A stretch of DNA of 64,000 nucleotides from Nitrosopumilales archaeon (GTDB lineage Archaea; Thermoproteota; Nitrososphaeria; Nitrososphaerales; Nitrososphaeraceae): positions 32,001 to 96,000 of the forward strand of contig JBIQJB010000001.1 of assembly GCA_044507735.1 (NCBI GenBank), given 5' to 3'. Position 1 is the first letter of the stretch. Each line of letters starts with the position of its first letter. The notes beneath the pieces were generated by a model that saw only the letters and a program-made list of their open reading frames with translations, had not been told where the DNA came from and ran no database searches. Of the stretch, positions 1 to 64,000 are shown piece after piece. A program made the translations under genes and the position numbers.

Positions 1-384
1 ATGCCTGTGTCTGAAGAGTCGCTACCTGAAGAGGAGAGGATCAGGGGCGAACACATTGCCGAGTATGCGGAGACTCTGAAGGAAAACCAGGAAGAGTACA
101 ATTCTCGCTTTTCAGCAATTTTGAAGAAAGGTCTGAATCCGGAAGATTATCCGTCACACTTTGACGAGATAAAGAGCAAGATCTCTGGCAAGCCGATAGA
201 AAAGCCGGTTGCCGGTGGATCCAAAGAGTCCTCAACAGACGCCTCTGCGGAAGAGGAAAAGAAGGCAACTCCTGCAAAGAAGGAAAAGAAGGAGAGCAAG
301 TCACCAGAAAAAAAGAAAGCAAAAGAAGAAAAGGGGAAAGAAAAGAAGGATACCGCTAAGGGAGGCAAGAGCAAGAAGAAATGA
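1..384 (+). CDS. rpl18: 50S ribosomal protein L18 (uL18), C-terminal part; 5' end lies outside the window
   Basis: [12 protein letters not shown]...YNSRFS...[11 protein letters not shown] matches the archaeal L18 C-terminus; Lys-rich tail; directly upstream of S5. Confidence 0.85.
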
Positions 385-1001
385 GTCGTTACACGCCAAG
401 TCAACAGCAGCAGGTTGAATGGAAGCCTAGAACCACGCTTGGAAGCATGGTGCTGGCAGGCAAGATAAACTCGATGGACCAGATCTACGAGAATGGCATG
501 AGGATACAGGAAGCCGAAATAGTCAAACACCTCCTGCCGGACATGAAGAGCCAGGTTGTGCACGTTGGTATTGTCCAAAAGCAGACCGACGCGGGCGAAA
601 TGACACGCTTCAACGCCCTGGTAGCAGTAGGGAACGAGGCAGGCTGGTTTGGCATAGGAAAGGGCAAGGCCTCTCAGATGAGGGTCGCAATCGACAAGGC
701 AACCAATGCTGCTTTTCTTAATGTAATTCCAGTAAAGCTTGGGTGTGGAAGCTGGGAGTGCAAGTGCAACCAGCTCCATTCTGTCCCGTTCAAGGTGAGG
801 GGTAAAGGCGGTAGCGTTACAATTGAGATCATTCCGGGACCAAGAGGTCTTGGCATAGTGGCGGGTGAGAACATCAAGAGTCTTCTCAAGCTTGCCGGAC
901 TGAAGGACTCATGGACAAAGTCATTCGGATCAACAAACACGATGTCATCCACAACTAAGGCGATTTTCAATGCTCTCAGGAGCACATACAGCGTAGGTTG
1001 A
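381..1001 (+). CDS. rps5: 30S ribosomal protein S5 (uS5)
   Basis: [37 protein letters not shown] motifs; spc operon position. Confidence 0.97.
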
Positions 1002-1012
1002 TGGTGAGATTC

Positions 1013-1471
1013 ATGGCATATCTAGTAGTCAGAATAAAGGGCACCGTTAACATCCCACAGTGGGCGCGAAAGACGCTTGACGGGTTAAACCTCGACAAGC
1101 GATTCCGCGCTACAATCGTGCCAGAGAACAACGAATACCTCGGAATGCTCAGGACTGTCAAAGATGTTGTCGCTTGGACAAAGGCCGACGCCGGCATTGT
1201 CAAGGAACTGCTTGAGAAACGTGGCAGGAAGGCCGGATACAAACCAATAACAACATCTGACATCCCAAAGGAGTACAAGAGCCTCGACGACCTCGCATCG
1301 GCGATAGCTGACAACAAGGTCGCGATGAGCAAACTCGAGGGGATCAAGCCCTGGTTTGCACTAAACCCTCCAAGAGGCGGATTCAAGAGAAAGACCAAGA
1401 CCCAGTACGCGCAGGATGGTGTTCTGGGAGAAGACACAGAGCTTGTCGAGATTGTAAAGAGGATGCTCTAA
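1013..1471 (+). CDS. rpl30: 50S ribosomal protein L30 (uL30)
   Basis: YLVVRIKGTVNI, FALNPPRGGFKRK; ATG at 1013 preceded by GGTGA SD (ORF track starts at 998). Confidence 0.95.
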   Translation: MAYLVVRIKGTVNIPQWARKTLDGLNLDKRFRATIVPENNEYLGMLRTVKDVVAWTKADAGIVKELLEKRGRKAGYKPITTSDIPKEYKSLDDLASAIADNKVAMSKLEGIKPWFALNPPRGGFKRKTKTQYAQDGVLGEDTELVEIVKRML

Positions 1472-1543
1472 GTGCAGCAAGACTTAATTAAGGTGCAGTT
1501 GGACGTGATAGCAAATAATTCCAGCCCGGTGATGATGTGATTT

Positions 1544-1987
1544 ATGGCTACCAGATTTAGAAAAAGCAGAAGACAGCGCGGCAGCAGGTACTGCGGCTGG
1601 GGCCAGATCGGCCAGCACAGACAGGCCGGCGGCAGAGGCGGCGTTGGTGGCGCCGGAAAGCACAAGCACTTTTTCATACGTACAGTAATCGAGGAACCTG
1701 ACCATTTCGGTCACGATCCATTCAACTCCTTTAACCGCAACCTTGTACACAAGTGGATAAATGTACGCGACCTTGACACCGTTTTTGCAAAGCACGGCAA
1801 GGCCGACGAAAATGGAAAGGTTGTCCTCGACCTGACCTCGCTGGGCTACGACAAGCTGCTGGGCGGAGGCTCTATCAGCGGGGCTTATGCGATCAAAGTG
1901 GCCAAGGTTTCAGAAAGTGCAAGGAGCAAGATCGAAGCTGCAGGTGGCGAGGTTATAACAGAAGATGAGCAGCACGACGACAAGTGA
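1544..1987 (+). CDS. rpl15: 50S ribosomal protein L15 (uL15)
   Basis: RKSRRQRGSRYCGWG, GGRGGVG, GYDKLLGGG, KIEAAGG. Confidence 0.96.
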   Translation: MATRFRKSRRQRGSRYCGWGQIGQHRQAGGRGGVGGAGKHKHFFIRTVIEEPDHFGHDPFNSFNRNLVHKWINVRDLDTVFAKHGKADENGKVVLDLTSLGYDKLLGGGSISGAYAIKVAKVSESARSKIEAAGGEVITEDEQHDDK

Positions 1988-3422
1988 GCATGGGCTCAGG
2001 CGGTTCATAAAGGCCGCATCTGCTTATGTTCCGCAGGTTCCGAAGCCGAAAAAGAAGATCTCGCTGACAGAAAAATTCGTCTGGACAGGAATTGCTCTCT
2101 TTGCATACCTTATCATGGCGCAGATCCCTCTCTACGGTGTAACAGATGACCCTGCATTCGACTTTCTCGCTTTTGCACGTGTAATCTTCGCCGCGCAGCA
2201 AGGAACTCTGATGGAACTTGGTATCGGGCCAATAGTCACAGCCGGCTTGTTGATGCAGCTTCTCAAGGGCTCCGACCTTATCAAGCTGGACTTCAAGAAC
2301 CCAGACGACAGGTCGCTCTTTACATCCGCGACCAAGATAGTCACGATAATAGTAATAGTGGCAGAGGGTGCTCTCTATGGCGGTAGCGTATACGGTCCTC
2401 TGATGTCGGCCGAGGCTCCTTATGCCATAGGCATACTTGTTGCCCAGCTTATCGGTGCCAGCGTCATTGTCATGCTGCTTGACGAGATGATACAGAAGGG
2501 CTGGGGCGTAGGATCTGGTCTCAGTCTGTTCATCATGGCCGGTATTGCGCAGACGATATTGTGGAGTGTGTTTAGTGTCGCACCATCACAAGTGGATGAT
2601 GGACCGTTAGGTATATTCCCCTTCACTATTGATGCGTTAATCAACGGGAATGGTGGCGATGCAATATTCCGTACCGGACAGCTACCGAACCTCTTTGTAC
2701 TTGCGCTGACTATTGGAGTCATACTCGCGCTCGTGTATATAGAGGGCATACACGTTGATGTCCCCATAGTGTCTACAAAGTACAGGGGCTTTACTGCAGT
2801 TTACCCGATCAAGCTGCTCTATACTTCCGTTATACCTGTAATACTTGCATCTGCACTCCTTGCCAATGCTGTTTTCATGGGTCAGATGCTATGGGCCAAC
2901 TACAACCCCAACAATACAAACCCTGCCTTCAACTGGCTTGCGCAGTTTGAGCGAAGCGCACAAGGTGGGCAAGCGAATCCGACAGGGGGCCTGCTATACT
3001 ACATTACTGCTCCAAGGGGGCTTGATGTGGCGGCAGCCGATCCATTGAGAGCATTTGTGTACGTAATATTCTTGACAGGCATTGTGACCGTCTTTTCAAG
3101 GCTATGGGTCGAGCTTGGCGGACTATCTGCGAGGACTGCCGCGCGCAATCTGCTTGATGCCGATGTGCAGGTGCCTGGTTTCAGACGATCTGAAGGATCG
3201 GTCGAGACGCTACTCAACAGGTACATTCCCTCGCTCACACTGCTGTCCGGAATTATAATCGGACTTCTAGCCGGCATTTCAGACGTGCTTGGAGTTCTTG
3301 GTTCTGGAACAGGGATTTTGCTTATGGTAAACATCATGGTCAGCTACTATCAGACGCTGGTCAAAGAGCAGGTGGACACTTACATGCCCGGTCTGGCGGC
3401 TCTGCTTGGCAGAAAACAGTAA
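1965..3422 (+). CDS. secY: preprotein translocase subunit SecY
   Basis: GTLMELGIGPIVTAGLLMQLL, KGWGVGSG, YPIKLLY, multiple TM helices. Confidence 0.98.
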   Translation: MSSTTTSEHGLRRFIKAASAYVPQVPKPKKKISLTEKFVWTGIALFAYLIMAQIPLYGVTDDPAFDFLAFARVIFAAQQGTLMELGIGPIVTAGLLMQLLKGSDLIKLDFKNPDDRSLFTSATKIVTIIVIVAEGALYGGSVYGPLMSAEAPYAIGILVAQLIGASVIVMLLDEMIQKGWGVGSGLSLFIMAGIAQTILWSVFSVAPSQVDDGPLGIFPFTIDALINGNGGDAIFRTGQLPNLFVLALTIGVILALVYIEGIHVDVPIVSTKYRGFTAVYPIKLLYTSVIPVILASALLANAVFMGQMLWANYNPNNTNPAFNWLAQFERSAQGGQANPTGGLLYYITAPRGLDVAAADPLRAFVYVIFLTGIVTVFSRLWVELGGLSARTAARNLLDADVQVPGFRRSEGSVETLLNRYIPSLTLLSGIIIGLLAGISDVLGVLGSGTGILLMVNIMVSYYQTLVKEQVDTYMPGLAALLGRKQ

Positions 3423-3999
3423 ACGCGCTATAATCGTTGGAATCCCCGGCGTGGGCAAGACCACCGTCATCACCCGCGCAGCAGAGATGCTCAACCAGAA
3501 GCGCAAAACAACGGTCATGGTTTTCGGCACTGTCATGTTTGAAGAGGCGCAGAAAATGGGGCTCAAAAGCAGGGATGAGATGCGCAAGATGCCAGTAGAT
3601 GACCAGCGCCGCTTGCAGGAGATGGCTGCACAGCGGATCGCCGACATGAAGGACGATATCGTTCTGATCGATACCCACCTTTTTATAAACACGTCAGAAG
3701 GATACTATCCTGGACTACCAATGAGACTGCTGAACATAATGAAGCCGACCAACCTTGTGATGATAGCGGCAGAAGCAAGAGAGATCGCAGAGCGGCGCAA
3801 GACAGACCAGACCCGCCAGCGCGATATTGCCTCTGCTGAAGACATACAGAAAGAACTCGACATTTCGCGGGTTATGGTGGCTTCGTGCTCTATATTGACA
3901 GGCGCGCCTTTTGCAATAGTTATGAATACTGATGGCGGCGTGGACAAAGCGGCAGCAAATATAGCGAAGATACTTGCGGGAGATGATGGGACGCCATGA
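3406..3999 (+). CDS. adk: archaeal adenylate kinase
   Basis: P-loop GIPGVGKTT, RDEMRK, IDTH, GYYPGLP. Confidence 0.95.
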   Translation: MAENSKRAIIVGIPGVGKTTVITRAAEMLNQKRKTTVMVFGTVMFEEAQKMGLKSRDEMRKMPVDDQRRLQEMAAQRIADMKDDIVLIDTHLFINTSEGYYPGLPMRLLNIMKPTNLVMIAAEAREIAERRKTDQTRQRDIASAEDIQKELDISRVMVASCSILTGAPFAIVMNTDGGVDKAAANIAKILAGDDGTP

Positions 4000-4631
4000 A
4001 TCTACTAGAGCTTATTATAATGCAGTTGCCTCTTGCCCCGCAGTACACTCAACATCCGATATTCCCAGACTTGCTCTCTGCCACAATAGTTGCACTCCTA
4101 ATCTCTGTCGGAATGAACTTTGGGTTTGCGATGCTCCGGAAAAAGACCACTGACATTGAAAAGATGAGCCGAGTCATGAAAGAGACAACAGAGTGGCGCA
4201 AACAGTACACCGACGCGATCAAGAAGCAAGACAAGGCGCGTATTGAGGAGCTGAAAAAGAAGCAGGCATATGTCAACAAGATGGCGCTAGAGATGCAGCA
4301 GCAACAAATGCGCCCAATGTTCATCTATATGATACCATCGTTTATGATCTGGATACTGGTGTTCCCAACAATATTCGGTGGGACGGTTGCACTGTCGCCG
4401 ATATATTTCCCATGGATTAGCTGCAGCGACGAGAATGTGCATACAGATACACAGCCAAAGCTCAACGAGGACGGCACGACTGCAACAGACGAAAGTGGGA
4501 ATGTTCTTCTCTCTGGCCCTTGCAGAATACCCGGCAACATGTACTTGTGGGGTTGGTTCCTCATAACCTCGTTCGGGTTCAGCGGCATTATAGCTAAGCT
4601 GACCAAGACCAACATGCCGAGCATGACTTAG
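3996..4631 (+). CDS. EMC3/TMCO1 (DUF106) family membrane insertase
   Basis: TM-coiled coil-TM architecture; conserved position after adk. Confidence 0.85.
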   Translation: MNLLELIIMQLPLAPQYTQHPIFPDLLSATIVALLISVGMNFGFAMLRKKTTDIEKMSRVMKETTEWRKQYTDAIKKQDKARIEELKKKQAYVNKMALEMQQQQMRPMFIYMIPSFMIWILVFPTIFGGTVALSPIYFPWISCSDENVHTDTQPKLNEDGTTATDESGNVLLSGPCRIPGNMYLWGWFLITSFGFSGIIAKLTKTNMPSMT

Positions 4632-4633
4632 AA

Positions 4634-5251
4634 TTGACAACATCAGACAATAACAACAATAGCAATAAGAAATTCAGCATTGTCATTTCTGGATGGCCTG
4701 CCGTGGGCAAGACCACTATAGCAGGCAAGCTTGCAGAAGAGTTTGGCCTTGTCATGTACAACGGCGGGGACATACTGAAGATGCTTGCATCGGAAAGGGG
4801 ATACCTGACGGCCCGGGATGATTGGTGGGATACCGACGAAGCGAAAAAGTTCATGGAGGAACGCAAGTCCGACCCTTCTTTTGACAAGAAGGTGGACAAG
4901 AAGCTAGAAGAGATTGTAAGAGATGGGGGTGCGGTCATTACCAGCTATACTCTGCCTTGGCTAGTAAAGGAAGAAGAAGGAGGAGAGTCGGTGATAAAGC
5001 TATGGCTGCGGGGATCACCGGACAACAGGGCAAAGAGGATGGCAAACCGCGACGACATCAGCTTTGCAGAAGCAAGAAGGATAATCGACATGAGGGATGA
5101 AGAGAACAAAAAGATCTATCATCAGTTGTACGGATTTCGCTTTGGCGAGGACCTGACAGTCTTTGATTACGTCCTCAACACTGACAGGCTTCCACTCCCT
5201 TCGCTGATCGAGATATCCAAATTAATAGTCAGGCGGCACATAGGTGGATAG
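4634..5251 (+). CDS. cmk: cytidylate kinase family protein
   Basis: ISGWPAVGKTT P-loop, FDKKVD, RAKRMANRD; operon position. Confidence 0.9.
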   Translation: MTTSDNNNNSNKKFSIVISGWPAVGKTTIAGKLAEEFGLVMYNGGDILKMLASERGYLTARDDWWDTDEAKKFMEERKSDPSFDKKVDKKLEEIVRDGGAVITSYTLPWLVKEEEGGESVIKLWLRGSPDNRAKRMANRDDISFAEARRIIDMRDEENKKIYHQLYGFRFGEDLTVFDYVLNTDRLPLPSLIEISKLIVRRHIGG

Positions 5252-5261
5252 GTAATCACGC

Positions 5262-6335
5262 TTGAAGCTGCCACAGCTCGAGAACCTTGTAAGGGTAGAC
5301 GATGACGTCACCAATGACAATTATGGCCACTACCCTGACAAGAGACCCATTGAATCACTGCTATATTATGGACTAGTCCTGGTGGACAAACCAGCCGGGC
5401 CATCAAGCCACGAAGTCGTGGCCTGGGTCAAGCGCATACTTGAGATTGAAAAGGCAGGGCACAGCGGCACACTGGATCCTGGGGCGACCGGGCTCCTGCC
5501 AATCGGTCTCGGGGAGGGTACCAAGGCGCTTTCAGTCCTCTTGCTCGGACCAAAGGAGTACTATGCAATTGCACGGCTCCACTCTCATGTTTCAGACGAC
5601 AGGCTCAAGCGTGTAATAAGCGAGTTCACGGGAGAAATATACCAGCGGCCGCCCCAACGCTCGTCTGTCCGTCGGGTCACCCGCGTAAGGACGGTATATG
5701 AATTTGATCACCTGGAAACTTATGATAGGCTTGTGCTGATGCGGATCCTATGCCAGGCAGGTACGTACATTCGCAAGATCATTTATGACATTGGCGAAGT
5801 GCTGTCTCCGGGTGCAACCATGGTTGAACTTCGCAGGACAAGGGTGAGCAACTTGTCGGAGCAGAACAATGGTAGCGGGGGGCTTGTCAGGCTACATGAC
5901 CTTGCCGACGCATACCAGCGCTACAAGGAAACAAAAGACGACGAAAAGCTGCGCCGGCTGGTAATTCCGATCGAGCACTGCCTTGAAGGGATAAGAGGTG
6001 TGATGGTGCGGGACACCGCAGTCGACGCACTATGCCACGGTGCGCCGCTGGCAGTCCCGGGAGTGGTCGCAGTGCCAGAAGACATGAGAGTGGGCGAACT
6101 CGTGGGCATCTATACCCTGAAGGGTGAAATTATTGGTCTTGGTCAGGCTGCCATGACAAAGGAGGAGATCGAGCAGAATGCCCGGGGAATTGCGTTTGCC
6201 ATCCGGCGCATAATCATGAAGCCAAACACCTACCCCAAGGCGTGGCGTTCCAAGGGTGAGCAGGCAGCCGGCGTTAAAGTGCCCTCAGAGGTTGACCTTG
6301 ATAGGCTGGAGACTGAAAACGCTGACGAACTATGA
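5262..6335 (+). CDS. cbf5: H/ACA pseudouridine synthase Cbf5 (TruB family with PUA domain)
   Basis: DKPAGPSSHEV, GHSGTLDP (catalytic Asp), IYQRPP, CQAGTYIR, ELRRTR. Confidence 0.96.
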   Translation: MKLPQLENLVRVDDDVTNDNYGHYPDKRPIESLLYYGLVLVDKPAGPSSHEVVAWVKRILEIEKAGHSGTLDPGATGLLPIGLGEGTKALSVLLLGPKEYYAIARLHSHVSDDRLKRVISEFTGEIYQRPPQRSSVRRVTRVRTVYEFDHLETYDRLVLMRILCQAGTYIRKIIYDIGEVLSPGATMVELRRTRVSNLSEQNNGSGGLVRLHDLADAYQRYKETKDDEKLRRLVIPIEHCLEGIRGVMVRDTAVDALCHGAPLAVPGVVAVPEDMRVGELVGIYTLKGEIIGLGQAAMTKEEIEQNARGIAFAIRRIIMKPNTYPKAWRSKGEQAAGVKVPSEVDLDRLETENADEL

Positions 6336-6990
6336 TGATCTAGTTAAATGATTGGCTAGATTATGAATAAGCTGTAATGAAATAGCTGCTTGATACCTTG
6401 CCACTATCAACCTGAGAATTTCGGGTGATAAATTGGGATATTGCTGGATTTTCAAGAATAGCGGTGGGGCCTTGATGGAATCTTACCAAGACAGAGACGG
6501 CTAGAGTTATGGTTCTATGTGATGACTTGACTGATATCTGAAAGAAAGGAAGTACAACAAGGATGCCATAACGCTAAAGAAAATGGCAAAAGTGTTTGCT
6601 TGCATCATCGGCGTGACAAGCTGAACAATGCACCGATCAACACCCAAAAAAGTGTTAGAGGGTTTCGCCTATGCCGGGCCTCTTGCGATCCAGCTTGGCA
6701 ATATTCTTTGCAAGGTTTTCAATAGTGCCTGGAATGTGGCACTTACACATGCAGTCGTTACAATCAACATGGTTGCCGCCCTTACAATTGTCGGATAATC
6801 CTTGAGCAGACAAAATCATTGATGATTGCTGCCTCCCTCAATTTTTAGTTTTGTCTTGGGTACGTGCTATTGTTTTCAACTATTTCCACCTAGAACGACA
6901 CATAGCATATCATCCGGTGTGTTTCAGGCAGCCTCTGGACTAGTTCCGTCGAAGGAATGGCGCCCTGCAACCCACAATATCGGCTTATGA

Positions 6991-6998
6991 TTAATATA
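6991..6998 (+). promoter_or_regulatory. TATA box of tRNA-Ser
   Basis: TTAATATA 27-34 nt upstream of the tRNA 5' end. Confidence 0.6.
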
Positions 6999-7024
6999 CA
7001 GACAGGTTTGTCCAAGATGTGGGT

Positions 7025-7125
7025 GCCGGGATCGCCTAGCCCGGTAGGGCGCAAGCCTGGAATTTGTCAAACCGGCCAGCTTGTGACCCGTGAGGGTCCC
7101 GAGGGTTCAAATCCCTCTCCCGGCG
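7025..7125 (+). tRNA. tRNA-Ser(GGA) with a 15-nt intron (7063-7077) at 37/38
   Basis: Acceptor stem GCCGGGA/TCCCGGC with discriminator G; anticodon stem CAAGC/GCTTG; anticodon GGA at 7059-7061; bulge-helix-bulge (CTGG/CCGG with AAT and CCA bulges); long variable arm GACCC-GTGA-GGGTC; T-arm GAGGG-TTCAAAT-CCCTC. Confidence 0.93.
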
Positions 7126-7127
7126 CT
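7108..7127 (+). repeat. attL, 20-bp direct repeat CAAATCCCTCTCCCGGCGCT (tRNA 3' end)
   Basis: Identical to 38373-38392. Confidence 0.9.
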
Positions 7128-7279
7128 GTGTTTGGGGAGTCATCAGCGAAGAGCATCGACGAACGCAGCAGCAAAAAACCAAGCTCAACAAGGGTTTTAA
7201 CTCGGAAGTGCACATCGGTAGACAAGCACCAACCGACTTCCTACCTGACTCGCACCAAGCAGGAAGGAAGAACTCAAAG

Positions 7280-8713
7280 TTGAAAACGAGAACAGCCCGC
7301 AAGGGCAATGGTAACCGGCATAGGCAATCGTCTACTGTTATTTGTAAAAAGACGGAAGCTGCTGGAACGACGGCACTGGAATCGCAGATAGATGCGATAA
7401 CTCATGCACTGAGACCATATATCGCCTCCGCGTTTAAGGCAATGGCTGCTGGCAACCCTGCAAACGCCAAGGTACTTTGCAGTTATATAATTGCCGAGCA
7501 GACAGAGTTCAACATCAAGGATTCCACCAAGGATTGGAAAATTAAAGTCCTGATATGGCTGTCTCAGCATTTTGGTCACGGCAAAGCCTACGCAGACATG
7601 GCAAAGGAGGATATTCTGCTCTACTTAAATTCGCTGAGAAAGCAGCCATCCGACGACCCTGACCAAAAGTGGGTGGGCACGTACAACAACCGCATTCTGG
7701 CTTTCAGCAAGTTCTTCAGGTGGCTGTACTGCCCTGACGAGCCGGACATTCGCAAGAGGCCTGTCCCTGAATGCATGAGAGGTGTCAGGAGGCTGCCGCC
7801 CCGGAAAAAGTCGTCGTACAAGCCATCTGACATGTGGACAGATGAAGAGTCTGCTGTATTTGTGAAGTACTGCCCGTCTGCGCGGGACAGGTGCTTTCAC
7901 ATGATGGCTTCAGATACGTCGGCTCGTCCCCACGAGCTGCTTGCCCTCAAAATCAGAGATGTTCACTTCAAGGCGGCACCGGATACCGGGATTCAGTTCG
8001 CGCTGATAACCGTGTCAGGCAAGACTGGCCAGAGGACGTTACCTCTGATAGATTCTATACCATATGTCAAGGAGTGGATTGGACGGCACCCCTATACTGG
8101 CAATCCAGACGCTCCTCTGTTCATCGCAATGGCTGACCAGAATTTTGGACAGCAGCTGAGCGTGAACGGGATTCGTGAGCAATACAAGTACCAGTACAGG
8201 AAGGTGACGTTCCCAAAGCTTTTGATTGATTCGAGCGTGCCGGAAGAGGACAAGTCCATCGTCCGCAAAATGCTTGAAAAGCCATGGAACCCGTACGTGC
8301 TTCGCCACAGCTCGCTGACTGCAAAGTCCAAGGTGCTCAGCGAGCACACGCTGCGCAACCATGCCGGCTGGACGATGACTAGCAAAATGCCCGCAGTGTA
8401 CGTGCACTACATGGGAGCCGAGTCGGCGCAGCTGATACTGGAGCAGAGAGGAATCCTACAGAGCGGCAGCCAGAAAGGGACGGAGATTCTAAAGCCAAGG
8501 ACTTGTCCAAATTGCGGCGAACCCAACAGAAATGATTCAAAATTCTGCAGCAAGTGTAAAATGGTTCTGGTCTATGATGCGTACGATGATGCAATCCAGA
8601 ATGAGAAGGCGGGAAAGGTGCGCATCGACAACTTGGAGCAAGATGTAGCCGAACTTAGAGAACTGCTGAAAGACCCTCGGAAACTAGCCCAAATAGAGGA
8701 AGCGGAGGAATAG
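7280..8713 (+). CDS. tyrosine recombinase/integrase with C-terminal double zinc ribbon
   Basis: Catalytic residues SARPHE (R), GKTG (K), YVLRHS (x-x-R), HAGW (W), VYVH (Y); CPNC...CSKC; probable TTG start 7280 after AGGAAGG (ORF open from 7208). Confidence 0.93.
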   Translation: MKTRTARKGNGNRHRQSSTVICKKTEAAGTTALESQIDAITHALRPYIASAFKAMAAGNPANAKVLCSYIIAEQTEFNIKDSTKDWKIKVLIWLSQHFGHGKAYADMAKEDILLYLNSLRKQPSDDPDQKWVGTYNNRILAFSKFFRWLYCPDEPDIRKRPVPECMRGVRRLPPRKKSSYKPSDMWTDEESAVFVKYCPSARDRCFHMMASDTSARPHELLALKIRDVHFKAAPDTGIQFALITVSGKTGQRTLPLIDSIPYVKEWIGRHPYTGNPDAPLFIAMADQNFGQQLSVNGIREQYKYQYRKVTFPKLLIDSSVPEEDKSIVRKMLEKPWNPYVLRHSSLTAKSKVLSEHTLRNHAGWTMTSKMPAVYVHYMGAESAQLILEQRGILQSGSQKGTEILKPRTCPNCGEPNRNDSKFCSKCKMVLVYDAYDDAIQNEKAGKVRIDNLEQDVAELRELLKDPRKLAQIEEAEE

Positions 8714-8982
8714 CAAATTCAGCTGCATTATGTGGTTTCCAGCTGAAAATGCAAGACCCCGATGAAGGTACTGCTAAATTCGTATTCTTGTCCTGCATGG
8801 CAGAAAATCATTTCTTTTGCAAAAATATTCTTTCAACAACCTATTTTTTTCACGACCTTGTCTATTGTAAATACGATTCAGACCAAAGGATGAGCTCATG
8901 ACGATTTTCGATATTCATAGTACTTTTTAACGCATTTTGCAATAGAGTTTCCTGTGAGGTTTACAAAAATAAATCTCGGTAA

Positions 8983-9080
8983 GTTGCAAGCGAGCGAGGG
9001 CCGCGAAACCATTGCTCGCTTGCAACGAGCTGACCACTACAGACCTGATTTTTCCATCAGGAAGGTAGGTAGGAGGTCAG
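8983..9080 (+). repeat. two adjacent inverted repeats (hairpins) upstream of the AbrB-like gene
   Basis: GTTGCAAGCGAGC (8983-8995) / GCTCGCTTGCAAC (9014-9026); CTGACC..CCTGAT / ATCAGG..GGTCAG (9030-9080). Confidence 0.7.
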
Positions 9081-9084
9081 TGCA

Positions 9085-9306
9085 ATGACAAAAGGGGAAT
9101 TCTCTGATATAAATCTCTCAGAGAATGGGAACGTACCTAGAGTTATCGTAAAGCGCGCATGGGAAGTGGGCCAGCTGACAATCGTGGTCATTGACAAGGC
9201 TCTGGCTCAGGCGCTTCACATAGCGGATGGTACGGTGCTGGAGCAGATACCTGCGCAAGAAGGTATACTGCTCCGCATAAAAAAGGAGGTACGCAGAAGT
9301 GATTGA
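9085..9306 (+). CDS. AbrB/MazE-like small DNA-binding protein
   Basis: VGQLTIVVIDKALAQALHIADGTVLEQ...GILLR resembles the swapped-hairpin pattern; AGGAGG SD. Confidence 0.6.
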   Translation: MTKGEFSDINLSENGNVPRVIVKRAWEVGQLTIVVIDKALAQALHIADGTVLEQIPAQEGILLRIKKEVRRSD

Positions 9307-9673
9307 GCCAACTGGTAAGATCTGGAGGATAATCTGCCAGCTCTATCCTGATTCCTCTCTCCAAGATAGGTTGGTGATGTATGAAGTGTACTGGGCCGAG
9401 TGGGATGGATGCCCATACTACATCGAGGTCGTTGGCAGGATCATGGAGAAATGGTCGCATGCGTTCACGGCTCGTAGACAGGTTCACGACCAGATCCGCA
9501 AGCTTGTAGAAGAAGGGTCTGTTCGATGCAGGCTGTGTGCGATCAACGAAACACACGATCCGTTTGAAGTGGACGACTTCCAGCCATGGATTGTCCTGCT
9601 GACGAACTTGGAAGTCATGGCAGCTCTGGCCGGCGAGCCTTCAGTTGTGGAGGAGGTTATTCAGATTGGCTGA
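9299..9673 (+). CDS. hypothetical protein of the element
   Basis: Overlapping, translationally coupled ORF in the same operon. Confidence 0.5.
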   Translation: MIEPTGKIWRIICQLYPDSSLQDRLVMYEVYWAEWDGCPYYIEVVGRIMEKWSHAFTARRQVHDQIRKLVEEGSVRCRLCAINETHDPFEVDDFQPWIVLLTNLEVMAALAGEPSVVEEVIQIG

Positions 9674-10388
9674 CCAAGCTGCTGAGAGTACCTCTCACAA
9701 AAAGGCTCCCCAAGATCATTACTTGGATTGCTGGGGAAATCCAAAAGAAGCAGTCGGCGGCAACGCAGAGATTCCCGTAGAAGGGAACTCTGACCATACT
9801 GGCGATTCAAGTGCCGAACAATCTCGGGTGCCAAAACAACAGCCTTCGCCCACCGTTTCACAGTACCCAGAATTACAGAAGGAACCAGCGGATAGCGTAC
9901 CAGATCTTGTGGAGGTAGAACGCCAAGAGATGTACCGCTACAGGAACTACGACGAGATGTCGGCTGAATTCAGAGAACTCCTTTCCACAGCTGCACGTGC
10001 ATATGAACTGATACCGCAGATGTACAATCGGCTGACTCTGGTTGAAGGATATGATCACGCAGGCGCTCTGCGGAAAATGTATGAAGACCACCGAGACCTC
10101 CGGGGGTTTAGCGTTCGGAACATCCGGCGCTATCTGCCAGATGATAACCCCAAAGTGCCTAGAAGAGTAAGGACATCACGTCCCAAGCAAGACTCAAATC
10201 AATCAGACCAAGAATCGAGCATATTTATTGTGGAAACCCGGACTGAGCTAGAAGTTGGGAGTGAAAAACAGCCGTACATAGTCCCACTGATAATTGAAGT
10301 GGACACCGTGGCCAGAACAGTGGTAAGCGTTAGGGTTGACCAAGCCAAGTTCGATGAATGGTACTATCCGGAGTTGAGTCAGAGTTGA
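9645..10388 (+). CDS. hypothetical protein, possible HTH (GFSVRNIRRYLP)
   Basis: 247-aa ORF coupled to its neighbours; real start may be TTG near 9666. Confidence 0.6.
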   Translation: MWRRLFRLADQAAESTSHKKAPQDHYLDCWGNPKEAVGGNAEIPVEGNSDHTGDSSAEQSRVPKQQPSPTVSQYPELQKEPADSVPDLVEVERQEMYRYRNYDEMSAEFRELLSTAARAYELIPQMYNRLTLVEGYDHAGALRKMYEDHRDLRGFSVRNIRRYLPDDNPKVPRRVRTSRPKQDSNQSDQESSIFIVETRTELEVGSEKQPYIVPLIIEVDTVARTVVSVRVDQAKFDEWYYPELSQS

Positions 10389-11428
10389 AAGTCTCAGAGA
10401 GCAGTACGCTAAGTGTCCAAATGACAGGGTTAAGCTGGTACCTATCAGATAGGGACATAGATGGCTTAGCAGTATCGCATTTCAGAGATACCGGAAAAGG
10501 TATTACTTGGAAGGATGTTTTTCAAGCCAAATACGCCAAGGACAAGAAGAAGGCCCAGGACAAGCTGAAGTACCATGTCAGGAAAGGCGTCCTGTTTACC
10601 ATAGGCAGGACAAAACCCCAGCAATACTTTCCCACAAGCCTCCAGTCAGAGATAATGAAAAATGCGCTAAGTACACAAATACGACACAACAGGGTAGGTA
10701 AAGATGACGACAGCAGCATCCTACCACCTGCGGTACTCTGCAAAGGAATCCAAGGACATGACATGGATGGCAAGACACACGACATGCTGGTTGGGTCTAT
10801 CCTCCACATGCTACCCAAGCTTCCATTCTTCATACATAAGATGAACTTCAACACGACTGTTCCAACAGAGCTGTACAACCAGCTAGAGCTTCCAGTGCTG
10901 GATAAGAACAACCAGGCCAAGCGCTGGGAGAGCAGGGTAGGGTCATTTGTCGTCAACTACTGGCTATATCCAAACGGCACGCTCATGATATACTCTGAGA
11001 CAAGCGATAGGCCCTTTCGGTTACAGACAGAATCAGACCTATACGAGCTCATGGCTTTCGTGGGCGAGATGCGGCGCTGCATCAGTGTTATGCTCAATGA
11101 TATTCATGGACGCTTAATACCCCGAACAACATGCTGGTTCATAACGCAATGCGACATCAACAGGGACATACCGGTTGACCATGCCTTTCACACCATAGGG
11201 CTGAACGTACGCTGGCCGTATCTTGGAAGGATCTTCCACATTTACATCAAGTGCATGGGCAAGGACACAGTAGCCCGGGTAGAAGAAGAGCTGTCGCCAA
11301 ATGAACGGTTCTTCCAGTTTCTGGAGAATTGGTTTGACCCTGAATGGGTGGCCAAGCAAAGGCAGGAAGGCGAAGAGGCGGTAAGGACAGAGATGTCCGA
11401 CCAACAGTCAAGTGCAAAAGATGTTTAG
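10358..11428 (+). CDS. putative replication initiator (wHTH-like N-terminus plus Rep_trans-like motifs)
   Basis: ITQCDINRD ... FHIYIK ... RVEEEL resembles Rep_trans ITRxDxAxD ... RIYxK ... RxExEL; followed by a repeat-rich intergenic region. Confidence 0.55.
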   Translation: MVLSGVESELKVSESSTLSVQMTGLSWYLSDRDIDGLAVSHFRDTGKGITWKDVFQAKYAKDKKKAQDKLKYHVRKGVLFTIGRTKPQQYFPTSLQSEIMKNALSTQIRHNRVGKDDDSSILPPAVLCKGIQGHDMDGKTHDMLVGSILHMLPKLPFFIHKMNFNTTVPTELYNQLELPVLDKNNQAKRWESRVGSFVVNYWLYPNGTLMIYSETSDRPFRLQTESDLYELMAFVGEMRRCISVMLNDIHGRLIPRTTCWFITQCDINRDIPVDHAFHTIGLNVRWPYLGRIFHIYIKCMGKDTVARVEEELSPNERFFQFLENWFDPEWVAKQRQEGEEAVRTEMSDQQSSAKDV

Positions 11429-11444
11429 TTTGATCCAAGTGAAC

Positions 11445-11648
11445 ACTAACCGGTTCCAAAACTCCACTAAGCAGTTCCAACCGCGAGTTACTCTGATCCA
11501 GTCATTTTTGGAACCTACGATTGAGCACAACTAACCGGTTCCAAAATGGGGGTCCGAAATTCGTTTTGAAATATTTTGAAATATTCTCGGGTTTTGCGTT
11601 CCCCCCTCCACCCCTAGGGTTGAACCTAAAATAGCCTATCTGGAACCG
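11445..11648. repeat. putative replication origin (direct, inverted and tandem repeats)
   Basis: ACTAACCGGTTCCAAAA at 11445-11461 and 11530-11546; degenerate copy 11466-11480; inverted TTTTGGAACC 11506-11515; (TTTTGAAATA)x2 11564-11583; TGGAACCG 11641-11648. Confidence 0.65.
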
Positions 11649-11718
11649 CTTCTTGAGTGTAGAAAGCAGCGCTTTGGAATTGTTGATACCTTTTGCTTCA
11701 GCATGCTAATAAGCAAGC

Positions 11719-12582
11719 GTGTTTTTCCATTTTATGTTGCCAAAAGAAGATAGCATTGTCGGGGAGATTATCAATTTTCGTGGACTTGTCTACAGCCCGA
11801 TTAATGAGCAGGGCGTAGTCTTCCTATTTGGTAGACTATTGGATGATCTAAATATGTACATTGAGGAGGTCAGAACCAAATATCCTGATTGTGTAGCAAG
11901 GAGGTATACCGGTACCGGATGGAAGAAGGTGTACATTGAATTTGAATATGCTAGCAGTAACTTCCTTCAGCACAAGCATGACCCAAATGACTGTGACATA
12001 ATTGTGTGTTGGGAGGACGATTTATCTCCTGAAGAGAAGAAGCAACTTTATGGGGTTGAAATTATAGAACTTCAGAATGTCATAAGGGATCCTGCCATAA
12101 AGAATGTGGTAATTAAAGCGCCTGCCAAGGAAATTACCCGGAGCGCTTACGATTTTAACCATCACTTCAGAATGAAGGGAACACTTAGGCACGTACAAGA
12201 ACTATATTTTGAACTCGATAGGCGGATCCGGTCTATTGATAAAGAGATTTTCTCCAAAATATCTGAAACGCGGGTCACTTATTATTCCCCAACCAGAGTT
12301 TTCATTTATGTTGGTTTCAGGAAAAACGGTTTTTGGCTAAACATATTTACAAATGCTCAACATGTTGAGGGAGTCAGAAATATCAAGAATCATCAGAACT
12401 GGGGAAGAATAATCATCAAGTCCGACAAGGATTTGGACGTTGCGATGAATGCAATTTTGAAGTCACATTCAATCATGAAGGAAGCTGTAAAGAATAACAT
12501 CAACACCGGCTGGTTTGCATTAACGCCTAGAGACCATCTTGAGGAAGATGAGGAAGACGGTGAAGAGGAACCTGAGAAATGA
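11719..12582 (+). CDS. PD-(D/E)XK-like nuclease domain fused to a DUF5655-like domain
   Basis: NEQGVVFLF, YPDC, IEFEYASSNF, CDIIVCWE; C-terminal YVGFRK...NWG. Confidence 0.6.
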   Translation: MFFHFMLPKEDSIVGEIINFRGLVYSPINEQGVVFLFGRLLDDLNMYIEEVRTKYPDCVARRYTGTGWKKVYIEFEYASSNFLQHKHDPNDCDIIVCWEDDLSPEEKKQLYGVEIIELQNVIRDPAIKNVVIKAPAKEITRSAYDFNHHFRMKGTLRHVQELYFELDRRIRSIDKEIFSKISETRVTYYSPTRVFIYVGFRKNGFWLNIFTNAQHVEGVRNIKNHQNWGRIIIKSDKDLDVAMNAILKSHSIMKEAVKNNINTGWFALTPRDHLEEDEEDGEEEPEK

Positions 12583-12696
12583 GACAGGATAGGCTTTATC
12601 GCAAATCGTCTGAGTTCAGAAACAGCTAATTGCGTAGCCATCGCTGTCCGAGTGCGATAAGCAATCTAATAAGCAAGCAGCCTTTACCATTTCTAC

Positions 12697-14208
12697 TTGA
12701 CCAAGGATACCAAAGTCACCTTCTATGGCGGTATCAACGAGATTGGTGGAAACAAGTTCTTGGTTGAAGACAAGGGAACAAAGATCTTCTTGGACTTTGG
12801 CATGCAGATGGGCAAGGCCAACGAATACTTTGCTGAGTTCCTAAACCCCAGGACGCTCAACGGCATGGGTGACCTCTTTGAGTTTGGTTTGCTACCACGA
12901 CTCGGTGGTCTCTACCGAAAGGACTATTCAAAGCACATGGAATATACTGGCTGGGCTGCTGACGATCACCGGCAGGACACTTCGGTCGATGCAGTGCTTT
13001 TGACGCACGCGCACGTTGACCATGCTGCATATATTCACTATTTGCGGCCTGAAATCCCGATCTATTGCTCAGAAGCTACAAGACTGATCATGCAGGGCTT
13101 GCAGGATACTGGCAGCCGGGAAGAATACATTACGTTCAAGAAAAATTTCCAGATTTACAAAAACACCAAGGGGGAGATGAGTAGAGGCAAGGGCGAAGAA
13201 TACCAGCAGCCAAGGAAAATAGTCGTCTTTGAAGACCGCAAGAAATTCAAAATTGACTCAATAGAGGTTGAGCCACTGGCAGTTGACCACTCTCTGCCCG
13301 GCGTCACGGGCTTTATCCTGCACACTTCAAAGGGGTCAATAGCATACACCGCTGACATTCGATTCCATGGACGCCGGGTGTCTGACAGCCAGCATTTTGT
13401 CGAGCAGAGTGCCAAGTCTGACGTGGACATGCTGCTCTGTGAAGGCACCCGCATCAGCGAAACCTTCTCAAAGACAGAGTTTGAGGTTGAACAGGATGTC
13501 AAAACAGTCATAAACAAGACAACTAAGTTGGTTATCTGCTCTTATCCAACTCGCGACCTTGACCGGCTTCTGTCGTTTTACAATGCGGCAAAAGAATCCG
13601 AGCGTGACTTGGTCATCGACTTGAAACAGGCTTATTTACTGAAACTGTTCCAGACCTCAGAGCATTGGAAAGCGGTCTTTCCTCGCCCAGATGACAAGCG
13701 AATAAGGATAAACATACCACGCAAGTCGTGGGGCTTGATCGGAAAGGACATCGAATATTGGACTGCAAACCAGTTGATGCAGGATTATGACAAGTGGGAG
13801 CGTGAATTTCCTGACTATGAGAACGCCACGAACTATCAAGAGATAGCGGCGCACCAGAAAGACCTGATATTCTATTGCAGCGACTATCAGCTCCAGCAGC
13901 TGATCGACATCCGACCTGAAACAGGATCCGCATACATTCGGTCGCTGACAGAACCGTTTGACGAGGAGATGGAGCTGCAGGAAGAGCGCATAAAGCGGTG
14001 GCTGGCGCATTTCGGGCTAATATCGAGCGAAAAAGACTGGACGCATGCCCATGTCTCAGGACACGGCTCGGGCGATCAGATAAGGAAAGTAATAGAAGGA
14101 GCCAAGGCGAAAAGCCTGGTTCCAATCCATACCGAGCACCCCGAATATCACAAGAAATGGCATGGCAACGTAACTGAAGTATCTGCGGGTGACTCACTGC
14201 AGCTTTGA
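12697..14208 (+). CDS. MBL-fold beta-CASP metallo-hydrolase (RNase J-like nuclease)
   Basis: GGINEIGGN, LDFG, THAHVDH, VDHS, YTAD, HVSGHG, PIHTE. Confidence 0.9.
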   Translation: MTKDTKVTFYGGINEIGGNKFLVEDKGTKIFLDFGMQMGKANEYFAEFLNPRTLNGMGDLFEFGLLPRLGGLYRKDYSKHMEYTGWAADDHRQDTSVDAVLLTHAHVDHAAYIHYLRPEIPIYCSEATRLIMQGLQDTGSREEYITFKKNFQIYKNTKGEMSRGKGEEYQQPRKIVVFEDRKKFKIDSIEVEPLAVDHSLPGVTGFILHTSKGSIAYTADIRFHGRRVSDSQHFVEQSAKSDVDMLLCEGTRISETFSKTEFEVEQDVKTVINKTTKLVICSYPTRDLDRLLSFYNAAKESERDLVIDLKQAYLLKLFQTSEHWKAVFPRPDDKRIRINIPRKSWGLIGKDIEYWTANQLMQDYDKWEREFPDYENATNYQEIAAHQKDLIFYCSDYQLQQLIDIRPETGSAYIRSLTEPFDEEMELQEERIKRWLAHFGLISSEKDWTHAHVSGHGSGDQIRKVIEGAKAKSLVPIHTEHPEYHKKWHGNVTEVSAGDSLQL

Positions 14209-14228
14209 ATAAGAGGCTTATCGCCGGA

Positions 14229-14699
14229 TTATGATTTTGCTGGCGTGACCTTGACCGTGTAATACGTGTTTTCAGCATAGGCTTTTCTGGCTTCAATTGA
14301 TACTACTTTACAATCATCTTCAATTAGCAATGCTTTGCTGGGGTGCGCATCTTCATCTATGCCATCGAAAATTTCGCTAAGGTACGGGAGCGCATGTTGA
14401 TGTGCTGGCTGCAAATACTCGCAAATCCCAGCAATGAATGAGTCCAAGTCGCCTACATGATCATGGGAAGACCTGTCTATTACATTGGGAGAGTAAATAT
14501 CAATTTCAATCTTGACGGGACAATGAAAGCAGTCTTCTAACCCTGCACGTTTTCGTGCTTCAAGGGCTTTCTCTCTTAGCCTGCGAATATCTACTGCTCT
14601 CTTTCTAGACCAGCCCGACTTGTCATCAAATTTCTTTGGCGGCTTTCCCTCTACTCTAAACCCGATTTCTAATTCTTTTGCATTGAGGTCAGTCGCCAA
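14229..14699 (-). CDS. RusA-like Holliday junction resolvase/nuclease
   Basis: FRVEGKP, PVKIEIDIY, GDLDSFIAGICEYL, IEDDCKVVSI; probable TTG start 14699 (ORF open from 14786). Confidence 0.6.
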   Translation of the reverse strand: MATDLNAKELEIGFRVEGKPPKKFDDKSGWSRKRAVDIRRLREKALEARKRAGLEDCFHCPVKIEIDIYSPNVIDRSSHDHVGDLDSFIAGICEYLQPAHQHALPYLSEIFDGIDEDAHPSKALLIEDDCKVVSIEARKAYAENTYYTVKVTPAKS

Positions 14700-14798
14700 G
14701 CTTGATGCTAATAGGTGGCTGAACGATAATATACATTTGTAGGAACTTGGGATGACAAAAAAAGAAAGGCGGATATCCACAGCCAACCTGATAGCATC

Positions 14799-17773
14799 TT
14801 ATTTTCTGCTTCTACAGTCTTTACACCATGACTGCACTCTGACAAAGCCATCCATGTTCCTGTAGCCGAACAAACGGTTAACCTGCTCTCTGCCATTCGC
14901 TTCCTTTTGACAGAGTGGACACTTTGCTTTGACTTCGTTGGATGCGGACATGTCTGCGTGTTTGTTTACAATGAGCCGGACCTCAGAAGGTGAAAACGCC
15001 ACATCACATGCCCATGTTCCAAACTTGCCTTCATTGTTTACGGCTTTGACCCATTGGTCAAGCGCCTTTCTCTTTGTGCGCTCCTTTTCGGTGTCCTCGC
15101 CCTTTATCTCAAGCGCAAGCGTGATGCCATTATTCAGCCTGATCAAAAAGTCTGGATAATACCTGTGGACAATGCCGCCATACGTGTATGAAACGTCAAA
15201 GCCAAGATGGTCGTTCTTGACCCATGCTTCCACAGCAGAATTTCGCTCAAGCTCAAAGACTGCATTCTGCTCCCAGCGACTGTCAATTACCGCGTGGCTG
15301 ATGTGCGACTTTCTTGTATATTCAACAGGCTTGCTCGAATACCACGGCATCATGTCAGCTGTTGACTTGATCGGCTTTTCCTTATCATAAACGATGTTTA
15401 TCGATTCAGTGTTTTCATAACTGATCTCGTTCCAGATGTGCTGGACGATCTTGCTCATGTTAAGCGAGATAAGCACCCTGCGCCGGAGTTCTTCCCGGAA
15501 TGTCGTGTTTGCAATGACCAGCTTGTCGCATTGCAAGAATTCTTCCACTATGCCGACAATCTGCATCAGCAGATATTCCGTGTTGCCTTTCCACCCAGGC
15601 TGGAACTTCTCATATAGGTCACGGGCAATCTTGAATATTGCAGTCTGAAGCCTAAAGCGCTTGCCCAGCTTTTCGATGTCGATAGTCGATATTTTGTCAA
15701 CGTGGGGCTTGCCGTCGATGACCGGTGCAAGGTCAACTATCAGGCTATTGTCTTCTGGATTAATGACAAGCTGCTCCACCTTGTCCCAGTTGAGCGTCAG
15801 TTTTGGCGTATAAGTCCTGTCGATTCTGATAATGTTTGCCCACGAAATCTGGTATTGCTTCTTTGAAGCATACGGCTCGATACAAGTAGTAGGCTTTGGC
15901 GCTGGTGGGACTGTCTGTGAACTTCCTTCCACCGGCAGGAAAGTGAACGGTATCCCAAACACGTTGACGTATTCTGGCTTGAAAAGACCTGTCTCTGGGT
16001 CAACGTCGTATGAAGTGCGTCTCAAGCCCCTGCCGACGACCTGCTCGCACAGCAGCTGGCTTGTAAACGCCCTGAGCCCCATGATGTGCGTCACAGTTCT
16101 GGCGTCCCAGCCCTCTGACAGCATTGCGACTGCAATAATGTTCTGGATATGCTGACCGGGCTTGCCGACCTTGCCCACCGTATCGACCACTTCGCGCAGA
16201 TATTCGGCTTTATCCTCACGTGACATTTTCAACTGGGCAACTGCGCCGTTCCCTGCGCCGCTTGTTTCTTCATTATCACCTTCATTGTCGCTATCATCTT
16301 GCGATGATTTGCTTGCTGGTGAGGATGCAGCTGTCTCATCAGTGTCCTCTTTGCTTTCGGCTTCTTTCAGAACTTTTGAATCTATATGGAGCATTTTTGC
16401 AGCGTTGCCAAGCTCTTGGATTTCAAATCTGTTGTTCTTGAACGAAAATTCAATTCTTGCCGCTGTTTCCGTCCTATTGCAGACAGTAATCATTACTGGC
16501 GGCACCGGCGATTTTGCCTTTTCCCAGACCTTCAGAGTTTCGAGCCAGTCGTTGCCAAGCGCAAAATACGCATTCTTGATAAGGTCTGGCAGCTGTTCAT
16601 CGGGTTTTGCCTTGCGGTTAATGTCGTCCTTTACGTCCGGGTCTGCATAGATATGATAAAACCGAGAATGATAGTCCTTGCCAAACTTGCCGTCGTCGCG
16701 CACGGCAATCCTTGGAGTCTTTACCAGCCCAGACTCAATGGCATCGTTTAGCGAAAAATCAGAGACGATCCAGTCATACAGGGTTTCCTCAGAGACTCCC
16801 TTGCCTGTCGGGATAAACGGAGTTGCAGAAAAGTCGTGACAGACCAAGACATTTCTCCTTGCATGGATTCTATCGATACCTTCCATCCAGCGCGTCGCTT
16901 CTTCTAGCTGTTCGCTCGAAATAGCGACTTTTGCATCAGGTTTTGGACGCCAAGCGTGATGCGCCTCGTCGTTTATCACGATTATGTCTCTGCTTGTGTG
17001 GTTGCCGCCAAGAATTCTGCGGGTAAAGGCTTCGTCGCTTTCCTTGCCTTTCTTTACTACGCTCTTTGGGTGCTCCTCAAGCGGCATCAACGTATGCCAG
17101 TTGTGGATTGTAACCCTAGCCTGTCGCAGGCTGTCGAATTTCTTTGAAGGGACGATCCTAAAGTCTACATAAACGCTATTCTTTGCAGCTGGGTCAAGCA
17201 CCTGCAAGCGCTTTTTCACTGTCAGTCCCGGCGCGATGATAAGGAAGTTTTTGGAAAAGCGCGGATCTTCCGGGTATGCGACCTTGTTCAAGGTATGCCA
17301 AGCGATGAGCATCCCCATGACGATTGTTTTGCCAGTCCCAGTTGCCATCTTGGAGCATATTCTTTGAAACGGTCCGCCGTCAGATGGTATCTCAATTCCT
17401 TGTTTTTCTTTAGATGGTGCCTCCGTCAACCAGATCAGGGTTTCCATCGCTTCTAGCTGGCAGAAGAAGAATCTGTTGTCTCGCTCCTGTGGATTGTGCC
17501 AATAATCCAGCAGCTCCTTGGTTGTCCCTGTTACGCCAGAGTAGCCTTTCTCGCGCCAAGCATCGACACGATCGCGAATTGCATTAACTAGCGGAAGATC
17601 GTGAAAAATCCCGGGATCGTCAAAGGTCGTGTTCCCTGACGACGCCAGATAACCCGCAGGTCGTCTACCCTTCAGTCGCTCAAAGAATCGTCTCTCTCTC
17701 TGTCATAGTGCCAGTGAGAAGTAGGCTTCTCATAGGGGCTACAGATGATGAGATGCTCGATTGTTTTGCTCAC
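14799..17773 (-). pseudogene. Type III restriction endonuclease Res (BPTD_3080-like), frameshifted in an (AG)n tract at 17691-17701
   Basis: MATGTGKT, NDEAHH, SAT, QVVGRGLRR, YPDFL...LEIKG; GTG start at 17773 (MSKTIEHLIICSPYEKP..HW) is out of frame with the body; removing one AG unit restores DRERRFFERLKGRRPAGY. Confidence 0.85.
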
Positions 17774-17777
17774 TGCG

Positions 17778-20333
17778 TCATTTCACCTTGAGGATTTTTA
17801 ACGATTCTATGCCCCTGTCGTCTATGATTTTCACTGCAACGCGTTTGTTTGAACCAAGTTCAAACGGAATGGATACGGTGCCGCGATACTTTTCCAACAG
17901 CTCTTCGTCTATCTGAGCCTTGATGCTTTTGCCGATCCTGCTCCAACCATCAGCGTCACCAGCCATAGGGAAGAATACCTGCTGCGGATACAAGCTTCGT
18001 CCGTCATAATCGGTGTCAAGCATCCACATGGCAATTCTTGATGAGTCTCCAGATTCGATTTCATGCGTTTGTGTGTTGTAATAATCGAATCCCTCTACTT
18101 CGACAACGTATTTGCCGTCCTTTACTTTCTTTATTTCGACATCCGGCTGTCCCATAAGCCAGAACGACTGGCTCTTTGACACCTTCTTCTTCAGGTCTTC
18201 GGTCAGCAGGTCGGTGTTCATCTGAACCCGAAGCACGGTGACTCCTGCCCACTTCATCTCATCAATGTCTTTTGCAGCTTCTGGGTCGAACTGAAAAGCT
18301 GCAAACAAGACGATTTTTGGACGCGGCACTAAATTCTGAGCTTCTTCAAGTGCGCGTGCGACTTGCTTCTGCTCAAGTGGTGCATAGTCCGGACCGAAAG
18401 AAATCACGACTCTTCTCGGTTCTCTCTCCCTAGTTTCAGCATCGGCATGCAACCATTCTGTTCCCACCATCGCCTCAACTCTTGAGAACACTATCTTTTC
18501 ACTGCCGTGTCCTAGAATCCCGGTTGCAAGAATTTCGTTTCGCCATTGATCTTGACGGGTGGTTTCGCCTTTACGCGCGATGGAATCATCAACCGCGAAA
18601 TCTTCTTGGAATTCGTCTAATTGTCTAACAACTGGCGCAGGGACTGCTTCCATAGTGAAGGGACCCGAAACTCGGACTTTGGATTTCACAACGATTGGCT
18701 TATCATAGAGAAACTCGCGGACTATCGGTTCGTTGTTTGCTATGGCACCTAGAGTAATGTGGGGCACGGTTTCATAAACAAAGCCACTTGATACACCTTC
18801 ATCGGGACGCGCAAGTTGATAATAATCATACACGCTCGTCATTAAACGCTGTTTTGCTATTGCAGTCGCCACTCTGGAAGTATCGCAAGTTATCCATCTG
18901 CGTCCCCAACGTTCTGCTACGAATGCGGTAGTTCCAGATCCGCATGTCGGATCAAAAATCAAGTCGCCAGGATCGGTTGCCATCAGCATACAGCGCTCTA
19001 TAACTTTGATTGGGGTCTGGACTGCATAAATTTTCTTTTCATCTTTGAGAAAGCCGCCCATAGCCGTATCGACCCAAACATCGCCAAGAATTCTGACAGG
19101 GTAGTCATCTAAGAACCGGCGATAGAAAATGTTGTCTCCCTTCCGTTGTATTCGTCCCTGTTCTTGGAGTCTTCGCATTCCTTCTATTGATGTTGACCAG
19201 TGCCTGCCAGGTCTAGGACGGTAAACTTCATTATCTAGTTTGAAAGCATACGAACCTTTTTCACTCTCTCCTTGCGAAGTGAGGTCTTTTAGTGCGAACC
19301 TTCGACCCGGGGGTATCGGTTCAGAACCCTCCAATTGATGATGCGTTAAGGCGATTGCTTTGTTGTCAGGGGTTAGAACCCAGTCGTATGTCTGAAGCGT
19401 CTGACGTTCCTGCTTGATTTTTAACTCTCTGTATTTCATATTACTTAGGTTCTTTGCATACCATAGTATGACATTGTAAACTCTGTCAAGGTATTTCGCT
19501 CCCCTCCCTGCTGTTGTTACAAAAACTATTTGACCTGCAAAATTATCCTTGCCGAGAACTTCGTCAAGGATTATCCGTGTCAGGTGGACGTTTTCCATGC
19601 CTATCTGGACGAAAACAGAACCACTATCTGTCAAAAGTTCTCTAGACAGCAAGAGCCTATCTCTGAGATAACTTAGGTAAGAATGGATGCCAAGTTCCCA
19701 AGTATCTCGGAATGCCTTTATCATCTCAGGCTCCTGCGTCAAGTCCTCGTCCTTGCCGTCCCTCACATCCCTTTTATTGACAAAAGGCTGGAAATTTGAA
19801 CCATATTTGATGCCGTAGGGAGGGTCGATGTAAATCATCTGGATCTTGTTAGCCATACCCTCCTTCTGTAGCAAGGAGTTCATGACCAACAGCGAATCAC
19901 CCGCAATCAAACGATTAGACCAGTTTTGATTGTGCTTGTAAAAGTCGATAGCTTCTCGCAGTGGAAGGTTGTTTTCAGGCTGCTCAAAATACCGGAAGAG
20001 CGTCTCCTGCACAAATGCTTGTTTCTTGCGTGCCTTTTCGATAATCGTCAATGGGTCGATTCTTTCGTGGACATGCAGCGAAACGGTATCAACTTCAAAG
20101 CTGCTGTTCTCCTTTTTGCCCGCCCACTGAAGTTGCGGATCTAGATGCGGGTCATATTCATACCGACGCTTTGGCATATCCTTGTCAGTTTCCGGCGTCA
20201 CCAAACCCACTGGAGGATTATTAGTGCGCTGTTCATAGTCGTGGACATATTGATCAACGCTTTCTGACGGGATGATAGGAGCGGTCTTGCGGGCCTTTTT
20301 CGCTCTCGTAACCTTCCTGCGGGCTTTTGCCAT
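17778..20333 (-). CDS. Type III R-M DNA methyltransferase Mod (beta class, N6A/N4C)
   Basis: IYIDPPYG catalytic motif, FDPTCGSGTT SAM motif, LQWAGK; stop lies 4 nt from the res start. Confidence 0.93.
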   Translation of the reverse strand: MAKARRKVTRAKKARKTAPIIPSESVDQYVHDYEQRTNNPPVGLVTPETDKDMPKRRYEYDPHLDPQLQWAGKKENSSFEVDTVSLHVHERIDPLTIIEKARKKQAFVQETLFRYFEQPENNLPLREAIDFYKHNQNWSNRLIAGDSLLVMNSLLQKEGMANKIQMIYIDPPYGIKYGSNFQPFVNKRDVRDGKDEDLTQEPEMIKAFRDTWELGIHSYLSYLRDRLLLSRELLTDSGSVFVQIGMENVHLTRIILDEVLGKDNFAGQIVFVTTAGRGAKYLDRVYNVILWYAKNLSNMKYRELKIKQERQTLQTYDWVLTPDNKAIALTHHQLEGSEPIPPGRRFALKDLTSQGESEKGSYAFKLDNEVYRPRPGRHWSTSIEGMRRLQEQGRIQRKGDNIFYRRFLDDYPVRILGDVWVDTAMGGFLKDEKKIYAVQTPIKVIERCMLMATDPGDLIFDPTCGSGTTAFVAERWGRRWITCDTSRVATAIAKQRLMTSVYDYYQLARPDEGVSSGFVYETVPHITLGAIANNEPIVREFLYDKPIVVKSKVRVSGPFTMEAVPAPVVRQLDEFQEDFAVDDSIARKGETTRQDQWRNEILATGILGHGSEKIVFSRVEAMVGTEWLHADAETREREPRRVVISFGPDYAPLEQKQVARALEEAQNLVPRPKIVLFAAFQFDPEAAKDIDEMKWAGVTVLRVQMNTDLLTEDLKKKVSKSQSFWLMGQPDVEIKKVKDGKYVVEVEGFDYYNTQTHEIESGDSSRIAMWMLDTDYDGRSLYPQQVFFPMAGDADGWSRIGKSIKAQIDEELLEKYRGTVSIPFELGSNKRVAVKIIDDRGIESLKILKVK

Positions 20334-20424
20334 CTTCTATGGCACAATACTGCAATTGATTTAAGGATTCTGCTTCTATATGATTTCTCGCCCTTGACTG
20401 CGGCTAACTGACTTATGCGCCGAT

Positions 20425-21210
20425 TCACAGCCTGCCCTGTTTCATCTCTTCCCAAAGAACTTCAGTTAGTCCCTGGATCCTTCTAAAGTCATTCGCAGTG
20501 GCGGGACCAAAACCGGCGTAGTGATTATTTGCAGCCACTATCCCAAACTTTACCTCATCATTGACACCCTTCAGTTTCTTCGACCACGTTTCCATCTCTG
20601 CTTTCCTATCCTTCTGTATTCTACCAAAGTCCTTCTCATCTATGCTTCTGTCGCCAATGAACCGCAGGTAAAAGAAATCCGTAGTAAGTTCAGCGGGAGT
20701 CTGGATCGTGTCAAGCTGGCTCCATGTCAGGCATATGTTGTTATCCGATAGCAGCTTGTAAACGTCCTCGGAGAACCATGACTTGTGCCGGACTTCAATC
20801 GCGTAGGAATATTTCTTCCAAAGGTGCGGGATGAGGCGCTCTAGTTTTGGCAGACCCTCATCCTTCTTCAATGAAGGGGGCAGCTGTATGAGCAGGCATA
20901 GCAGCTTGCGCTCCAAGGGCTTCATTGCTTCCATGAATTGCTCAAGCGCAGGCAGGCCGCCGCCAAGCCGCGTATCATGCGTCACTACCTGCGGGAACTT
21001 TGCGGTAAACCGGAAGTGCTCCGGAGTCATTGCGTCCCAGCGCTTGACCATCTTGAAGTTAGGTGTGCGATAAAATGTTGAATCTATCTCAACATAATCA
21101 AAGACTTGGCCGTAGTATTGTAGCCAGCGTGCAGATGGCAGCCTTGCTGGATAAAAGTGACCTAGCCATGCATCGTATGACCAACCTGAGCAGCCTATGT
21201 ATACTTGCAT
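20425..21210 (-). CDS. DUF72 domain protein (YecE-like TIM barrel)
   Basis: IGCSGWSY, VEIDSTFY, KFPQVVTH, QLPPS, IEVRHKSW, YLRFIG, NNHYAG. Confidence 0.93.
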   Translation of the reverse strand: MQVYIGCSGWSYDAWLGHFYPARLPSARWLQYYGQVFDYVEIDSTFYRTPNFKMVKRWDAMTPEHFRFTAKFPQVVTHDTRLGGGLPALEQFMEAMKPLERKLLCLLIQLPPSLKKDEGLPKLERLIPHLWKKYSYAIEVRHKSWFSEDVYKLLSDNNICLTWSQLDTIQTPAELTTDFFYLRFIGDRSIDEKDFGRIQKDRKAEMETWSKKLKGVNDEVKFGIVAANNHYAGFGPATANDFRRIQGLTEVLWEEMKQGRL

Positions 21211-21282
21211 AAGGACACCCGCTCATCCTTAGTGACCGCCTGTTATAATCATCTTGATTGGGGGTTAGCGTTCGGGTTGAAT

Positions 21283-22143
21283 TTACCAGCCAGGCGGCTG
21301 AACGGGACAGGAACCAATTTCCTCTCTGTCTATGTATGACCAAAGTATTTCTCCTGTCCTTGCATCCACCGCATAGATGAAGTGGTTGCGATTCCCGACT
21401 GAGGTATCTTGCCAACAACCATCCACGATGTAGGCTAGATGACCCTCTATAGCGTCAGCAAGTTCATTGCCCAACCCACATGAGATAATAGTATCACCAG
21501 GGGTACGTATGCAAGTCTTGCCTGTGTTGGGGAAATACTGGGTGCCATCCTCATGGATGAACGTAAGCGTCAATGGATGACCATAATATCTTGGATATAG
21601 CACAAACTTGTCAACATGCATGGGGGCAACTTTCTTTTCCATATCCTCCCTAGTGATGTCGGCAGCATCGTCTTCAGTTAGGCTAGGTCGGCTTTCTATC
21701 CCGGTTGGCAGCAATATCGGCTGCTGCGACCAGACAACTACGGTTCCATGCTTGTGAGGATGCGGCTCGCTATGGTAGCCGAATGCTCCCGGCTTGGTAA
21801 ATGTGAACTGAAAGGTATCACCAGGGGCAAGCAAAAGCCTATCGTCGCTACCTTCATCAAGATTAGTTGCTCTCCAAAACTCTGGATCAGACCTGTCATC
21901 AGCCCGTATTGAACTAAATGTTGTATCTTCATTAACCCACTTTACGGTGTTGTTTACCCCAAGGATCACATGAATGACTGCTGGTTCAAAGTTGTTATGC
22001 TCAGATATTGCTGAGGAGGAGCCCTCTGGAATTGTCACCGTGACCACTCTCGGTCGGTCTGGAACAGCACTTGCTGCGTATAAAAGTGAAAACAAGATGC
22101 CAAATACGACAATGACAATCAGAAGCGTCGAACGATAGCTCAC
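21283..22143 (-). CDS. membrane-anchored cupredoxin-fold protein with PepSY-like C-terminus
   Basis: N-terminal TM; NFEPAVIHVILGVNNTVKWVNED; FTFTKPG..GYHSEPHP; YAVDARTGEI. Confidence 0.75.
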   Translation of the reverse strand: MSYRSTLLIVIVVFGILFSLLYAASAVPDRPRVVTVTIPEGSSSAISEHNNFEPAVIHVILGVNNTVKWVNEDTTFSSIRADDRSDPEFWRATNLDEGSDDRLLLAPGDTFQFTFTKPGAFGYHSEPHPHKHGTVVVWSQQPILLPTGIESRPSLTEDDAADITREDMEKKVAPMHVDKFVLYPRYYGHPLTLTFIHEDGTQYFPNTGKTCIRTPGDTIISCGLGNELADAIEGHLAYIVDGCWQDTSVGNRNHFIYAVDARTGEILWSYIDREEIGSCPVQPPGW

Positions 22144-22170
22144 TACAACCTGTCTATATCAGCGGAAACA

Positions 22171-22226
22171 TTTGAGCATTTGTCCAAACGTCTTATCGTG
22201 CTCAATAGAACCTTTGGCTATAGTCT
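22171..22226. repeat. gene-junction motif, double copy (TTTGAGCATTTGTCC ... GAACCTTTGGCTATAGTCT)
   Basis: Similar to 32192-32240; internal inverted repeat TTGAGCA/TGCTCAA. Confidence 0.65.
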
Positions 22227-22820
22227 CTAATCTGTAACGGTTACTGTGATTAGTTGTCCAGAACCCATTCCAGTTCCTCCCGGTTCGCCGGCCCAGCTGG
22301 CTTCGACGGTGTATTCATAAGTGCCGTTAGTGGCTGTAGGTGATGCAGTTATGGTTAGAAAGCCGGCATCTGTTATAACCCATCCATATTCATTTAACCT
22401 GGCTTTCCCCTGTGCAATATTGTCCTCTGATAATACCACAGTTTCCCTATCAAGTGACAATACAAGCTCGCCAGCAATTTCGCTGCTATCAAATGTATAG
22501 GGCATTAGAGAGAGGCTCAAGACTTTCTCTACACTTCCTCTGGTCTCTATTGTAACAGGCACCCTGATTGTTTCTCCTTTCTTTACAACCATATCTCTTT
22601 CTGGCAGGGCAACACCAAAGTCTATCTCGATTGTCTGCCCTTCCTCTCCCAGCACGATGGTGCTGTGGACTATTATTTCAGATGTTTCCTGGCTTTCACC
22701 GTTGTTGGTAGTGGTAGCAGATGCATATGCAGAGGTTGATGGTAGGATAGTGACCTGTAAAAGCAGAAATGAAATTGACAGCAAAACGATAGATGTTGCC
22801 ATTCTGAAATCACTCGTCAT
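22227..22820 (-). CDS. secreted Ig-like beta-sandwich protein
   Basis: Signal peptide (AYA); VKKGETIRVPVTI...LTITASPTATNGTYEYTV. Confidence 0.65.
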   Translation of the reverse strand: MTSDFRMATSIVLLSISFLLLQVTILPSTSAYASATTTNNGESQETSEIIVHSTIVLGEEGQTIEIDFGVALPERDMVVKKGETIRVPVTIETRGSVEKVLSLSLMPYTFDSSEIAGELVLSLDRETVVLSEDNIAQGKARLNEYGWVITDAGFLTITASPTATNGTYEYTVEASWAGEPGGTGMGSGQLITVTVTD

Positions 22821-22850
22821 AATCTTATGTATATAATGTCTGCAAAGTTG

Positions 22851-22865
22851 CTTTTGAGCCTTTGG
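22851..22865. repeat. gene-junction motif CTTTTGAGCCTTTGG
   Basis: Directly abuts the stop codon at 22866; about 31 nt before the next start. Confidence 0.7.
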
Positions 22866-24392
22866 TCACTTCCGCTTCCGTAGTGTAAAGTAGGCAGCAA
22901 TTCCAGCCATCGCAGCTCCTATCCCAACTAGCGCGGGAAGAAAGTCAGTATTTTCATCTGTTGCAGCGCCATTATGTTCCTCGCTACTCGGAGGTGAGGG
23001 GTCGGGATACTGCACGTAAGTTATGGAAGCACTATCATCTATCCAAGCCAGATGAAGGCCAGAAAGAGATGCCGCTGCTTTGTAATTGCCTGAAGCGCCG
23101 AGGAGTTCAGTCAAATCATATGCCGCATCAAAATCCTCGCCGCCATTGCTGCTGACCAACAACGACATGTGATCACCTTCACCTTCGACTAGCTTAGGGA
23201 ACAGGATGAAAACATGATCACTTTCTGATAAAATCGAAGGTGTAAAGAACGAGTACGGACTTGCCCGGAGAGTGTTGTTTGTAAGGGTCATCGGTCCTGC
23301 AAATGATTTACCGGAGTCTGTGCTTCTTATTAACTGAACGTCCCATATCGGCCAATACATGTATGTTATGTAGACATTGTCAGTATTGCCAGCAGGCAGC
23401 GAGATTTCCGGATAACCGAAATCCTTCGTCAAGACTAATGTATCATCGAACGTCCTTCCTGAATCCTGACTTCTTTTGAATGAAATGCCACTATCATCAT
23501 ACCACGTAAGGCAAACCACATTTCCCCTTGAGACAACCTGCGGCTGTGGAGTAGTCCCCTTCTGGGAGAATATCCTACCGCTATCAAAACTTTTTCCGGC
23601 ATCGTTGCTCTTTGTGAAATGAACGCTTCCTTGTTCATTATTGCCAGTTTTGGATTCGTCGTACTGCTGCCATGCTACGTATACATTATCTCCGGATGCA
23701 GACATTTTTACATAGTTCGTATAGACCTGCGGATCGGTAGTAGGTATTTTTGACACATCTTGCGGAGTGCTGAATGTATTTCCACTGTTGGTTGAGCCAA
23801 CGTAGTAGATTTGACCCCAAGAATAGTCAGACATTATCCAAATGACATGAACCTTGTCACCTGTAGTAGCCGCCAGCCCGAGGTTTGAAAAGTAGACTGC
23901 CGGCGAGTCTATCCGGTTGGTGCTCAGATTAACTGGCTTTGAGAAGGAGGCTCCTGCATCCGTACTTTTAGCAAAGAAAACGCCCCGATTGGCAGGATTG
24001 TCGTATGCTCCATCAATCCAGGCGACATACACATTCTTTCCAGAAACAGCCATTTGGTATTCAAGAGGAATTTCGATGCCGCTTGCAACCTCTAGTTGCG
24101 GGTCAAATGTGCGTCCGTTATCCAAGCTCTTTCTGAGCAGTAATTTTCCTTCGTTTGGCCAAAGAACGTAGATATTATTATCTTCCGCTGCGATCTCTAT
24201 GTCGCCACCAGCTCGTTCTGCCAAGATAGTCTCGTTTACAAACTTCTGCGTTGAGGCATCATCATTTTCTTGTGCGCCTGCTGCGATGATTCGTAGACCG
24301 GTGGTTTGCGAGCCAAAAATGAGCATCGCTATGAGGGTAAAAGAAGCTGCCAGCATTACCGATCGTTGCTTCAATCTTGGTGTTTCTGTCAA
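22866..24392 (-). CDS. BNR/Asp-box repeat (sialidase-like) surface protein with C-terminal TM anchor
   Basis: Seven S-x-D/N-x-G-x-x-F repeats (SLDNGRTF, STDAGASF, STNSGNTF, SNDAGKSF, SQDSGRTF, STDSGKSF, SSNGGEDF); TM plus RKRK tail. Confidence 0.85.
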   Translation of the reverse strand: MTETPRLKQRSVMLAASFTLIAMLIFGSQTTGLRIIAAGAQENDDASTQKFVNETILAERAGGDIEIAAEDNNIYVLWPNEGKLLLRKSLDNGRTFDPQLEVASGIEIPLEYQMAVSGKNVYVAWIDGAYDNPANRGVFFAKSTDAGASFSKPVNLSTNRIDSPAVYFSNLGLAATTGDKVHVIWIMSDYSWGQIYYVGSTNSGNTFSTPQDVSKIPTTDPQVYTNYVKMSASGDNVYVAWQQYDESKTGNNEQGSVHFTKSNDAGKSFDSGRIFSQKGTTPQPQVVSRGNVVCLTWYDDSGISFKRSQDSGRTFDDTLVLTKDFGYPEISLPAGNTDNVYITYMYWPIWDVQLIRSTDSGKSFAGPMTLTNNTLRASPYSFFTPSILSESDHVFILFPKLVEGEGDHMSLLVSSNGGEDFDAAYDLTELLGASGNYKAAASLSGLHLAWIDDSASITYVQYPDPSPPSSEEHNGAATDENTDFLPALVGIGAAMAGIAAYFTLRKRK

Positions 24393-24479
24393 ATGGTCGA
24401 TAGATATACTCTTTCCTAGGTTACAGTATCATCTGCTGTTCAGATTAAATACCACGCCAAGGATCTCATTGCTCTCAGC

Positions 24480-24857
24480 ATGGCACAGGAACCTCAGCCG
24501 TTGCTTCCGATTATCCTTTCGTCCATCTCAAGATTCTTCAAGCCAAGGCTGCTTACGATCATGATCTTCAGCGCGCTCATCATTATTGCCGGAATCGGCT
24601 ATTATCAAAGTTCAATCCAGTATGAAATGGGTGATAACAACTATTATCCAACGTTTCTGTACCTGTGGTATGGGTTAGCATGGCCATTGATTATCTTACA
24701 ACTGGTTGTGTTTGGAGAACATGCTTCGATTCCCTATTGGGCTAGTTACTTGTACATGGGATTTACTACTGTAGCTTACTCGTATGTTGTATCTTGTGTC
24801 TTATCCTATGCCGCAAGAAGGGGAAGGGGCGGTTTGAAGACCTACTACAACATTTGA
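24480..24857 (+). CDS. hypothetical membrane protein
   Basis: Three hydrophobic segments; TTAAATA upstream. Confidence 0.55.
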   Translation: MAQEPQPLLPIILSSISRFFKPRLLTIMIFSALIIIAGIGYYQSSIQYEMGDNNYYPTFLYLWYGLAWPLIILQLVVFGEHASIPYWASYLYMGFTTVAYSYVVSCVLSYAARRGRGGLKTYYNI

Positions 24858-25040
24858 GATAGATAAAAGACTATCTTTTGGACAGGCAAGGACTATTTTC
24901 ACAAAACTGAAAAAGCCTCAAAAACATGGCTCCAAGAGTACTGTTCAAAATTCGGTTGAAGATCACAATATTTTTCTCCTGAATTTCTTCTTTGTTTCAA
25001 CCGAATTTGGCATAGTACTAATTGGTGGTAATTGTTGTGA

Positions 25041-25445
25041 TCATGCATCTATTACTTTGAGATCGTGCGAGCCTACTACGCTTAAGACTTCGGGCTGCGT
25101 AAGGTTCGAGAGAAGAAATGTCCTGACGTCGTAATCGCCTGCTTCCTCAGGCATCCACGACACACCTACTACGACATCGTCTTTTGGATATATTATGCCA
25201 GTTTGCCATGCTATGTAGACTGAAACGCCATCGCTATTCCTGATCTCAAATAGTGCCAGAAATTGCCTAGAACTCTCGATGTTGGCTGTAAAGGACCGCG
25301 AAATGGTCACCTGTTTGCCAACGGTTGGCACATCAAGCAAATTGCCCTCGCCGTCTGTGATTGTGGGTGGAGGTATGGTAATGATTGTACTGCTCACAAA
25401 TTGTGTAGAGTTCAACGAGAGAAGCAGTGTTATTATGATTGCCAC
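25041..25445 (-). CDS. secreted Ig-like domain protein
   Basis: VGKQVTI...QFLALFEIRNSDGV...SWMPEEAGDYDVRTFL; similar to the first domain of 29940..30707. Confidence 0.65.
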   Translation of the reverse strand: MAIIITLLLSLNSTQFVSSTIITIPPPTITDGEGNLLDVPTVGKQVTISRSFTANIESSRQFLALFEIRNSDGVSVYIAWQTGIIYPKDDVVVGVSWMPEEAGDYDVRTFLLSNLTQPEVLSVVGSHDLKVIDA

Positions 25446-25783
25446 GTTAATACAGACGGCATGACTTCTCTTTGACGTATCTGTTCAAGTGATATTGCGA
25501 ATGCTGGTTTTTCAACTTTGTCTTGGTAGCCAGCTCCAACAAGTCTTTCCATCCTTTAGCTTATGCGCTGCTCCAAGGTGCATGAGGTTTTGCCAGCTCC
25601 CTCATTCAAAGATATTTCTGTGACCGTTACTGCATATCCATTCTCCTTTCTTGCCATTAGACCAAAAGTCAAGCTTTACAGTATCTGGTTTTACGTCATG
25701 ACTACCGCATATCTTACATGGCGGCAAAGATCGGGCATGGTCGATAAAAGACACCATGAGTTTGAGTTACATAAAGTTCGATT

Positions 25784-26260
25784 TTAAGTATTTGCAAGCT
25801 CGCTCTCTGGATATTGGCTCAATATATCTCCAGTCTCTGCGTCTATCAAGCTAATCGTGTTTTTATTTCCATATATGTCCGGCCCAAAAATATCTATGTC
25901 CCACAGGTAGCGATTTTCATAGCCATCAAACCTGCCACCTGCAGCTGGAGTATCCTGCAGCGTCTTTTCATCAACCTTTAGGCCAAATCCATTTGGCTGG
26001 ACATGAACTAAATCAGCCCCTATCTGCATTTCTCCTGTTGACTTTTGTACATCCCATTTATCCCATTCTCCTGCATTGAGGGCTATCTGTACTGCCTCCT
26101 CCTTTGATATTAGATCCGGCACAGGTGGCTCTGTAGCTTGTTGATACGCATAGAGTGTCGCAGCTAATGCACCAAGTGAAAATAATGATATTGTGAGTAT
26201 TCTGACAATGTCTTTCCTTCCACTTCCAAAAAATCTCGAGCCATTGGCAGTTGAGGTCAA
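25784..26260 (-). CDS. membrane-anchored PepSY-like protein
   Basis: TM; ISKEEAVQIA ... YLWDI ... LIDAETGDIL. Confidence 0.65.
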   Translation of the reverse strand: MTSTANGSRFFGSGRKDIVRILTISLFSLGALAATLYAYQQATEPPVPDLISKEEAVQIALNAGEWDKWDVQKSTGEMQIGADLVHVQPNGFGLKVDEKTLQDTPAAGGRFDGYENRYLWDIDIFGPDIYGNKNTISLIDAETGDILSQYPESELANT

Positions 26261-26528
26261 CTAGTACCGATTACCAGTAAAGTTGCATTTATCGCTTTAT
26301 TTATCCAAACTAGCCCACACCAGCTCTTGCTACGTGAGTGGCTCTTTGGTCATAAAGAAGAAAAAGCCAGAATTTTAACCTGCCCTCCTACCAGTACAGT
26401 TCTAGGTCTTCTTTTGACCAATTTCCATTATCTCTTATGGGCCGAGTCGGGTCTAGACCCGAGCTTCAACTCTCCGTCAAACTAATTGCGATGCAGTCGC
26501 TTCAGTTGTAAAGCTACACAAAGAATTA

Positions 26529-27071
26529 ATGTCATGGTGGAAGAAAAATCGCAAAATGGGTCGTAAGCTGTCGGTTGTGGTTGCCGGTGCAGCGGCAGCA
26601 TTGATTATTGTCGTCGGACTGTTTTATTACCAGACAGGTTCTTTTGCGGTACAAAATCCTGCTCAAGAAACATTTAGAACGATGCAAAATGTCTATCTGG
26701 AGCCTAGACAGACTGAGGCTTCTAACCATCCAATAATGGAAGGTCAGGTAGTGGAGATAAGAATTGAGCCCAATTCAGATGAGGCAGCTAGTCCGGATTA
26801 TGAACTGCTTGTTACAATGGTTGACCCATCCGGCGAGACTATCATCAATAAATTCATCAAAGAACCGTTTTATGCCAAGCTAAGACCTGCTCATCCAGGC
26901 TGGCATGCGATAATTGTGACAAATGTCGGCGAGACTGGTATCGCACCTGGAACAAGCATTGTGAATCGTCCATACGATGAAGCCGCAGACAAGGATGTGA
27001 AGATGGCATTTTCATGCATCGTTCCGCCATCTATGAGAAATGAAAACAACACACCGTATCCTTGGTGCTGA
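26529..27071 (+). CDS. membrane-anchored hypothetical protein
   Basis: N-terminal TM, beta-rich body; start may be ATG 26556. Confidence 0.6.
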   Translation: MSWWKKNRKMGRKLSVVVAGAAAALIIVVGLFYYQTGSFAVQNPAQETFRTMQNVYLEPRQTEASNHPIMEGQVVEIRIEPNSDEAASPDYELLVTMVDPSGETIINKFIKEPFYAKLRPAHPGWHAIIVTNVGETGIAPGTSIVNRPYDEAADKDVKMAFSCIVPPSMRNENNTPYPWC

Positions 27072-27142
27072 TATGCGAGCCCTCTTGCATGATCAGCTGG
27101 TTTATCCTCCACAACAAGAAATCAGCCGGCTTGTAGAAGTAC

Positions 27143-27652
27143 CTAGTTTCTATATGTAGTGGTGGCTTTTGTAGTCAGCTCTGCATACTCTTCCGGCTCT
27201 ACAACAACTACAGTGCCGTGCATCCATGGATGAATACTGCAATGGTAGCCGTAGGTGCCTTTCTTTGTGAAAGTATATTCAAATACTTCGCCTTGATGCA
27301 GAGAGGCGCCGGCAGTCGGGCTGTATGTGCCGCCGTGAAGGTGGGTGGCGTTGAAGAACCCTGAGTCGCTGTTGTCGTCTGCTAAGACGGTGCTTTCTGA
27401 ATAATCGTCATTAATCCACATGACTTTATTGTTTGAACCGATAACGACAGTGATTTTTGAAGGTTCAAAGTTCTTGGGAGAGTCTGGCTGCGATGCGCCT
27501 TGTGAAAGTCTAACAACCGAATAAACATCTTCGACTTCACCTGTGGGTCCATGTGAGTTGCCACCTACCAGTTCTCTAGGAGCGATGTAAAACATGCCAA
27601 TTATGACACCTACAGCTACAGTTATTCCAACGACATAACCTGTGATGCCCAA
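27143..27652 (-). CDS. cupredoxin/plastocyanin-like protein
   Basis: NFEPSKITVVIGSNNKVMWIN; YTFTKKGTYGYHCSIHPWMHG (C-x2-H-x2-M). Confidence 0.85.
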   Translation of the reverse strand: MGITGYVVGITVAVGVIIGMFYIAPRELVGGNSHGPTGEVEDVYSVVRLSQGASQPDSPKNFEPSKITVVIGSNNKVMWINDDYSESTVLADDNSDSGFFNATHLHGGTYSPTAGASLHQGEVFEYTFTKKGTYGYHCSIHPWMHGTVVVVEPEEYAELTTKATTTYRN

Positions 27653-27679
27653 CGATTGGAAATGTAAGATGATAAGCTG

Positions 27680-27703
27680 CTTTTGAGCTTTTGGCTACAG
27701 TCT
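27680..27703. repeat. gene-junction motif CTTTTGAGCTTTTGGCTACAGTCT
   Basis: 28 nt upstream of the start at 27652; shares TGGCTAYAGT with 22208-22226 and 33446-33467. Confidence 0.7.
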
Positions 27704-27809
27704 CTCCGTAACTGTGGTACTGTTAACTAGCGTCAGTCGCATCATCATGATATTATCTGTGGAGCGAACGTGAGAGACTGGAAGAATATTCTGATAAAAC
27801 CATATATCT

Positions 27810-28595
27810 TTGGAAACCCATCTATTCAAGAGGGCATTGGGCAACCTTCGTGCTGTTACGGTATCTTTGATGGCGATGGGCATCGCCGCATCATTGGTTA
27901 CTGCATCCTCACTCCCATATTCAATGTTGAATAAGGCTGATGCTGATTTTAGTCCTACGATGATGATGGCAACAGAACCGGGGTTATCATCTGAGCATGA
28001 GGCAAAAGTGTCAAAAAGCGCCAATAATGAGTTTTACCCTGTAATTTCTGAAAGGTGGGGGCAAAATCCAACCGTAGATAGCGAAGAGGAAGCTTCCTAT
28101 GTGGCTGGTTTTGATGTCAAGTTCCCACGCATAGAGTCGTACTATGAATTGCAATTGGCTACCATTGATCAAGTACAGAATGATACTACTAGATACTATG
28201 TCTGGCTTTTCTATTCTCCAACTCCTATAACTGACAAGATGACTATCAACCAGTTCTGGGAACAGGGCGGAATCACCATCAACTACCACGAGAACCTGGT
28301 AAGTGTTCTCAACGATGAGGGCACCAGCGGCCTATCCTACACCGATATGGCGGCTATGGTTGAATCATCCATACAATCAGGGCTGGTCGCCTATGAAGGC
28401 GATATCAACGGTCACAGGATGGTCGCCATAGAAGACAAGCACAGGGAGTTTCAAGGATTTGCCATCCATGACCCTGCGCAGGTAGACTTTATCGCTGGAA
28501 ACACGTATGTGTCACTGCAAGGGTACAAGGCGCTTCCTGACCTAGTACAAATGGCAGAATCTATGCCATTTGATGCTGGACACGAACACCATTAA
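27810..28595 (+). CDS. secreted protein, DUF4367/anti-sigma-like extracellular fold
   Basis: Signal anchor; EEASYVAGFDVKFP...INGH...LPDLVQMAESM. Confidence 0.55.
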   Translation: METHLFKRALGNLRAVTVSLMAMGIAASLVTASSLPYSMLNKADADFSPTMMMATEPGLSSEHEAKVSKSANNEFYPVISERWGQNPTVDSEEEASYVAGFDVKFPRIESYYELQLATIDQVQNDTTRYYVWLFYSPTPITDKMTINQFWEQGGITINYHENLVSVLNDEGTSGLSYTDMAAMVESSIQSGLVAYEGDINGHRMVAIEDKHREFQGFAIHDPAQVDFIAGNTYVSLQGYKALPDLVQMAESMPFDAGHEHH

Positions 28596-28719
28596 TGCCA
28601 TCTATGCTTGGCTGCATTTTGGATCATTGTTATCCACTTGTTCTTTCCCTCTATCCTATGCCTGCAACCTTCACAAGTGGTTTTTCGCTGTCAACCATGG
28701 GGCGATGGGTAAGAAAATA

Positions 28720-29259
28720 TCATTTGGATTTTAGCTCTATCCTGCCAACAAAATAATCCATAAACGGCGGAAACTCTTCAAGGCTAACCCGCTCCGGTTC
28801 AGAAGAGGGATAAACACTTGCATTGCGGTAATAGTAACTTATTTCATACCCCTCAAGTTGGACAGCTTCCATCCGGGGAATGCCCGTAGAATTATCAACG
28901 ACGGTCATTACTGCATCGTCATCATCACTTCCAGTCGTGGACAGGTAGACTTTTATAAAATCCTCCATTGTGAGCCTTGTAGGCCGCTGATATTCAATAT
29001 GGATTTGGTTGCCAATATCATCTGTGTGAATCGTCTTTATGCAACCGTCACTCCTTCCAATATTGTCAGGCAAAAGCCTTGGTTTTCCATCAACAACAAT
29101 CTCTATACGTGGTTTTAGCTGGAAATCATGTTCGTTGTGAGCGGTCAGGCAGGCATCGCGGGTATGAGTATCCGGAAAGGCATTGGGGATGATAATGGCC
29201 CACGATGCAACTATGGCAAGGGTGACCCCGATTACGATTCCGACAGGAAATGTTTCTAT
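28720..29259 (-). CDS. membrane-anchored hypothetical protein
   Basis: Frame is open upstream of 29073 through a TM segment (ETFPVGIVIGVTLAIV); LPDNIG..GCIKTIHTDD..IHIE; no ATG/GTG/TTG before the TM, possible ATA start. Confidence 0.55.
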   Translation of the reverse strand: METFPVGIVIGVTLAIVASWAIIIPNAFPDTHTRDACLTAHNEHDFQLKPRIEIVVDGKPRLLPDNIGRSDGCIKTIHTDDIGNQIHIEYQRPTRLTMEDFIKVYLSTTGSDDDDAVMTVVDNSTGIPRMEAVQLEGYEISYYYRNASVYPSSEPERVSLEEFPPFMDYFVGRIELKSK

Positions 29260-29509
29260 TCGGATGCTCTTTTCTAATGTGAATTTGCTTATCTATTTTG
29301 TGCTTCCGGGTTCTGTCTAGTTATCAGGTGGTTCTCCACCTGTCAAGCGTCGGGTGATCGAAAAGATGCTCTCTTCACTACTTTGCTCTTGATAAGGATA
29401 TGAATGATATATCCATCAGTGCCAAAATCAAGACTATGATGCCAGTGGCTTCTACTATTGAGCCACCGAGAAAGAGAAAGCCCGAGATATTAGGTGTACA
29501 AATAGGTGT

Positions 29510-29692
29510 TCATGTTTCCATAGATTGCTGGTCGCCATAAAACTCGTCTAGAGAGCCCCTGCTTGCAGTCATGCAATTCTCGTGATCAATCTTGTTCAAA
29601 AAGCCAGACAGTAGCAGGATAGCTCCTATACCAATCATGCCCGCACCAATAGCTACTTTGACTTTCTTTTCTTGCATCGCTGTTTGTAGCAT
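29510..29692 (-). CDS. short membrane protein or truncated cassette gene
   Basis: 60 aa with one TM segment. Confidence 0.35.
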   Translation of the reverse strand: MLQTAMQEKKVKVAIGAGMIGIGAILLLSGFLNKIDHENCMTASRGSLDEFYGDQQSMET

Positions 29693-29820
29693 AGCAGTTA
29701 GTTATGACTTAAGAAATTTTTGGAAGCGTTCTGGATGACTGGCATCCCAACTTTAGATGCACCTGCAGAGCATTCTGCGAGCCTTTCAGGAACGTGCAGC
29801 CGCACCTGAGTGGGCAGCAG

Positions 29821-29890
29821 ACCTTGCTGAGTAAAAGTGACCTAGCCAAGCGTCATACGACCAACTAGAGCAGCCTATGTAAAATTGCAC
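29821..29890 (-). pseudogene. DUF72 5' fragment
   Basis: 58/70 nt identical to 21141-21210; translates VQFYIGCSSWSYDAWLGHFYSAR. Confidence 0.85.
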
Positions 29891-29939
29891 TATTGTTATA
29901 TAGCTCCCCGCACACATCTGCTTTTAGAAAGGAACTTAG

Positions 29940-30707
29940 ATGACTTCGGTAGCTGATAAAGTCACTACTATTATACTACTGGTAGTGGTATGCCTGAACC
30001 TTGCCCTTTTAGTTTCAAATACCACAGCCGCAGCAGTTGATGATGACGGGGATTATCCCGCTCTGGTCAATGGAGAGATATCCATAGCATTAGCTACTTC
30101 AAGAGGCACCTCTCAAATCGTTGACAACGAACCTATCAGTGCAACCAAGTACTATGAAATACAGTCAAACTTTTTGAATCCAGAAGACTCGCCCAAGAGT
30201 CTTTCACGGGTCTACTTTGTTTCGCTAGTAGTCGATCGATATGGTTACACTGATGAAGTAGCCATGAACACTTATGGCGACCGGACAATACCGGCTCAGG
30301 ATTACTATGATTTTCATAACCCTTGGTTTCCACAAGCCGCCGGCGAGTACAGAATCAGAACGTTCCTTGTGTCCGGACTTGACCCTCCACAAATCCTGAC
30401 TTCTGCGCTAACAGCTTATGTAACGGTTAGCGAAAGAATTGAGCTGCTAGGAATAGGTGAAAGCAACGAGCGGATAGCAGTTCAAAACATCAATCTGACT
30501 GACAACTCTGTAGATGTAAGCGAAACCTACTGCGTCGGTTCTAGCTATCATAAGCAGGTTGAGGCTACACTTCATGCAGGCGAACACGTAACAATCGGTG
30601 TAGTCGATGTCTACTTTTTGGGTATAGAGGAGGAAGAGAACAACAACAAAGCCAAGTTTAGATTTGAAGCAAATTCCGGCATGGAAGGTGATGTATGCCT
30701 AATCTAG
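29940..30707 (+). CDS. secreted two-domain Ig-like protein
   Basis: Signal peptide; WFPQAAGEYRIRTFLVS; TTATATA upstream. Confidence 0.65.
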   Translation: MTSVADKVTTIILLVVVCLNLALLVSNTTAAAVDDDGDYPALVNGEISIALATSRGTSQIVDNEPISATKYYEIQSNFLNPEDSPKSLSRVYFVSLVVDRYGYTDEVAMNTYGDRTIPAQDYYDFHNPWFPQAAGEYRIRTFLVSGLDPPQILTSALTAYVTVSERIELLGIGESNERIAVQNINLTDNSVDVSETYCVGSSYHKQVEATLHAGEHVTIGVVDVYFLGIEEEENNNKAKFRFEANSGMEGDVCLI

Positions 30708-30804
30708 TTATGGCATATCTTCCCTCCCTCTCCGTATGGCATCTTCAAGATTCAGGTTAACGCATGCTTCTTGAGATAGAGTTTTGCCGTCTAGCCCTTC
30801 ATAT

Positions 30805-30819
30805 CTTTTGAGCCTTTGC
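30805..30819. repeat. gene-junction motif CTTTTGAGCCTTTGC
   Basis: 3 nt from the stop codon at 30823; no ORF follows. Confidence 0.65.
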
Positions 30820-30822
30820 CTG

Positions 30823-31452
30823 CTAGTATTCTTTCAAAGATTCTGCAATAGCCGCTAGTTGCTCCAGTGGAATGTCAGTTGACCGAGCCTGTATCTTTAC
30901 AATGGTTCCAGTCATGTCGTCAACTACCCACATTGTGGCAGGATGCTCGTTTTCAGACCTGTGGACTATTTCGCCATTTTCGTCTATAGCTATCGATTCA
31001 GACAATCCCCTGTCGTATCCGACGGCATGCATCCTTCCATTCTGAAAAACGTAGCTCTTCGCTTCAAGCGCACTTCCCGTAATGCTTGCAACAGCCCTCT
31101 GGACATACTCTTCACCAGTTTTTGCGGTGCTTGCTGCGCTCAAGGGAGATTCAACAATTTCAATGAACCCTTCTTCTGGCGATGCCGGGTTATCGGGGTC
31201 GCACACTGACCGGGTAAAATACTGCATATACACAGTATCCGGCGGTGCATACTCTACTGACTGCAGAGAATAGCCAGCCGGCAGTGACTTTGGTAGCAGT
31301 ATTACAAATGAAGCGTTCGCTTTAACGCTCTCGATGCTCTGCCAACAGAGAACTTTGTAGTTCGGCGCGCCACTGACGAATATCGAGAACACCAATACCA
31401 GCATAATGCCAACAGCCAAACCGGCAACTACGGGTGCTGTTTCTACAGCCAA
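30823..31452 (-). CDS. membrane-anchored DUF4367-like protein (paralog of 33467..34039)
   Basis: PVVAGLAVGI anchor; FVILLPKSLPAGYSL; LEQLAAIAESL. Confidence 0.7.
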   Translation of the reverse strand: MAVETAPVVAGLAVGIMLVLVFSIFVSGAPNYKVLCWQSIESVKANASFVILLPKSLPAGYSLQSVEYAPPDTVYMQYFTRSVCDPDNPASPEEGFIEIVESPLSAASTAKTGEEYVQRAVASITGSALEAKSYVFQNGRMHAVGYDRGLSESIAIDENGEIVHRSENEHPATMWVVDDMTGTIVKIQARSTDIPLEQLAAIAESLKEY

Positions 31453-31520
31453 ACTATCTAATGGAAAAGCAGACGTTTACTTTAGTATTGTGCAGATAAC
31501 GTCCATATGGGTTCCAAGTG

Positions 31521-31554
31521 GCTGAGGTCGTGGGTTCAAATCCCACCCGGTCCA
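31521..31554 (+). repeat. orphan tRNA 3' half (probable att remnant, tRNA-Ala-like)
   Basis: GCTGAGGTC GTGGG TTCAAAT CCCAC CCGGTCC A = variable loop, T-arm and acceptor 3' strand; no 5' half upstream. Confidence 0.75.
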
Positions 31555-31665
31555 CTCCTACTACCTATTCTATAACTACTGCATTGAATTGAGCGCGTTT
31601 TTGGGATTTGTCCGACACTCAATCTTTGATAAATACGGGGCTGTAATGTTCTTGAGCCATTTCAA

Positions 31666-32169
31666 CTAGCATGGTAGAGCATTGTTACGCAATAGTTTCA
31701 GCACATCCTCTTGGTCTATTACCGAGCTGCTGAAGCCGCTTGGGTTTCCCAAATACGATATCCCACATCGAAGCTTCGTCTCCCGGATATTACCATCAAG
31801 GTCAATCACAACATGGAGATTAGGGTATTCATATCGAATAAGCGAAGCGCCGCCGTAAACGACTATTGTTCTGGCAGGAGCAACGTATCCAACAGTTATC
31901 GCCGGATCCGAGCTTGCAATATTTCCATTTTCGTCATATTCTACAAAAGGCTCTCTATTCACAAGCCCTTCCTTTGCAAAGTAATAGTTTGCAAGAAAAA
32001 GCTGCACCGCCTCTAGCTGTCTTGCTTTGTCAATCAGCACTTGCTCTTCCGGAGTTGTGTCCATTAGAAAGCGTGAGGCTGGTGGATTTAGGGCAATGAA
32101 CAGCACGACGATGAAACCTATGCCTATCGCAAGTCCCGCAACAACCGGTAGCGCAATACCTTCAATCAC
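31666..32169 (-). CDS. membrane-anchored hypothetical protein
   Basis: PVVAGLAIGIG anchor; LIDKARQLEAVQLFLANY. Confidence 0.65.
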   Translation of the reverse strand: MIEGIALPVVAGLAIGIGFIVVLFIALNPPASRFLMDTTPEEQVLIDKARQLEAVQLFLANYYFAKEGLVNREPFVEYDENGNIASSDPAITVGYVAPARTIVVYGGASLIRYEYPNLHVVIDLDGNIRETKLRCGISYLGNPSGFSSSVIDQEDVLKLLRNNALPC

Positions 32170-32191
32170 AAGTGAAATAACGGTCTATTCT

Positions 32192-32240
32192 CTTTTGAGC
32201 TTTTGTCCAATCTTCGTTGTAAGACTGAACCTCTGGATAG
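32192..32240. repeat. gene-junction motif, double copy (CTTTTGAGCTTTTGTCCAA ... GAACCTCTGGATAG)
   Basis: Similar to 22171-22226; abuts the stop codon at 32241. Confidence 0.65.
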
Positions 32241-33380
32241 TCATAGCTTTTGCAGCCGGCCAAAAAACATTTTGAATTTGACAACTAGAACTATGGCAGC
32301 CAGGGATGCGGCCGTAACGATGCCCATGAATACTGGACCAAATTCCGGAACCACAACCGCAGTGAATTGTGCAGACTCCGGGTTGTCAAGGCGATCAAAG
32401 GATCCGCCAGCAGCAGCCTCCCTGTTTAAGGCAGTGATTTCGACTGCAATATCAAGTGAGCCTGTCTGATTTGCTACCAAATACTTTACATCAGTCCCGG
32501 TGCTTGTATGACCGCTGTATCTCTCAGTAACATGATGGTGCAATGGCGAACCTTTGTATTCGATCTCATAAACGACTGTTGTACTATTGTTGATCAGCTG
32601 CCTTGTGGTGGCATTGAAGAAGCTCAATTCAAGCTTGACAACAACTGGCGCCCTGATTTCTTGTGGCATTGTCAGGTTTACCATAATGGGTACAGACCCC
32701 GGAGCAGTCACTTGTGTTAGCGTGAGGTTGCCCAAGTTTCGCATGCCAGCCATATCGTCTTTGAATATCCACTCGCCACTATCAGTATCTAGCTCCCAGT
32801 ATGCCCGGTCTCCGTACGGATCAGATAGCGCAGGTGTGCTATAGCTATATGTTCCACTCAAGTTTGATGCATCGCTTATTGTGTAATTGATGGTGACGAC
32901 AGCGCCATCTTTGTCCGCACCCGGAGGCGGACCACTGCCTTCACCGCCCCCCACCCCGCGTCTTGTATTGAAAAGGTTAGCTGTGGAAATAATGCAGCTT
33001 TCGTTTGGTTCAAGTACCAGGCTGTCTGTAAAGTCAAAAGCTGAGCCTGTTCCTCCAATCCCGAGAGGATTGACTGAGTCTACTTCAATATCAAAGAGCC
33101 CTGCTGTTGCAAGCGTCTCATTCTTGATGTTAGTAAGCTCAATCCAGGCATACGCAAAGCCATCCACTTGACTTAGGCTGCCTTCTTCCGCCGGTAGGCA
33201 CGGCTCTATTTTCTCTTCCAAGCCCCTTAAGGGAGCCCATGGGTCAACCCTTGTGATTATTATTGGCGGATAGGATGATGCATGGGCCGGTGCCGTGCAA
33301 TCGGCAACTGCGATGATCGCCAACGCAAGGCTGCAAAAAATCAAAATCCGGCTGGCGGCTTCGGCTGAACGGATGCCCAT
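32241..33380 (-). CDS. PEFG-CTERM sorting domain surface protein
   Basis: Signal peptide; C-terminal VVPEFG + TM + basic residues. Confidence 0.8.
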   Translation of the reverse strand: MGIRSAEAASRILIFCSLALAIIAVADCTAPAHASSYPPIIITRVDPWAPLRGLEEKIEPCLPAEEGSLSQVDGFAYAWIELTNIKNETLATAGLFDIEVDSVNPLGIGGTGSAFDFTDSLVLEPNESCIISTANLFNTRRGVGGGEGSGPPPGADKDGAVVTINYTISDASNLSGTYSYSTPALSDPYGDRAYWELDTDSGEWIFKDDMAGMRNLGNLTLTQVTAPGSVPIMVNLTMPQEIRAPVVVKLELSFFNATTRQLINNSTTVVYEIEYKGSPLHHHVTERYSGHTSTGTDVKYLVANQTGSLDIAVEITALNREAAAGGSFDRLDNPESAQFTAVVVPEFGPVFMGIVTAASLAAIVLVVKFKMFFGRLQKL

Positions 33381-33408
33381 CTGTGTAGAGGATAATATTG
33401 TTATCTCC

Positions 33409-33466
33409 TAGATGAGCCTTTTGCATCCGGCGTCTACACAATCTCCTTTCGAGCCTTTGGCTACAG
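33409..33466. repeat. gene-junction motif, double copy (TAGATGAGCCTTTTGC ... CTTTCGAGCCTTTGGCTACAG)
   Basis: Both copies are preceded by ATCTCC; the second abuts the stop codon at 33467. Confidence 0.7.
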
Positions 33467-34039
33467 TTATTCCATCAATGAGTCTGCTATCGTTACCAGC
33501 GTTTCCAATGGTGTATCAAGTGACCTTGCATTGATTGCAACGAATGTACCTGTCATGTCGTCCACTGCCACTAGGCGGGCTTTGAGATATGCTTCATCCC
33601 AATAGCCTACTGCATGCATCCTTCCGTCTTGCAAAACATAGCTAGTGGCGTTGATGTTGCTTGCTTGATATCTTGCGATCTCCTTCTGTACATATTCTGT
33701 TCCGTTCTTGGCATCGTTTTCTTTGCTAAAGGATGCCTCAACAATCTCGATTACGCCCTGCTCAGGTTCATATGGATTGTTTGGATCGCAAAGTGATCTC
33801 GTAAAGTACTGCATGTTAACATAGACGTCTGGCACATAGACTACTGATTGAAGAGAATAACCCGCAGGCAATGTCTGTGGCAGCAATACCATAAATGGCG
33901 CATTTTCTTTTACACTCTCTATGCTCTGCCCACAAATAGCGGTAGTGCTGCCGCTACCTGTGGCAAGCACTGAAAGCATCACTATAAACGCAATACCTGC
34001 AGCCAAACCAATTACAACAGGCAATACTTCTCCACCCAT
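33467..34039 (-). CDS. membrane-anchored DUF4367-like protein (paralog of 30823..31452)
   Basis: QSIESVK..A.F..LLP..LPAGYSLQSV...MQYFTRS.CDP shared with its paralog. Confidence 0.7.
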   Translation of the reverse strand: MGGEVLPVVIGLAAGIAFIVMLSVLATGSGSTTAICGQSIESVKENAPFMVLLPQTLPAGYSLQSVVYVPDVYVNMQYFTRSLCDPNNPYEPEQGVIEIVEASFSKENDAKNGTEYVQKEIARYQASNINATSYVLQDGRMHAVGYWDEAYLKARLVAVDDMTGTFVAINARSLDTPLETLVTIADSLME

Positions 34040-34117
34040 AGCTAATAGTTCTATAGCAATGTAGCACCTACATCAGTATTACGTAGGCAGCATCTATCAT
34101 TCCTTTTTCTTTCTCAG

Positions 34118-35017
34118 CTATATCCTATTTCGCCCGCAGCTTTTCTTTCGGGAGCTCAGGATCAAGATGGATGCCATACCCACTGCTGTTACTATAATGG
34201 AAAACGAGCCAAATTCGGGTATAACAGATGTACCTATTACATCAATAGATGATGCATTTTGAGGATAGCGAAATTCTAGGCTGCTAATTACCATAATTCC
34301 GTTCTGTCTATATTGTCGTTCTGCAAAATCCACCTGTTTCCCGTCTACAAGAACAGTGTAGTTGCCACCTAACAACCTATGAGGTATCGTGATTGAAAAA
34401 TAGCCCTCATTTGCCATTTCGCTTCTACCTTCAATGTCAGCATGAATTTTCTTTTCTTCTTGGATGAATAAAAGATCGCATTTCATTGCATTGGTTCTTA
34501 ACCCAACCCTAACCTGCTCTTTCTCACCGTTGCCATACGCACCAGTTACGTTTTGCTCCAATTGCAGTATGAAGGGATGGTCGTGGGGTTCTAGAATATC
34601 TCCGGAAGTGAGCTCAAGTCTGTCAGAACCTCTCCAGCCTAGGTCAATACGCAAAGAAATTTGTTCGCACGTTCTTGAGAGTTCCTGAAACTCGGCGACT
34701 TCATCGTCAGTAAAGATTGCAGGCTCGTAGTGGTCGGTGAATAAAAGAACGTCGTACAATTCCCTAGGAAATGTCAGATCTAGGTATCCTCCAACGGGAT
34801 ATGTAAATGAGATAACCATGAAAGTGGAATCCTCCACTGTAACGTTTTTGATTGAACCGCTGTAGCTAAAACTGTAAAAGAGTGGATAGGTATTGTCTCC
34901 AACTTGAACATCTATGGACTGTAGGCTGCCAGAAGCATGACTCGGAATGACAATAGAAGGGAAAAGCGCAGCCGCAAAACCAAGACTAGATAGAACGATA
35001 AGTGTTATTCTAGCCAT
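34118..35017 (-). CDS. PEFG-CTERM sorting domain surface protein
   Basis: Signal peptide; ITIPHRLLGG, VLVDG, IDVIGTSVIPEFG + TM. Confidence 0.85.
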   Translation of the reverse strand: MARITLIVLSSLGFAAALFPSIVIPSHASGSLQSIDVQVGDNTYPLFYSFSYSGSIKNVTVEDSTFMVISFTYPVGGYLDLTFPRELYDVLLFTDHYEPAIFTDDEVAEFQELSRTCEQISLRIDLGWRGSDRLELTSGDILEPHDHPFILQLEQNVTGAYGNGEKEQVRVGLRTNAMKCDLLFIQEEKKIHADIEGRSEMANEGYFSITIPHRLLGGNYTVLVDGKQVDFAERQYRQNGIMVISSLEFRYPQNASSIDVIGTSVIPEFGSFSIIVTAVGMASILILSSRKKSCGRNRI

Positions 35018-35038
35018 GAATGTAATAGCTCTTCATTT

Positions 35039-35054
35039 CTTTTAGCCTTTAGCT
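35039..35054. repeat. gene-junction motif variant CTTTTAGCCTTTAGCT
   Basis: 22 nt upstream of the start at 35017. Confidence 0.5.
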
Positions 35055-35192
35055 GCTTTCAGAATTTCGGGAGATTAACTTTTACATCGTATATATCGAG
35101 ATCAACGGTGCTGATTCTAAAAACATTGTTGCTCCTTCAAATATCCCAAAACATCATCCGTTACCCGGTATTGACTCCCTATCCCGTCAGGA

Positions 35193-35507
35193 GTGCAGAA
35201 AACTGTAGAGGAAGAGGGCATGCCATATCTGAAAAAGGACAATCCCAAGCGCTTATCTGACATAAGGGACGCCTTTGAACAATACATTTCAATCCTTGGA
35301 GAGAGCGCCAAGAACGCAATGATGTATGAACTGACCGTTTATGCCAGGGTATATTTTGATGAGCCCGATCTGTCCATTGTGAAACTGCACGAAGGTCTCA
35401 AGCTTCTATATGGACCGGATACTGCTGACATTATCACAGAGGAAGTTATCTTGAGACTAGATAGATTTGCGGAGGAAAGAAAACAAAGACAGCAGCAGTC
35501 ACTGTGA
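35193..35507 (+). CDS. hypothetical protein
   Basis: ISILGESAKNAMMYEL...LHEGLKLLYGP helical domain; start may be ATG 35220. Confidence 0.6.
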   Translation: MQKTVEEEGMPYLKKDNPKRLSDIRDAFEQYISILGESAKNAMMYELTVYARVYFDEPDLSIVKLHEGLKLLYGPDTADIITEEVILRLDRFAEERKQRQQQSL

Positions 35508-35699
35508 TACACATACCCTAGTATGCATGAGCCTCTTTCTTGTGTTCTTGCAGCTGACCATAGTATGGAAAAACAGCCCTGCATTTATCACAATACCAGT
35601 CTAGATTGCGACGCAGCCGAGCCCTCCATAGTCTTAATGGAACCTTTCCCATCATTGCGTTGTGCTTGAATTATTCGATATAACCATTATGCAAATAAC

Positions 35700-35993
35700 T
35701 CACCTACAAGGCTTGCACGGTAATAGCTCTGCTGGATTGGGATGATCTCTCTCAATTAACAGCCAGTTCATTTGGGCAATGCAGTAAGTCTCGTCAGAAG
35801 TTAACGGGATCAGTGATAATAACCTGGTTTTCTCGGGACAGGCTGGGCAATTCTCAAGTGAACCATGTTCCAAGATCGTGGCACTCCAATAACAAGAGTC
35901 GCAGAGTGCAAACTGTCGTTTTGGTTTTGTAACACTTGGTTCCATTTGCAAAGAATAGGTAGTTGTTGACATGGCGGAATATTCGTGTGTCAA
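35700..35993 (-). CDS. small Zn-ribbon hypothetical protein
   Basis: FALCDSCYWSAT ... CPAC ... LSLIPL. Confidence 0.5.
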   Translation of the reverse strand: MTHEYSAMSTTTYSLQMEPSVTKPKRQFALCDSCYWSATILEHGSLENCPACPEKTRLLSLIPLTSDETYCIAQMNWLLIERDHPNPAELLPCKPCR

Positions 35994-36441
35994 ACTAGAT
36001 AATGCTTGTCAAGATTGATTCCGTAGGTTCCCATAATCTATGTAGTGGTAGATGGTGTCATTGATCTACAGCGAATACACTTTTTGGCTCACACTCTTAT
36101 TCAAATGTCAAGAGGTCATGGAAACTCCGACAACGGATAAACACACACTAACACAGCCATCCCCCATGAAGTTGTGGAGCCACACCATCGCCTCTAAACA
36201 TTATCACCCGTAACTTAACGTCCACTTTTCCATACCCGAAAACCACCCTTAAGTTAGCGCTCGTCAGAAAACAGGGAAATCTGCAGCCAACTTAACAGTG
36301 TCAAAATGATAGCTTACATCGCTAAAAAACTATAATATCATAATAAATTGGCGTAAGGTTGACGAATTTTCTCAAACAGGGAAAATACACGCGATGAATG
36401 GCATCTTGATTATTTTGTGCTCCAAGGCTTCCCGTGTGCTC

Positions 36442-37050
36442 TTAAGCTTTCCTTGCAACTGCCTTTATAGCCCCATAAATCACAATGCCAATACCGACAA
36501 GTGATGCTACAGCGGCAAGGGGAATCATTCCTAACAGGGCTTTGCCCAGCGGGTTGTGGACATCGCTGTAATTGGTCAAGAATCCAAATTCGTACGCGAC
36601 GCTTGTCTGTCCCCTGTGAATCCTGTTGGTTCCGTCTTCAAGGCTAGACAAAGTTGCTGTGTAGGTGCCAAAGTTGCCATCAGGTTTCAAAGAAACAATT
36701 ATTCTAAGTTCATTAAAGTCATCTTCAAATACAATTTCATTGTCTGGATCTCTGATTTCAAGATGCGCTGGAATTGCGATTGGATTTGAGCCTGAAGGGG
36801 AATAGAAAGCTGCTCTAAATGTCAGGTCTTGTCCTACATCCTGTACTACTCTGCATTCTGCCTCAATTACTCTGCCGGGAACAAATGAAGTATTTGTGGG
36901 ATTACCGCACAAAGCCATGGGAGATAGCAAGCTAGCAGACCCAAAAAACAGCCCTACTCCAAAAGATAGGACAATAGCCCCTACTATCAGAATCTTGTAC
37001 TTGTGCAGGGGGTTTTGAACAACTGCCATATCACCATCCCTACTGTGCAC
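36442..37050 (-). CDS. hypothetical membrane protein (N- and C-terminal TM)
   Basis: 202-aa ORF with two hydrophobic ends. Confidence 0.6.
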   Translation of the reverse strand: MHSRDGDMAVVQNPLHKYKILIVGAIVLSFGVGLFFGSASLLSPMALCGNPTNTSFVPGRVIEAECRVVQDVGQDLTFRAAFYSPSGSNPIAIPAHLEIRDPDNEIVFEDDFNELRIIVSLKPDGNFGTYTATLSSLEDGTNRIHRGQTSVAYEFGFLTNYSDVHNPLGKALLGMIPLAAVASLVGIGIVIYGAIKAVARKA

Positions 37051-37217
37051 AAGAGCAATCCCGTGCTTATTAAGATATTAAATGTTGTATGTCTTTTTGC
37101 ATGTTACACCCAATTTTTCATACAAATGCAATACAAATTCCGAGAAAGGTTAAGTAAATGCGATACATAAAACCGTCTGTAGGCATGGCATACAAAATGC
37201 CTATAGAAGGTATTTGA

Positions 37218-38231
37218 TTGTCCGCGCCCAACCCTTCAACAAATGCTACTCCTCGTGTTCACGATTATGAGGCAAGACATCTAGAAGAATGGAGAACTGC
37301 AAGAGGTATTTTAGAAAAATTTGATGATCGGATACACGACCTGCGCAAGGTTGGATTCACCTTCATCACGGCACTTCTTGCTGCACAGTCGATCCTTTTT
37401 CCGAACGTTGCAACCCTGCTTGCCCCTTCAACCAACGAAGCAATCGATATGCCAGAACCATTGAACGCGCAAAATACAACTTCCGCCAACCAAAATTCAT
37501 TAGCTGAAACACCTGCACAATCGAATACCGTTTTGCCTGACGGAATCAAGTTTGCCGTCTTGCTAGTTACGCTTTTTCTGATTATTCTTGTGAAGATGAT
37601 CGAAAGAAACTACAAGCTTTTTCAGCAAGCAACATCGCTGAGGGCGATCGTTCTTGAGCATAGTCTGAATTTAGAGCTGACAGAGACCATAGCTAGCAAG
37701 CACCAGAGCCACCGAATGGACTGGTACTCGATGGCAGTCTACTATCTTTTCGAGCTTGCTCTTGTTGTACTTGCGTTTGCCGTCCTACCTGCGAGCCAAG
37801 ATTTAGCTATGACACTTGCAGTCATTGCGCTAGCTGAGGGAGTCTTTCATTTTGTTATAGAACGTTTGTATTTCTGGAGGAAAAGGGTGATTGACTGGAC
37901 TATCGACAAGACTAAAGTCTATCCTGCGGAAGAATTCTGTGTGACAGTCACAAACATATCATTATCGGAGAAAACACGAAAGCTGTTTAAAGCAGGTGCG
38001 ATTGCTTGGCGGCTGGAGCACGCTTCGGGCACAAGTACCTTCGCTTTTAAGTCACCGATTGAACTTGAGCTCGGCAAAATGGCCAAGTTTTCGTGGTCAT
38101 TTGCATTTCCGCCTGGTGCACCAAAGGGAATCTACTACTTGCGAGTCTTCAAAGGAGATGCTTCCAATGAATTGTTCGGGGCTGAAGGCGAGTCAAAAGT
38201 ATTGCGTAGGAACGTAGAGCTTGTCCCTTGA
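37218..38231 (+). CDS. hypothetical membrane protein with C-terminal Ig-like domain
   Basis: Four TM segments; EEWRTAR...FDDRIHDLRK.GF; GAAAGGTTAAGTA promoter-like sequence at 37144. Confidence 0.65.
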   Translation: MSAPNPSTNATPRVHDYEARHLEEWRTARGILEKFDDRIHDLRKVGFTFITALLAAQSILFPNVATLLAPSTNEAIDMPEPLNAQNTTSANQNSLAETPAQSNTVLPDGIKFAVLLVTLFLIILVKMIERNYKLFQQATSLRAIVLEHSLNLELTETIASKHQSHRMDWYSMAVYYLFELALVVLAFAVLPASQDLAMTLAVIALAEGVFHFVIERLYFWRKRVIDWTIDKTKVYPAEEFCVTVTNISLSEKTRKLFKAGAIAWRLEHASGTSTFAFKSPIELELGKMAKFSWSFAFPPGAPKGIYYLRVFKGDASNELFGAEGESKVLRRNVELVP

Positions 38232-38372
38232 TTTCGAGTCAAACTGATAGTTCATTTTTTTACCTTATATTGGATTGAAAAAGCTAAATAGCACGCTCTA
38301 CTGATAACAGGATGCTATGGAAGACATTCTTTCCTCAAAGAAGAATGAACCCTCAAGCACCGCGACGGGTTG

Positions 38373-38392
38373 CAAATCCCTCTCCCGGCGCT
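38373..38392 (+). repeat. attR, 20-bp direct repeat of the tRNA-Ser 3' end
   Basis: CAAATCCCTCTCCCGGCGCT identical to 7108-7127, preceded by GGGTTG (tRNA has GGGTT). Confidence 0.9.
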
Positions 38393-38980
38393 CTTCATGA
38401 TCATAATAGAGAATGCCACAACGTTGAGGAAAGGAAAAAGCGAGCAACCATTGAATCCGTGGGGGTACAAGACTCTTCGCCTTGGGAATCCGCAACAGTT
38501 GCAAAATTTTACTCTGCCATATTGCCCAGTTCTGTTGACGAAAAGCTCCGCCGCAGTTGCGGAGCGGGGCGACTCAGAGCTGAAGGAGGTGCAGAAATGC
38601 GTCAGGTAGAACAACAAGGGGTGGACCAGAATCGTATGCACAAGCATGTGCCTGCCCGGAAGCTTGTCACGATTTAACGCTATGGAAGAATGCTCGAAGC
38701 AAGACAAACATAGTCTGATCTATTCAAGGTATTATCCAAGGATTGTTGATCTCAAATAGTCGGGCGTATCCGATATTGCAGGACGATGAGGTCTAACCTG
38801 AACATGGGGATCTGCCTGTTAAAGAGTAGATGGACCTTCCGCAAGTATTGTAGTCGGCACAATTGGTTATCAACACATTGAAACTTGGCATATTTTTCCT
38901 CACGAATCCGGAATGTTCAATCTACGAGCAAGAACGTTGGACCGAGATCACATTCGACTGATCCTAAAGATACTAGACTC

Positions 38981-39799
38981 CTATTGCATTCCCAGCTTGA
39001 CGTATAGCGGCCATACAACTCTTCTCTTTTCATTTACCATGTGTTTTCCGCCCCAAGCATCCTCAAGACTATCGATGATATCTCTGACCGGATCATACTT
39101 GTTTCTCTCCATGAATTTTTGGACGCTGGACCAGCTGTGAAAATAGTTAACAAGGTCCAGCATACTCCAGTTCAACTCAATCTGAAACTGCGGTGCTGAC
39201 ACCTGTTCAAATGGAAAGGGGATAGTCTCGTATCTGGCTTCAACATATTTTCTCTCTGGAGCCCAGTACTTGTCACCAAGAATATCTTCATACAGATGGA
39301 ACGAAACTTTGTCAATCTCTGGAGAAATCGAGTGAAGGCCATATGCCCATGCGGCTATAATGCCACCTCTTTCTGATTTCCCCTCCCTTTTCTTCAATAC
39401 CCTTTTTGCCTCGCTGTAAAACTGGTCAAAATCAAACCAGTGCAGAGCTTGAGCGACAGTAATCAAGTTTACACTATTATCTTCAAGAGGCGTATGTTCG
39501 GCAGGAAAAATGCGGTACATGACATTGCTTCTTTGTTGGGCATTTTGTATCTGCTTTGAGCTAATGTCGCTTGCAACAACCTGCTTAAAGTAGTCAGCTA
39601 GCGCGACCGCGGCCTGCCCGTTTCCCGTAGCGCAATCCCATGCTAGGTTCCTTTCATCAACCAAACTGACGATATGCTCGAATAACACACGAGGATACTT
39701 TGGCCTTGAAATGGCATACTCCTTTGACTGCTTTGAAAACAAGTCTTTCACGGATGGTTCTTGGGGATCCAACCTGTGCGAGTAATTGCTGGTTGACAC
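38981..39799 (-). CDS. class I SAM-dependent methyltransferase
   Basis: YAISRPKYP, WDCATGNGQ, ITVAQALHWF. Confidence 0.9.
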   Translation of the reverse strand: MSTSNYSHRLDPQEPSVKDLFSKQSKEYAISRPKYPRVLFEHIVSLVDERNLAWDCATGNGQAAVALADYFKQVVASDISSKQIQNAQQRSNVMYRIFPAEHTPLEDNSVNLITVAQALHWFDFDQFYSEAKRVLKKREGKSERGGIIAAWAYGLHSISPEIDKVSFHLYEDILGDKYWAPERKYVEARYETIPFPFEQVSAPQFQIELNWSMLDLVNYFHSWSSVQKFMERNKYDPVRDIIDSLEDAWGGKHMVNEKRRVVWPLYVKLGMQ

Positions 39800-40283
39800 T
39801 TAATGCTTGCTACACATTCTCGGTTATTTTTCATGCAAAAATGATGATGATGACAAGGTCGGCGCAAGAACATCGGGTCATGGTCTCTAGCGGATACCGC
39901 TTCGGAACTTCGACTCTATGATAGAATCGAACACACGGAAGGAATCATACCACGAACCGTGGCTCTATGATGATTTGATCGTGATGTCAAAGGTACCTAA
40001 TTCTGATGCCTTGAAACCCGTGAGCTGCAGGAAGGTGAGGGAGAATATCCTCTCACAGTATTATGGAACTGTATATGAGAACAAATATTTTGTGATACTC
40101 CAGTCCAGAGGCTAAGGCTCTGCCTGATCGATATTTGCATGTATAATTGCCTCGCTTACTAGATTGTTAACCAGATAGATGGGAGAGGCGATCTGCCCTA
40201 ACATGGCCCATGTGACTCCTGATAACCGCGGAGGTTCCAATACATCTTTCGCATATATAGTCTTGATATGGCATATATCGTGA

Positions 40284-41810
40284 ATGGCAGCGAAAGGGTC
40301 AAGGCTTAAACATCTTAAAAAATTTGGCCTGATACTTGGCCCTGCTCTGTTTCTTGCAATAATTGCGGTCACGCCGTCTGATGAGACGTTGTCTTTCGGC
40401 GCCGTGGTAGTTCTTGCAGCTACTCTCTGGATGGCTACGTGGTGGATAACTGAAGCAATCCCGATCTACGTGACTGCGTTATTGCCCCTGGCAATCTTTC
40501 CGTTGCTAGGAGTCACCGACATTCGCGAGACGTCGGCAAGCTATGCAGACCCAATCGTGTTCCTTTTCCTTGGAGGGTTCTTGGTAGCCAAGGCAATCGA
40601 GAATTCGGGCCTGCACAAGAGGTTTGCCTTGACAATGCTCCGAATATTTGGCACCAAGCCAAAATACATCGTTGCAGCGTTCATGATAGTAACCGGCTTT
40701 ATGAGCGCATGGATGAGCAACACTGCCATCACGCTCCTAATGCTGCCAATAGCGGTGGCAGTCATATCGCAGTTTTCCAATTCGCCGATTCTGGATAGCC
40801 GGAAAAAGGAGATGTTTGCAACTTGTCTCCTGCTATCTATTGCGTATTCAGCAAGCCTAGGAGGATTAGCCACGCTTATAGGAACACCGCCGAATGCGAT
40901 CTTTGCCTCACTAGCACAGTCCCTCTCGGATGTCGAAGTCTCTTTTACCCAGTGGATGTTCATGGCCATGCCAATTAGCGCTGTCTCTCTGTTTGTGGCC
41001 TGGTGGTACCTGACAAATTTCGGGGCAAAGGTAACCGACATACCTTCTTTGGCCGAGGAAAAAGATCAGATTGTGAGTGAGCTGGCAAAACTGGGAAGAA
41101 TGGCGAAAAACGAGAAAGCAGTAATGGCAGTGTTTGCTGCTACGGCCACCGCATGGATTACTAGGGGACTTATCTGGAAGGATGCGCTTCCGATGATCGA
41201 TGATTCTACCATAGCGATCGCCGCGGCCATATCTCTATTCATAATCAGAGTTCCGCATTCAAAGCACCCATTGGAATCAGAAATCGACACCAGCAATGAT
41301 TTCAACTTGACAGGAAACAATGCTGGTAGTGCGCTCCTAGATTGGAAGACTGCGGTTAAAATTCCGTGGGGCGTACTGATATTGATTGGCGGAGGTCTTG
41401 CACTTGCCAATGGATTTGCATCAACCCAACTGGACGACTGGATCGCGGGTCAGCTCGTGTTTCTTGGACAAACTCCCCACCTGATAATTATTATCCTCGC
41501 AATAGTCACAGTAACCATATTTTCTGGGGAAATTATCAGCAATACCGCGACCGCGGCGCTGTTCATCCCCATAACCGCTTCACTTGCCGTCTCGCTTGGG
41601 ATTACGCCAGTTCTCCTTATGGTTCCCGTTGCAGTTGCTGCAAGCTATAGTTTCATAATCCCAATAAGCACCCCACCAAATGCCATAGTGTTTTCCACCG
41701 GCCACGTCACGGCCGCCAAGATGGCGCGTGTAGGTCTTCCCATGGCCCTCATTGGGGTGGGACTTGTAACCCTATTTACAAGCATCCTCGTACCGCTGAT
41801 CTGGGGCTAG
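40284..41810 (+). CDS. DASS/SLC13 sodium:anion symporter
   Basis: WWITEAIP, SAWMSNTA, LIGTPPN, ISNTATA, STPPNAIVF. Confidence 0.93.
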   Translation: MAAKGSRLKHLKKFGLILGPALFLAIIAVTPSDETLSFGAVVVLAATLWMATWWITEAIPIYVTALLPLAIFPLLGVTDIRETSASYADPIVFLFLGGFLVAKAIENSGLHKRFALTMLRIFGTKPKYIVAAFMIVTGFMSAWMSNTAITLLMLPIAVAVISQFSNSPILDSRKKEMFATCLLLSIAYSASLGGLATLIGTPPNAIFASLAQSLSDVEVSFTQWMFMAMPISAVSLFVAWWYLTNFGAKVTDIPSLAEEKDQIVSELAKLGRMAKNEKAVMAVFAATATAWITRGLIWKDALPMIDDSTIAIAAAISLFIIRVPHSKHPLESEIDTSNDFNLTGNNAGSALLDWKTAVKIPWGVLILIGGGLALANGFASTQLDDWIAGQLVFLGQTPHLIIIILAIVTVTIFSGEIISNTATAALFIPITASLAVSLGITPVLLMVPVAVAASYSFIIPISTPPNAIVFSTGHVTAAKMARVGLPMALIGVGLVTLFTSILVPLIWG

Positions 41811-41931
41811 ACCCGATGGCACTTGTATGAACGAAATCTTTTCGCATCAACACAATTTTGCAATGGCGATAACACCTTCCTGTAGATACCCTAATCCACT
41901 TGTCACAACTTTTCAGGATCAGGCAGAGTAC

Positions 41932-42534
41932 CTAGATTACAACGCTGCCTGCGTAAAGAATCGCAAAAATACCTGCAGTATGGAGCAAGTAAGCTAAGAT
42001 CAGAAATCTTCTTGTACTCAGGCTTTTCACCGACGCCAACAGAGTAATGCCAATCTCAGATGGAAGCGGCGTGGCGATGAGAATACCTCCTGCGGCAATC
42101 AACAAATATTTTTTCAGGTTATTCTTAGACTTGTTGTCGTCTTGCCGGAAAATGACAGATCTTGACCTGAGCTTTTCCATCTCGTCAGCGAATGTATTCT
42201 TGACAAAGAGGTAGATTATCAAATCACTCAACAATGCGCCTAGCCCTCCAATCAACCCTGCCAAGAAAATGTTCTGTTCTGTCCCAAGTAGCAGCAACAT
42301 TGCAGTAGCAGGCGCTGAAGTAAATCCATATGCGTAAAGCATGCCCGCAATAAAGGTGCCAGGGTATCCAAGGGAAATCAGAAATTCATTAAGCGGCGGA
42401 TATGTCCTAGCCTCGCCAAAAAAGATCACAGCGATGATGAAGGTCGAGACCAGGAGCAGTAGTTTAGGGTACTTTATTCTCGACCTGATTCGCTCCAGGC
42501 TCATGGACTCCGTAGAGGTTATGTCTCCCACCAT
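41932..42534 (-). CDS. hypothetical membrane protein (possibly VTT/DedA-like)
   Basis: Multiple TM segments; GGLGALLSDLIIY, TPLPSE. Confidence 0.6.
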   Translation of the reverse strand: MVGDITSTESMSLERIRSRIKYPKLLLLVSTFIIAVIFFGEARTYPPLNEFLISLGYPGTFIAGMLYAYGFTSAPATAMLLLLGTEQNIFLAGLIGGLGALLSDLIIYLFVKNTFADEMEKLRSRSVIFRQDDNKSKNNLKKYLLIAAGGILIATPLPSEIGITLLASVKSLSTRRFLILAYLLHTAGIFAILYAGSVVI

Positions 42535-42943
42535 ATAGGTTTACATAGACAGCTGGCAAAGTTACCTTGGAGGCGATAACCTCTGCGGTATGCTGAGACT
42601 ACTTGGCGCGATTGCCAACTTGCACTCAAACCGTCCACTGATAAATTTTTGTCACGGGCGTAGTACGCATACTGTGTAATGCTTCCTAGATGATTGCTTT
42701 CTGTCTGAAAAATGCCGTAACACCAACGTTGCCTATTATTACTATCTTCTTCGGCTTCCAAGATTTGTGGATTGATTCTAGAGAAAATATGCACGCAAGA
42801 CAAAATACGGCATATACGTGTATGCATGATCTAACCAAATCAGTTCAAGTATGAAATGAATCTGACGAGAAGATTCACAGCCAGATGAATAAAATATAAA
42901 TATTATTTACACACCTCTTGTTACTAACATAGGTGAACAATCT

Positions 42944-44599
42944 ATGTCAGCGCAACAAGTTCCAATTGTTCTTCTGAAAGAGGGTACCACTGAAACAAAA
43001 GGCAACCAAGCTCAGAGAAACAACATCACAGCAGCAAAGGCAATCGCTGAAATAGTCAGGACATCGCTGGGACCAAGAGGGATGGACAAGATGCTCGTTG
43101 ACACTCTTGGCGACGTTACCATAACAAACGACGGCGCCACCATTTTGAAAGAGATCGACGTGCAGCATCCAGCCGCAAAGATGATGGTGGAGATAAGCAA
43201 GGCTACCGACAATGAAGTTGGTGATGGCACCACTTCTACTGTAGTGCTTGCCGGCTCGCTGCTTGAAAAGGCGGAGGAGCTGATAACAAAGAACGTCCAC
43301 CCGACCATAGTTGTGGATGGATTCAAGAGGGCGTCTGAGAAGGCAATCGAGACGTTGCGCGAAATCGCCACCAAAGTCGACCCGACAGACAAGACGTTTC
43401 TGACCAAGATCGCAAGGACATCCATGGCATCAAAGATGGTCGCAGCGGATTCCAAAGAACTGTCTGATATGGTAGTCGATGCGGTCCTGGCTGTCGCGGA
43501 GAAATCAGGTGACAAATACAGGGTAGACATTGATGACATAAAAGTGGAGAAGAAGGCTGGCGGAAGCATAAGTGACACCAAGTTCATCCACGGAGTCGTC
43601 CTTGACAAGGAAGTCGTGCACGGCGGCATGCCAAAAAGGATTGAAAATGCCAAGATCGCTGTCGTCAACAGCCCACTTGAGATCGAAAAGACAGAAATGA
43701 GCGCAGAGATCAGGATTTCAGACCCTCACCAAATGCAACAATTCCTGGACGAAGAAAATCGCATGTTGAAAGAAATGGTTGATAAAATTGTAGCAGCAGG
43801 CGCAAACGTCCTCCTATGCCAGAAGGGAATAGACGACATTGCGCAGCACTACCTTGCCAAGGCCGGCATCCTTGCTGTACGCAGGATAAAGGAGAGCGAC
43901 ATGTACAAGCTATCAAGGGCAACCGGCGCCAGGATTGTCAACAACCTTGACGAGCTCTCCGCAAGCGACCTTGGCTTTGCCAAGCTTGTAGAGGAGCGCA
44001 AGGTGGAAACTGACAAGTGGGTCTTTGTTGAGGAATGCAAGAACCCCAAGTCCGTCTCTATCTTGGTAAGAGGAGGCTCTCAGAGGGTTGTCGACGAGGC
44101 TGAAAGGTCGGTACATGACGCAATCATGGCAGTCAAGGACGTGGTTGAATACCCGCACATCCTGGTGGGTGGTGGAGCTCCGGAAGCTCTGGCATCGCTC
44201 AAGCTGAGAGAGTGGGCTGCCACATTGTCTGGAAGAGAGCAGCTGGCTGCCGAAAAGTTCGCAGACGGCATCGAGACCATCCCAATAGTCCTTGCAGAGA
44301 ACGCAGGCATGGACCCGCTTGACACTCAGGTGCAGCTTCGCTCAAAGAGCAGCAGCACCGGGGGAAAGGCCCGATATGGCATAGACGTCATAAACGGCAA
44401 GGTGGCTGACCTGGCCGCAAAGGACATCTATGAGCCCCTTGCCGTCAAGGAGCAGGTCATAAATGCTGCGACTGAGGCAGCATGCATGATCCTGAGAATT
44501 GACGATGTCATTGCCGCATCAAAGCCCAAGGACATGCCCAAGCCCGGTGGTGGCAGTGCCGGCGGCATGGGCGGCGGCATGGGCGACATGGACATGTAA
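42944..44599 (+). CDS. thermosome (group II chaperonin) subunit
   Basis: SLGPRGMDKML, TNDGATIL, EVGDGTT, ILRIDD, GGM tail. Confidence 0.97.
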   Translation: MSAQQVPIVLLKEGTTETKGNQAQRNNITAAKAIAEIVRTSLGPRGMDKMLVDTLGDVTITNDGATILKEIDVQHPAAKMMVEISKATDNEVGDGTTSTVVLAGSLLEKAEELITKNVHPTIVVDGFKRASEKAIETLREIATKVDPTDKTFLTKIARTSMASKMVAADSKELSDMVVDAVLAVAEKSGDKYRVDIDDIKVEKKAGGSISDTKFIHGVVLDKEVVHGGMPKRIENAKIAVVNSPLEIEKTEMSAEIRISDPHQMQQFLDEENRMLKEMVDKIVAAGANVLLCQKGIDDIAQHYLAKAGILAVRRIKESDMYKLSRATGARIVNNLDELSASDLGFAKLVEERKVETDKWVFVEECKNPKSVSILVRGGSQRVVDEAERSVHDAIMAVKDVVEYPHILVGGGAPEALASLKLREWAATLSGREQLAAEKFADGIETIPIVLAENAGMDPLDTQVQLRSKSSSTGGKARYGIDVINGKVADLAAKDIYEPLAVKEQVINAATEAACMILRIDDVIAASKPKDMPKPGGGSAGGMGGGMGDMDM

Positions 44600-45294
44600 C
44601 AACAACAACAAGAAAAAGGATGTCCACCAATTTCTTTTTATTTTAATGGTGGATGGTGGCATAATTGTAGTACTTTGCTAGATGGATGGCAATTTGAACT
44701 GCACATATCAATGACGATTTTTCCAGTCAGTTCCTTGGTAGAGTAGCTCGACGGTCTGCCCCTGTGTGGACCATTACTTGATTGAATCACTTCCTGTTAG
44801 AGCACCCAAACTTCTCTTAATCTTGCACCATAACTGGTTCAGGCTTAGCGTAATCAGTGCCTTGCATACGGACTGTTGAAAAGACCAGACCAAGACCTCG
44901 TTAAGCCAATCTTGATTCTATCAGCACCAAACATGCTGCTTGTCGGGGGCAGACCAAAAAACAACTTGTTCTATCAACAGTGTGACCTCTTCTGCTTCCT
45001 GCACCCTGCGGTCTTTTTGACACGTTCTTCAACTCATGAATACCGTGTACCTAGTAGACGTTCTTATAGTATATTGTCTCTTCCTCTCTTTCTCTGATGA
45101 CGCTTTCGTGTTGGAATTATCGCCTCAGTCGGTACTCGAACCTATCAACTATGTGTGCAAATGTGACAGCTATCATACAGCGACAGGATTCCGCTGCATC
45201 TGAATGTGCCCAATATTGATTAAAGGATACTCACATCATGTGAGTAAGACATAAATACCAAGGGCTTGCTTTTACTATCAAGAGGAATAAAATC

Positions 45295-45834
45295 ATGTGG
45301 AGAGATTGGGATTTCGGTTTCAGAACAAGATGGCTACTCGAAAATTTTGACAGGGAATTTGAAGAGGCAGAAGAAATGTTGAACAGTATGTTCAGGACTG
45401 TTAATGACGCTAACCCTGCAAATGTGGTTGTTAACAGTCCCTACTACTATGGTTACCAGATAACCGTAGGTCTTGATGGCAAACCTCGTGTAAGGAAATT
45501 TGGAAACATTACGCCAATAACTGCGGAACTAGTTGAACAGAGCGAAGCCAGAGAACCTCTAGTCGACACAGTGATTGACAGCAACGACAATACTCTGATC
45601 ATCACGGCAGAGATGCCCGGGGTCACAAAACAAGACATCAAGGTCAAGATCTCGCAAGAACATGTGTCTATACACGCAGAAAAGGATGACAAGAAATATC
45701 ATACCGACATTCCCGTGGATCTAGAACTGGACGAGAAATCGGCTAGGGCAACTTTCACAAATGGCATCTTGCAGCTCAAAATCAAGCTGAAGGCGCCAGC
45801 AAAGCCAAAGCAAACCGAGATACGGGTTGAATGA
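45295..45834 (+). CDS. hsp20: archaeal small heat shock protein Hsp20
   Basis: YYYGYQITVG.DGKP.V..FGN, REPLVD, AEMPGV, FTNGIL. Confidence 0.92.
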   Translation: MWRDWDFGFRTRWLLENFDREFEEAEEMLNSMFRTVNDANPANVVVNSPYYYGYQITVGLDGKPRVRKFGNITPITAELVEQSEAREPLVDTVIDSNDNTLIITAEMPGVTKQDIKVKISQEHVSIHAEKDDKKYHTDIPVDLELDEKSARATFTNGILQLKIKLKAPAKPKQTEIRVE

Positions 45835-45886
45835 AAGATGCAGCGATTAAAGCTCTTAAATTTCTTATTGAGGTGAGAAAATCAAA

Positions 45887-48085
45887 ATGAAAAATCCCAG
45901 CAGCAGTGATAACAATAGCGATAAGATTACACTAAAAGTCGCCGAGACTAACCCAAAGCTAGTTGGAAGGGGGATGGCGTTGATAGACCCGAAAGTCATG
46001 GAGGAGATGGGCCTTTCAACAGGGGATGTCATCGAGGTCTCTGGAAAGAAGAAGAGCTATGTGTTACTCTGGTCTAGCCAGAGCGATGACTATGGCAAGG
46101 GTGTTATCCGGATAGACGGCTACACCAGAAATAACATTGGCATTGGCATTGATGACAGCGTCACCATCAGAAAAGTGACTGTAAGGAAGGCAGAGCAGGT
46201 GATCCTAGCCCCCACTGAAGAGCTCAATATAGTTGGCCTAGAAGAATACTTGCCTGAACTGCTTGAAGGACGAGTCGTTGCACGAGGTGATGTCGTGCCT
46301 CTGAACATTATGGGAAGGAGGATCGGTTTTGCCGTTACAAGCACAACTCCGTCAGATGGAGCATCGCTTATCGATAGCAGCACAGAATTTGTCATAGGAT
46401 CAGTACCCAAAGCAGCAAAAGGGGTTACTCGCATATCATACGAGGACATTGGAGGCCTGAGAAATGAGGTGCAGAAAGTGCGGGAAATGATAGAATTGCC
46501 ATTGCGCCATCCAGAAATCTTTGAGCGCATCGGAATTGAAGCACCAAAGGGTGTGCTTTTGCACGGTCCACCTGGAACGGGAAAGACTCTACTGGCAAAG
46601 GCCGTAGCGAACGAGACCAATGCAAACTTTTTCTCCATTGGCGGACCCGAAATAATGAGCAAGTTTTACGGCGAAAGCGAGGAACGGTTAAGACAGATCT
46701 TCAAGGAAGCCGAGGAGAACGCACCATCGATCATATTCATTGATGAAATAGACTCTATTGCTCCAAAGCGCGAAGAAGTGTCCGGCGATGTCGAAAAAAG
46801 AGTGGTATCGCAGCTGTTGACTCTTATGGATGGGATAACGTCAAGGGGCAGGCTAGTAGTAATTGGGGCCACAAACAGACCTAACGCTATTGACCCCGCC
46901 CTACGCAGACCTGGAAGGTTTGACAGGGAAATTGAAATTGGAATTCCTGATGAGCATGGACGGCTCGAAATTCTACAGATACATACCAGAGGAATGCCTC
47001 TGACAGACGATGTCGACCTTGCTGCAATAGCCAGAGTAACACACGGTTTTGTCGGGGCAGATCTGGAAGCCTTGAGCAAAGAGGCAGCCATGCGTTCTCT
47101 TAGAAGGATACTGCCTGAGATCAATCTTGAGGAGCCAAAAATTCCTGTCGAAATATTGAACAAGATCAAGGTCACAAGACAGGACTTTGAAGAAGCATTG
47201 AGGGATGTGCAGCCATCTGCCATGAGGGAAGTCTCGGTTCAGAGGCCTAACATAAAGTGGGAGGACATCGGTGGTCTGGAGCAGGTAAAAGAAGAACTGA
47301 TAGAGGCAATCGAGTGGCCTCTGAAACATGCTGATCTGTTTACCGAGGCAGACGTAAGGCCTCCAAAGGGGATCTTGCTCTACGGTCCTCCTGGGACGGG
47401 CAAAACGATGATCGCCAAAGCAGTTGCAACAACATCTGAAGCCAATTTCATCAGCATAAAGGGTCCTGAACTGCTAAGTAAATGGGTTGGCGAATCGGAG
47501 AAAGGAGTAAGAGAAGTTTTCAGAAAGGCAAGACAGGCGGCTCCTTGCGTGGTATTCTTTGACGAGCTCGATGCCATTGCTCCCCGAAGAGGCTCGGAAG
47601 CTGACGCGCATGTGACAGAACGTGTGATCAGTCAGATGCTGACCGAGATGGATGGATTGGAGGACTTGAAGGGTGTGGTGGTTATTGGCGCTACAAACAG
47701 GCCAGACATCATCGACGAAGCACTGCTTAGGCCCGGCAGGTTTGACAGGATACTCGAAGTTCCAATTCCGGACAAAGAGGCGAGGAGGCAAATATTTCAA
47801 GTTCATACAAGGAGAAAGCCGCTTGATTCTGACGTCAATCTTGACAAGCTGGTGGAAATGACAGATGGGATGACAGGTGCAGACATCGCCGCCATGGTAA
47901 ATGCCGCTGCAATGACTGCCATCAAAGAGCATGTCACTAAAAGCAAGAAGGACAGCACTGAAAAACTACGTATTTCTATGAAGCACTTTGAATCTGCACT
48001 TGACAAAGTCAAGGTGGGAAGTTCAAGGGGTAGGCCGGCGACGGGTTGGCAGCAAAAATTCCAAGGGAGCAGATCGCTGGCATGA
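45887..48085 (+). CDS. cdc48: CDC48 family AAA+ ATPase
   Basis: Two GPPGTGKT Walker A motifs; DEID/DELD Walker B; [11 protein letters not shown]. Confidence 0.97.
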
Positions 48086-48277
48086 GAGTGACGATATCCT
48101 CATGCTGTCCTTCTCTAACTCCTTCTTATTGCTTTTCGATTCAAAGAGTATGAATTAGCTTGTGGCAAGTAGAAGCTGTAGATGTATGAAAAGGATGATT
48201 GACCTTCGCAGTAACCACAAGAGATATTGACGAAACACTTGAATTGGAAAACTGAGTAAATTGGTCTGCGTACTGTT

Positions 48278-49222
48278 CTGAGTGGCAGTCGTCGTATTGC
48301 ACGCCCGCTTCTCCTGATAATTCTTGCAGCTGCAGTAGCAATATCCACAGGATTTAACATCATTCAGTTCCAAATCTCAAGATCTGCTCAGGACAGGATT
48401 TCTGATCTCCAAAATGAAAACAGTCAGCTTAGGGAACAGCTCTCGGATTCAAGAAACGTTTCTGATAGCCCTTCTCCCGGTTCTGGAGTGCAGAACAATG
48501 CCGGTGGTGACATTGGTGGCCAGCAAGAGCCGCCACTATCGTTTTCCGATCCAGCTGGTTCAGGTGCCGGGTCGATAACTGCAGTTGCTGTCAAGACCGT
48601 GGCTATTGGCGACGGATTCTTCCAAACAATGCGCTATGAAGGTGCTGTCATGGATATTGTAGTTGAAATAATAGAGAATGGGCAAGGGAGAGTTCTTGTC
48701 AATACACAAGTTCCAACAGGAGTAGACTTTCAGTCGTCAGCAAAGACTGCAGTTCAGGTTGCGCAGGATATCACTGGCGTAAAGCTTTCATCAAGAGACG
48801 TCATTTTTTCAATTACCGCAAAGGGCGATGCCGAGGATCTGCTGGCCGTGGATGGAGGTAGTGCCGGTGCCGCCATGACTATTCTGCTAATATCGGAGCT
48901 GCAGGGCAATTCCAACCTGAATCCCAAGGTGCTCATCACAGGCACCATTAACCCTGATGGGACAATAGGGCCTGTGGGAGGCATATATGAAAAGGCACAG
49001 GCCGCAGGCAACTATGGCGCAGAGCTCTTTTTGGTTCCAAAGGGTCAGGCAACATATCTGTCCGAATCGTGCGAAGAAAGCAGGCAGGGACCTGTAATCT
49101 ATAGGACATGCAGGTCGGAGCCAAGACCACTTTCCGAGCTTACCGAAGAGAAATTTGGGATGGAAGTAGCTGAAGTGAGTACCGTACGCGAGGCATTGGA
49201 TCGCTTCGCGACAGTGCAGTAA
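48278..49222 (+). CDS. membrane-anchored S16 (Lon-like) serine protease
   Basis: VDGGSAG (Ser), TGTINPDGTIGPVGGIYEK (Lys); frame open 70 codons upstream of 48488 and encodes a TM and coiled coil; probable CTG start. Confidence 0.8.
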   Translation: MSGSRRIARPLLLIILAAAVAISTGFNIIQFQISRSAQDRISDLQNENSQLREQLSDSRNVSDSPSPGSGVQNNAGGDIGGQQEPPLSFSDPAGSGAGSITAVAVKTVAIGDGFFQTMRYEGAVMDIVVEIIENGQGRVLVNTQVPTGVDFQSSAKTAVQVAQDITGVKLSSRDVIFSITAKGDAEDLLAVDGGSAGAAMTILLISELQGNSNLNPKVLITGTINPDGTIGPVGGIYEKAQAAGNYGAELFLVPKGQATYLSESCEESRQGPVIYRTCRSEPRPLSELTEEKFGMEVAEVSTVREALDRFATVQ

Positions 49223-49437
49223 CAAAAGAAAGATGCTTGGGTTCTGCAAGAGGATTTTTCTTGTTAAAAGCGGTTATAACGCACAGAGGGAAAGTGATGC
49301 GAAAAAAATGATGTCATAGCGTGCCACTCTTCAATACGAACAACAACCACAACCTCTATCGCAGAAATTGCTTTCGATACGATTGAACTAGCCCATTTTG
49401 AATGTCTTGTTCCGGTGTTACGGGTTGGTGGATAATG

Positions 49438-49854
49438 CTATCTGTAGTGTGGCCAAGGGTAGCGGGATTTTGGGCTTGGCTCGAGTGAAAATATCTCTTT
49501 GACTGTGAGAACCCAGACCTTTTTCGGCTTTGTTTGGATGCCAAATTCCCTGAGCTTTGTTTCCGTCTCAGATATCAATTTCTGGTCGGTAATGCTTTCT
49601 GCGCTCCCCTTGAGCTGGTATCCGCCCTGTGTGTCTCTGTCAAATATTGCGACGGTGACTCGAGGCCAGGCGTTGATATTATGAAAGGTTTTGTTTTCAA
49701 AAGCGTCTGCAAAGAGCAGTTTTTCATTCTGCAGTATTCCTAGGACGTAACGGGGAGAAATGTTTGGAACACCATCGGCGCTGACGCTTCCCACGAGGAC
49801 GACATGGTTCTGCTTTATAATCAGACGGATGATGTCCTCATCGATTTGTACCAA
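49438..49854 (-). CDS. pyridoxamine 5'-phosphate oxidase-like FMN-binding protein
   Basis: SVSADGVPNISPR, KTFHNI, GYQLKG. Confidence 0.85.
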   Translation of the reverse strand: MVQIDEDIIRLIIKQNHVVLVGSVSADGVPNISPRYVLGILQNEKLLFADAFENKTFHNINAWPRVTVAIFDRDTQGGYQLKGSAESITDQKLISETETKLREFGIQTKPKKVWVLTVKEIFSLEPSPKSRYPWPHYR

Positions 49855-50218
49855 CAGGTATCAAGGTCTTGTATATGGCGGAACGGGTTAAAAATCTTCT
49901 ATCATTTATTTATGCACATGGTGGTCTTGTATTACTTCAGTTTCATTCTGAGATATCCTGGAGAATCTGCTGATTGAGCGATGATCAGTCAGTCCACCTC
50001 TAACGGCGAGCCGGAGCATACATGTTTGAAAGGTACGTCCAATCTCTCTGATGCCGGCGCGAGAGATCTAGTACCGTGATTTATCCACAGATACGAGGCT
50101 TTATTTCCGACATCTCAACTCTGATGGGTAAGAAAGTTCGAAGCAGCATTTTCGGAGATATTTGGAAGGGGAAGCTGCATTTTTTGATAGTGATGTGCAA
50201 CTCTGACACGAATGTCGT

Positions 50219-50629
50219 TTAGGAACCTTCTTCATCACTGTCCTCGTCATAGTCCAGTTTTTCATCGATCTTTTTCTGCAATTCTTTGTACTGGTTGTAC
50301 CTTTTTGTCCACTTTGACAGCAGGAACCATTGTCTAATGCCTATTCCTATCCATACTAGGACTGTTATGAGTACGACTGCTTGCACTACTCTGAAAGAAG
50401 GGTTGTCCGGGGGCCCGCCCCTTTCAAACGGCGGTCCTCTTTCGTCAAACCTGCCGTCAGAGATCGTCTCTCCCAGCACCAGAAAGGTGATGAAATGTGT
50501 TAGAGGAACAATGACAACAAATGAGACTATCATGAGGATAAACAACCTCTTGGTCTTGTTCAGTTGGTAGACTATCTCATCCATTGCTCTGAAGACGTTT
50601 TCTACGGGCTTGTCGTCATTGCTTGTCAC
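50219..50629 (-). CDS. hypothetical membrane protein
   Basis: Two TM segments; WIGIGIRQW..LSKW. Confidence 0.7.
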   Translation of the reverse strand: MTSNDDKPVENVFRAMDEIVYQLNKTKRLFILMIVSFVVIVPLTHFITFLVLGETISDGRFDERGPPFERGGPPDNPSFRVVQAVVLITVLVWIGIGIRQWFLLSKWTKRYNQYKELQKKIDEKLDYDEDSDEEGS

Positions 50630-50666
50630 TATCTAAGGTTCCCTCCTGTTCATTATAAGAAATGTA

Positions 50667-50679
50667 GTAACAATGTTAC
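50667..50679. promoter_or_regulatory. palindromic operator GTAAC-AAT-GTTAC
   Basis: Next to TTATAA (50653-50658) upstream of 50629; same palindrome at 51157 and 51881. Confidence 0.6.
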
Positions 50680-50709
50680 CTGTAGCACTCGCCACAAACA
50701 TCGTAACCA

Positions 50710-51003
50710 TCACTTTTCTCCCTCGCCTCTTGGGAAAAGCACTTCATATGGTTCTAGTATCTCGCGAAATACCGCTTTCCCTTTTTCCGAGACCTTGTAC
50801 TTGATTATTGTCTTGTTGCCCCATGCCTCTTCAAATCTCACTATCAAGTCTTTCTCGACCATGTCATCAATTATCGCCTTATGTTTCACGTTGTTCAATC
50901 CGCAGTAGCTCATCAATTTGCTCTGATTGAGCTCCCCGTACTCTGACAGCTTTAGTATCACGTCCTTCCTGATGTAGATTCTGTCGCGGTATTCGTGGAC
51001 CAA
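50710..51003 (-). CDS. winged helix-turn-helix transcriptional regulator
   Basis: YRDRIYI..DVI...LNQSKLMSYCGLN...YKVSEKG. Confidence 0.85.
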   Translation of the reverse strand: MVHEYRDRIYIRKDVILKLSEYGELNQSKLMSYCGLNNVKHKAIIDDMVEKDLIVRFEEAWGNKTIIKYKVSEKGKAVFREILEPYEVLFPRGEGEK

Positions 51004-51155
51004 TTTAGCTAGATGTCTCGGGGTTAATAGCTACAGGAGGATAGTTGTATAATGGAAAGTAGCAATAGCCCTCGTTATGGAAAGGCATGTTTCTCACTAG
51101 CATCACGGCATTCACTTCCTAAAATGGCTTCTCTGCTGAACTACATTAACTGTGT

Positions 51156-51186
51156 GGTAACAAAGTTACGTGTCAAGGGTTAACAA
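51156..51186 (+). promoter_or_regulatory. duplicated 31-bp promoter/operator, copy 1
   Basis: GGTAACAAAGTTACGTGTCAAGGGTTAACAA; 30/31 identical to 51880-51910. Confidence 0.75.
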
Positions 51187-51211
51187 GAGATAAAATAATT
51201 TATGCGGAATT

Positions 51212-51592
51212 GTGCGCATGGCAAATTCAAAACTTGTGGTCGGAGTAGGGCTGGCGGCAACTGCGCTTGCCCTGGTCTTGCCCAATCTTGTAGCCGGAAT
51301 AGCGGTACTGGGCTTGGCTCTTGGAACGGCGTTCAATATAGCAGCGATAATGTTGTCTGCAGCGGCGTTCGCTGTATCTTGGAGGCAGAGGTCTTATCTA
51401 ATTGCAGGACTTTTGGCCATAACAGGTGTCATATACATGATACCCGCTCTCGTGGCTCTAGCAAGTATAAGCTTTGCAGTCATTGTGGTCCCGGGTCCTA
51501 TCTTGGGAGTCATCTTTGGACTGATCATACTCGGGCTCGGTGTGGCAAAAGGGATCAGGACAGCCAAGGTGGTGGTTGCACCCGCCAGATAA
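51212..51592 (+). CDS. hypothetical membrane protein
   Basis: Four hydrophobic helices. Confidence 0.65.
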   Translation: MRMANSKLVVGVGLAATALALVLPNLVAGIAVLGLALGTAFNIAAIMLSAAAFAVSWRQRSYLIAGLLAITGVIYMIPALVALASISFAVIVVPGPILGVIFGLIILGLGVAKGIRTAKVVVAPAR

Positions 51593-51879
51593 CCTCCACT
51601 TTATTTCCTTGTTTTTTGTTTATTCTCTAGATCAGTAATTGCACGGTTTGTTTTCCTGATTGTTGAAGCGGTGGACGTCGAACCAAAGTGCGACTGCAGG
51701 TACGCGCACAAAAAATATAGCATTCGTGAGGCTGAAAATAGGGCAGAGTATAACTGCGTCATTCAATTGAGAATGTTTGCACCGGACACATCACGCTTAT
51801 GGTAGACATAGATGCGCATACACCAAGAATGCGATTGGCTTGTTTTTTCTCACTATTGTTGCTGTTCAAGTGGCTGCCA

Positions 51880-51910
51880 GGTAACAAAGTTACGTGTCAA
51901 GGGTCAACAA
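51880..51910 (+). promoter_or_regulatory. duplicated 31-bp promoter/operator, copy 2
   Basis: GGTAACAAAGTTACGTGTCAAGGGTCAACAA, 31 nt before ATG 51942. Confidence 0.75.
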
Positions 51911-51941
51911 TGGTTAAAATAATTCTCTTGCAAGTTTACGC

Positions 51942-52472
51942 ATGTCAACAAGTCTCCTGAGCAAGAAGATGCTTGTGGTTGCTATCTTGGTTGTCGGTGC
52001 AGTGTCTGCTATCTTGGTGACATCATCGTACATGGCGCAGGCAGCGGCACAACAGCAACAGGAACAGCAGAAAAGAATGATAATGTGGCTGGACGGGAGA
52101 GGGGATCTGCCACAGATAAATGGTTCTGTGAGTGTGACGGAAGAAGCAAGTAATTTCATCAGCGAAAACGCCAATGTTTCATTTGTTACCGCTGCAGAGA
52201 CGGCTCAGGGCCAGGTTCCTGATGGGAGAGTATTTGGTGGTCACATGGGCGTTGTGCAGGGCTACCTTGTATACACATTCTTTGTGGCAAATACTGGAAA
52301 TCAGACTGGTCATGTGGTAATAGTTGATGCAGGAAACGGAAGCGTCCTCTATACTTCGGAAGGCCATTCGCTGGGATCCTTTGGTCCGCTGGGTGGTCAC
52401 TGGGGCGGCCATGGTGGCTTTGCCGGATGGCACGGACCCTGGAAGGGTCGCCACTGGGGTATGTGGGGCTAG
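51942..52472 (+). CDS. secreted PepSY-domain protein
   Basis: Signal peptide; VSFVTAAETA, QGYLVY, VIVDAGNGSVLY; His/Gly/Trp-rich tail. Confidence 0.8.
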   Translation: MSTSLLSKKMLVVAILVVGAVSAILVTSSYMAQAAAQQQQEQQKRMIMWLDGRGDLPQINGSVSVTEEASNFISENANVSFVTAAETAQGQVPDGRVFGGHMGVVQGYLVYTFFVANTGNQTGHVVIVDAGNGSVLYTSEGHSLGSFGPLGGHWGGHGGFAGWHGPWKGRHWGMWG

Positions 52473-52927
52473 CCCCCTCCTTTCTCCTTTTTTTGTATGA
52501 TTTGTATGAAGGACATATTGATGGCTCAGCAGCACTGGTACAAAAACATACAAGCATTTTTCTGCAGGTCTGGTCATCCACTTGGCAAAAATTGCACTTG
52601 GATTTTTCCGCATAACTCTAGTTTCCTGTGAGTTATAGGATTTGAATCTGGATTGCCAATGCACATATACTTTTGGAGATCTGTTTCATGCTTTTTGATC
52701 ATTTCATCATGGTCGCAAGTGCAGGAGAGAGATGCAAATTGCGAATACCTCCGAAATTTTGGCAACACTAGGAATATTGTTGGAGCAAACATAGTACTAG
52801 CCACCACCACGCAAATTCTGCATGGACTCTGACAGTCGCCTGAAATGTTGGCAGAAGGAGACAGCTCCAAATACCTGAAACCTATCAGTAGAATAATATA
52901 CTGCGTGTAAGCTACAGACGCCCACAT

Positions 52928-53932
52928 ATGCCCGCCAAGAAATGGCTTGATGATCAGGTGTCATTGGCTCCGCTGGAGAACCAGACTGTTGCAGTTATCG
53001 GCTACGGTATTCAGGGACGCGCTCAGGCGTCCAACATGAAGGATTCTGGGATAAACGTCATAGTCGGCCTCAGGAAGGGAGGCGCGACCTGGAAGCAGGC
53101 CGAGGCTGAGGGGCACAAGGTCATGGAAGTTGGAGAGGCCGCCAAGACAGCCGACATTATTCACATCTTGATCCCCGATATGGAGCAGGCAAACACTTAT
53201 GCAAAAGAGATTGCCAAACATATGACTGAAGGCAAAGCACTTTCATTTTCACACGGCGCTGCGATTCACTGGAAGTGGATTGTTCCTCCAAATAACGTCG
53301 ACGTCATTATGGTCGCGCCAAAGGGCCCAGGTCAGCGTGTCCGGGAGTTGTATCAAGAAGGCTTTGGGACTCCATCACTTGTAGCTGTCTATCAAGATCA
53401 TACTGGCAAGGCATGGGACCGCGTCCTCGCCCTGGCAAAGGCGATAGGCAGTACCCGCCCTGGCGTGTTGCAGACGAGTTTCAAGGAAGAAGTAGAGACT
53501 GACTGGTTTGGTGAACAGGTGGACCTTTGTGGCGGAGCACATGCGATGGTGATGAACGCATTTGAGACTCTTGTAGAGGCAGGCTACCAGCCAGAGGTCG
53601 CATATTTCGAGTGTCTCCATGAGCTAAAGCTGATCGTAGATCTGATCCAAAAGTACGGCATTACGGGTATGTACAATCGCGTCAGCGAAACCGCAAGATA
53701 TGGTGGGCTCACCCGCGGGCCACGCGTGGTAGACAAACAGGCCAAGGAAAAGATGAAGGAAGCGCTGAGAGAGATCCAGTCAGGTGAATTCGCAGAAGAG
53801 TGGGTCAGCAGGTACAAGAAGGAAGGCAAGGACTCATTTGCACGCTACATGAAAGAGATCGAGAATCACCCGATAGAAAAGGTAGGCAAAGAGATGCGGC
53901 GGATGATGTGGCCGGATGCTCCCGAGGTATAG
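52928..53932 (+). CDS. ilvC: ketol-acid reductoisomerase
   Basis: VIGYGIQG, FSHG, MVAPKGPG, ETDWFGEQ, AYFECLHE, VSETARYG. Confidence 0.97.
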   Translation: MPAKKWLDDQVSLAPLENQTVAVIGYGIQGRAQASNMKDSGINVIVGLRKGGATWKQAEAEGHKVMEVGEAAKTADIIHILIPDMEQANTYAKEIAKHMTEGKALSFSHGAAIHWKWIVPPNNVDVIMVAPKGPGQRVRELYQEGFGTPSLVAVYQDHTGKAWDRVLALAKAIGSTRPGVLQTSFKEEVETDWFGEQVDLCGGAHAMVMNAFETLVEAGYQPEVAYFECLHELKLIVDLIQKYGITGMYNRVSETARYGGLTRGPRVVDKQAKEKMKEALREIQSGEFAEEWVSRYKKEGKDSFARYMKEIENHPIEKVGKEMRRMMWPDAPEV

Positions 53933-54592
53933 AGAGCGCCTCGTAGAGCAACTGCCATGTGAACCCGCTGGCTGGAGTCTCCCTTCTTTGCCCTCCGAGT
54001 CTGACATTCAGACAGCCGGTATCCTGCCTACCAAGCCGATTGTGATTTTTTCCGTCCTTTGGAGCCTCCGTGGTGATCCTTTCCATCTTGCCATACAGCC
54101 ACTTCCAATGCAGCTGTGCAGGTAGCCAAGCCAGTAGCCGCCAGCATGCAGAAATGCACTGGGAACATCATTATCGCGTTGGAAACCTGATAAAAAGTTA
54201 AAGAGTTAGAAGTTCGTGACAACAACTTCATGCCGCATCGAATACACCACTTGATAAAGTTTTGATAATCAATCCTGTATTCATTAAGTGTGCTCTGGTG
54301 CCCCGTTCTTTCTTATCCCAATGTTCCGATCATTTCATAGTATCCTTTAGATCCAGAAACTCCAATTATGATACGGATGCTGCATGGGCATGCTGCAAGG
54401 CAACACATAGCTGTTCGTCAAACATTCAATGCAACCTGCATGGATGAAAGGATGGCGCGCGAGATCCATGAGGCTCTAAGGCTCCAAGGTTTTGGCTTGC
54501 ATGCGTTAGAACGATTCGTTCAGGATAGAGATGGAACTACTGATGCACTGCATTGCAATGTGTTCCCGCAACTTAATAGCATCAGATAACCG

Positions 54593-54994
54593 ATGAATCG
54601 CATGACACAATCTGAAATTGCGGGTCTCCAGGAGGTTAGGCGCAAATTCAAGGAAGCTCGCGCAACATATCAAAGCGTATTGCCAAAGGTTGACCCGGCC
54701 CTGATCGACGATCTGTTGGAAAGGCTGGAAACAGGTGGAAAGGAATCATTGCCATATACCATCGAAGTATTCACAAGAAATGGCGTTGACACTGACGCGG
54801 CGAGGGAGTACATCATCTCAAAGACGGGCCAGACGCCTGCGATATTTGACGACGGGACTCATTTTGTAACCAACCAAAAGCTGACTCTGGAAATGCTAAA
54901 GGAGATCTCTGACTCGCCCGATGTCGAAGCAGTGCATGGGACCTTTTGCGGCGGCACAGGGATGCGCGGAGCGTATTTCGAGAGAAGACGCTAA
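54593..54994 (+). CDS. conserved hypothetical protein
   Basis: 133-aa ORF; TTAATA upstream; PAIFDDGTHFVTNQKLTLEML. Confidence 0.65.
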   Translation: MNRMTQSEIAGLQEVRRKFKEARATYQSVLPKVDPALIDDLLERLETGGKESLPYTIEVFTRNGVDTDAAREYIISKTGQTPAIFDDGTHFVTNQKLTLEMLKEISDSPDVEAVHGTFCGGTGMRGAYFERRR

Positions 54995-55178
54995 TGTCCT
55001 ACATTTTTGTCATGCCAACCACTCTTGCAACAGCAAACTGTGATTTTCACGCTTTACTAGAAACTTTCATTGGTAGAAAGGAATTGGCTCGTCACCCGAG
55101 TCCTCGACAAGATTCTAGAGGTCCCAAGGTAGTGGAAATGCCTCTATTGCATCGGAGTCTGGCCTTGGTGATTGTCTC

Positions 55179-55556
55179 GTGACTACAAGATACGCGGTTG
55201 CATGTAGCATGACTTCTACAGCAAGTAAAAAAATCGTAATGATGGCTCTGCTTGGGTCAGCACTTGTTTCAGGCATCTTGGCATTTGGTGGCGATCTGAA
55301 AGTAGCGCACGCGGATGATGACGACGATGAGGATGAAGACATCATCTTTGGCCTCGGGGGCAGAAGCCGCGAAGCGCCCGACGACGATGATGATGAGCGC
55401 GGTAGCGGCAGCCTTTTTGGAGCGGACATCTCAAGCTTGGTATTGGTGGGAACCGTTGCGGCCGTCTTGGGCACTGTCGGGTATTCGGGATACAAGCTAC
55501 TGAGGATTCGCCAAAAGAGACCCACTGTTCCCAAAGGAAGCAGCAAGTCAACCTAG
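55179..55556 (+). CDS. hypothetical protein (signal peptide, acidic tract, TM)
   Basis: AHA-DDDDDEDED; C-terminal TM. Confidence 0.6.
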   Translation: MTTRYAVACSMTSTASKKIVMMALLGSALVSGILAFGGDLKVAHADDDDDEDEDIIFGLGGRSREAPDDDDDERGSGSLFGADISSLVLVGTVAAVLGTVGYSGYKLLRIRQKRPTVPKGSSKST

Positions 55557-55569
55557 GCGTGTTGCATCT

Positions 55570-56097
55570 ATGCCTAGACATGCTCTTTTGGTGATAGTGG
55601 TTACAGCAGTCTTGGCGTGTAGTGTTGTTCTACCAACAAGAAGTGCGCTTGCCGACGATGACTTGGGTGGCAGCGGAAGGGGGTCGGCTGTGACCCTTGG
55701 CTGGGTGGCGATAGGCGCAGGGTTGGTTGCAAACATTCCGTTTCTCCTCTATATCAGAGTCAAGAGAGTGTCTGTGACGACGCTGGGAGGAGGACACGAG
55801 ATAACAAGGGGTCTGGCGGTACAGCACCCAGTTGTTGTCAACTTCCACATGTGGATGAACCTAGTAGGTTTTGCAGCAGGGGCTGCTCACGGCATTGTCC
55901 TGTTGGGAGGTCTCGATGCCATTTCACTCTCTCTTGCAATCATCATGACCGTGATGGTAGTATCGGGCATAGCCCTTCGCTTCTCTTCAAGAAACGCTAG
56001 GGTCTTTGCAAAGGTGTTGCATGGGCAAATCGTGCTATCTGCAATGCTCGTGTTGCTGGTAGTGCTCCATGTCCTATCAATGGGTGGTTTTGATTGA
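55570..56097 (+). CDS. membrane protein with four TM histidines (cytochrome b/ferric-reductase-like)
   Basis: NFHMW, AAHGI, VLHGQ, VLHVL. Confidence 0.6.
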   Translation: MPRHALLVIVVTAVLACSVVLPTRSALADDDLGGSGRGSAVTLGWVAIGAGLVANIPFLLYIRVKRVSVTTLGGGHEITRGLAVQHPVVVNFHMWMNLVGFAAGAAHGIVLLGGLDAISLSLAIIMTVMVVSGIALRFSSRNARVFAKVLHGQIVLSAMLVLLVVLHVLSMGGFD

Positions 56098-56328
56098 TGC
56101 CTTTGTAGCGGATGCGAAAATCTCTTTCAACAAGAGTGGGTTTTTTGCAAGTCCCAGCCCGGGGGCCCTTTGTGAAAAGCATCTGCGTTAGTCTGGCCAA
56201 TCACAAATCGGACAGCACCGTTGCGACGTTTTTTTCATTCATCCTCCTCTTGGCCTCTCCGGATGGCACGGAGCCAAGAGGGGTATTGCTCATCAATCTT
56301 TATATCAAAAAATGATGCAATGATTCTG

Positions 56329-56799
56329 ATGAAGATCATTAGCGCGATGCATGGTATGCCTGCCATGGACAAGGCAGAGGTTGACAAGTTTCTTGAAAGC
56401 AAGCTCAACATCCAGCTGGCTACAATAGATGAAATGGGTGATCCAAACATCCATCCAGTGTGGTTCCACCACGACAAAGATACCGGGGATCTCTATGTCG
56501 CCACAAACAAGATGTCGAGGAAGATACGTAACGTCCGAAGCAAACCAAACGTCTACTTTTCAATCGATGACGAAAATTTTCCGTACAGGGGAGTTAAAGG
56601 CAAGGGGACCGCGACCATAGTTGAAGATCCAAAAATAGTTGTGCCCATTGCCGAGAAGCTCAACATGAAGTACCTCGGGACGCTGGATCACCCTGTTGCC
56701 AAGATGATCATTGAAAATGCGAAAAGCGGCAACGAGATACTCTTGAGGATAAAGCCCAGGTTCTTCTCAACGTGGGACTTTGGCAAGGCGCAAGGTTAG
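56329..56799 (+). CDS. pyridoxamine 5'-phosphate oxidase family protein
   Basis: LATIDEMGDPNIHPVWF, RKIRNV...PNVYFSID, GVKGKG; TTTATAT about 25 nt before ATG 56329. Confidence 0.88.
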   Translation: MKIISAMHGMPAMDKAEVDKFLESKLNIQLATIDEMGDPNIHPVWFHHDKDTGDLYVATNKMSRKIRNVRSKPNVYFSIDDENFPYRGVKGKGTATIVEDPKIVVPIAEKLNMKYLGTLDHPVAKMIIENAKSGNEILLRIKPRFFSTWDFGKAQG

Positions 56800-57230
56800 C
56801 GCTTGCGCACGTTTTCTGTGATGTGTTTGATTATGACTGGCAGCGGGGTTCCTGGCCCGAAGTTGCCCTTGACTCCCTGCTTTTCCAGCTCTTTCCGGTC
56901 GCTTTCTGGTATGATTCCTCCACCAACAACCAATATGTCGTCTGCTCCCTTTTCCTTGAGCAGCCTGGCAACTTTTGGGAAAAGAGTAAGGTGCGCGCCA
57001 TTCAGCAGGCTCATCGCCACTACGTCAACGTCCTCGTCAATGGCCATGTTTGCGACTTGCTCTGGCGTGCAGAATAGCCCGGAGTAGATTACCTCCATAC
57101 CTGCGTCGCGGAACGCCCTGCATATCACCAAAGCGCCTCTGTCATGCCCGTCCAGCCCAAGCTTGCTTACCAGTACACGAATTGGCTTTTGCCGCTGTTC
57201 TTGTTGTTGTTGCTCCTGCTGTGCCGCCAT
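56796..57230 (-). CDS. methylmalonyl-CoA mutase small (cobalamin-binding) subunit
   Basis: KLGLDGHDRGA (DxHxxG), GMEVIYSG, VGGGIIP. Confidence 0.93.
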   Translation of the reverse strand: MAAQQEQQQQEQRQKPIRVLVSKLGLDGHDRGALVICRAFRDAGMEVIYSGLFCTPEQVANMAIDEDVDVVAMSLLNGAHLTLFPKVARLLKEKGADDILVVGGGIIPESDRKELEKQGVKGNFGPGTPLPVIIKHITENVRKR

Positions 57231-57344
57231 ATTACACTTGGGAGATTGGCTTTTCCTCTTAAAATATTTATTCAATTCTGAAATGAATCGTCAAGCCTAT
57301 CGTTTAGTATAAAGTCATAAATAGAAATGCCTCCATACTAACGC

Positions 57345-57512
57345 ATGGCCTCACCATCTGAGGAAGTGGAAGAACTCAGGGAAAAAACTGTGAGGGAACA
57401 GATGGACCTTTACAGGCAACTGAAAGAGCATCTGGTCCATGAAGTTGAAAGGTACAGGAGCCTGGGCAACGACAGGCTTGCCAACGTTATCGCCGAATCG
57501 CTTGGAAAATGA
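57345..57512 (+). CDS. small hypothetical protein (55 aa), not in the ORF track
   Basis: MASPSEEVEELREKTVREQMDLYRQLKEHLVHEVERYRSLGNDRLANVIAESLGK; CATAAATA at -29..-22. Confidence 0.55.
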   Translation: MASPSEEVEELREKTVREQMDLYRQLKEHLVHEVERYRSLGNDRLANVIAESLGK

Positions 57513-57915
57513 ATCCCAAGAAACGTACCTGTCAAAAAGCCTTTGCTAGAGGTTAGACAATTCTGCTCCAGACAATCAGTCGGATCCATCGTGCAATTTG
57601 TGAAGTATGAATTGGTGGTAGCTACCTGAGCCATGAAAGCTGAAGACCTGCCAAGAAAGTTGGCAGGGGTCGCTTCAGACCTTGGGCGCAAAGGCTACTT
57701 GTGACTATGATACTTTGGTCAGCGCGCAGGGTGAACCGGCCATATTTTTGCTCAAGGAAGAGAGGGATTGGCGCTGATCGCAGAAAGCCCGGGGTTCATC
57801 AAGGCGGCGGAGGAGTGGGCACACATACTGCGAATATTTTTCGTAGCTTCCCACCCCTCTTCTCAATTCTTGATTGTTTGAAGAATTAATATTGTACACG
57901 GTATAACACCGTGCT

Positions 57916-58839
57916 GTGCTTCCGATAGTTAAGGGCTTGCTAGCAGGCGAGCGGCGCGCCTTGGCAAGGGCAATATCGATCGTGGATAACGATGAGCCCG
58001 AATCCCGAGAAATCATCAGGCAGATATTTGGCAAGACCGGCAAGGCAAGGACCGTTGGCTTCACCGGGCCCGGAGGCGCAGGCAAGAGCTCACTTGTAGG
58101 CAGGCTCATACCGGAATGCCAAGCACTTGGATACAAGGTGGCAGTGCTTGCAGTGGACCCGACGAGTCCGATCACTGGCGGTGCGATACTTGGCGACAGG
58201 GTCAGGATGCAGGGCAACCTGGACAATCAGGAGGTATTCATGAGGAGCATGGCCTCAAGGGGCGCAGTGGGCGGGGTTTCCAAGTCACTGAGAAACGCAA
58301 TAAGGGTCCTTGATGCGGCGGGCTATGACCTAATACTGGTCGAAAGTGTTGGTGCGGGCCAGCTTGAAGTGGAAATAACCAAAGTCGTGGATCTGACTGC
58401 GGTGGTATTTACGCCGCATACTGGAGACAATGTCCAGGCCGTCAAGGCCGGCCTGACGGAAGTGGGAGACATGTATATCGTCAACAAGTCAGACCTTGAA
58501 GGCGCCGCAGCGCTATATCGCACAATAGTCGACCTAATAGGCGACACGGAGCGCAAACCGACGGTGGTAAAGGCTTCTGCCAAGACGGGAAAGGGCATCC
58601 GGGAATTAGCCAAGAGTATTGATAAGTTACTAAAGGAAAAAAGCATTAATTATAAAGAACGGGAAAGAAAGATGCTGGAGGACGAGTTGAGGGACATGGT
58701 TCTAGATATGGTTAAGAAAAAGGCTTCGTCAATGCTTTCCGGTAACAAGAAATATTCAGAGTTTGTTGAAAAGCTGGTGAGAAAAGAGGTCGACCCCTAC
58801 GAGGCAGCCGAAGAGCTGGCCAATGGCCTTCTCAGGTGA
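57916..58839 (+). CDS. meaB: methylmalonyl-CoA mutase-associated GTPase MeaB
   Basis: GPGGAGKSS, AVDPTSP, GDRVRM, ESVGAGQ, NKSD. Confidence 0.95.
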   Translation: MLPIVKGLLAGERRALARAISIVDNDEPESREIIRQIFGKTGKARTVGFTGPGGAGKSSLVGRLIPECQALGYKVAVLAVDPTSPITGGAILGDRVRMQGNLDNQEVFMRSMASRGAVGGVSKSLRNAIRVLDAAGYDLILVESVGAGQLEVEITKVVDLTAVVFTPHTGDNVQAVKAGLTEVGDMYIVNKSDLEGAAALYRTIVDLIGDTERKPTVVKASAKTGKGIRELAKSIDKLLKEKSINYKERERKMLEDELRDMVLDMVKKKASSMLSGNKKYSEFVEKLVRKEVDPYEAAEELANGLLR

Positions 58840-58846
58840 TCATGAC

Positions 58847-60454
58847 ATGGCATCGACCACAACAAAGAAGCAACAGGACAACTTCAAGACTGACTCAAAC
58901 ATACCTGTCAAGCGCGTTTACAATAAGAAAGATCTAGAAAAATTCAAAGGCAAGCTTTCAGAGGAACCCGGCAAGTACCCGTTTACGCGCGGCCTCTATC
59001 CCAATATGTACCGCGAGCGGCTGTGGACCATGCGCCAGTACAGCGGCTTTGGCAGTGCGGAGGAGACAAACAAGCGCTTCAAGTTCCTTCTTGATCACGG
59101 CCAGACCGGGTTATCGCTGGCGTTTGACCTGCCGACCCAAACAGGAAGGGACTCTGACGATCCTCAGTCGGAAGGCGAAGTAGGCAGGACTGGAGTTGCG
59201 ATCAGCTCCATAAAGGACATGATGACCTGCTTTGACGGAATCCCGCTTGACAAGGTCAGCACGTCGATGACAATTAATTCCACTGCGTCGACACTTCTGT
59301 CACTCTATATCACTGTCGCAGAGTCGCAGGGCGTGTCGCCAGACCAGCTGCGCGGAACCACACAGAACGACATTCTGAAGGAATATGTTGCCCGCAACAC
59401 GTACATCTACCCACCCAAGCCCTCGATGCGCCTTATTGGAGACATGATAGAATTTTGCTCGAAGAAGGTACCACAGTGGTACCCGATTAGCATCTCTGGC
59501 TACCACATGAGGGAGGCTGGCTGCAACGCAGTGCAGGAGCTGGCGTTCACGTTTGCAAATGCTATTGAATACATCGAGACTTGCACCGCCAGAGGAATGA
59601 AGGTAGACGATTTTGCCCCACGTCTTTCGTTCTTTTTCTGCTGTACAATGGAGTTCTTTGAAGAGATCGCCAAGTTCAGGGCTGCAAGGCGCATCTATGC
59701 CAAGATAATGAAGGAGCGCTTCCGAGCCAAAGACGCAAAGTCGATGCATCTCCGCTTCCACGTCCAGACGTCCGGCGAGTCGCTGACTGCGCAGCAGGTG
59801 GACAACAACATCGTCAGGGTAGCGACCGAAGCCCTTGCAGCGGTGCTTGGCGGCTGCCAGTCGCTCCATACCAACTCTCGCGACGAGGCACTCGCGCTGC
59901 CGACTGAAGAGTCTGTCAAAATTGCCCTCCGCACCCAGCAGATAATTGCCACCGAGACTGGAGTGGTAAAGACCGTCGACCCGATGGCCGGCTCGTACTA
60001 TGTAGAATACCTGACCAACATGATAGAGGACGGGGTGAACAAGTACCTCAAGAAGATAGACAAGATGGGCGGAGCGATGGCTGCTATTGAAAGGGGATTC
60101 TTCCAAGAGGAGATCAGGAACAATGCTTACCGGCTAAAGAAGGAAATTGACGAAAATAAGCGCGTTATTGTTGGCGTCAACAAGTACCAAGATGCACATG
60201 ATGTGGAGCCAAAGCTCAACAGGATAGACCAAGAGATAGAAAACAGGCAGGTGGCGAGGCTAAAAGAGCTAAAGAACACACGTGACAAGACAAAGGTCGA
60301 TCATGCATTGTCGCAGCTCCAGTCCGCTGCAGAAAAGGATGAGAACCTGATGCCTCACATAATCAATGCAGTAAAGAACTACAGCACACTCGGGGAGATA
60401 AGCGCCACTCTTAGAACAGTCTTTGGGAAGTACGAACCCAAGATATCGTTCTAG
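58847..60454 (+). CDS. methylmalonyl-CoA mutase large subunit
   Basis: PGKYPFTRG, WTMRQYSGF, GTTQNDILKEY, ISISGYH, QSLHTN; ATG 58847 after AGGTGA. Confidence 0.96.
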   Translation: MASTTTKKQQDNFKTDSNIPVKRVYNKKDLEKFKGKLSEEPGKYPFTRGLYPNMYRERLWTMRQYSGFGSAEETNKRFKFLLDHGQTGLSLAFDLPTQTGRDSDDPQSEGEVGRTGVAISSIKDMMTCFDGIPLDKVSTSMTINSTASTLLSLYITVAESQGVSPDQLRGTTQNDILKEYVARNTYIYPPKPSMRLIGDMIEFCSKKVPQWYPISISGYHMREAGCNAVQELAFTFANAIEYIETCTARGMKVDDFAPRLSFFFCCTMEFFEEIAKFRAARRIYAKIMKERFRAKDAKSMHLRFHVQTSGESLTAQQVDNNIVRVATEALAAVLGGCQSLHTNSRDEALALPTEESVKIALRTQQIIATETGVVKTVDPMAGSYYVEYLTNMIEDGVNKYLKKIDKMGGAMAAIERGFFQEEIRNNAYRLKKEIDENKRVIVGVNKYQDAHDVEPKLNRIDQEIENRQVARLKELKNTRDKTKVDHALSQLQSAAEKDENLMPHIINAVKNYSTLGEISATLRTVFGKYEPKISF

Positions 60455-60796
60455 CATTTGGCAGTTGTTAAATTGGACACAAGTAATCTCTCCGTGCAGG
60501 CGGTAATCAAAGGAATAGGGACACACATTGTCTCAAACTAGTGCAGAGGACATTCGCAACTAGGAAAGACTCTTGCAGAGCAAGAGCAGGGATAAGGCCA
60601 GACCTTGGACAAAAAGTCCTGGTACAACTTAGAGGAACATGATGCCAAATTCCTCCACAAAATCTCGCCTGCGTTGCGCTGAGTTGCCAGCGTCGCTATT
60701 CTTGCGCTTCCTCCATTGTGTCGCTAGTGATATCTCCTTATCAGCTACAATATTTATTAGATTAAATAAACTGTCAAACAAAGATAAAGATCCAAA

Positions 60797-61213
60797 ATGA
60801 GAGTAGATCACATCGCTATAGCGGTAAATAACGTAGAAGAGGCGCTCAAGAACTACCAAAAGATACTCAACATCGATCATCTGGAAATCGAGGAAGTTCC
60901 AAACGAGAAGGTCAAAGTTGCAATGCTGATGCTGCAGGACACCAGAATCGAGCTCATGGAGCCGACGGCGCCGGATAGCCCGATTTCAAAGTTCTTGCAG
61001 GACCGTGGGGAGGGAATCCACCATATCGCGATCACCGCCGACGACATTGAGAAAGACGTGGCAAGGGCCTCTGCCAATGGCATGAAGATGCTGGGGGGTC
61101 TGCGCACAGGATCATACGGTCGTAGAATCACGTTCATACATCCAAAATCCCTGAATGGCGTACTGACTGAATTCTGCGAAGCGCCGCCACACAACGGCAA
61201 AAAAGAAGAATAA
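60797..61213 (+). CDS. mce: methylmalonyl-CoA epimerase
   Basis: DHIAIAV, IELMEP, GEGIHHIA, FIHPK..NGVL.E. Confidence 0.93.
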   Translation: MRVDHIAIAVNNVEEALKNYQKILNIDHLEIEEVPNEKVKVAMLMLQDTRIELMEPTAPDSPISKFLQDRGEGIHHIAITADDIEKDVARASANGMKMLGGLRTGSYGRRITFIHPKSLNGVLTEFCEAPPHNGKKEE

Positions 61214-61229
61214 GCGCCGATATCTCCTT

Positions 61230-62210
61230 TTGTCATTGTTGCACTGCGAAGAGCTTGTAAGATCCCTGACTGCAAGCGTTGAGCGAAACCACGCCGACGC
61301 GCTCCTGCTCTCAGGCGGTCTTGACAGCAGCACCTTGGCAAGCATACTGCAACCCAATTATTCCGTCACTGCCGCATTTGGCACGGACGCACCAGACCTT
61401 GCACATGCCCGGCGGGTTGCACAAAGATACAGCAAGAAGCATGTAGAAGTCATCCTTGACCATAACAGGATGGCTGAACTGGTAGAGCGGGTGATCCAGA
61501 TCTTCAAGACTTTTGACCCGATTGAGATCAGGAACTCTGTGGTTGCTTTGGCGGGAATCGAACAGGCGAAAGCCGACTGTTATTCAAAAGTTATGACCGG
61601 CGACGGCGGCGACGAATTGTTTGCAGGCTACAACTACCTCTCACGCTACTACTCTGATATAGAAAGACTTGACCTGGAACTTCGCCGGCTTTGGGATGTG
61701 ATGCACTTTCCGTCAAAAAAACTGGGACAGCATCTAGGCGTTGAAATAATGACGCCCTTTCTGGACAACAAATTCGCGTCTTTTGCAAAGTCGATCGGCC
61801 CGCATGAAAAAGTCGGAGATCATGAAGGGAAGAAATGGGGCAAATTCATTCTAAGAAAATGCTTTGAGCCTGTCCTAGGGGATCTTGTGTGGAGGCCCAA
61901 GCTGGCGCAGGAACAGGGAGCAGCAACCGACAATTATCCGAGGCAGGTTGAGGCAATGATAAGCGACCTGACATTTGCAAACAAGGTTAGGATAGCGAAG
62001 GAAGAGGACGGCGTCATGATACGGAGCAAAGAACACCTTCACTATTACGCGATTTTCCGCAGCTATTTTCCGCCGCCAAGAGAAGATGAAGACGACAGTG
62101 ATTGCGAATTACGCTGTCCTGAGTGCCAAGGGTGCATGAAGCATGGCGGAAGGTTTTGCAGGACGTGTGGTGCGTTCCCTGTTACGCCCGTGCGCTCGCC
62201 ACTATTTTGA
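61230..62210 (+). CDS. asparagine synthase C-terminal domain protein with Zn ribbon
   Basis: LLSGGLDSS, TGDGGDELFAGY, PFLD, KFILR; CPEC..CRTC. Confidence 0.85.
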   Translation: MSLLHCEELVRSLTASVERNHADALLLSGGLDSSTLASILQPNYSVTAAFGTDAPDLAHARRVAQRYSKKHVEVILDHNRMAELVERVIQIFKTFDPIEIRNSVVALAGIEQAKADCYSKVMTGDGGDELFAGYNYLSRYYSDIERLDLELRRLWDVMHFPSKKLGQHLGVEIMTPFLDNKFASFAKSIGPHEKVGDHEGKKWGKFILRKCFEPVLGDLVWRPKLAQEQGAATDNYPRQVEAMISDLTFANKVRIAKEEDGVMIRSKEHLHYYAIFRSYFPPPREDEDDSDCELRCPECQGCMKHGGRFCRTCGAFPVTPVRSPLF

Positions 62211-62342
62211 ATACTTGCCAGGCTTTTTCACAAAGATCCTCTTGCAGCCTTCGCAGCAGAAATAGTAAGTCTTGCCGTTGTGTTCGTGGCTCACCGCCAG
62301 CTCTTGGTCCATTTCAATGCCGCATACGGGATCAACAGGCAC
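62202..62342 (-). CDS. YHS domain protein
   Basis: DPVCG.....GKTYYFCCEGC...F.KKPGKY; GTG start 62342. Confidence 0.85.
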   Translation of the reverse strand: MPVDPVCGIEMDQELAVSHEHNGKTYYFCCEGCKRIFVKKPGKYSK

Positions 62343-62620
62343 ATCTTCCAACGTTTGGATTGTGTATTTAATTTTTTCCAGCGTCCTGTTTTCTGTTGTG
62401 TAAATTTGAACTTGGCAATTCCTATTCGAATAACATTCGCTAGCAAGGCTGTAATTTGCAAATCTAGCATGCGTTCTTGTCACCGTAGACACTGAAAAGT
62501 GATAATTTTTTCCGAGCCATGCAACTGAGCACAGCATCCGTATCCATGTTGAGCAGTACAAAACTGACTGACTGGTCAGTTATCCTTATTAAGCAGGCAC
62601 CAATTCTATAGGCTGCTCGT

Positions 62621-63337
62621 ATGAATGCATTTGACCATAGCGGGAGCGATTCGGTCGTCCTCAAGGTAGAGAACATTACCAAGGTATTTGAGTCGGCGGC
62701 CGGTAGAGTCGCAGCTCTTCGCGGCGTGAACCTCTCGATAATGAAAGGCGAGTTTGTAGCTATTGTTGGGCCGTCGGGCAGCGGCAAATCCACCTTGCTC
62801 AACATGATAGGTGCGCTCGATAGGCCGACTTCTGGCAAGGTTATCATAAACGGAGTAGATGTCTTTTCTCTCTCGGATGGCGATCTTGCCACCATGCGAA
62901 ACCACCTTATTGGTTTCATCTTCCAGTCATACAACCTGATAAATCGGACTACTGTGCTAAAGAATGTCGAGCTCCCAGCTTTGCTGGCCGGCATGGAAGG
63001 CAGCAAGAGGCGGCAAAGGGCAATGAAACTCCTTGAGGTGCTTGGCATCAGCAACAAGGCTGACTTCAAGCCCACAAACCTGAGTGGCGGACAGCAGCAG
63101 AGAGTCGCAATAGCACGTGCGCTCATAAACGACCCTGCCATAATCCTCGCAGACGAGCCCACTGGCAACCTAGACACAAAGACTGGTAATGAAGTCTTTG
63201 ACCTGCTCAAGATGCTGTCAAGCAAGTTCAGGCGCACCATTGTCATGGTGACCCACAACCCCGAGCTTGCGGAGGCTACGGACAGAGCGATCTTTATTCG
63301 CGACGGCATGGTGGAAAAGGAGGTCGCATACCATTGA
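62621..63337 (+). CDS. ABC transporter ATP-binding protein (LolD/MacB type)
   Basis: GPSGSGKST, LSGGQQQRV, ADEPTGNLD, VTH. Confidence 0.95.
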   Translation: MNAFDHSGSDSVVLKVENITKVFESAAGRVAALRGVNLSIMKGEFVAIVGPSGSGKSTLLNMIGALDRPTSGKVIINGVDVFSLSDGDLATMRNHLIGFIFQSYNLINRTTVLKNVELPALLAGMEGSKRRQRAMKLLEVLGISNKADFKPTNLSGGQQQRVAIARALINDPAIILADEPTGNLDTKTGNEVFDLLKMLSSKFRRTIVMVTHNPELAEATDRAIFIRDGMVEKEVAYH

Positions 63338-64000
63338 CTAGCAGGATGATTCTGGCACTGCTCTTTGCATCAGGTCTGGTCCTGATCCCAGTTACATCCG
63401 CCTATGCACAAGAACGTGCGCCAAGCAGGGAAGAGATCATTCAAGCCAACTATAGCGGGCCAGTTTTTCTCGACGCTTACTGGACGTCTGGCTCTAGCTT
63501 TGAGGACGGTGCAGAAATAGATGTAGAGCCCGGCGACGGTGCTTCCAAGCTGGCTGTCGTACTGGTAAACAGAGGACCATCGGACATCTCGGGCATTACG
63601 GGCACCCTGACCCTTCCACCCGGCTTCCAGGCCACCGGCCGGCCTGCAGGGGCCCCTGCTGTAGCAACATACAACCAGCTCGCCAAGGTGGGGAACCCCT
63701 TCATCCTCTTTTTTGACGTGGACGTGATGGACAGTGCGGGAATCGGCGAACATACTGCTCGCTTGAGTGTGGAATATTCAAGGTTCTTTGAGACCGGAGT
63801 GCCGAGAACTGCGGTAATGGAGGCCACTTTCCGCGTGACAGGAAAGGCCATAGTCGGCGTAGGCAGCGGATCTAGTGCAGGCAACAATGACAGTGCTACC
63901 ATCAACAGCAGCCGAATTGCCGCCGGCAAGTTTGAAAATTACACATTTTATGTGGCAAACATGGGCACGGCTCCGATCACAAATGTCGTTGTAAGGATGC
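63334..64000 (+). CDS. secreted S-layer-like (COG1361-type) protein, 3' end outside the window
   Basis: TTG start overlapping the ABC stop; signal peptide (AYA); EIDVEPGDGASKLAVVLVNRG; open to the window end. Confidence 0.7.
   Translation, partial: MTSRMILALLFASGLVLIPVTSAYAQERAPSREEIIQANYSGPVFLDAYWTSGSSFEDGAEIDVEPGDGASKLAVVLVNRGPSDISGITGTLTLPPGFQATGRPAGAPAVATYNQLAKVGNPFILFFDVDVMDSAGIGEHTARLSVEYSRFFETGVPRTAVMEATFRVTGKAIVGVGSGSSAGNNDSATINSSRIAAGKFENYTFYVANMGTAPITNVVVRM

Follow-up and report, generated by a model that had tools for sequence, protein, structure and literature searches.

A near-invariant 20-nt motif before exported-protein genes on mobile DNA of one archaeal genus: a candidate promoter-level signal

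Introduction

In the stretch of archaeal DNA analysed here (64,000 nt, hereafter the window), a short motif recurs at the junctions of genes for mostly exported proteins, which raises the question of whether the motif is a site at which these genes are exchanged or a signal that acts on the gene behind it. The original prediction favoured the former, namely units of one gene plus motif that are shuffled by integron-like recombination at the motif, and named a shared promoter as the alternative. Almost no promoters or regulons have been mapped in soil ammonia-oxidising archaea, and the motif is a sharply defined sequence common to dozens of species that marks fast-changing, mostly unknown exported proteins on integrated mobile DNA. 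Searching metagenomes for its sequence is a simple way to find mobile surface-gene arrays of this kind and, if it is a special promoter, it would provide a route to a dedicated transcription factor or TFB/TBP paralogue, and to the switching of accessory cell-surface genes.

Results

The array lies within a 31-kb island that carries its own integrase

The entire array is held by an island of about 31 kb (7128-38311). The close relative G060 has an empty site, with homology stopping at 7127 and resuming at 38312, and the distance from the Cbf5 gene to the transporter gene is 3.8 kb in G060 (contig C118) versus 33.9 kb here. Homology to a second genome, G017, also ends at 7127. The features of the island are as follows:

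7025..7127, plus strand: intron-containing tRNA gene, with its 3' end serving as the island's left attachment site
7208..8713, plus strand: tyrosine recombinase of the island, 501 aa, with a zinc ribbon at the C-terminus, adjacent to its tRNA attachment site
21138..21209, plus strand: 72-nt direct repeat, copy 1 (5' end of a DUF72 gene)
21283..35017: array of 16 ORFs of at least 100 aa called by an ORF finder, 12 on the minus and 4 on the plus strand
29817..29889, plus strand: 72-nt direct repeat, copy 2 (5' fragment of DUF72), 85% identical to copy 1
31521..31617, plus strand: 3'-end fragment of another tRNA with flank, within the array
38363..38392, plus strand: right attachment-site remnant of the island, a 28/30 copy of the tRNA 3' end (7100-7127) with two indels

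The DUF72 5'-end repeats bracket an 8.6-kb block of the array, and in other genomes of the genus a repeat of about 34 nt from 31521..31617 is arrayed in tandem. The island is itself composite, with at least three blocks that were acquired. The expectation of a modular, variable and mobile region was borne out, and homology between genomes does break at the motif (see below).

The recombinase matched Pfam Phage_integrase with 27.1 bits, just at the cut-off. Against NCBIfam, it reached 27.7 bits (cut-off 220) with the archaeal XerA model ("site-specific tyrosine recombinase/integron integrase"), and no other recombinase model was found at E ≤ 0.01. Its gene and the first gene of the array are 12.5 kb apart, and the presence of the recombinase is explained by the integration of the 31-kb island at the tRNA gene. 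Judged by its sequence, it is an ordinary island integrase and not an integron integrase; no integron-integrase model was matched, in agreement with the earlier remark that it shows no obvious IntI patch.

Array genes and motif copies in the window

The 16 ORFs come close to the roughly 17 genes, about 13 of them on the minus strand, that had been counted before. An N-terminal hydrophobic segment (anchor or signal) was present in 14 of the 16, compared to 374 of 2071 (18%) crude ORFs of the genome, in line with mostly secreted or membrane-anchored products. They include two cupredoxins (21283.., 27143..) and a BNR-like protein (22866..). The product of 34118..35017 has a PEFG-CTERM-like tail (24.3 bits, cut-off 25); by eye, PEFG is also found in 32241..33380.

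On the coding strand the consensus of the motif reads aGTAG-CCAAAGGCTCAAAAG-cAac, in the orientation of the following gene. Using CTTTTGAGCCTTTGG with at most two mismatches as match criterion, five strong copies were found in the window (22851, 27680, 30805, 32192 and 33446), all on the same strand, while shuffled windows contained a mean of 0.2 matches and none out of 100 reached five. A 24-nt weight matrix trained solely on instances from other genomes gave seven window matches at ≥14 bits, all inside 21283-35054, with 23 in the 2.33-Mb genome and nine in the reversed-genome control; at ≥16 bits, the respective counts were 5, 12 and 3. Three further window copies are weak (~22171, ~24909 and ~35039).

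22169..22183, minus strand: variant type, weak (14.3 bits), 25 nt 5' of the GTG of 21283..22143
22851..22865, minus strand: exact 15-mer, 34.8 bits, abutting the stop codon of 22866..24392 and ending 30 nt 5' of the ATG of 22227..22820
24910..24924, plus strand: weak copy, 13.6 bits, downstream of 24480..24857 and with no gene following
27680..27694, minus strand: one mismatch, 32.4 bits, in the intergenic region of a divergent gene pair, 27 nt 5' of the TTG at which the cupredoxin gene 27143..27652 starts
30805..30819, minus strand: one mismatch, 26.0 bits, 3 nt past the stop codon of 30823..31452, with no ORF following
32192..32206, minus strand: start-proximal variant type (ggACAAAAGCTCAAAAG), 22.4 bits, 22 nt 5' of the GTG of 31666..32169
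33446..33460, minus strand: one mismatch, 28.3 bits, 6 nt past the stop codon of 33467..34039 and 65 nt 5' of the ATG of 32241..33380
35038..35052, minus strand: weak copy, 14.2 bits, 20 nt 5' of the ATG of 34118..35017

Eight of the 12 positions originally listed thus score at least 13.6 bits, while 22208, 31648, 32227 and 33409 all score below 10 bits with the 24-nt matrix. By eye, 22208 and 32227 retain a half-motif alone (TAGCCAAAGG), and the orthologous junction of locus L047 has a complete motif where 22208 lies here. Six copies had been described as adjacent to a stop codon; three are (22851, 30805 and 33446, at 0, 3 and 6 nt, respectively), and the other three belong to the unsupported positions. 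Copies with no gene after them do exist (30805 and 24910), the plus-strand copy at 24910..24924 being one that may have arisen by chance. Overall, copies are located upstream of 6 of the 16 array genes. The reported absence of the motif outside the array holds for the window, where the sole other match of at least 10 bits is intragenic (46407), but not for the genome, which has more copies on contigs C12, C23, C32 and C34.

The motif is near-invariant and restricted to one genus

Allowing one mismatch, 161 matches were found in 50 of the 72 genomes of the genus, compared to nine in the reversed control. The rest of the order had 0-3 matches per genome, mostly 0-1, with one exact copy in all. 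The exact 18-mer occurred 36 times among 185,579 species genomes, with 20 occurrences in records titled Nitrososphaera sp., 6 in a single MAG titled "Thermoproteota archaeon" and another 10, one each, in unrelated bacteria. The motif is specific to one genus. The 18-mer had no match in IMG/VR; the 15-mer was present in at least 109 stretches, with one match each among the 80 listed, which by our own estimate is about chance level for a collection of this size. In the literature, the motif strings turned up only as unrelated primers, and a search for start-site or promoter papers on Nitrososphaera or Thaumarchaeota returned nothing usable.

The 20-mer is near-invariant although the flanks of its instances are unalignable across genomes, and several genomes have pairs of copies in tandem, about 32-37 nt apart. 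This bears on the idea that the copies have no function of their own and are left over from local duplications in which flanking DNA was copied together with a gene. Genes 30823..31452 and 33467..34039 and the contig C34 paralogue of the former, with which the 30805..30819 copy was co-duplicated, each have a motif past the stop codon, and both cupredoxin genes have a copy upstream. However, such remnants would require alignable flanks at most instances, whereas the exact 15-mer lies beside unrelated genes in dozens of species, in surroundings that do not align and far above the reversed control. We consider this origin extremely improbable.

The motif has a fixed orientation and distance to the following gene

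Positional data were obtained from a sample of the 161 instances, with ORFs and start codons across genomes called by a crude ORF finder of our own. Of 56 instances away from contig ends, 37 had a co-oriented ORF start within 150 nt downstream, and 23 of the 39 downstream ORFs with starts within 70 nt began 21-30 nt past the motif. Twelve of the 56 preceded a gene that had no co-oriented gene upstream (a divergent gene or none), and nine followed the last co-oriented gene with no ORF of at least 50 aa after them; by map reading, five of seven arrays start and four of eight end with a copy. A hydrophobic N-terminus was predicted for 30 of the 39 downstream ORFs, compared to a background of 18%, and 28 of 36 sampled motif-associated exported proteins matched no Pfam family.

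In the host genome, TATA-like hexamers are most frequent 40-30 nt upstream of ATG starts, so that a motif spaced by 24 nt covers the usual place of the TATA box. Few instances had a TATA-like hexamer nearby, although such hexamers were sparse everywhere in the map around 61 instances. In divergent regions, credible genes lie 100-174 nt from the motif, a distance that speaks neither for nor against a promoter upstream of it. In two cases, the motif is retained upstream of orthologues whose upstream neighbours differ: gene 27143..27652 is 90% identical to its counterpart in G060 (contig C191) up to the motif and unrelated upstream of it, and the junction of 21283..22143 is orthologous to the double motif of L047. 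In orthologues, the motif evidently travels with the downstream gene.

Position, orientation and spacing fit the shared promoter named as the alternative better than a recombination site, and the motif is probably, if far from certainly, a genus-specific cis-acting signal with a DNA-level role in the promoter. We infer a promoter or operator function together with a factor that would read the motif.

An alternative explanation places the motif in RNA, in the 5' leader or between cistrons with promoters farther upstream, where it would be a processing site, an aid to translation initiation (at starts that lack a Shine-Dalgarno sequence and often an AUG) or a tag that marks the transcripts of exported-protein genes. 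Strict co-orientation with the genes and the fixed distance before start codons are compatible with this, as are the GTG or TTG codons at 16 of the 23 closely spaced starts, spacers that by eye hold no Shine-Dalgarno-like sequence, the rarity of nearby TATA-like hexamers, and the copies at array ends, which would fall in a 3' untranslated region. In three elements inserted at an enolase locus, the first motif has a canonical TTTAAG box ahead of it at a variable distance (27, 38 and 72 nt). However, at the gathering threshold of Rfam, the window and 16 motif loci yielded no family besides tRNAs (present in 4 of the 16 loci), and the sole inverted repeat of the motif (4+4 bp) gives a 4-bp stem of -3.5 kcal/mol. 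Complementarity to the 3' part of 16S rRNA was no better than that of 5.6% of shuffled motifs. The spacing equals a normal TATA-to-start distance, for which a role at the DNA level needs no extra assumptions. A role in RNA seems rather unlikely.

Breaks of homology at the motif do not locate a crossover

The motif could also be the site of a dedicated recombinase, as in integrons, or a 20-nt repeat that drives unequal or homologous exchange of gene-plus-motif units. All 16 informative homologous pairs of intergenic instances shared one flank only (nine the right, seven the left, none both), with homology ending within about 5 nt of the motif; homology to contig C191 of G060 ends at the 27680 copy. 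Homology between genomes thus does break at the motif, but intergenic spacers are about 45 nt long and the motif makes up half of each, so that breaks at the motif poorly locate a crossover. Some of the one-sided pairs are due to common copies of tRNA or attachment sites.

The presence of copies on both ends of arrays (12 instances on the 5' side only and nine on the 3' side only) and the unusual conservation of the 20-mer are compatible with exchange, as are two blocks that are more alike between species (90% for G060, 94% for G017) than the core (~82-84%). Similarly, genome G038 has a lone motif after a tRNA(CAT) gene at which G034 carries gene-bearing elements; the tRNA and the motif align, while the far flank shares only about 45 nt with a loose-settings score within the shuffle range, a likeness explained by the tRNA-end copies in G034.

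The ends of mobile DNA argue against exchange at the motif. The delimited inserted blocks are bounded by direct repeats other than the motif: G034 has two tandem small elements bounded by copies of a tRNA 3' end, and in G032 a 3.1-kb motif array with no integrase-sized ORF is inserted in the 3' end of the enolase gene, with an imperfect direct repeat of about 20 nt at its flanks. The end of the G032 element recurs with different cargo in G001 and G079. Several motif arrays are in very small inserts (1.3-3.1 kb), and one lies between housekeeping genes with no integrase-sized ORF inside or adjoining. An 8.5-kb rearrangement relative to G017, the closest available copy, and two within-genome duplications (C34 and C12) all end away from any motif. 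No attC-type core pairs (RYYYAAC...GTTRRRY, 40-130 nt apart) were found in 21283-35054 on either strand, as had been stated, and the whole window contains two. A recombination site would also need neither a fixed distance to start codons nor a bias towards exported proteins.

Recombination at the motif by an integron-like system, the central claim of the original prediction, is not supported: attC cores and an integron integrase are missing, the motif has a 4+4-bp inverted repeat at most, it stands before genes that open an array, an integrase is missing from the vicinity of some arrays and inserts are bounded by other repeats. We regard a recombination site of either kind as decidedly unlikely.

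Discussion

In the promoter-level reading that we prefer, the motif would act 5' of single genes with mostly exported or membrane-anchored products, either as an unusual core promoter in the BRE/TATA position or as a putative site, overlapping this position or next to it, to which a dedicated factor would bind. Each gene would form its own promoter-plus-gene module, and these modules would be the cargo of integrated mobile elements whose blocks were probably inserted via attachment-type direct repeats (tRNA 3' ends, gene ends) and not via the motif. The junction-like appearance of the motif may then be explained by genes being packed from stop codon to promoter, since any viable reshuffling leaves a motif at the boundary.

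Several observations sit less easily with a promoter. An element that is 5' only does not predict copies at array ends, unless these copies represent decayed modules or have small ORFs behind them, and two such cases were seen. The frequent GTG and TTG codons at close starts are odd for leaderless mRNAs and fit a role in RNA better. The motif is not AT-rich, as opposed to a TATA box, and it may be transcribed where TTTAAG precedes the first motif in the enolase-locus elements. Just 6 of 16 window genes have a copy.

The 20-mer could also combine two roles in single-gene modules, as their promoter and as the point at which they are exchanged, which we think very unlikely. Integrated elements of Nitrososphaera would then swap surface-protein genes at it, either through a trans-acting recombinase or through exchange driven by the repeat itself. 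Arrays would then be bracketed by n+1 copies, lone "empty" copies would be left beside tRNA genes, and the system would be an archaeal counterpart of integron cassettes that bring their own expression signal.

Integron attC sites are structured, 60-140 nt long and have R''/R' cores, and the integron repeat follows each cassette but does not precede the first one, where attI is located. Similar to integron cassette arrays and to integrase-less attC clusters (CALIN), the present arrays consist of mostly single, unrelated genes that are read in one direction, have a repeat at their junctions and differ in content between genomes, and, as in CALIN, some have no integrase nearby. Unlike in both, the repeat is a near-invariant 20-mer at a promoter-like distance to the next start, and it is present before the first gene (the 12 of 56 instances and five of seven arrays given above). 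The integrase lies beside a tRNA site, and the delimited inserts are bounded by other repeats, which also differs from integrons.

Bacterial ECF-sigma regulons use regulon-specific promoters for genes of extracytoplasmic proteins, and "mobile promoters" are common to unrelated genes. By analogy, the motif may be one promoter-position element before many unrelated genes of one class that spreads with or between genes; its fixed orientation (37 of 56 co-oriented) and distance (23 of 39 spacers of 21-30 nt) are those of a regulon-type motif. To our knowledge, archaea have no sigma factors, and, unlike in ECF-sigma regulons, the reader would here be a presumed TFB/TBP paralogue or regulator.

In Nitrososphaera viennensis, genes for cupredoxins and for unknown proteins that are exported, as well as a sialidase/BNR-like gene, have a copper-limitation motif, TTCSGSMTTTGWACYANT, upstream of their start codons (Reyes et al. 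2020, PMC7785015). As far as the parts of that report considered here go, it resembles the present motif in being short, upstream of comparable gene types, in the same genus, sometimes doubled and in having a CTTTG core on the reverse strand; the present motif string is absent from the upstream sequences of its Dataset S1. Identity of the two was rejected, as by eye 9 of 17 positions agree and TTCSGSMTTTGWACYANT (≤1 mismatch) exists separately, alongside the present motif, in 60 of the 72 genus genomes, including the host (C52:33437).

Cryptic integrated elements of Thaumarchaeota enter tRNA genes (also those with an intron) in their 3' part, or protein genes at their 3' end; they have short attachment repeats, an integrase at one end and insertions of one element in another, and their cargo includes restriction-modification genes and plastocyanin-type and S-layer-like proteins (Krupovic et al. 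2019, PMC6563490). The passages of that study considered here do not mention a shared upstream motif, the word "promoter" occurs 0 times in the paper, and the several motif arrays in inserts of 1.3-3.1 kb with no integrase-sized ORF differ from the elements it describes. With respect to the type of integration site, the short repeats, the position of the integrase, the cargo and the nested insertion, the island resembles these elements, with an integrase beside a tRNA gene, a direct repeat at the opposite border that copies the 3' end of this tRNA, and an empty site in a relative.

A recurrent signal in the array and across the genus

The original prediction described a stretch of exported-protein genes (array, 21283-35054) punctuated by a repeated motif; this observation was confirmed in part, and the motif reaches across the whole genus. 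A search of the window for the core string CTTTTGAGCCTTTGG (coding, minus strand: CCAAAGGCTCAAAAG) at ≤2 mismatches returned five copies, all in one orientation (22851, 27680, 30805, 32192 and 33446); shuffled controls gave a mean of 0.2, and 0 of 100 shuffles reached five. The 2.33-Mb assembly holds 13 matches at this threshold, 5 of them within the 13.8-kb array stretch, and 5 at ≤1 mismatch, 4 of them in the same stretch. A 24-nt weight matrix trained on instances from other genomes only found 7 window matches at ≥14 bits, all in 21283-35054 (genome 23, reversed-genome control 9), and 5 at ≥16 bits (genome 12, control 3). Eight of the 12 positions originally listed scored at least 13.6 bits, while 22208, 31648, 32227 and 33409 scored below 10 bits.

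Across the genus, 161 matches (≤1 mismatch) were found in 50 of 72 genomes vs 9 for the reversed pattern, a tally from related genomes that are not independent of one another and that include the unpublished G044, G046 and G047 (4 matches; 157 matches in 47 of 69 genomes when these are excluded). The genus alone stood out in an order-wide sample of 201 genomes, which includes the unpublished G178 (1 match): 12 of its 13 sampled genomes had a match, and genomes outside it had 0-3 each, mostly 0-1, with a single exact copy. With every one of 185,579 species represented by one genome, the exact 18-mer including the preceding TAG gave 36 matches, of which 20 lay in records whose title reads Nitrososphaera sp. 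and another 6 came from one 'Thermoproteota archaeon' MAG; the remaining 10 were single matches in unrelated bacteria, about chance level. Overall, the motif is characteristic of the genus. In several genomes its copies are clustered on one strand at a spacing of 0.6-2 kb, and contig C54 of G056 carries 8 copies within 6 kb, 7 of them on one strand. The DNA of the window's array is hardly conserved among 30 relatives.

Gene calls and start codons were taken from our own simple ORF finder, which returned 16 ORFs of 100 aa or more in the array, with 12 on the minus strand, slightly fewer than the roughly 17 genes (about 13 on the minus strand) counted originally. The original prediction called nearly all of the gene products secreted or membrane-anchored; 14 of the 16 have a hydrophobic N-terminus vs 18% of 2071 crude genome ORFs. 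The only Pfam and NCBIfam names were two cupredoxins, a BNR-like protein, PepSY traces and one near-threshold PEFG-CTERM tail. A motif copy lies upstream of only 6 of the 16 genes, at 20, 22, 25, 27, 30 and 65 nt from the start codon. The gene at 35193-35507 (+), transcribed away from the array's upstream end, encodes a 104-aa protein that has neither a known family nor a hydrophobic segment. Beyond the copy at 30805, which no gene follows, the segment 30737-30804 contains the 20-mer CCTGAATCTTGAAGATGCCA, possibly forming a small hairpin; it is kept in the paralogous locus at 865-950 of C34, another contig of this genome, and there is no ORF.

Motif anatomy and position relative to genes

Anatomy was derived from 63 of the 161 instances (≤1 mismatch), from whichever loci had been fetched, with 11 loci dropped for matches inside conserved genes or conserved loci. 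The extended consensus is aGTAG-CCAAAGGCTCAAAAG-cAac and includes a small palindrome, AGCC-AAA-GGCT. Of the 63 instances, 30 have TAG directly before the core, 8 have TAA and 5 have TGA; because ORFs of 60 codons or more terminate at exactly this triplet in only 14, the triplet is mostly intrinsic to the motif and acts as a stop codon for upstream genes that are in frame by chance. With instances near contig ends set aside, 56 remained, of which 37 are followed within 150 nt by the start of a co-oriented ORF and 32 are preceded by the end of one; 23 are internal junctions, 12 have a gene downstream only and 9 a gene upstream only, some of the latter being followed by a small ORF or broken gene. 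Thirty-nine downstream ORFs start within 70 nt of the motif, 23 of them at 21-30 nt, and 30 have a hydrophobic N-terminus. TATA-like hexamers in the window's genome peak 40-30 nt upstream of ATG starts, so leaders are short or absent and the motif, at 24-nt spacing, would fill the BRE/TATA place. At longer spacers an AT-rich box often lies between motif and start codon, for example before 22227..22820. Double copies recur about 32-37 nt apart, the start-proximal copy being the variant ggRYAAAAGCTCAAAAG.

The most likely reading, named as the alternative in the original prediction, is that exported-protein genes on integrated elements share the motif as a promoter-level signal; position, orientation, spacing and retention with the downstream gene in orthologues make this, on balance, probable. 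Window 26506-27699 is 90% identical to contig C191 of G060, a close relative, up to the motif, with core DNA at about 83%. An RNA-level signal is a rather unlikely explanation. Several features speak against a promoter or towards an RNA role: of the 23 starts at 21-30 nt, 16 are GTG or TTG; motif copies follow the last genes of arrays; and in elements at the enolase locus a canonical TTTAAG box precedes the first motif by 27-72 nt. The motif showed neither a match to an RNA family nor a stable structure, and its pairing with 16S rRNA was unremarkable. A passive relic is highly improbable.

Immediately after motif copies, genes for two small non-membrane proteins are seen repeatedly in different genomes (loci L026, L040; L042:5788-6027, L019). 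The first has about 49 aa and a C-x2-C start (MFGKAKCKICG...), the second about 79 aa (..DIDAKIAYHQEMEH..), and they might be regulators.

The array is cargo of an integrated island

The Cbf5 protein of G060 is 96% identical to that of the window's genome; in this relative the distance between the flanking Cbf5 and transporter genes is 3.8 kb vs 33.9 kb in the window, and homology ends at 7127 and restarts at 38312. A 31-kb integrated island (7128-38311) is therefore absent in G060, and the entire array belongs to its cargo.

Features of the island and its borders (window positions)
7025-7125, intron-containing tRNA, detected by Rfam and missed by ARAGORN
7208..8713, tyrosine recombinase gene, after the intron-containing tRNA
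12697..14208, metallo-beta-lactamase-fold/RMMBL protein
14799..17447, ResIII helicase, paired with the methylase
17778..20333, DNA methylase, paired with the helicase
21138-21209 and 29817-29889, 72-nt direct repeat of the DUF72 gene 5' end, 85% identical, bracketing 8.6 kb
31521-31617, 3'-end fragment of another tRNA, inside the island
38363-38392, copy of the tRNA 3' end (28/30 match)

The DUF72 repeat suggests that a block of the array was inserted into the 5' end of that gene. An 8.5-kb stretch (25537-34068) is missing in another relative, G017 (C104, locus L002), where a 134-aa gene block (94% identical) is directly joined to the sequence of window 34069-34100; by eye, both edges of this difference show GCTAC microhomology.

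The proposal that genes are exchanged in an integron-like manner by recombination at the motif was not supported, and we regard it as improbable. Flank homology was compared among 90 instances (4005 pairs). In its favor, all pairs of intergenic instances with flank homology were one-sided (9 right only, one of which depends on the unpublished G046; 7 left only; 0 both), the 5 two-sided pairs being in-gene chance matches or overlapping windows, and homology stops within about 5 nt of the motif. However, several one-sided pairs stem from shared tRNA or attachment-site copies, and the crossover point is beyond resolution because intergenic spacers are only about 45 nt. We found no attC-type core pairs and no integron-integrase match; the motif also lies upstream of the first genes of arrays, motif arrays exist without an integrase, and delimited inserts are bounded by other repeats. 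The ends of the difference to G017 (25536/34069) are not near any motif copy, nor do the paralogous duplications on contigs C34 and C12 end at motif copies, the one on C34 spanning the motif plus about 70 nt beyond.

Motif arrays in inserted DNA of other genomes

Motif arrays are linked with inserted DNA in other genomes too. At 23 genus loci (L042 at G032:C1:869-873 kb, L049, L194 and 20 others), the junction between enolase and the next conserved gene is overlapping (TAATG) in 15, ambiguous in 1 and carries an insert in 7, which makes the 3' end of enolase a hot spot for insertions. The inserts measure 1-3.4 kb or more, two hold ABC transporter-like genes, and three are motif arrays (G032, G001 and G079), in which the 125 nt between the enolase-end repeat and the first motif are conserved and the cargo differs. 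The 3.1-kb insert of G032 has no integrase-sized ORF, and on its two sides 20 nt of the enolase 3' end form an imperfect direct repeat. In G034, the 3' end of a tRNA(CAT) gene and the adjoining flank recur twice more behind that gene (scores of 48 and 31 vs shuffle maxima of 23 and 24); these copies bound two small elements, each with the motif at its beginning and end.

A separate arrangement is a repeat of about 34 nt of one tRNA's 3' end, in the same orientation every 0.7-3 kb with 1-2 ORFs between copies; no motif copy was found in these arrays.

Loci with the tRNA-end repeat of about 34 nt
Window, 31521-31617
L244 (G010:C2), copies at 249, 1272, 2771 and 5851
L242 (G002:C159)
L241 (G011:C68)
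Further loci: L243 (G008:C135), L245 (G010:C149), L247 (G011:C42)

Judged from their layout, they look like tandem accretion of very small integrase-less elements at one tRNA, and would appear to be truly cassette-like, with the attachment site as junction repeat.

Comparison with known systems

In the literature searched, the motif string occurred only as unrelated primers. The copper-limitation motif of N. viennensis (TTCGGGCTTTGTACYA type) lies upstream of a gene set similar to that of the present motif (PMC7785015). This published motif is conserved across the genus, with matches at ≤1 mismatch in 60 of 72 genomes (55 of 67 without five unpublished ones), at 1-6 copies per genome, including C52:33437 in the window's own genome. 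It and the present motif are distinct elements that coexist. The island itself matches the cryptic integrated elements described for Thaumarchaeota (PMC6563490).
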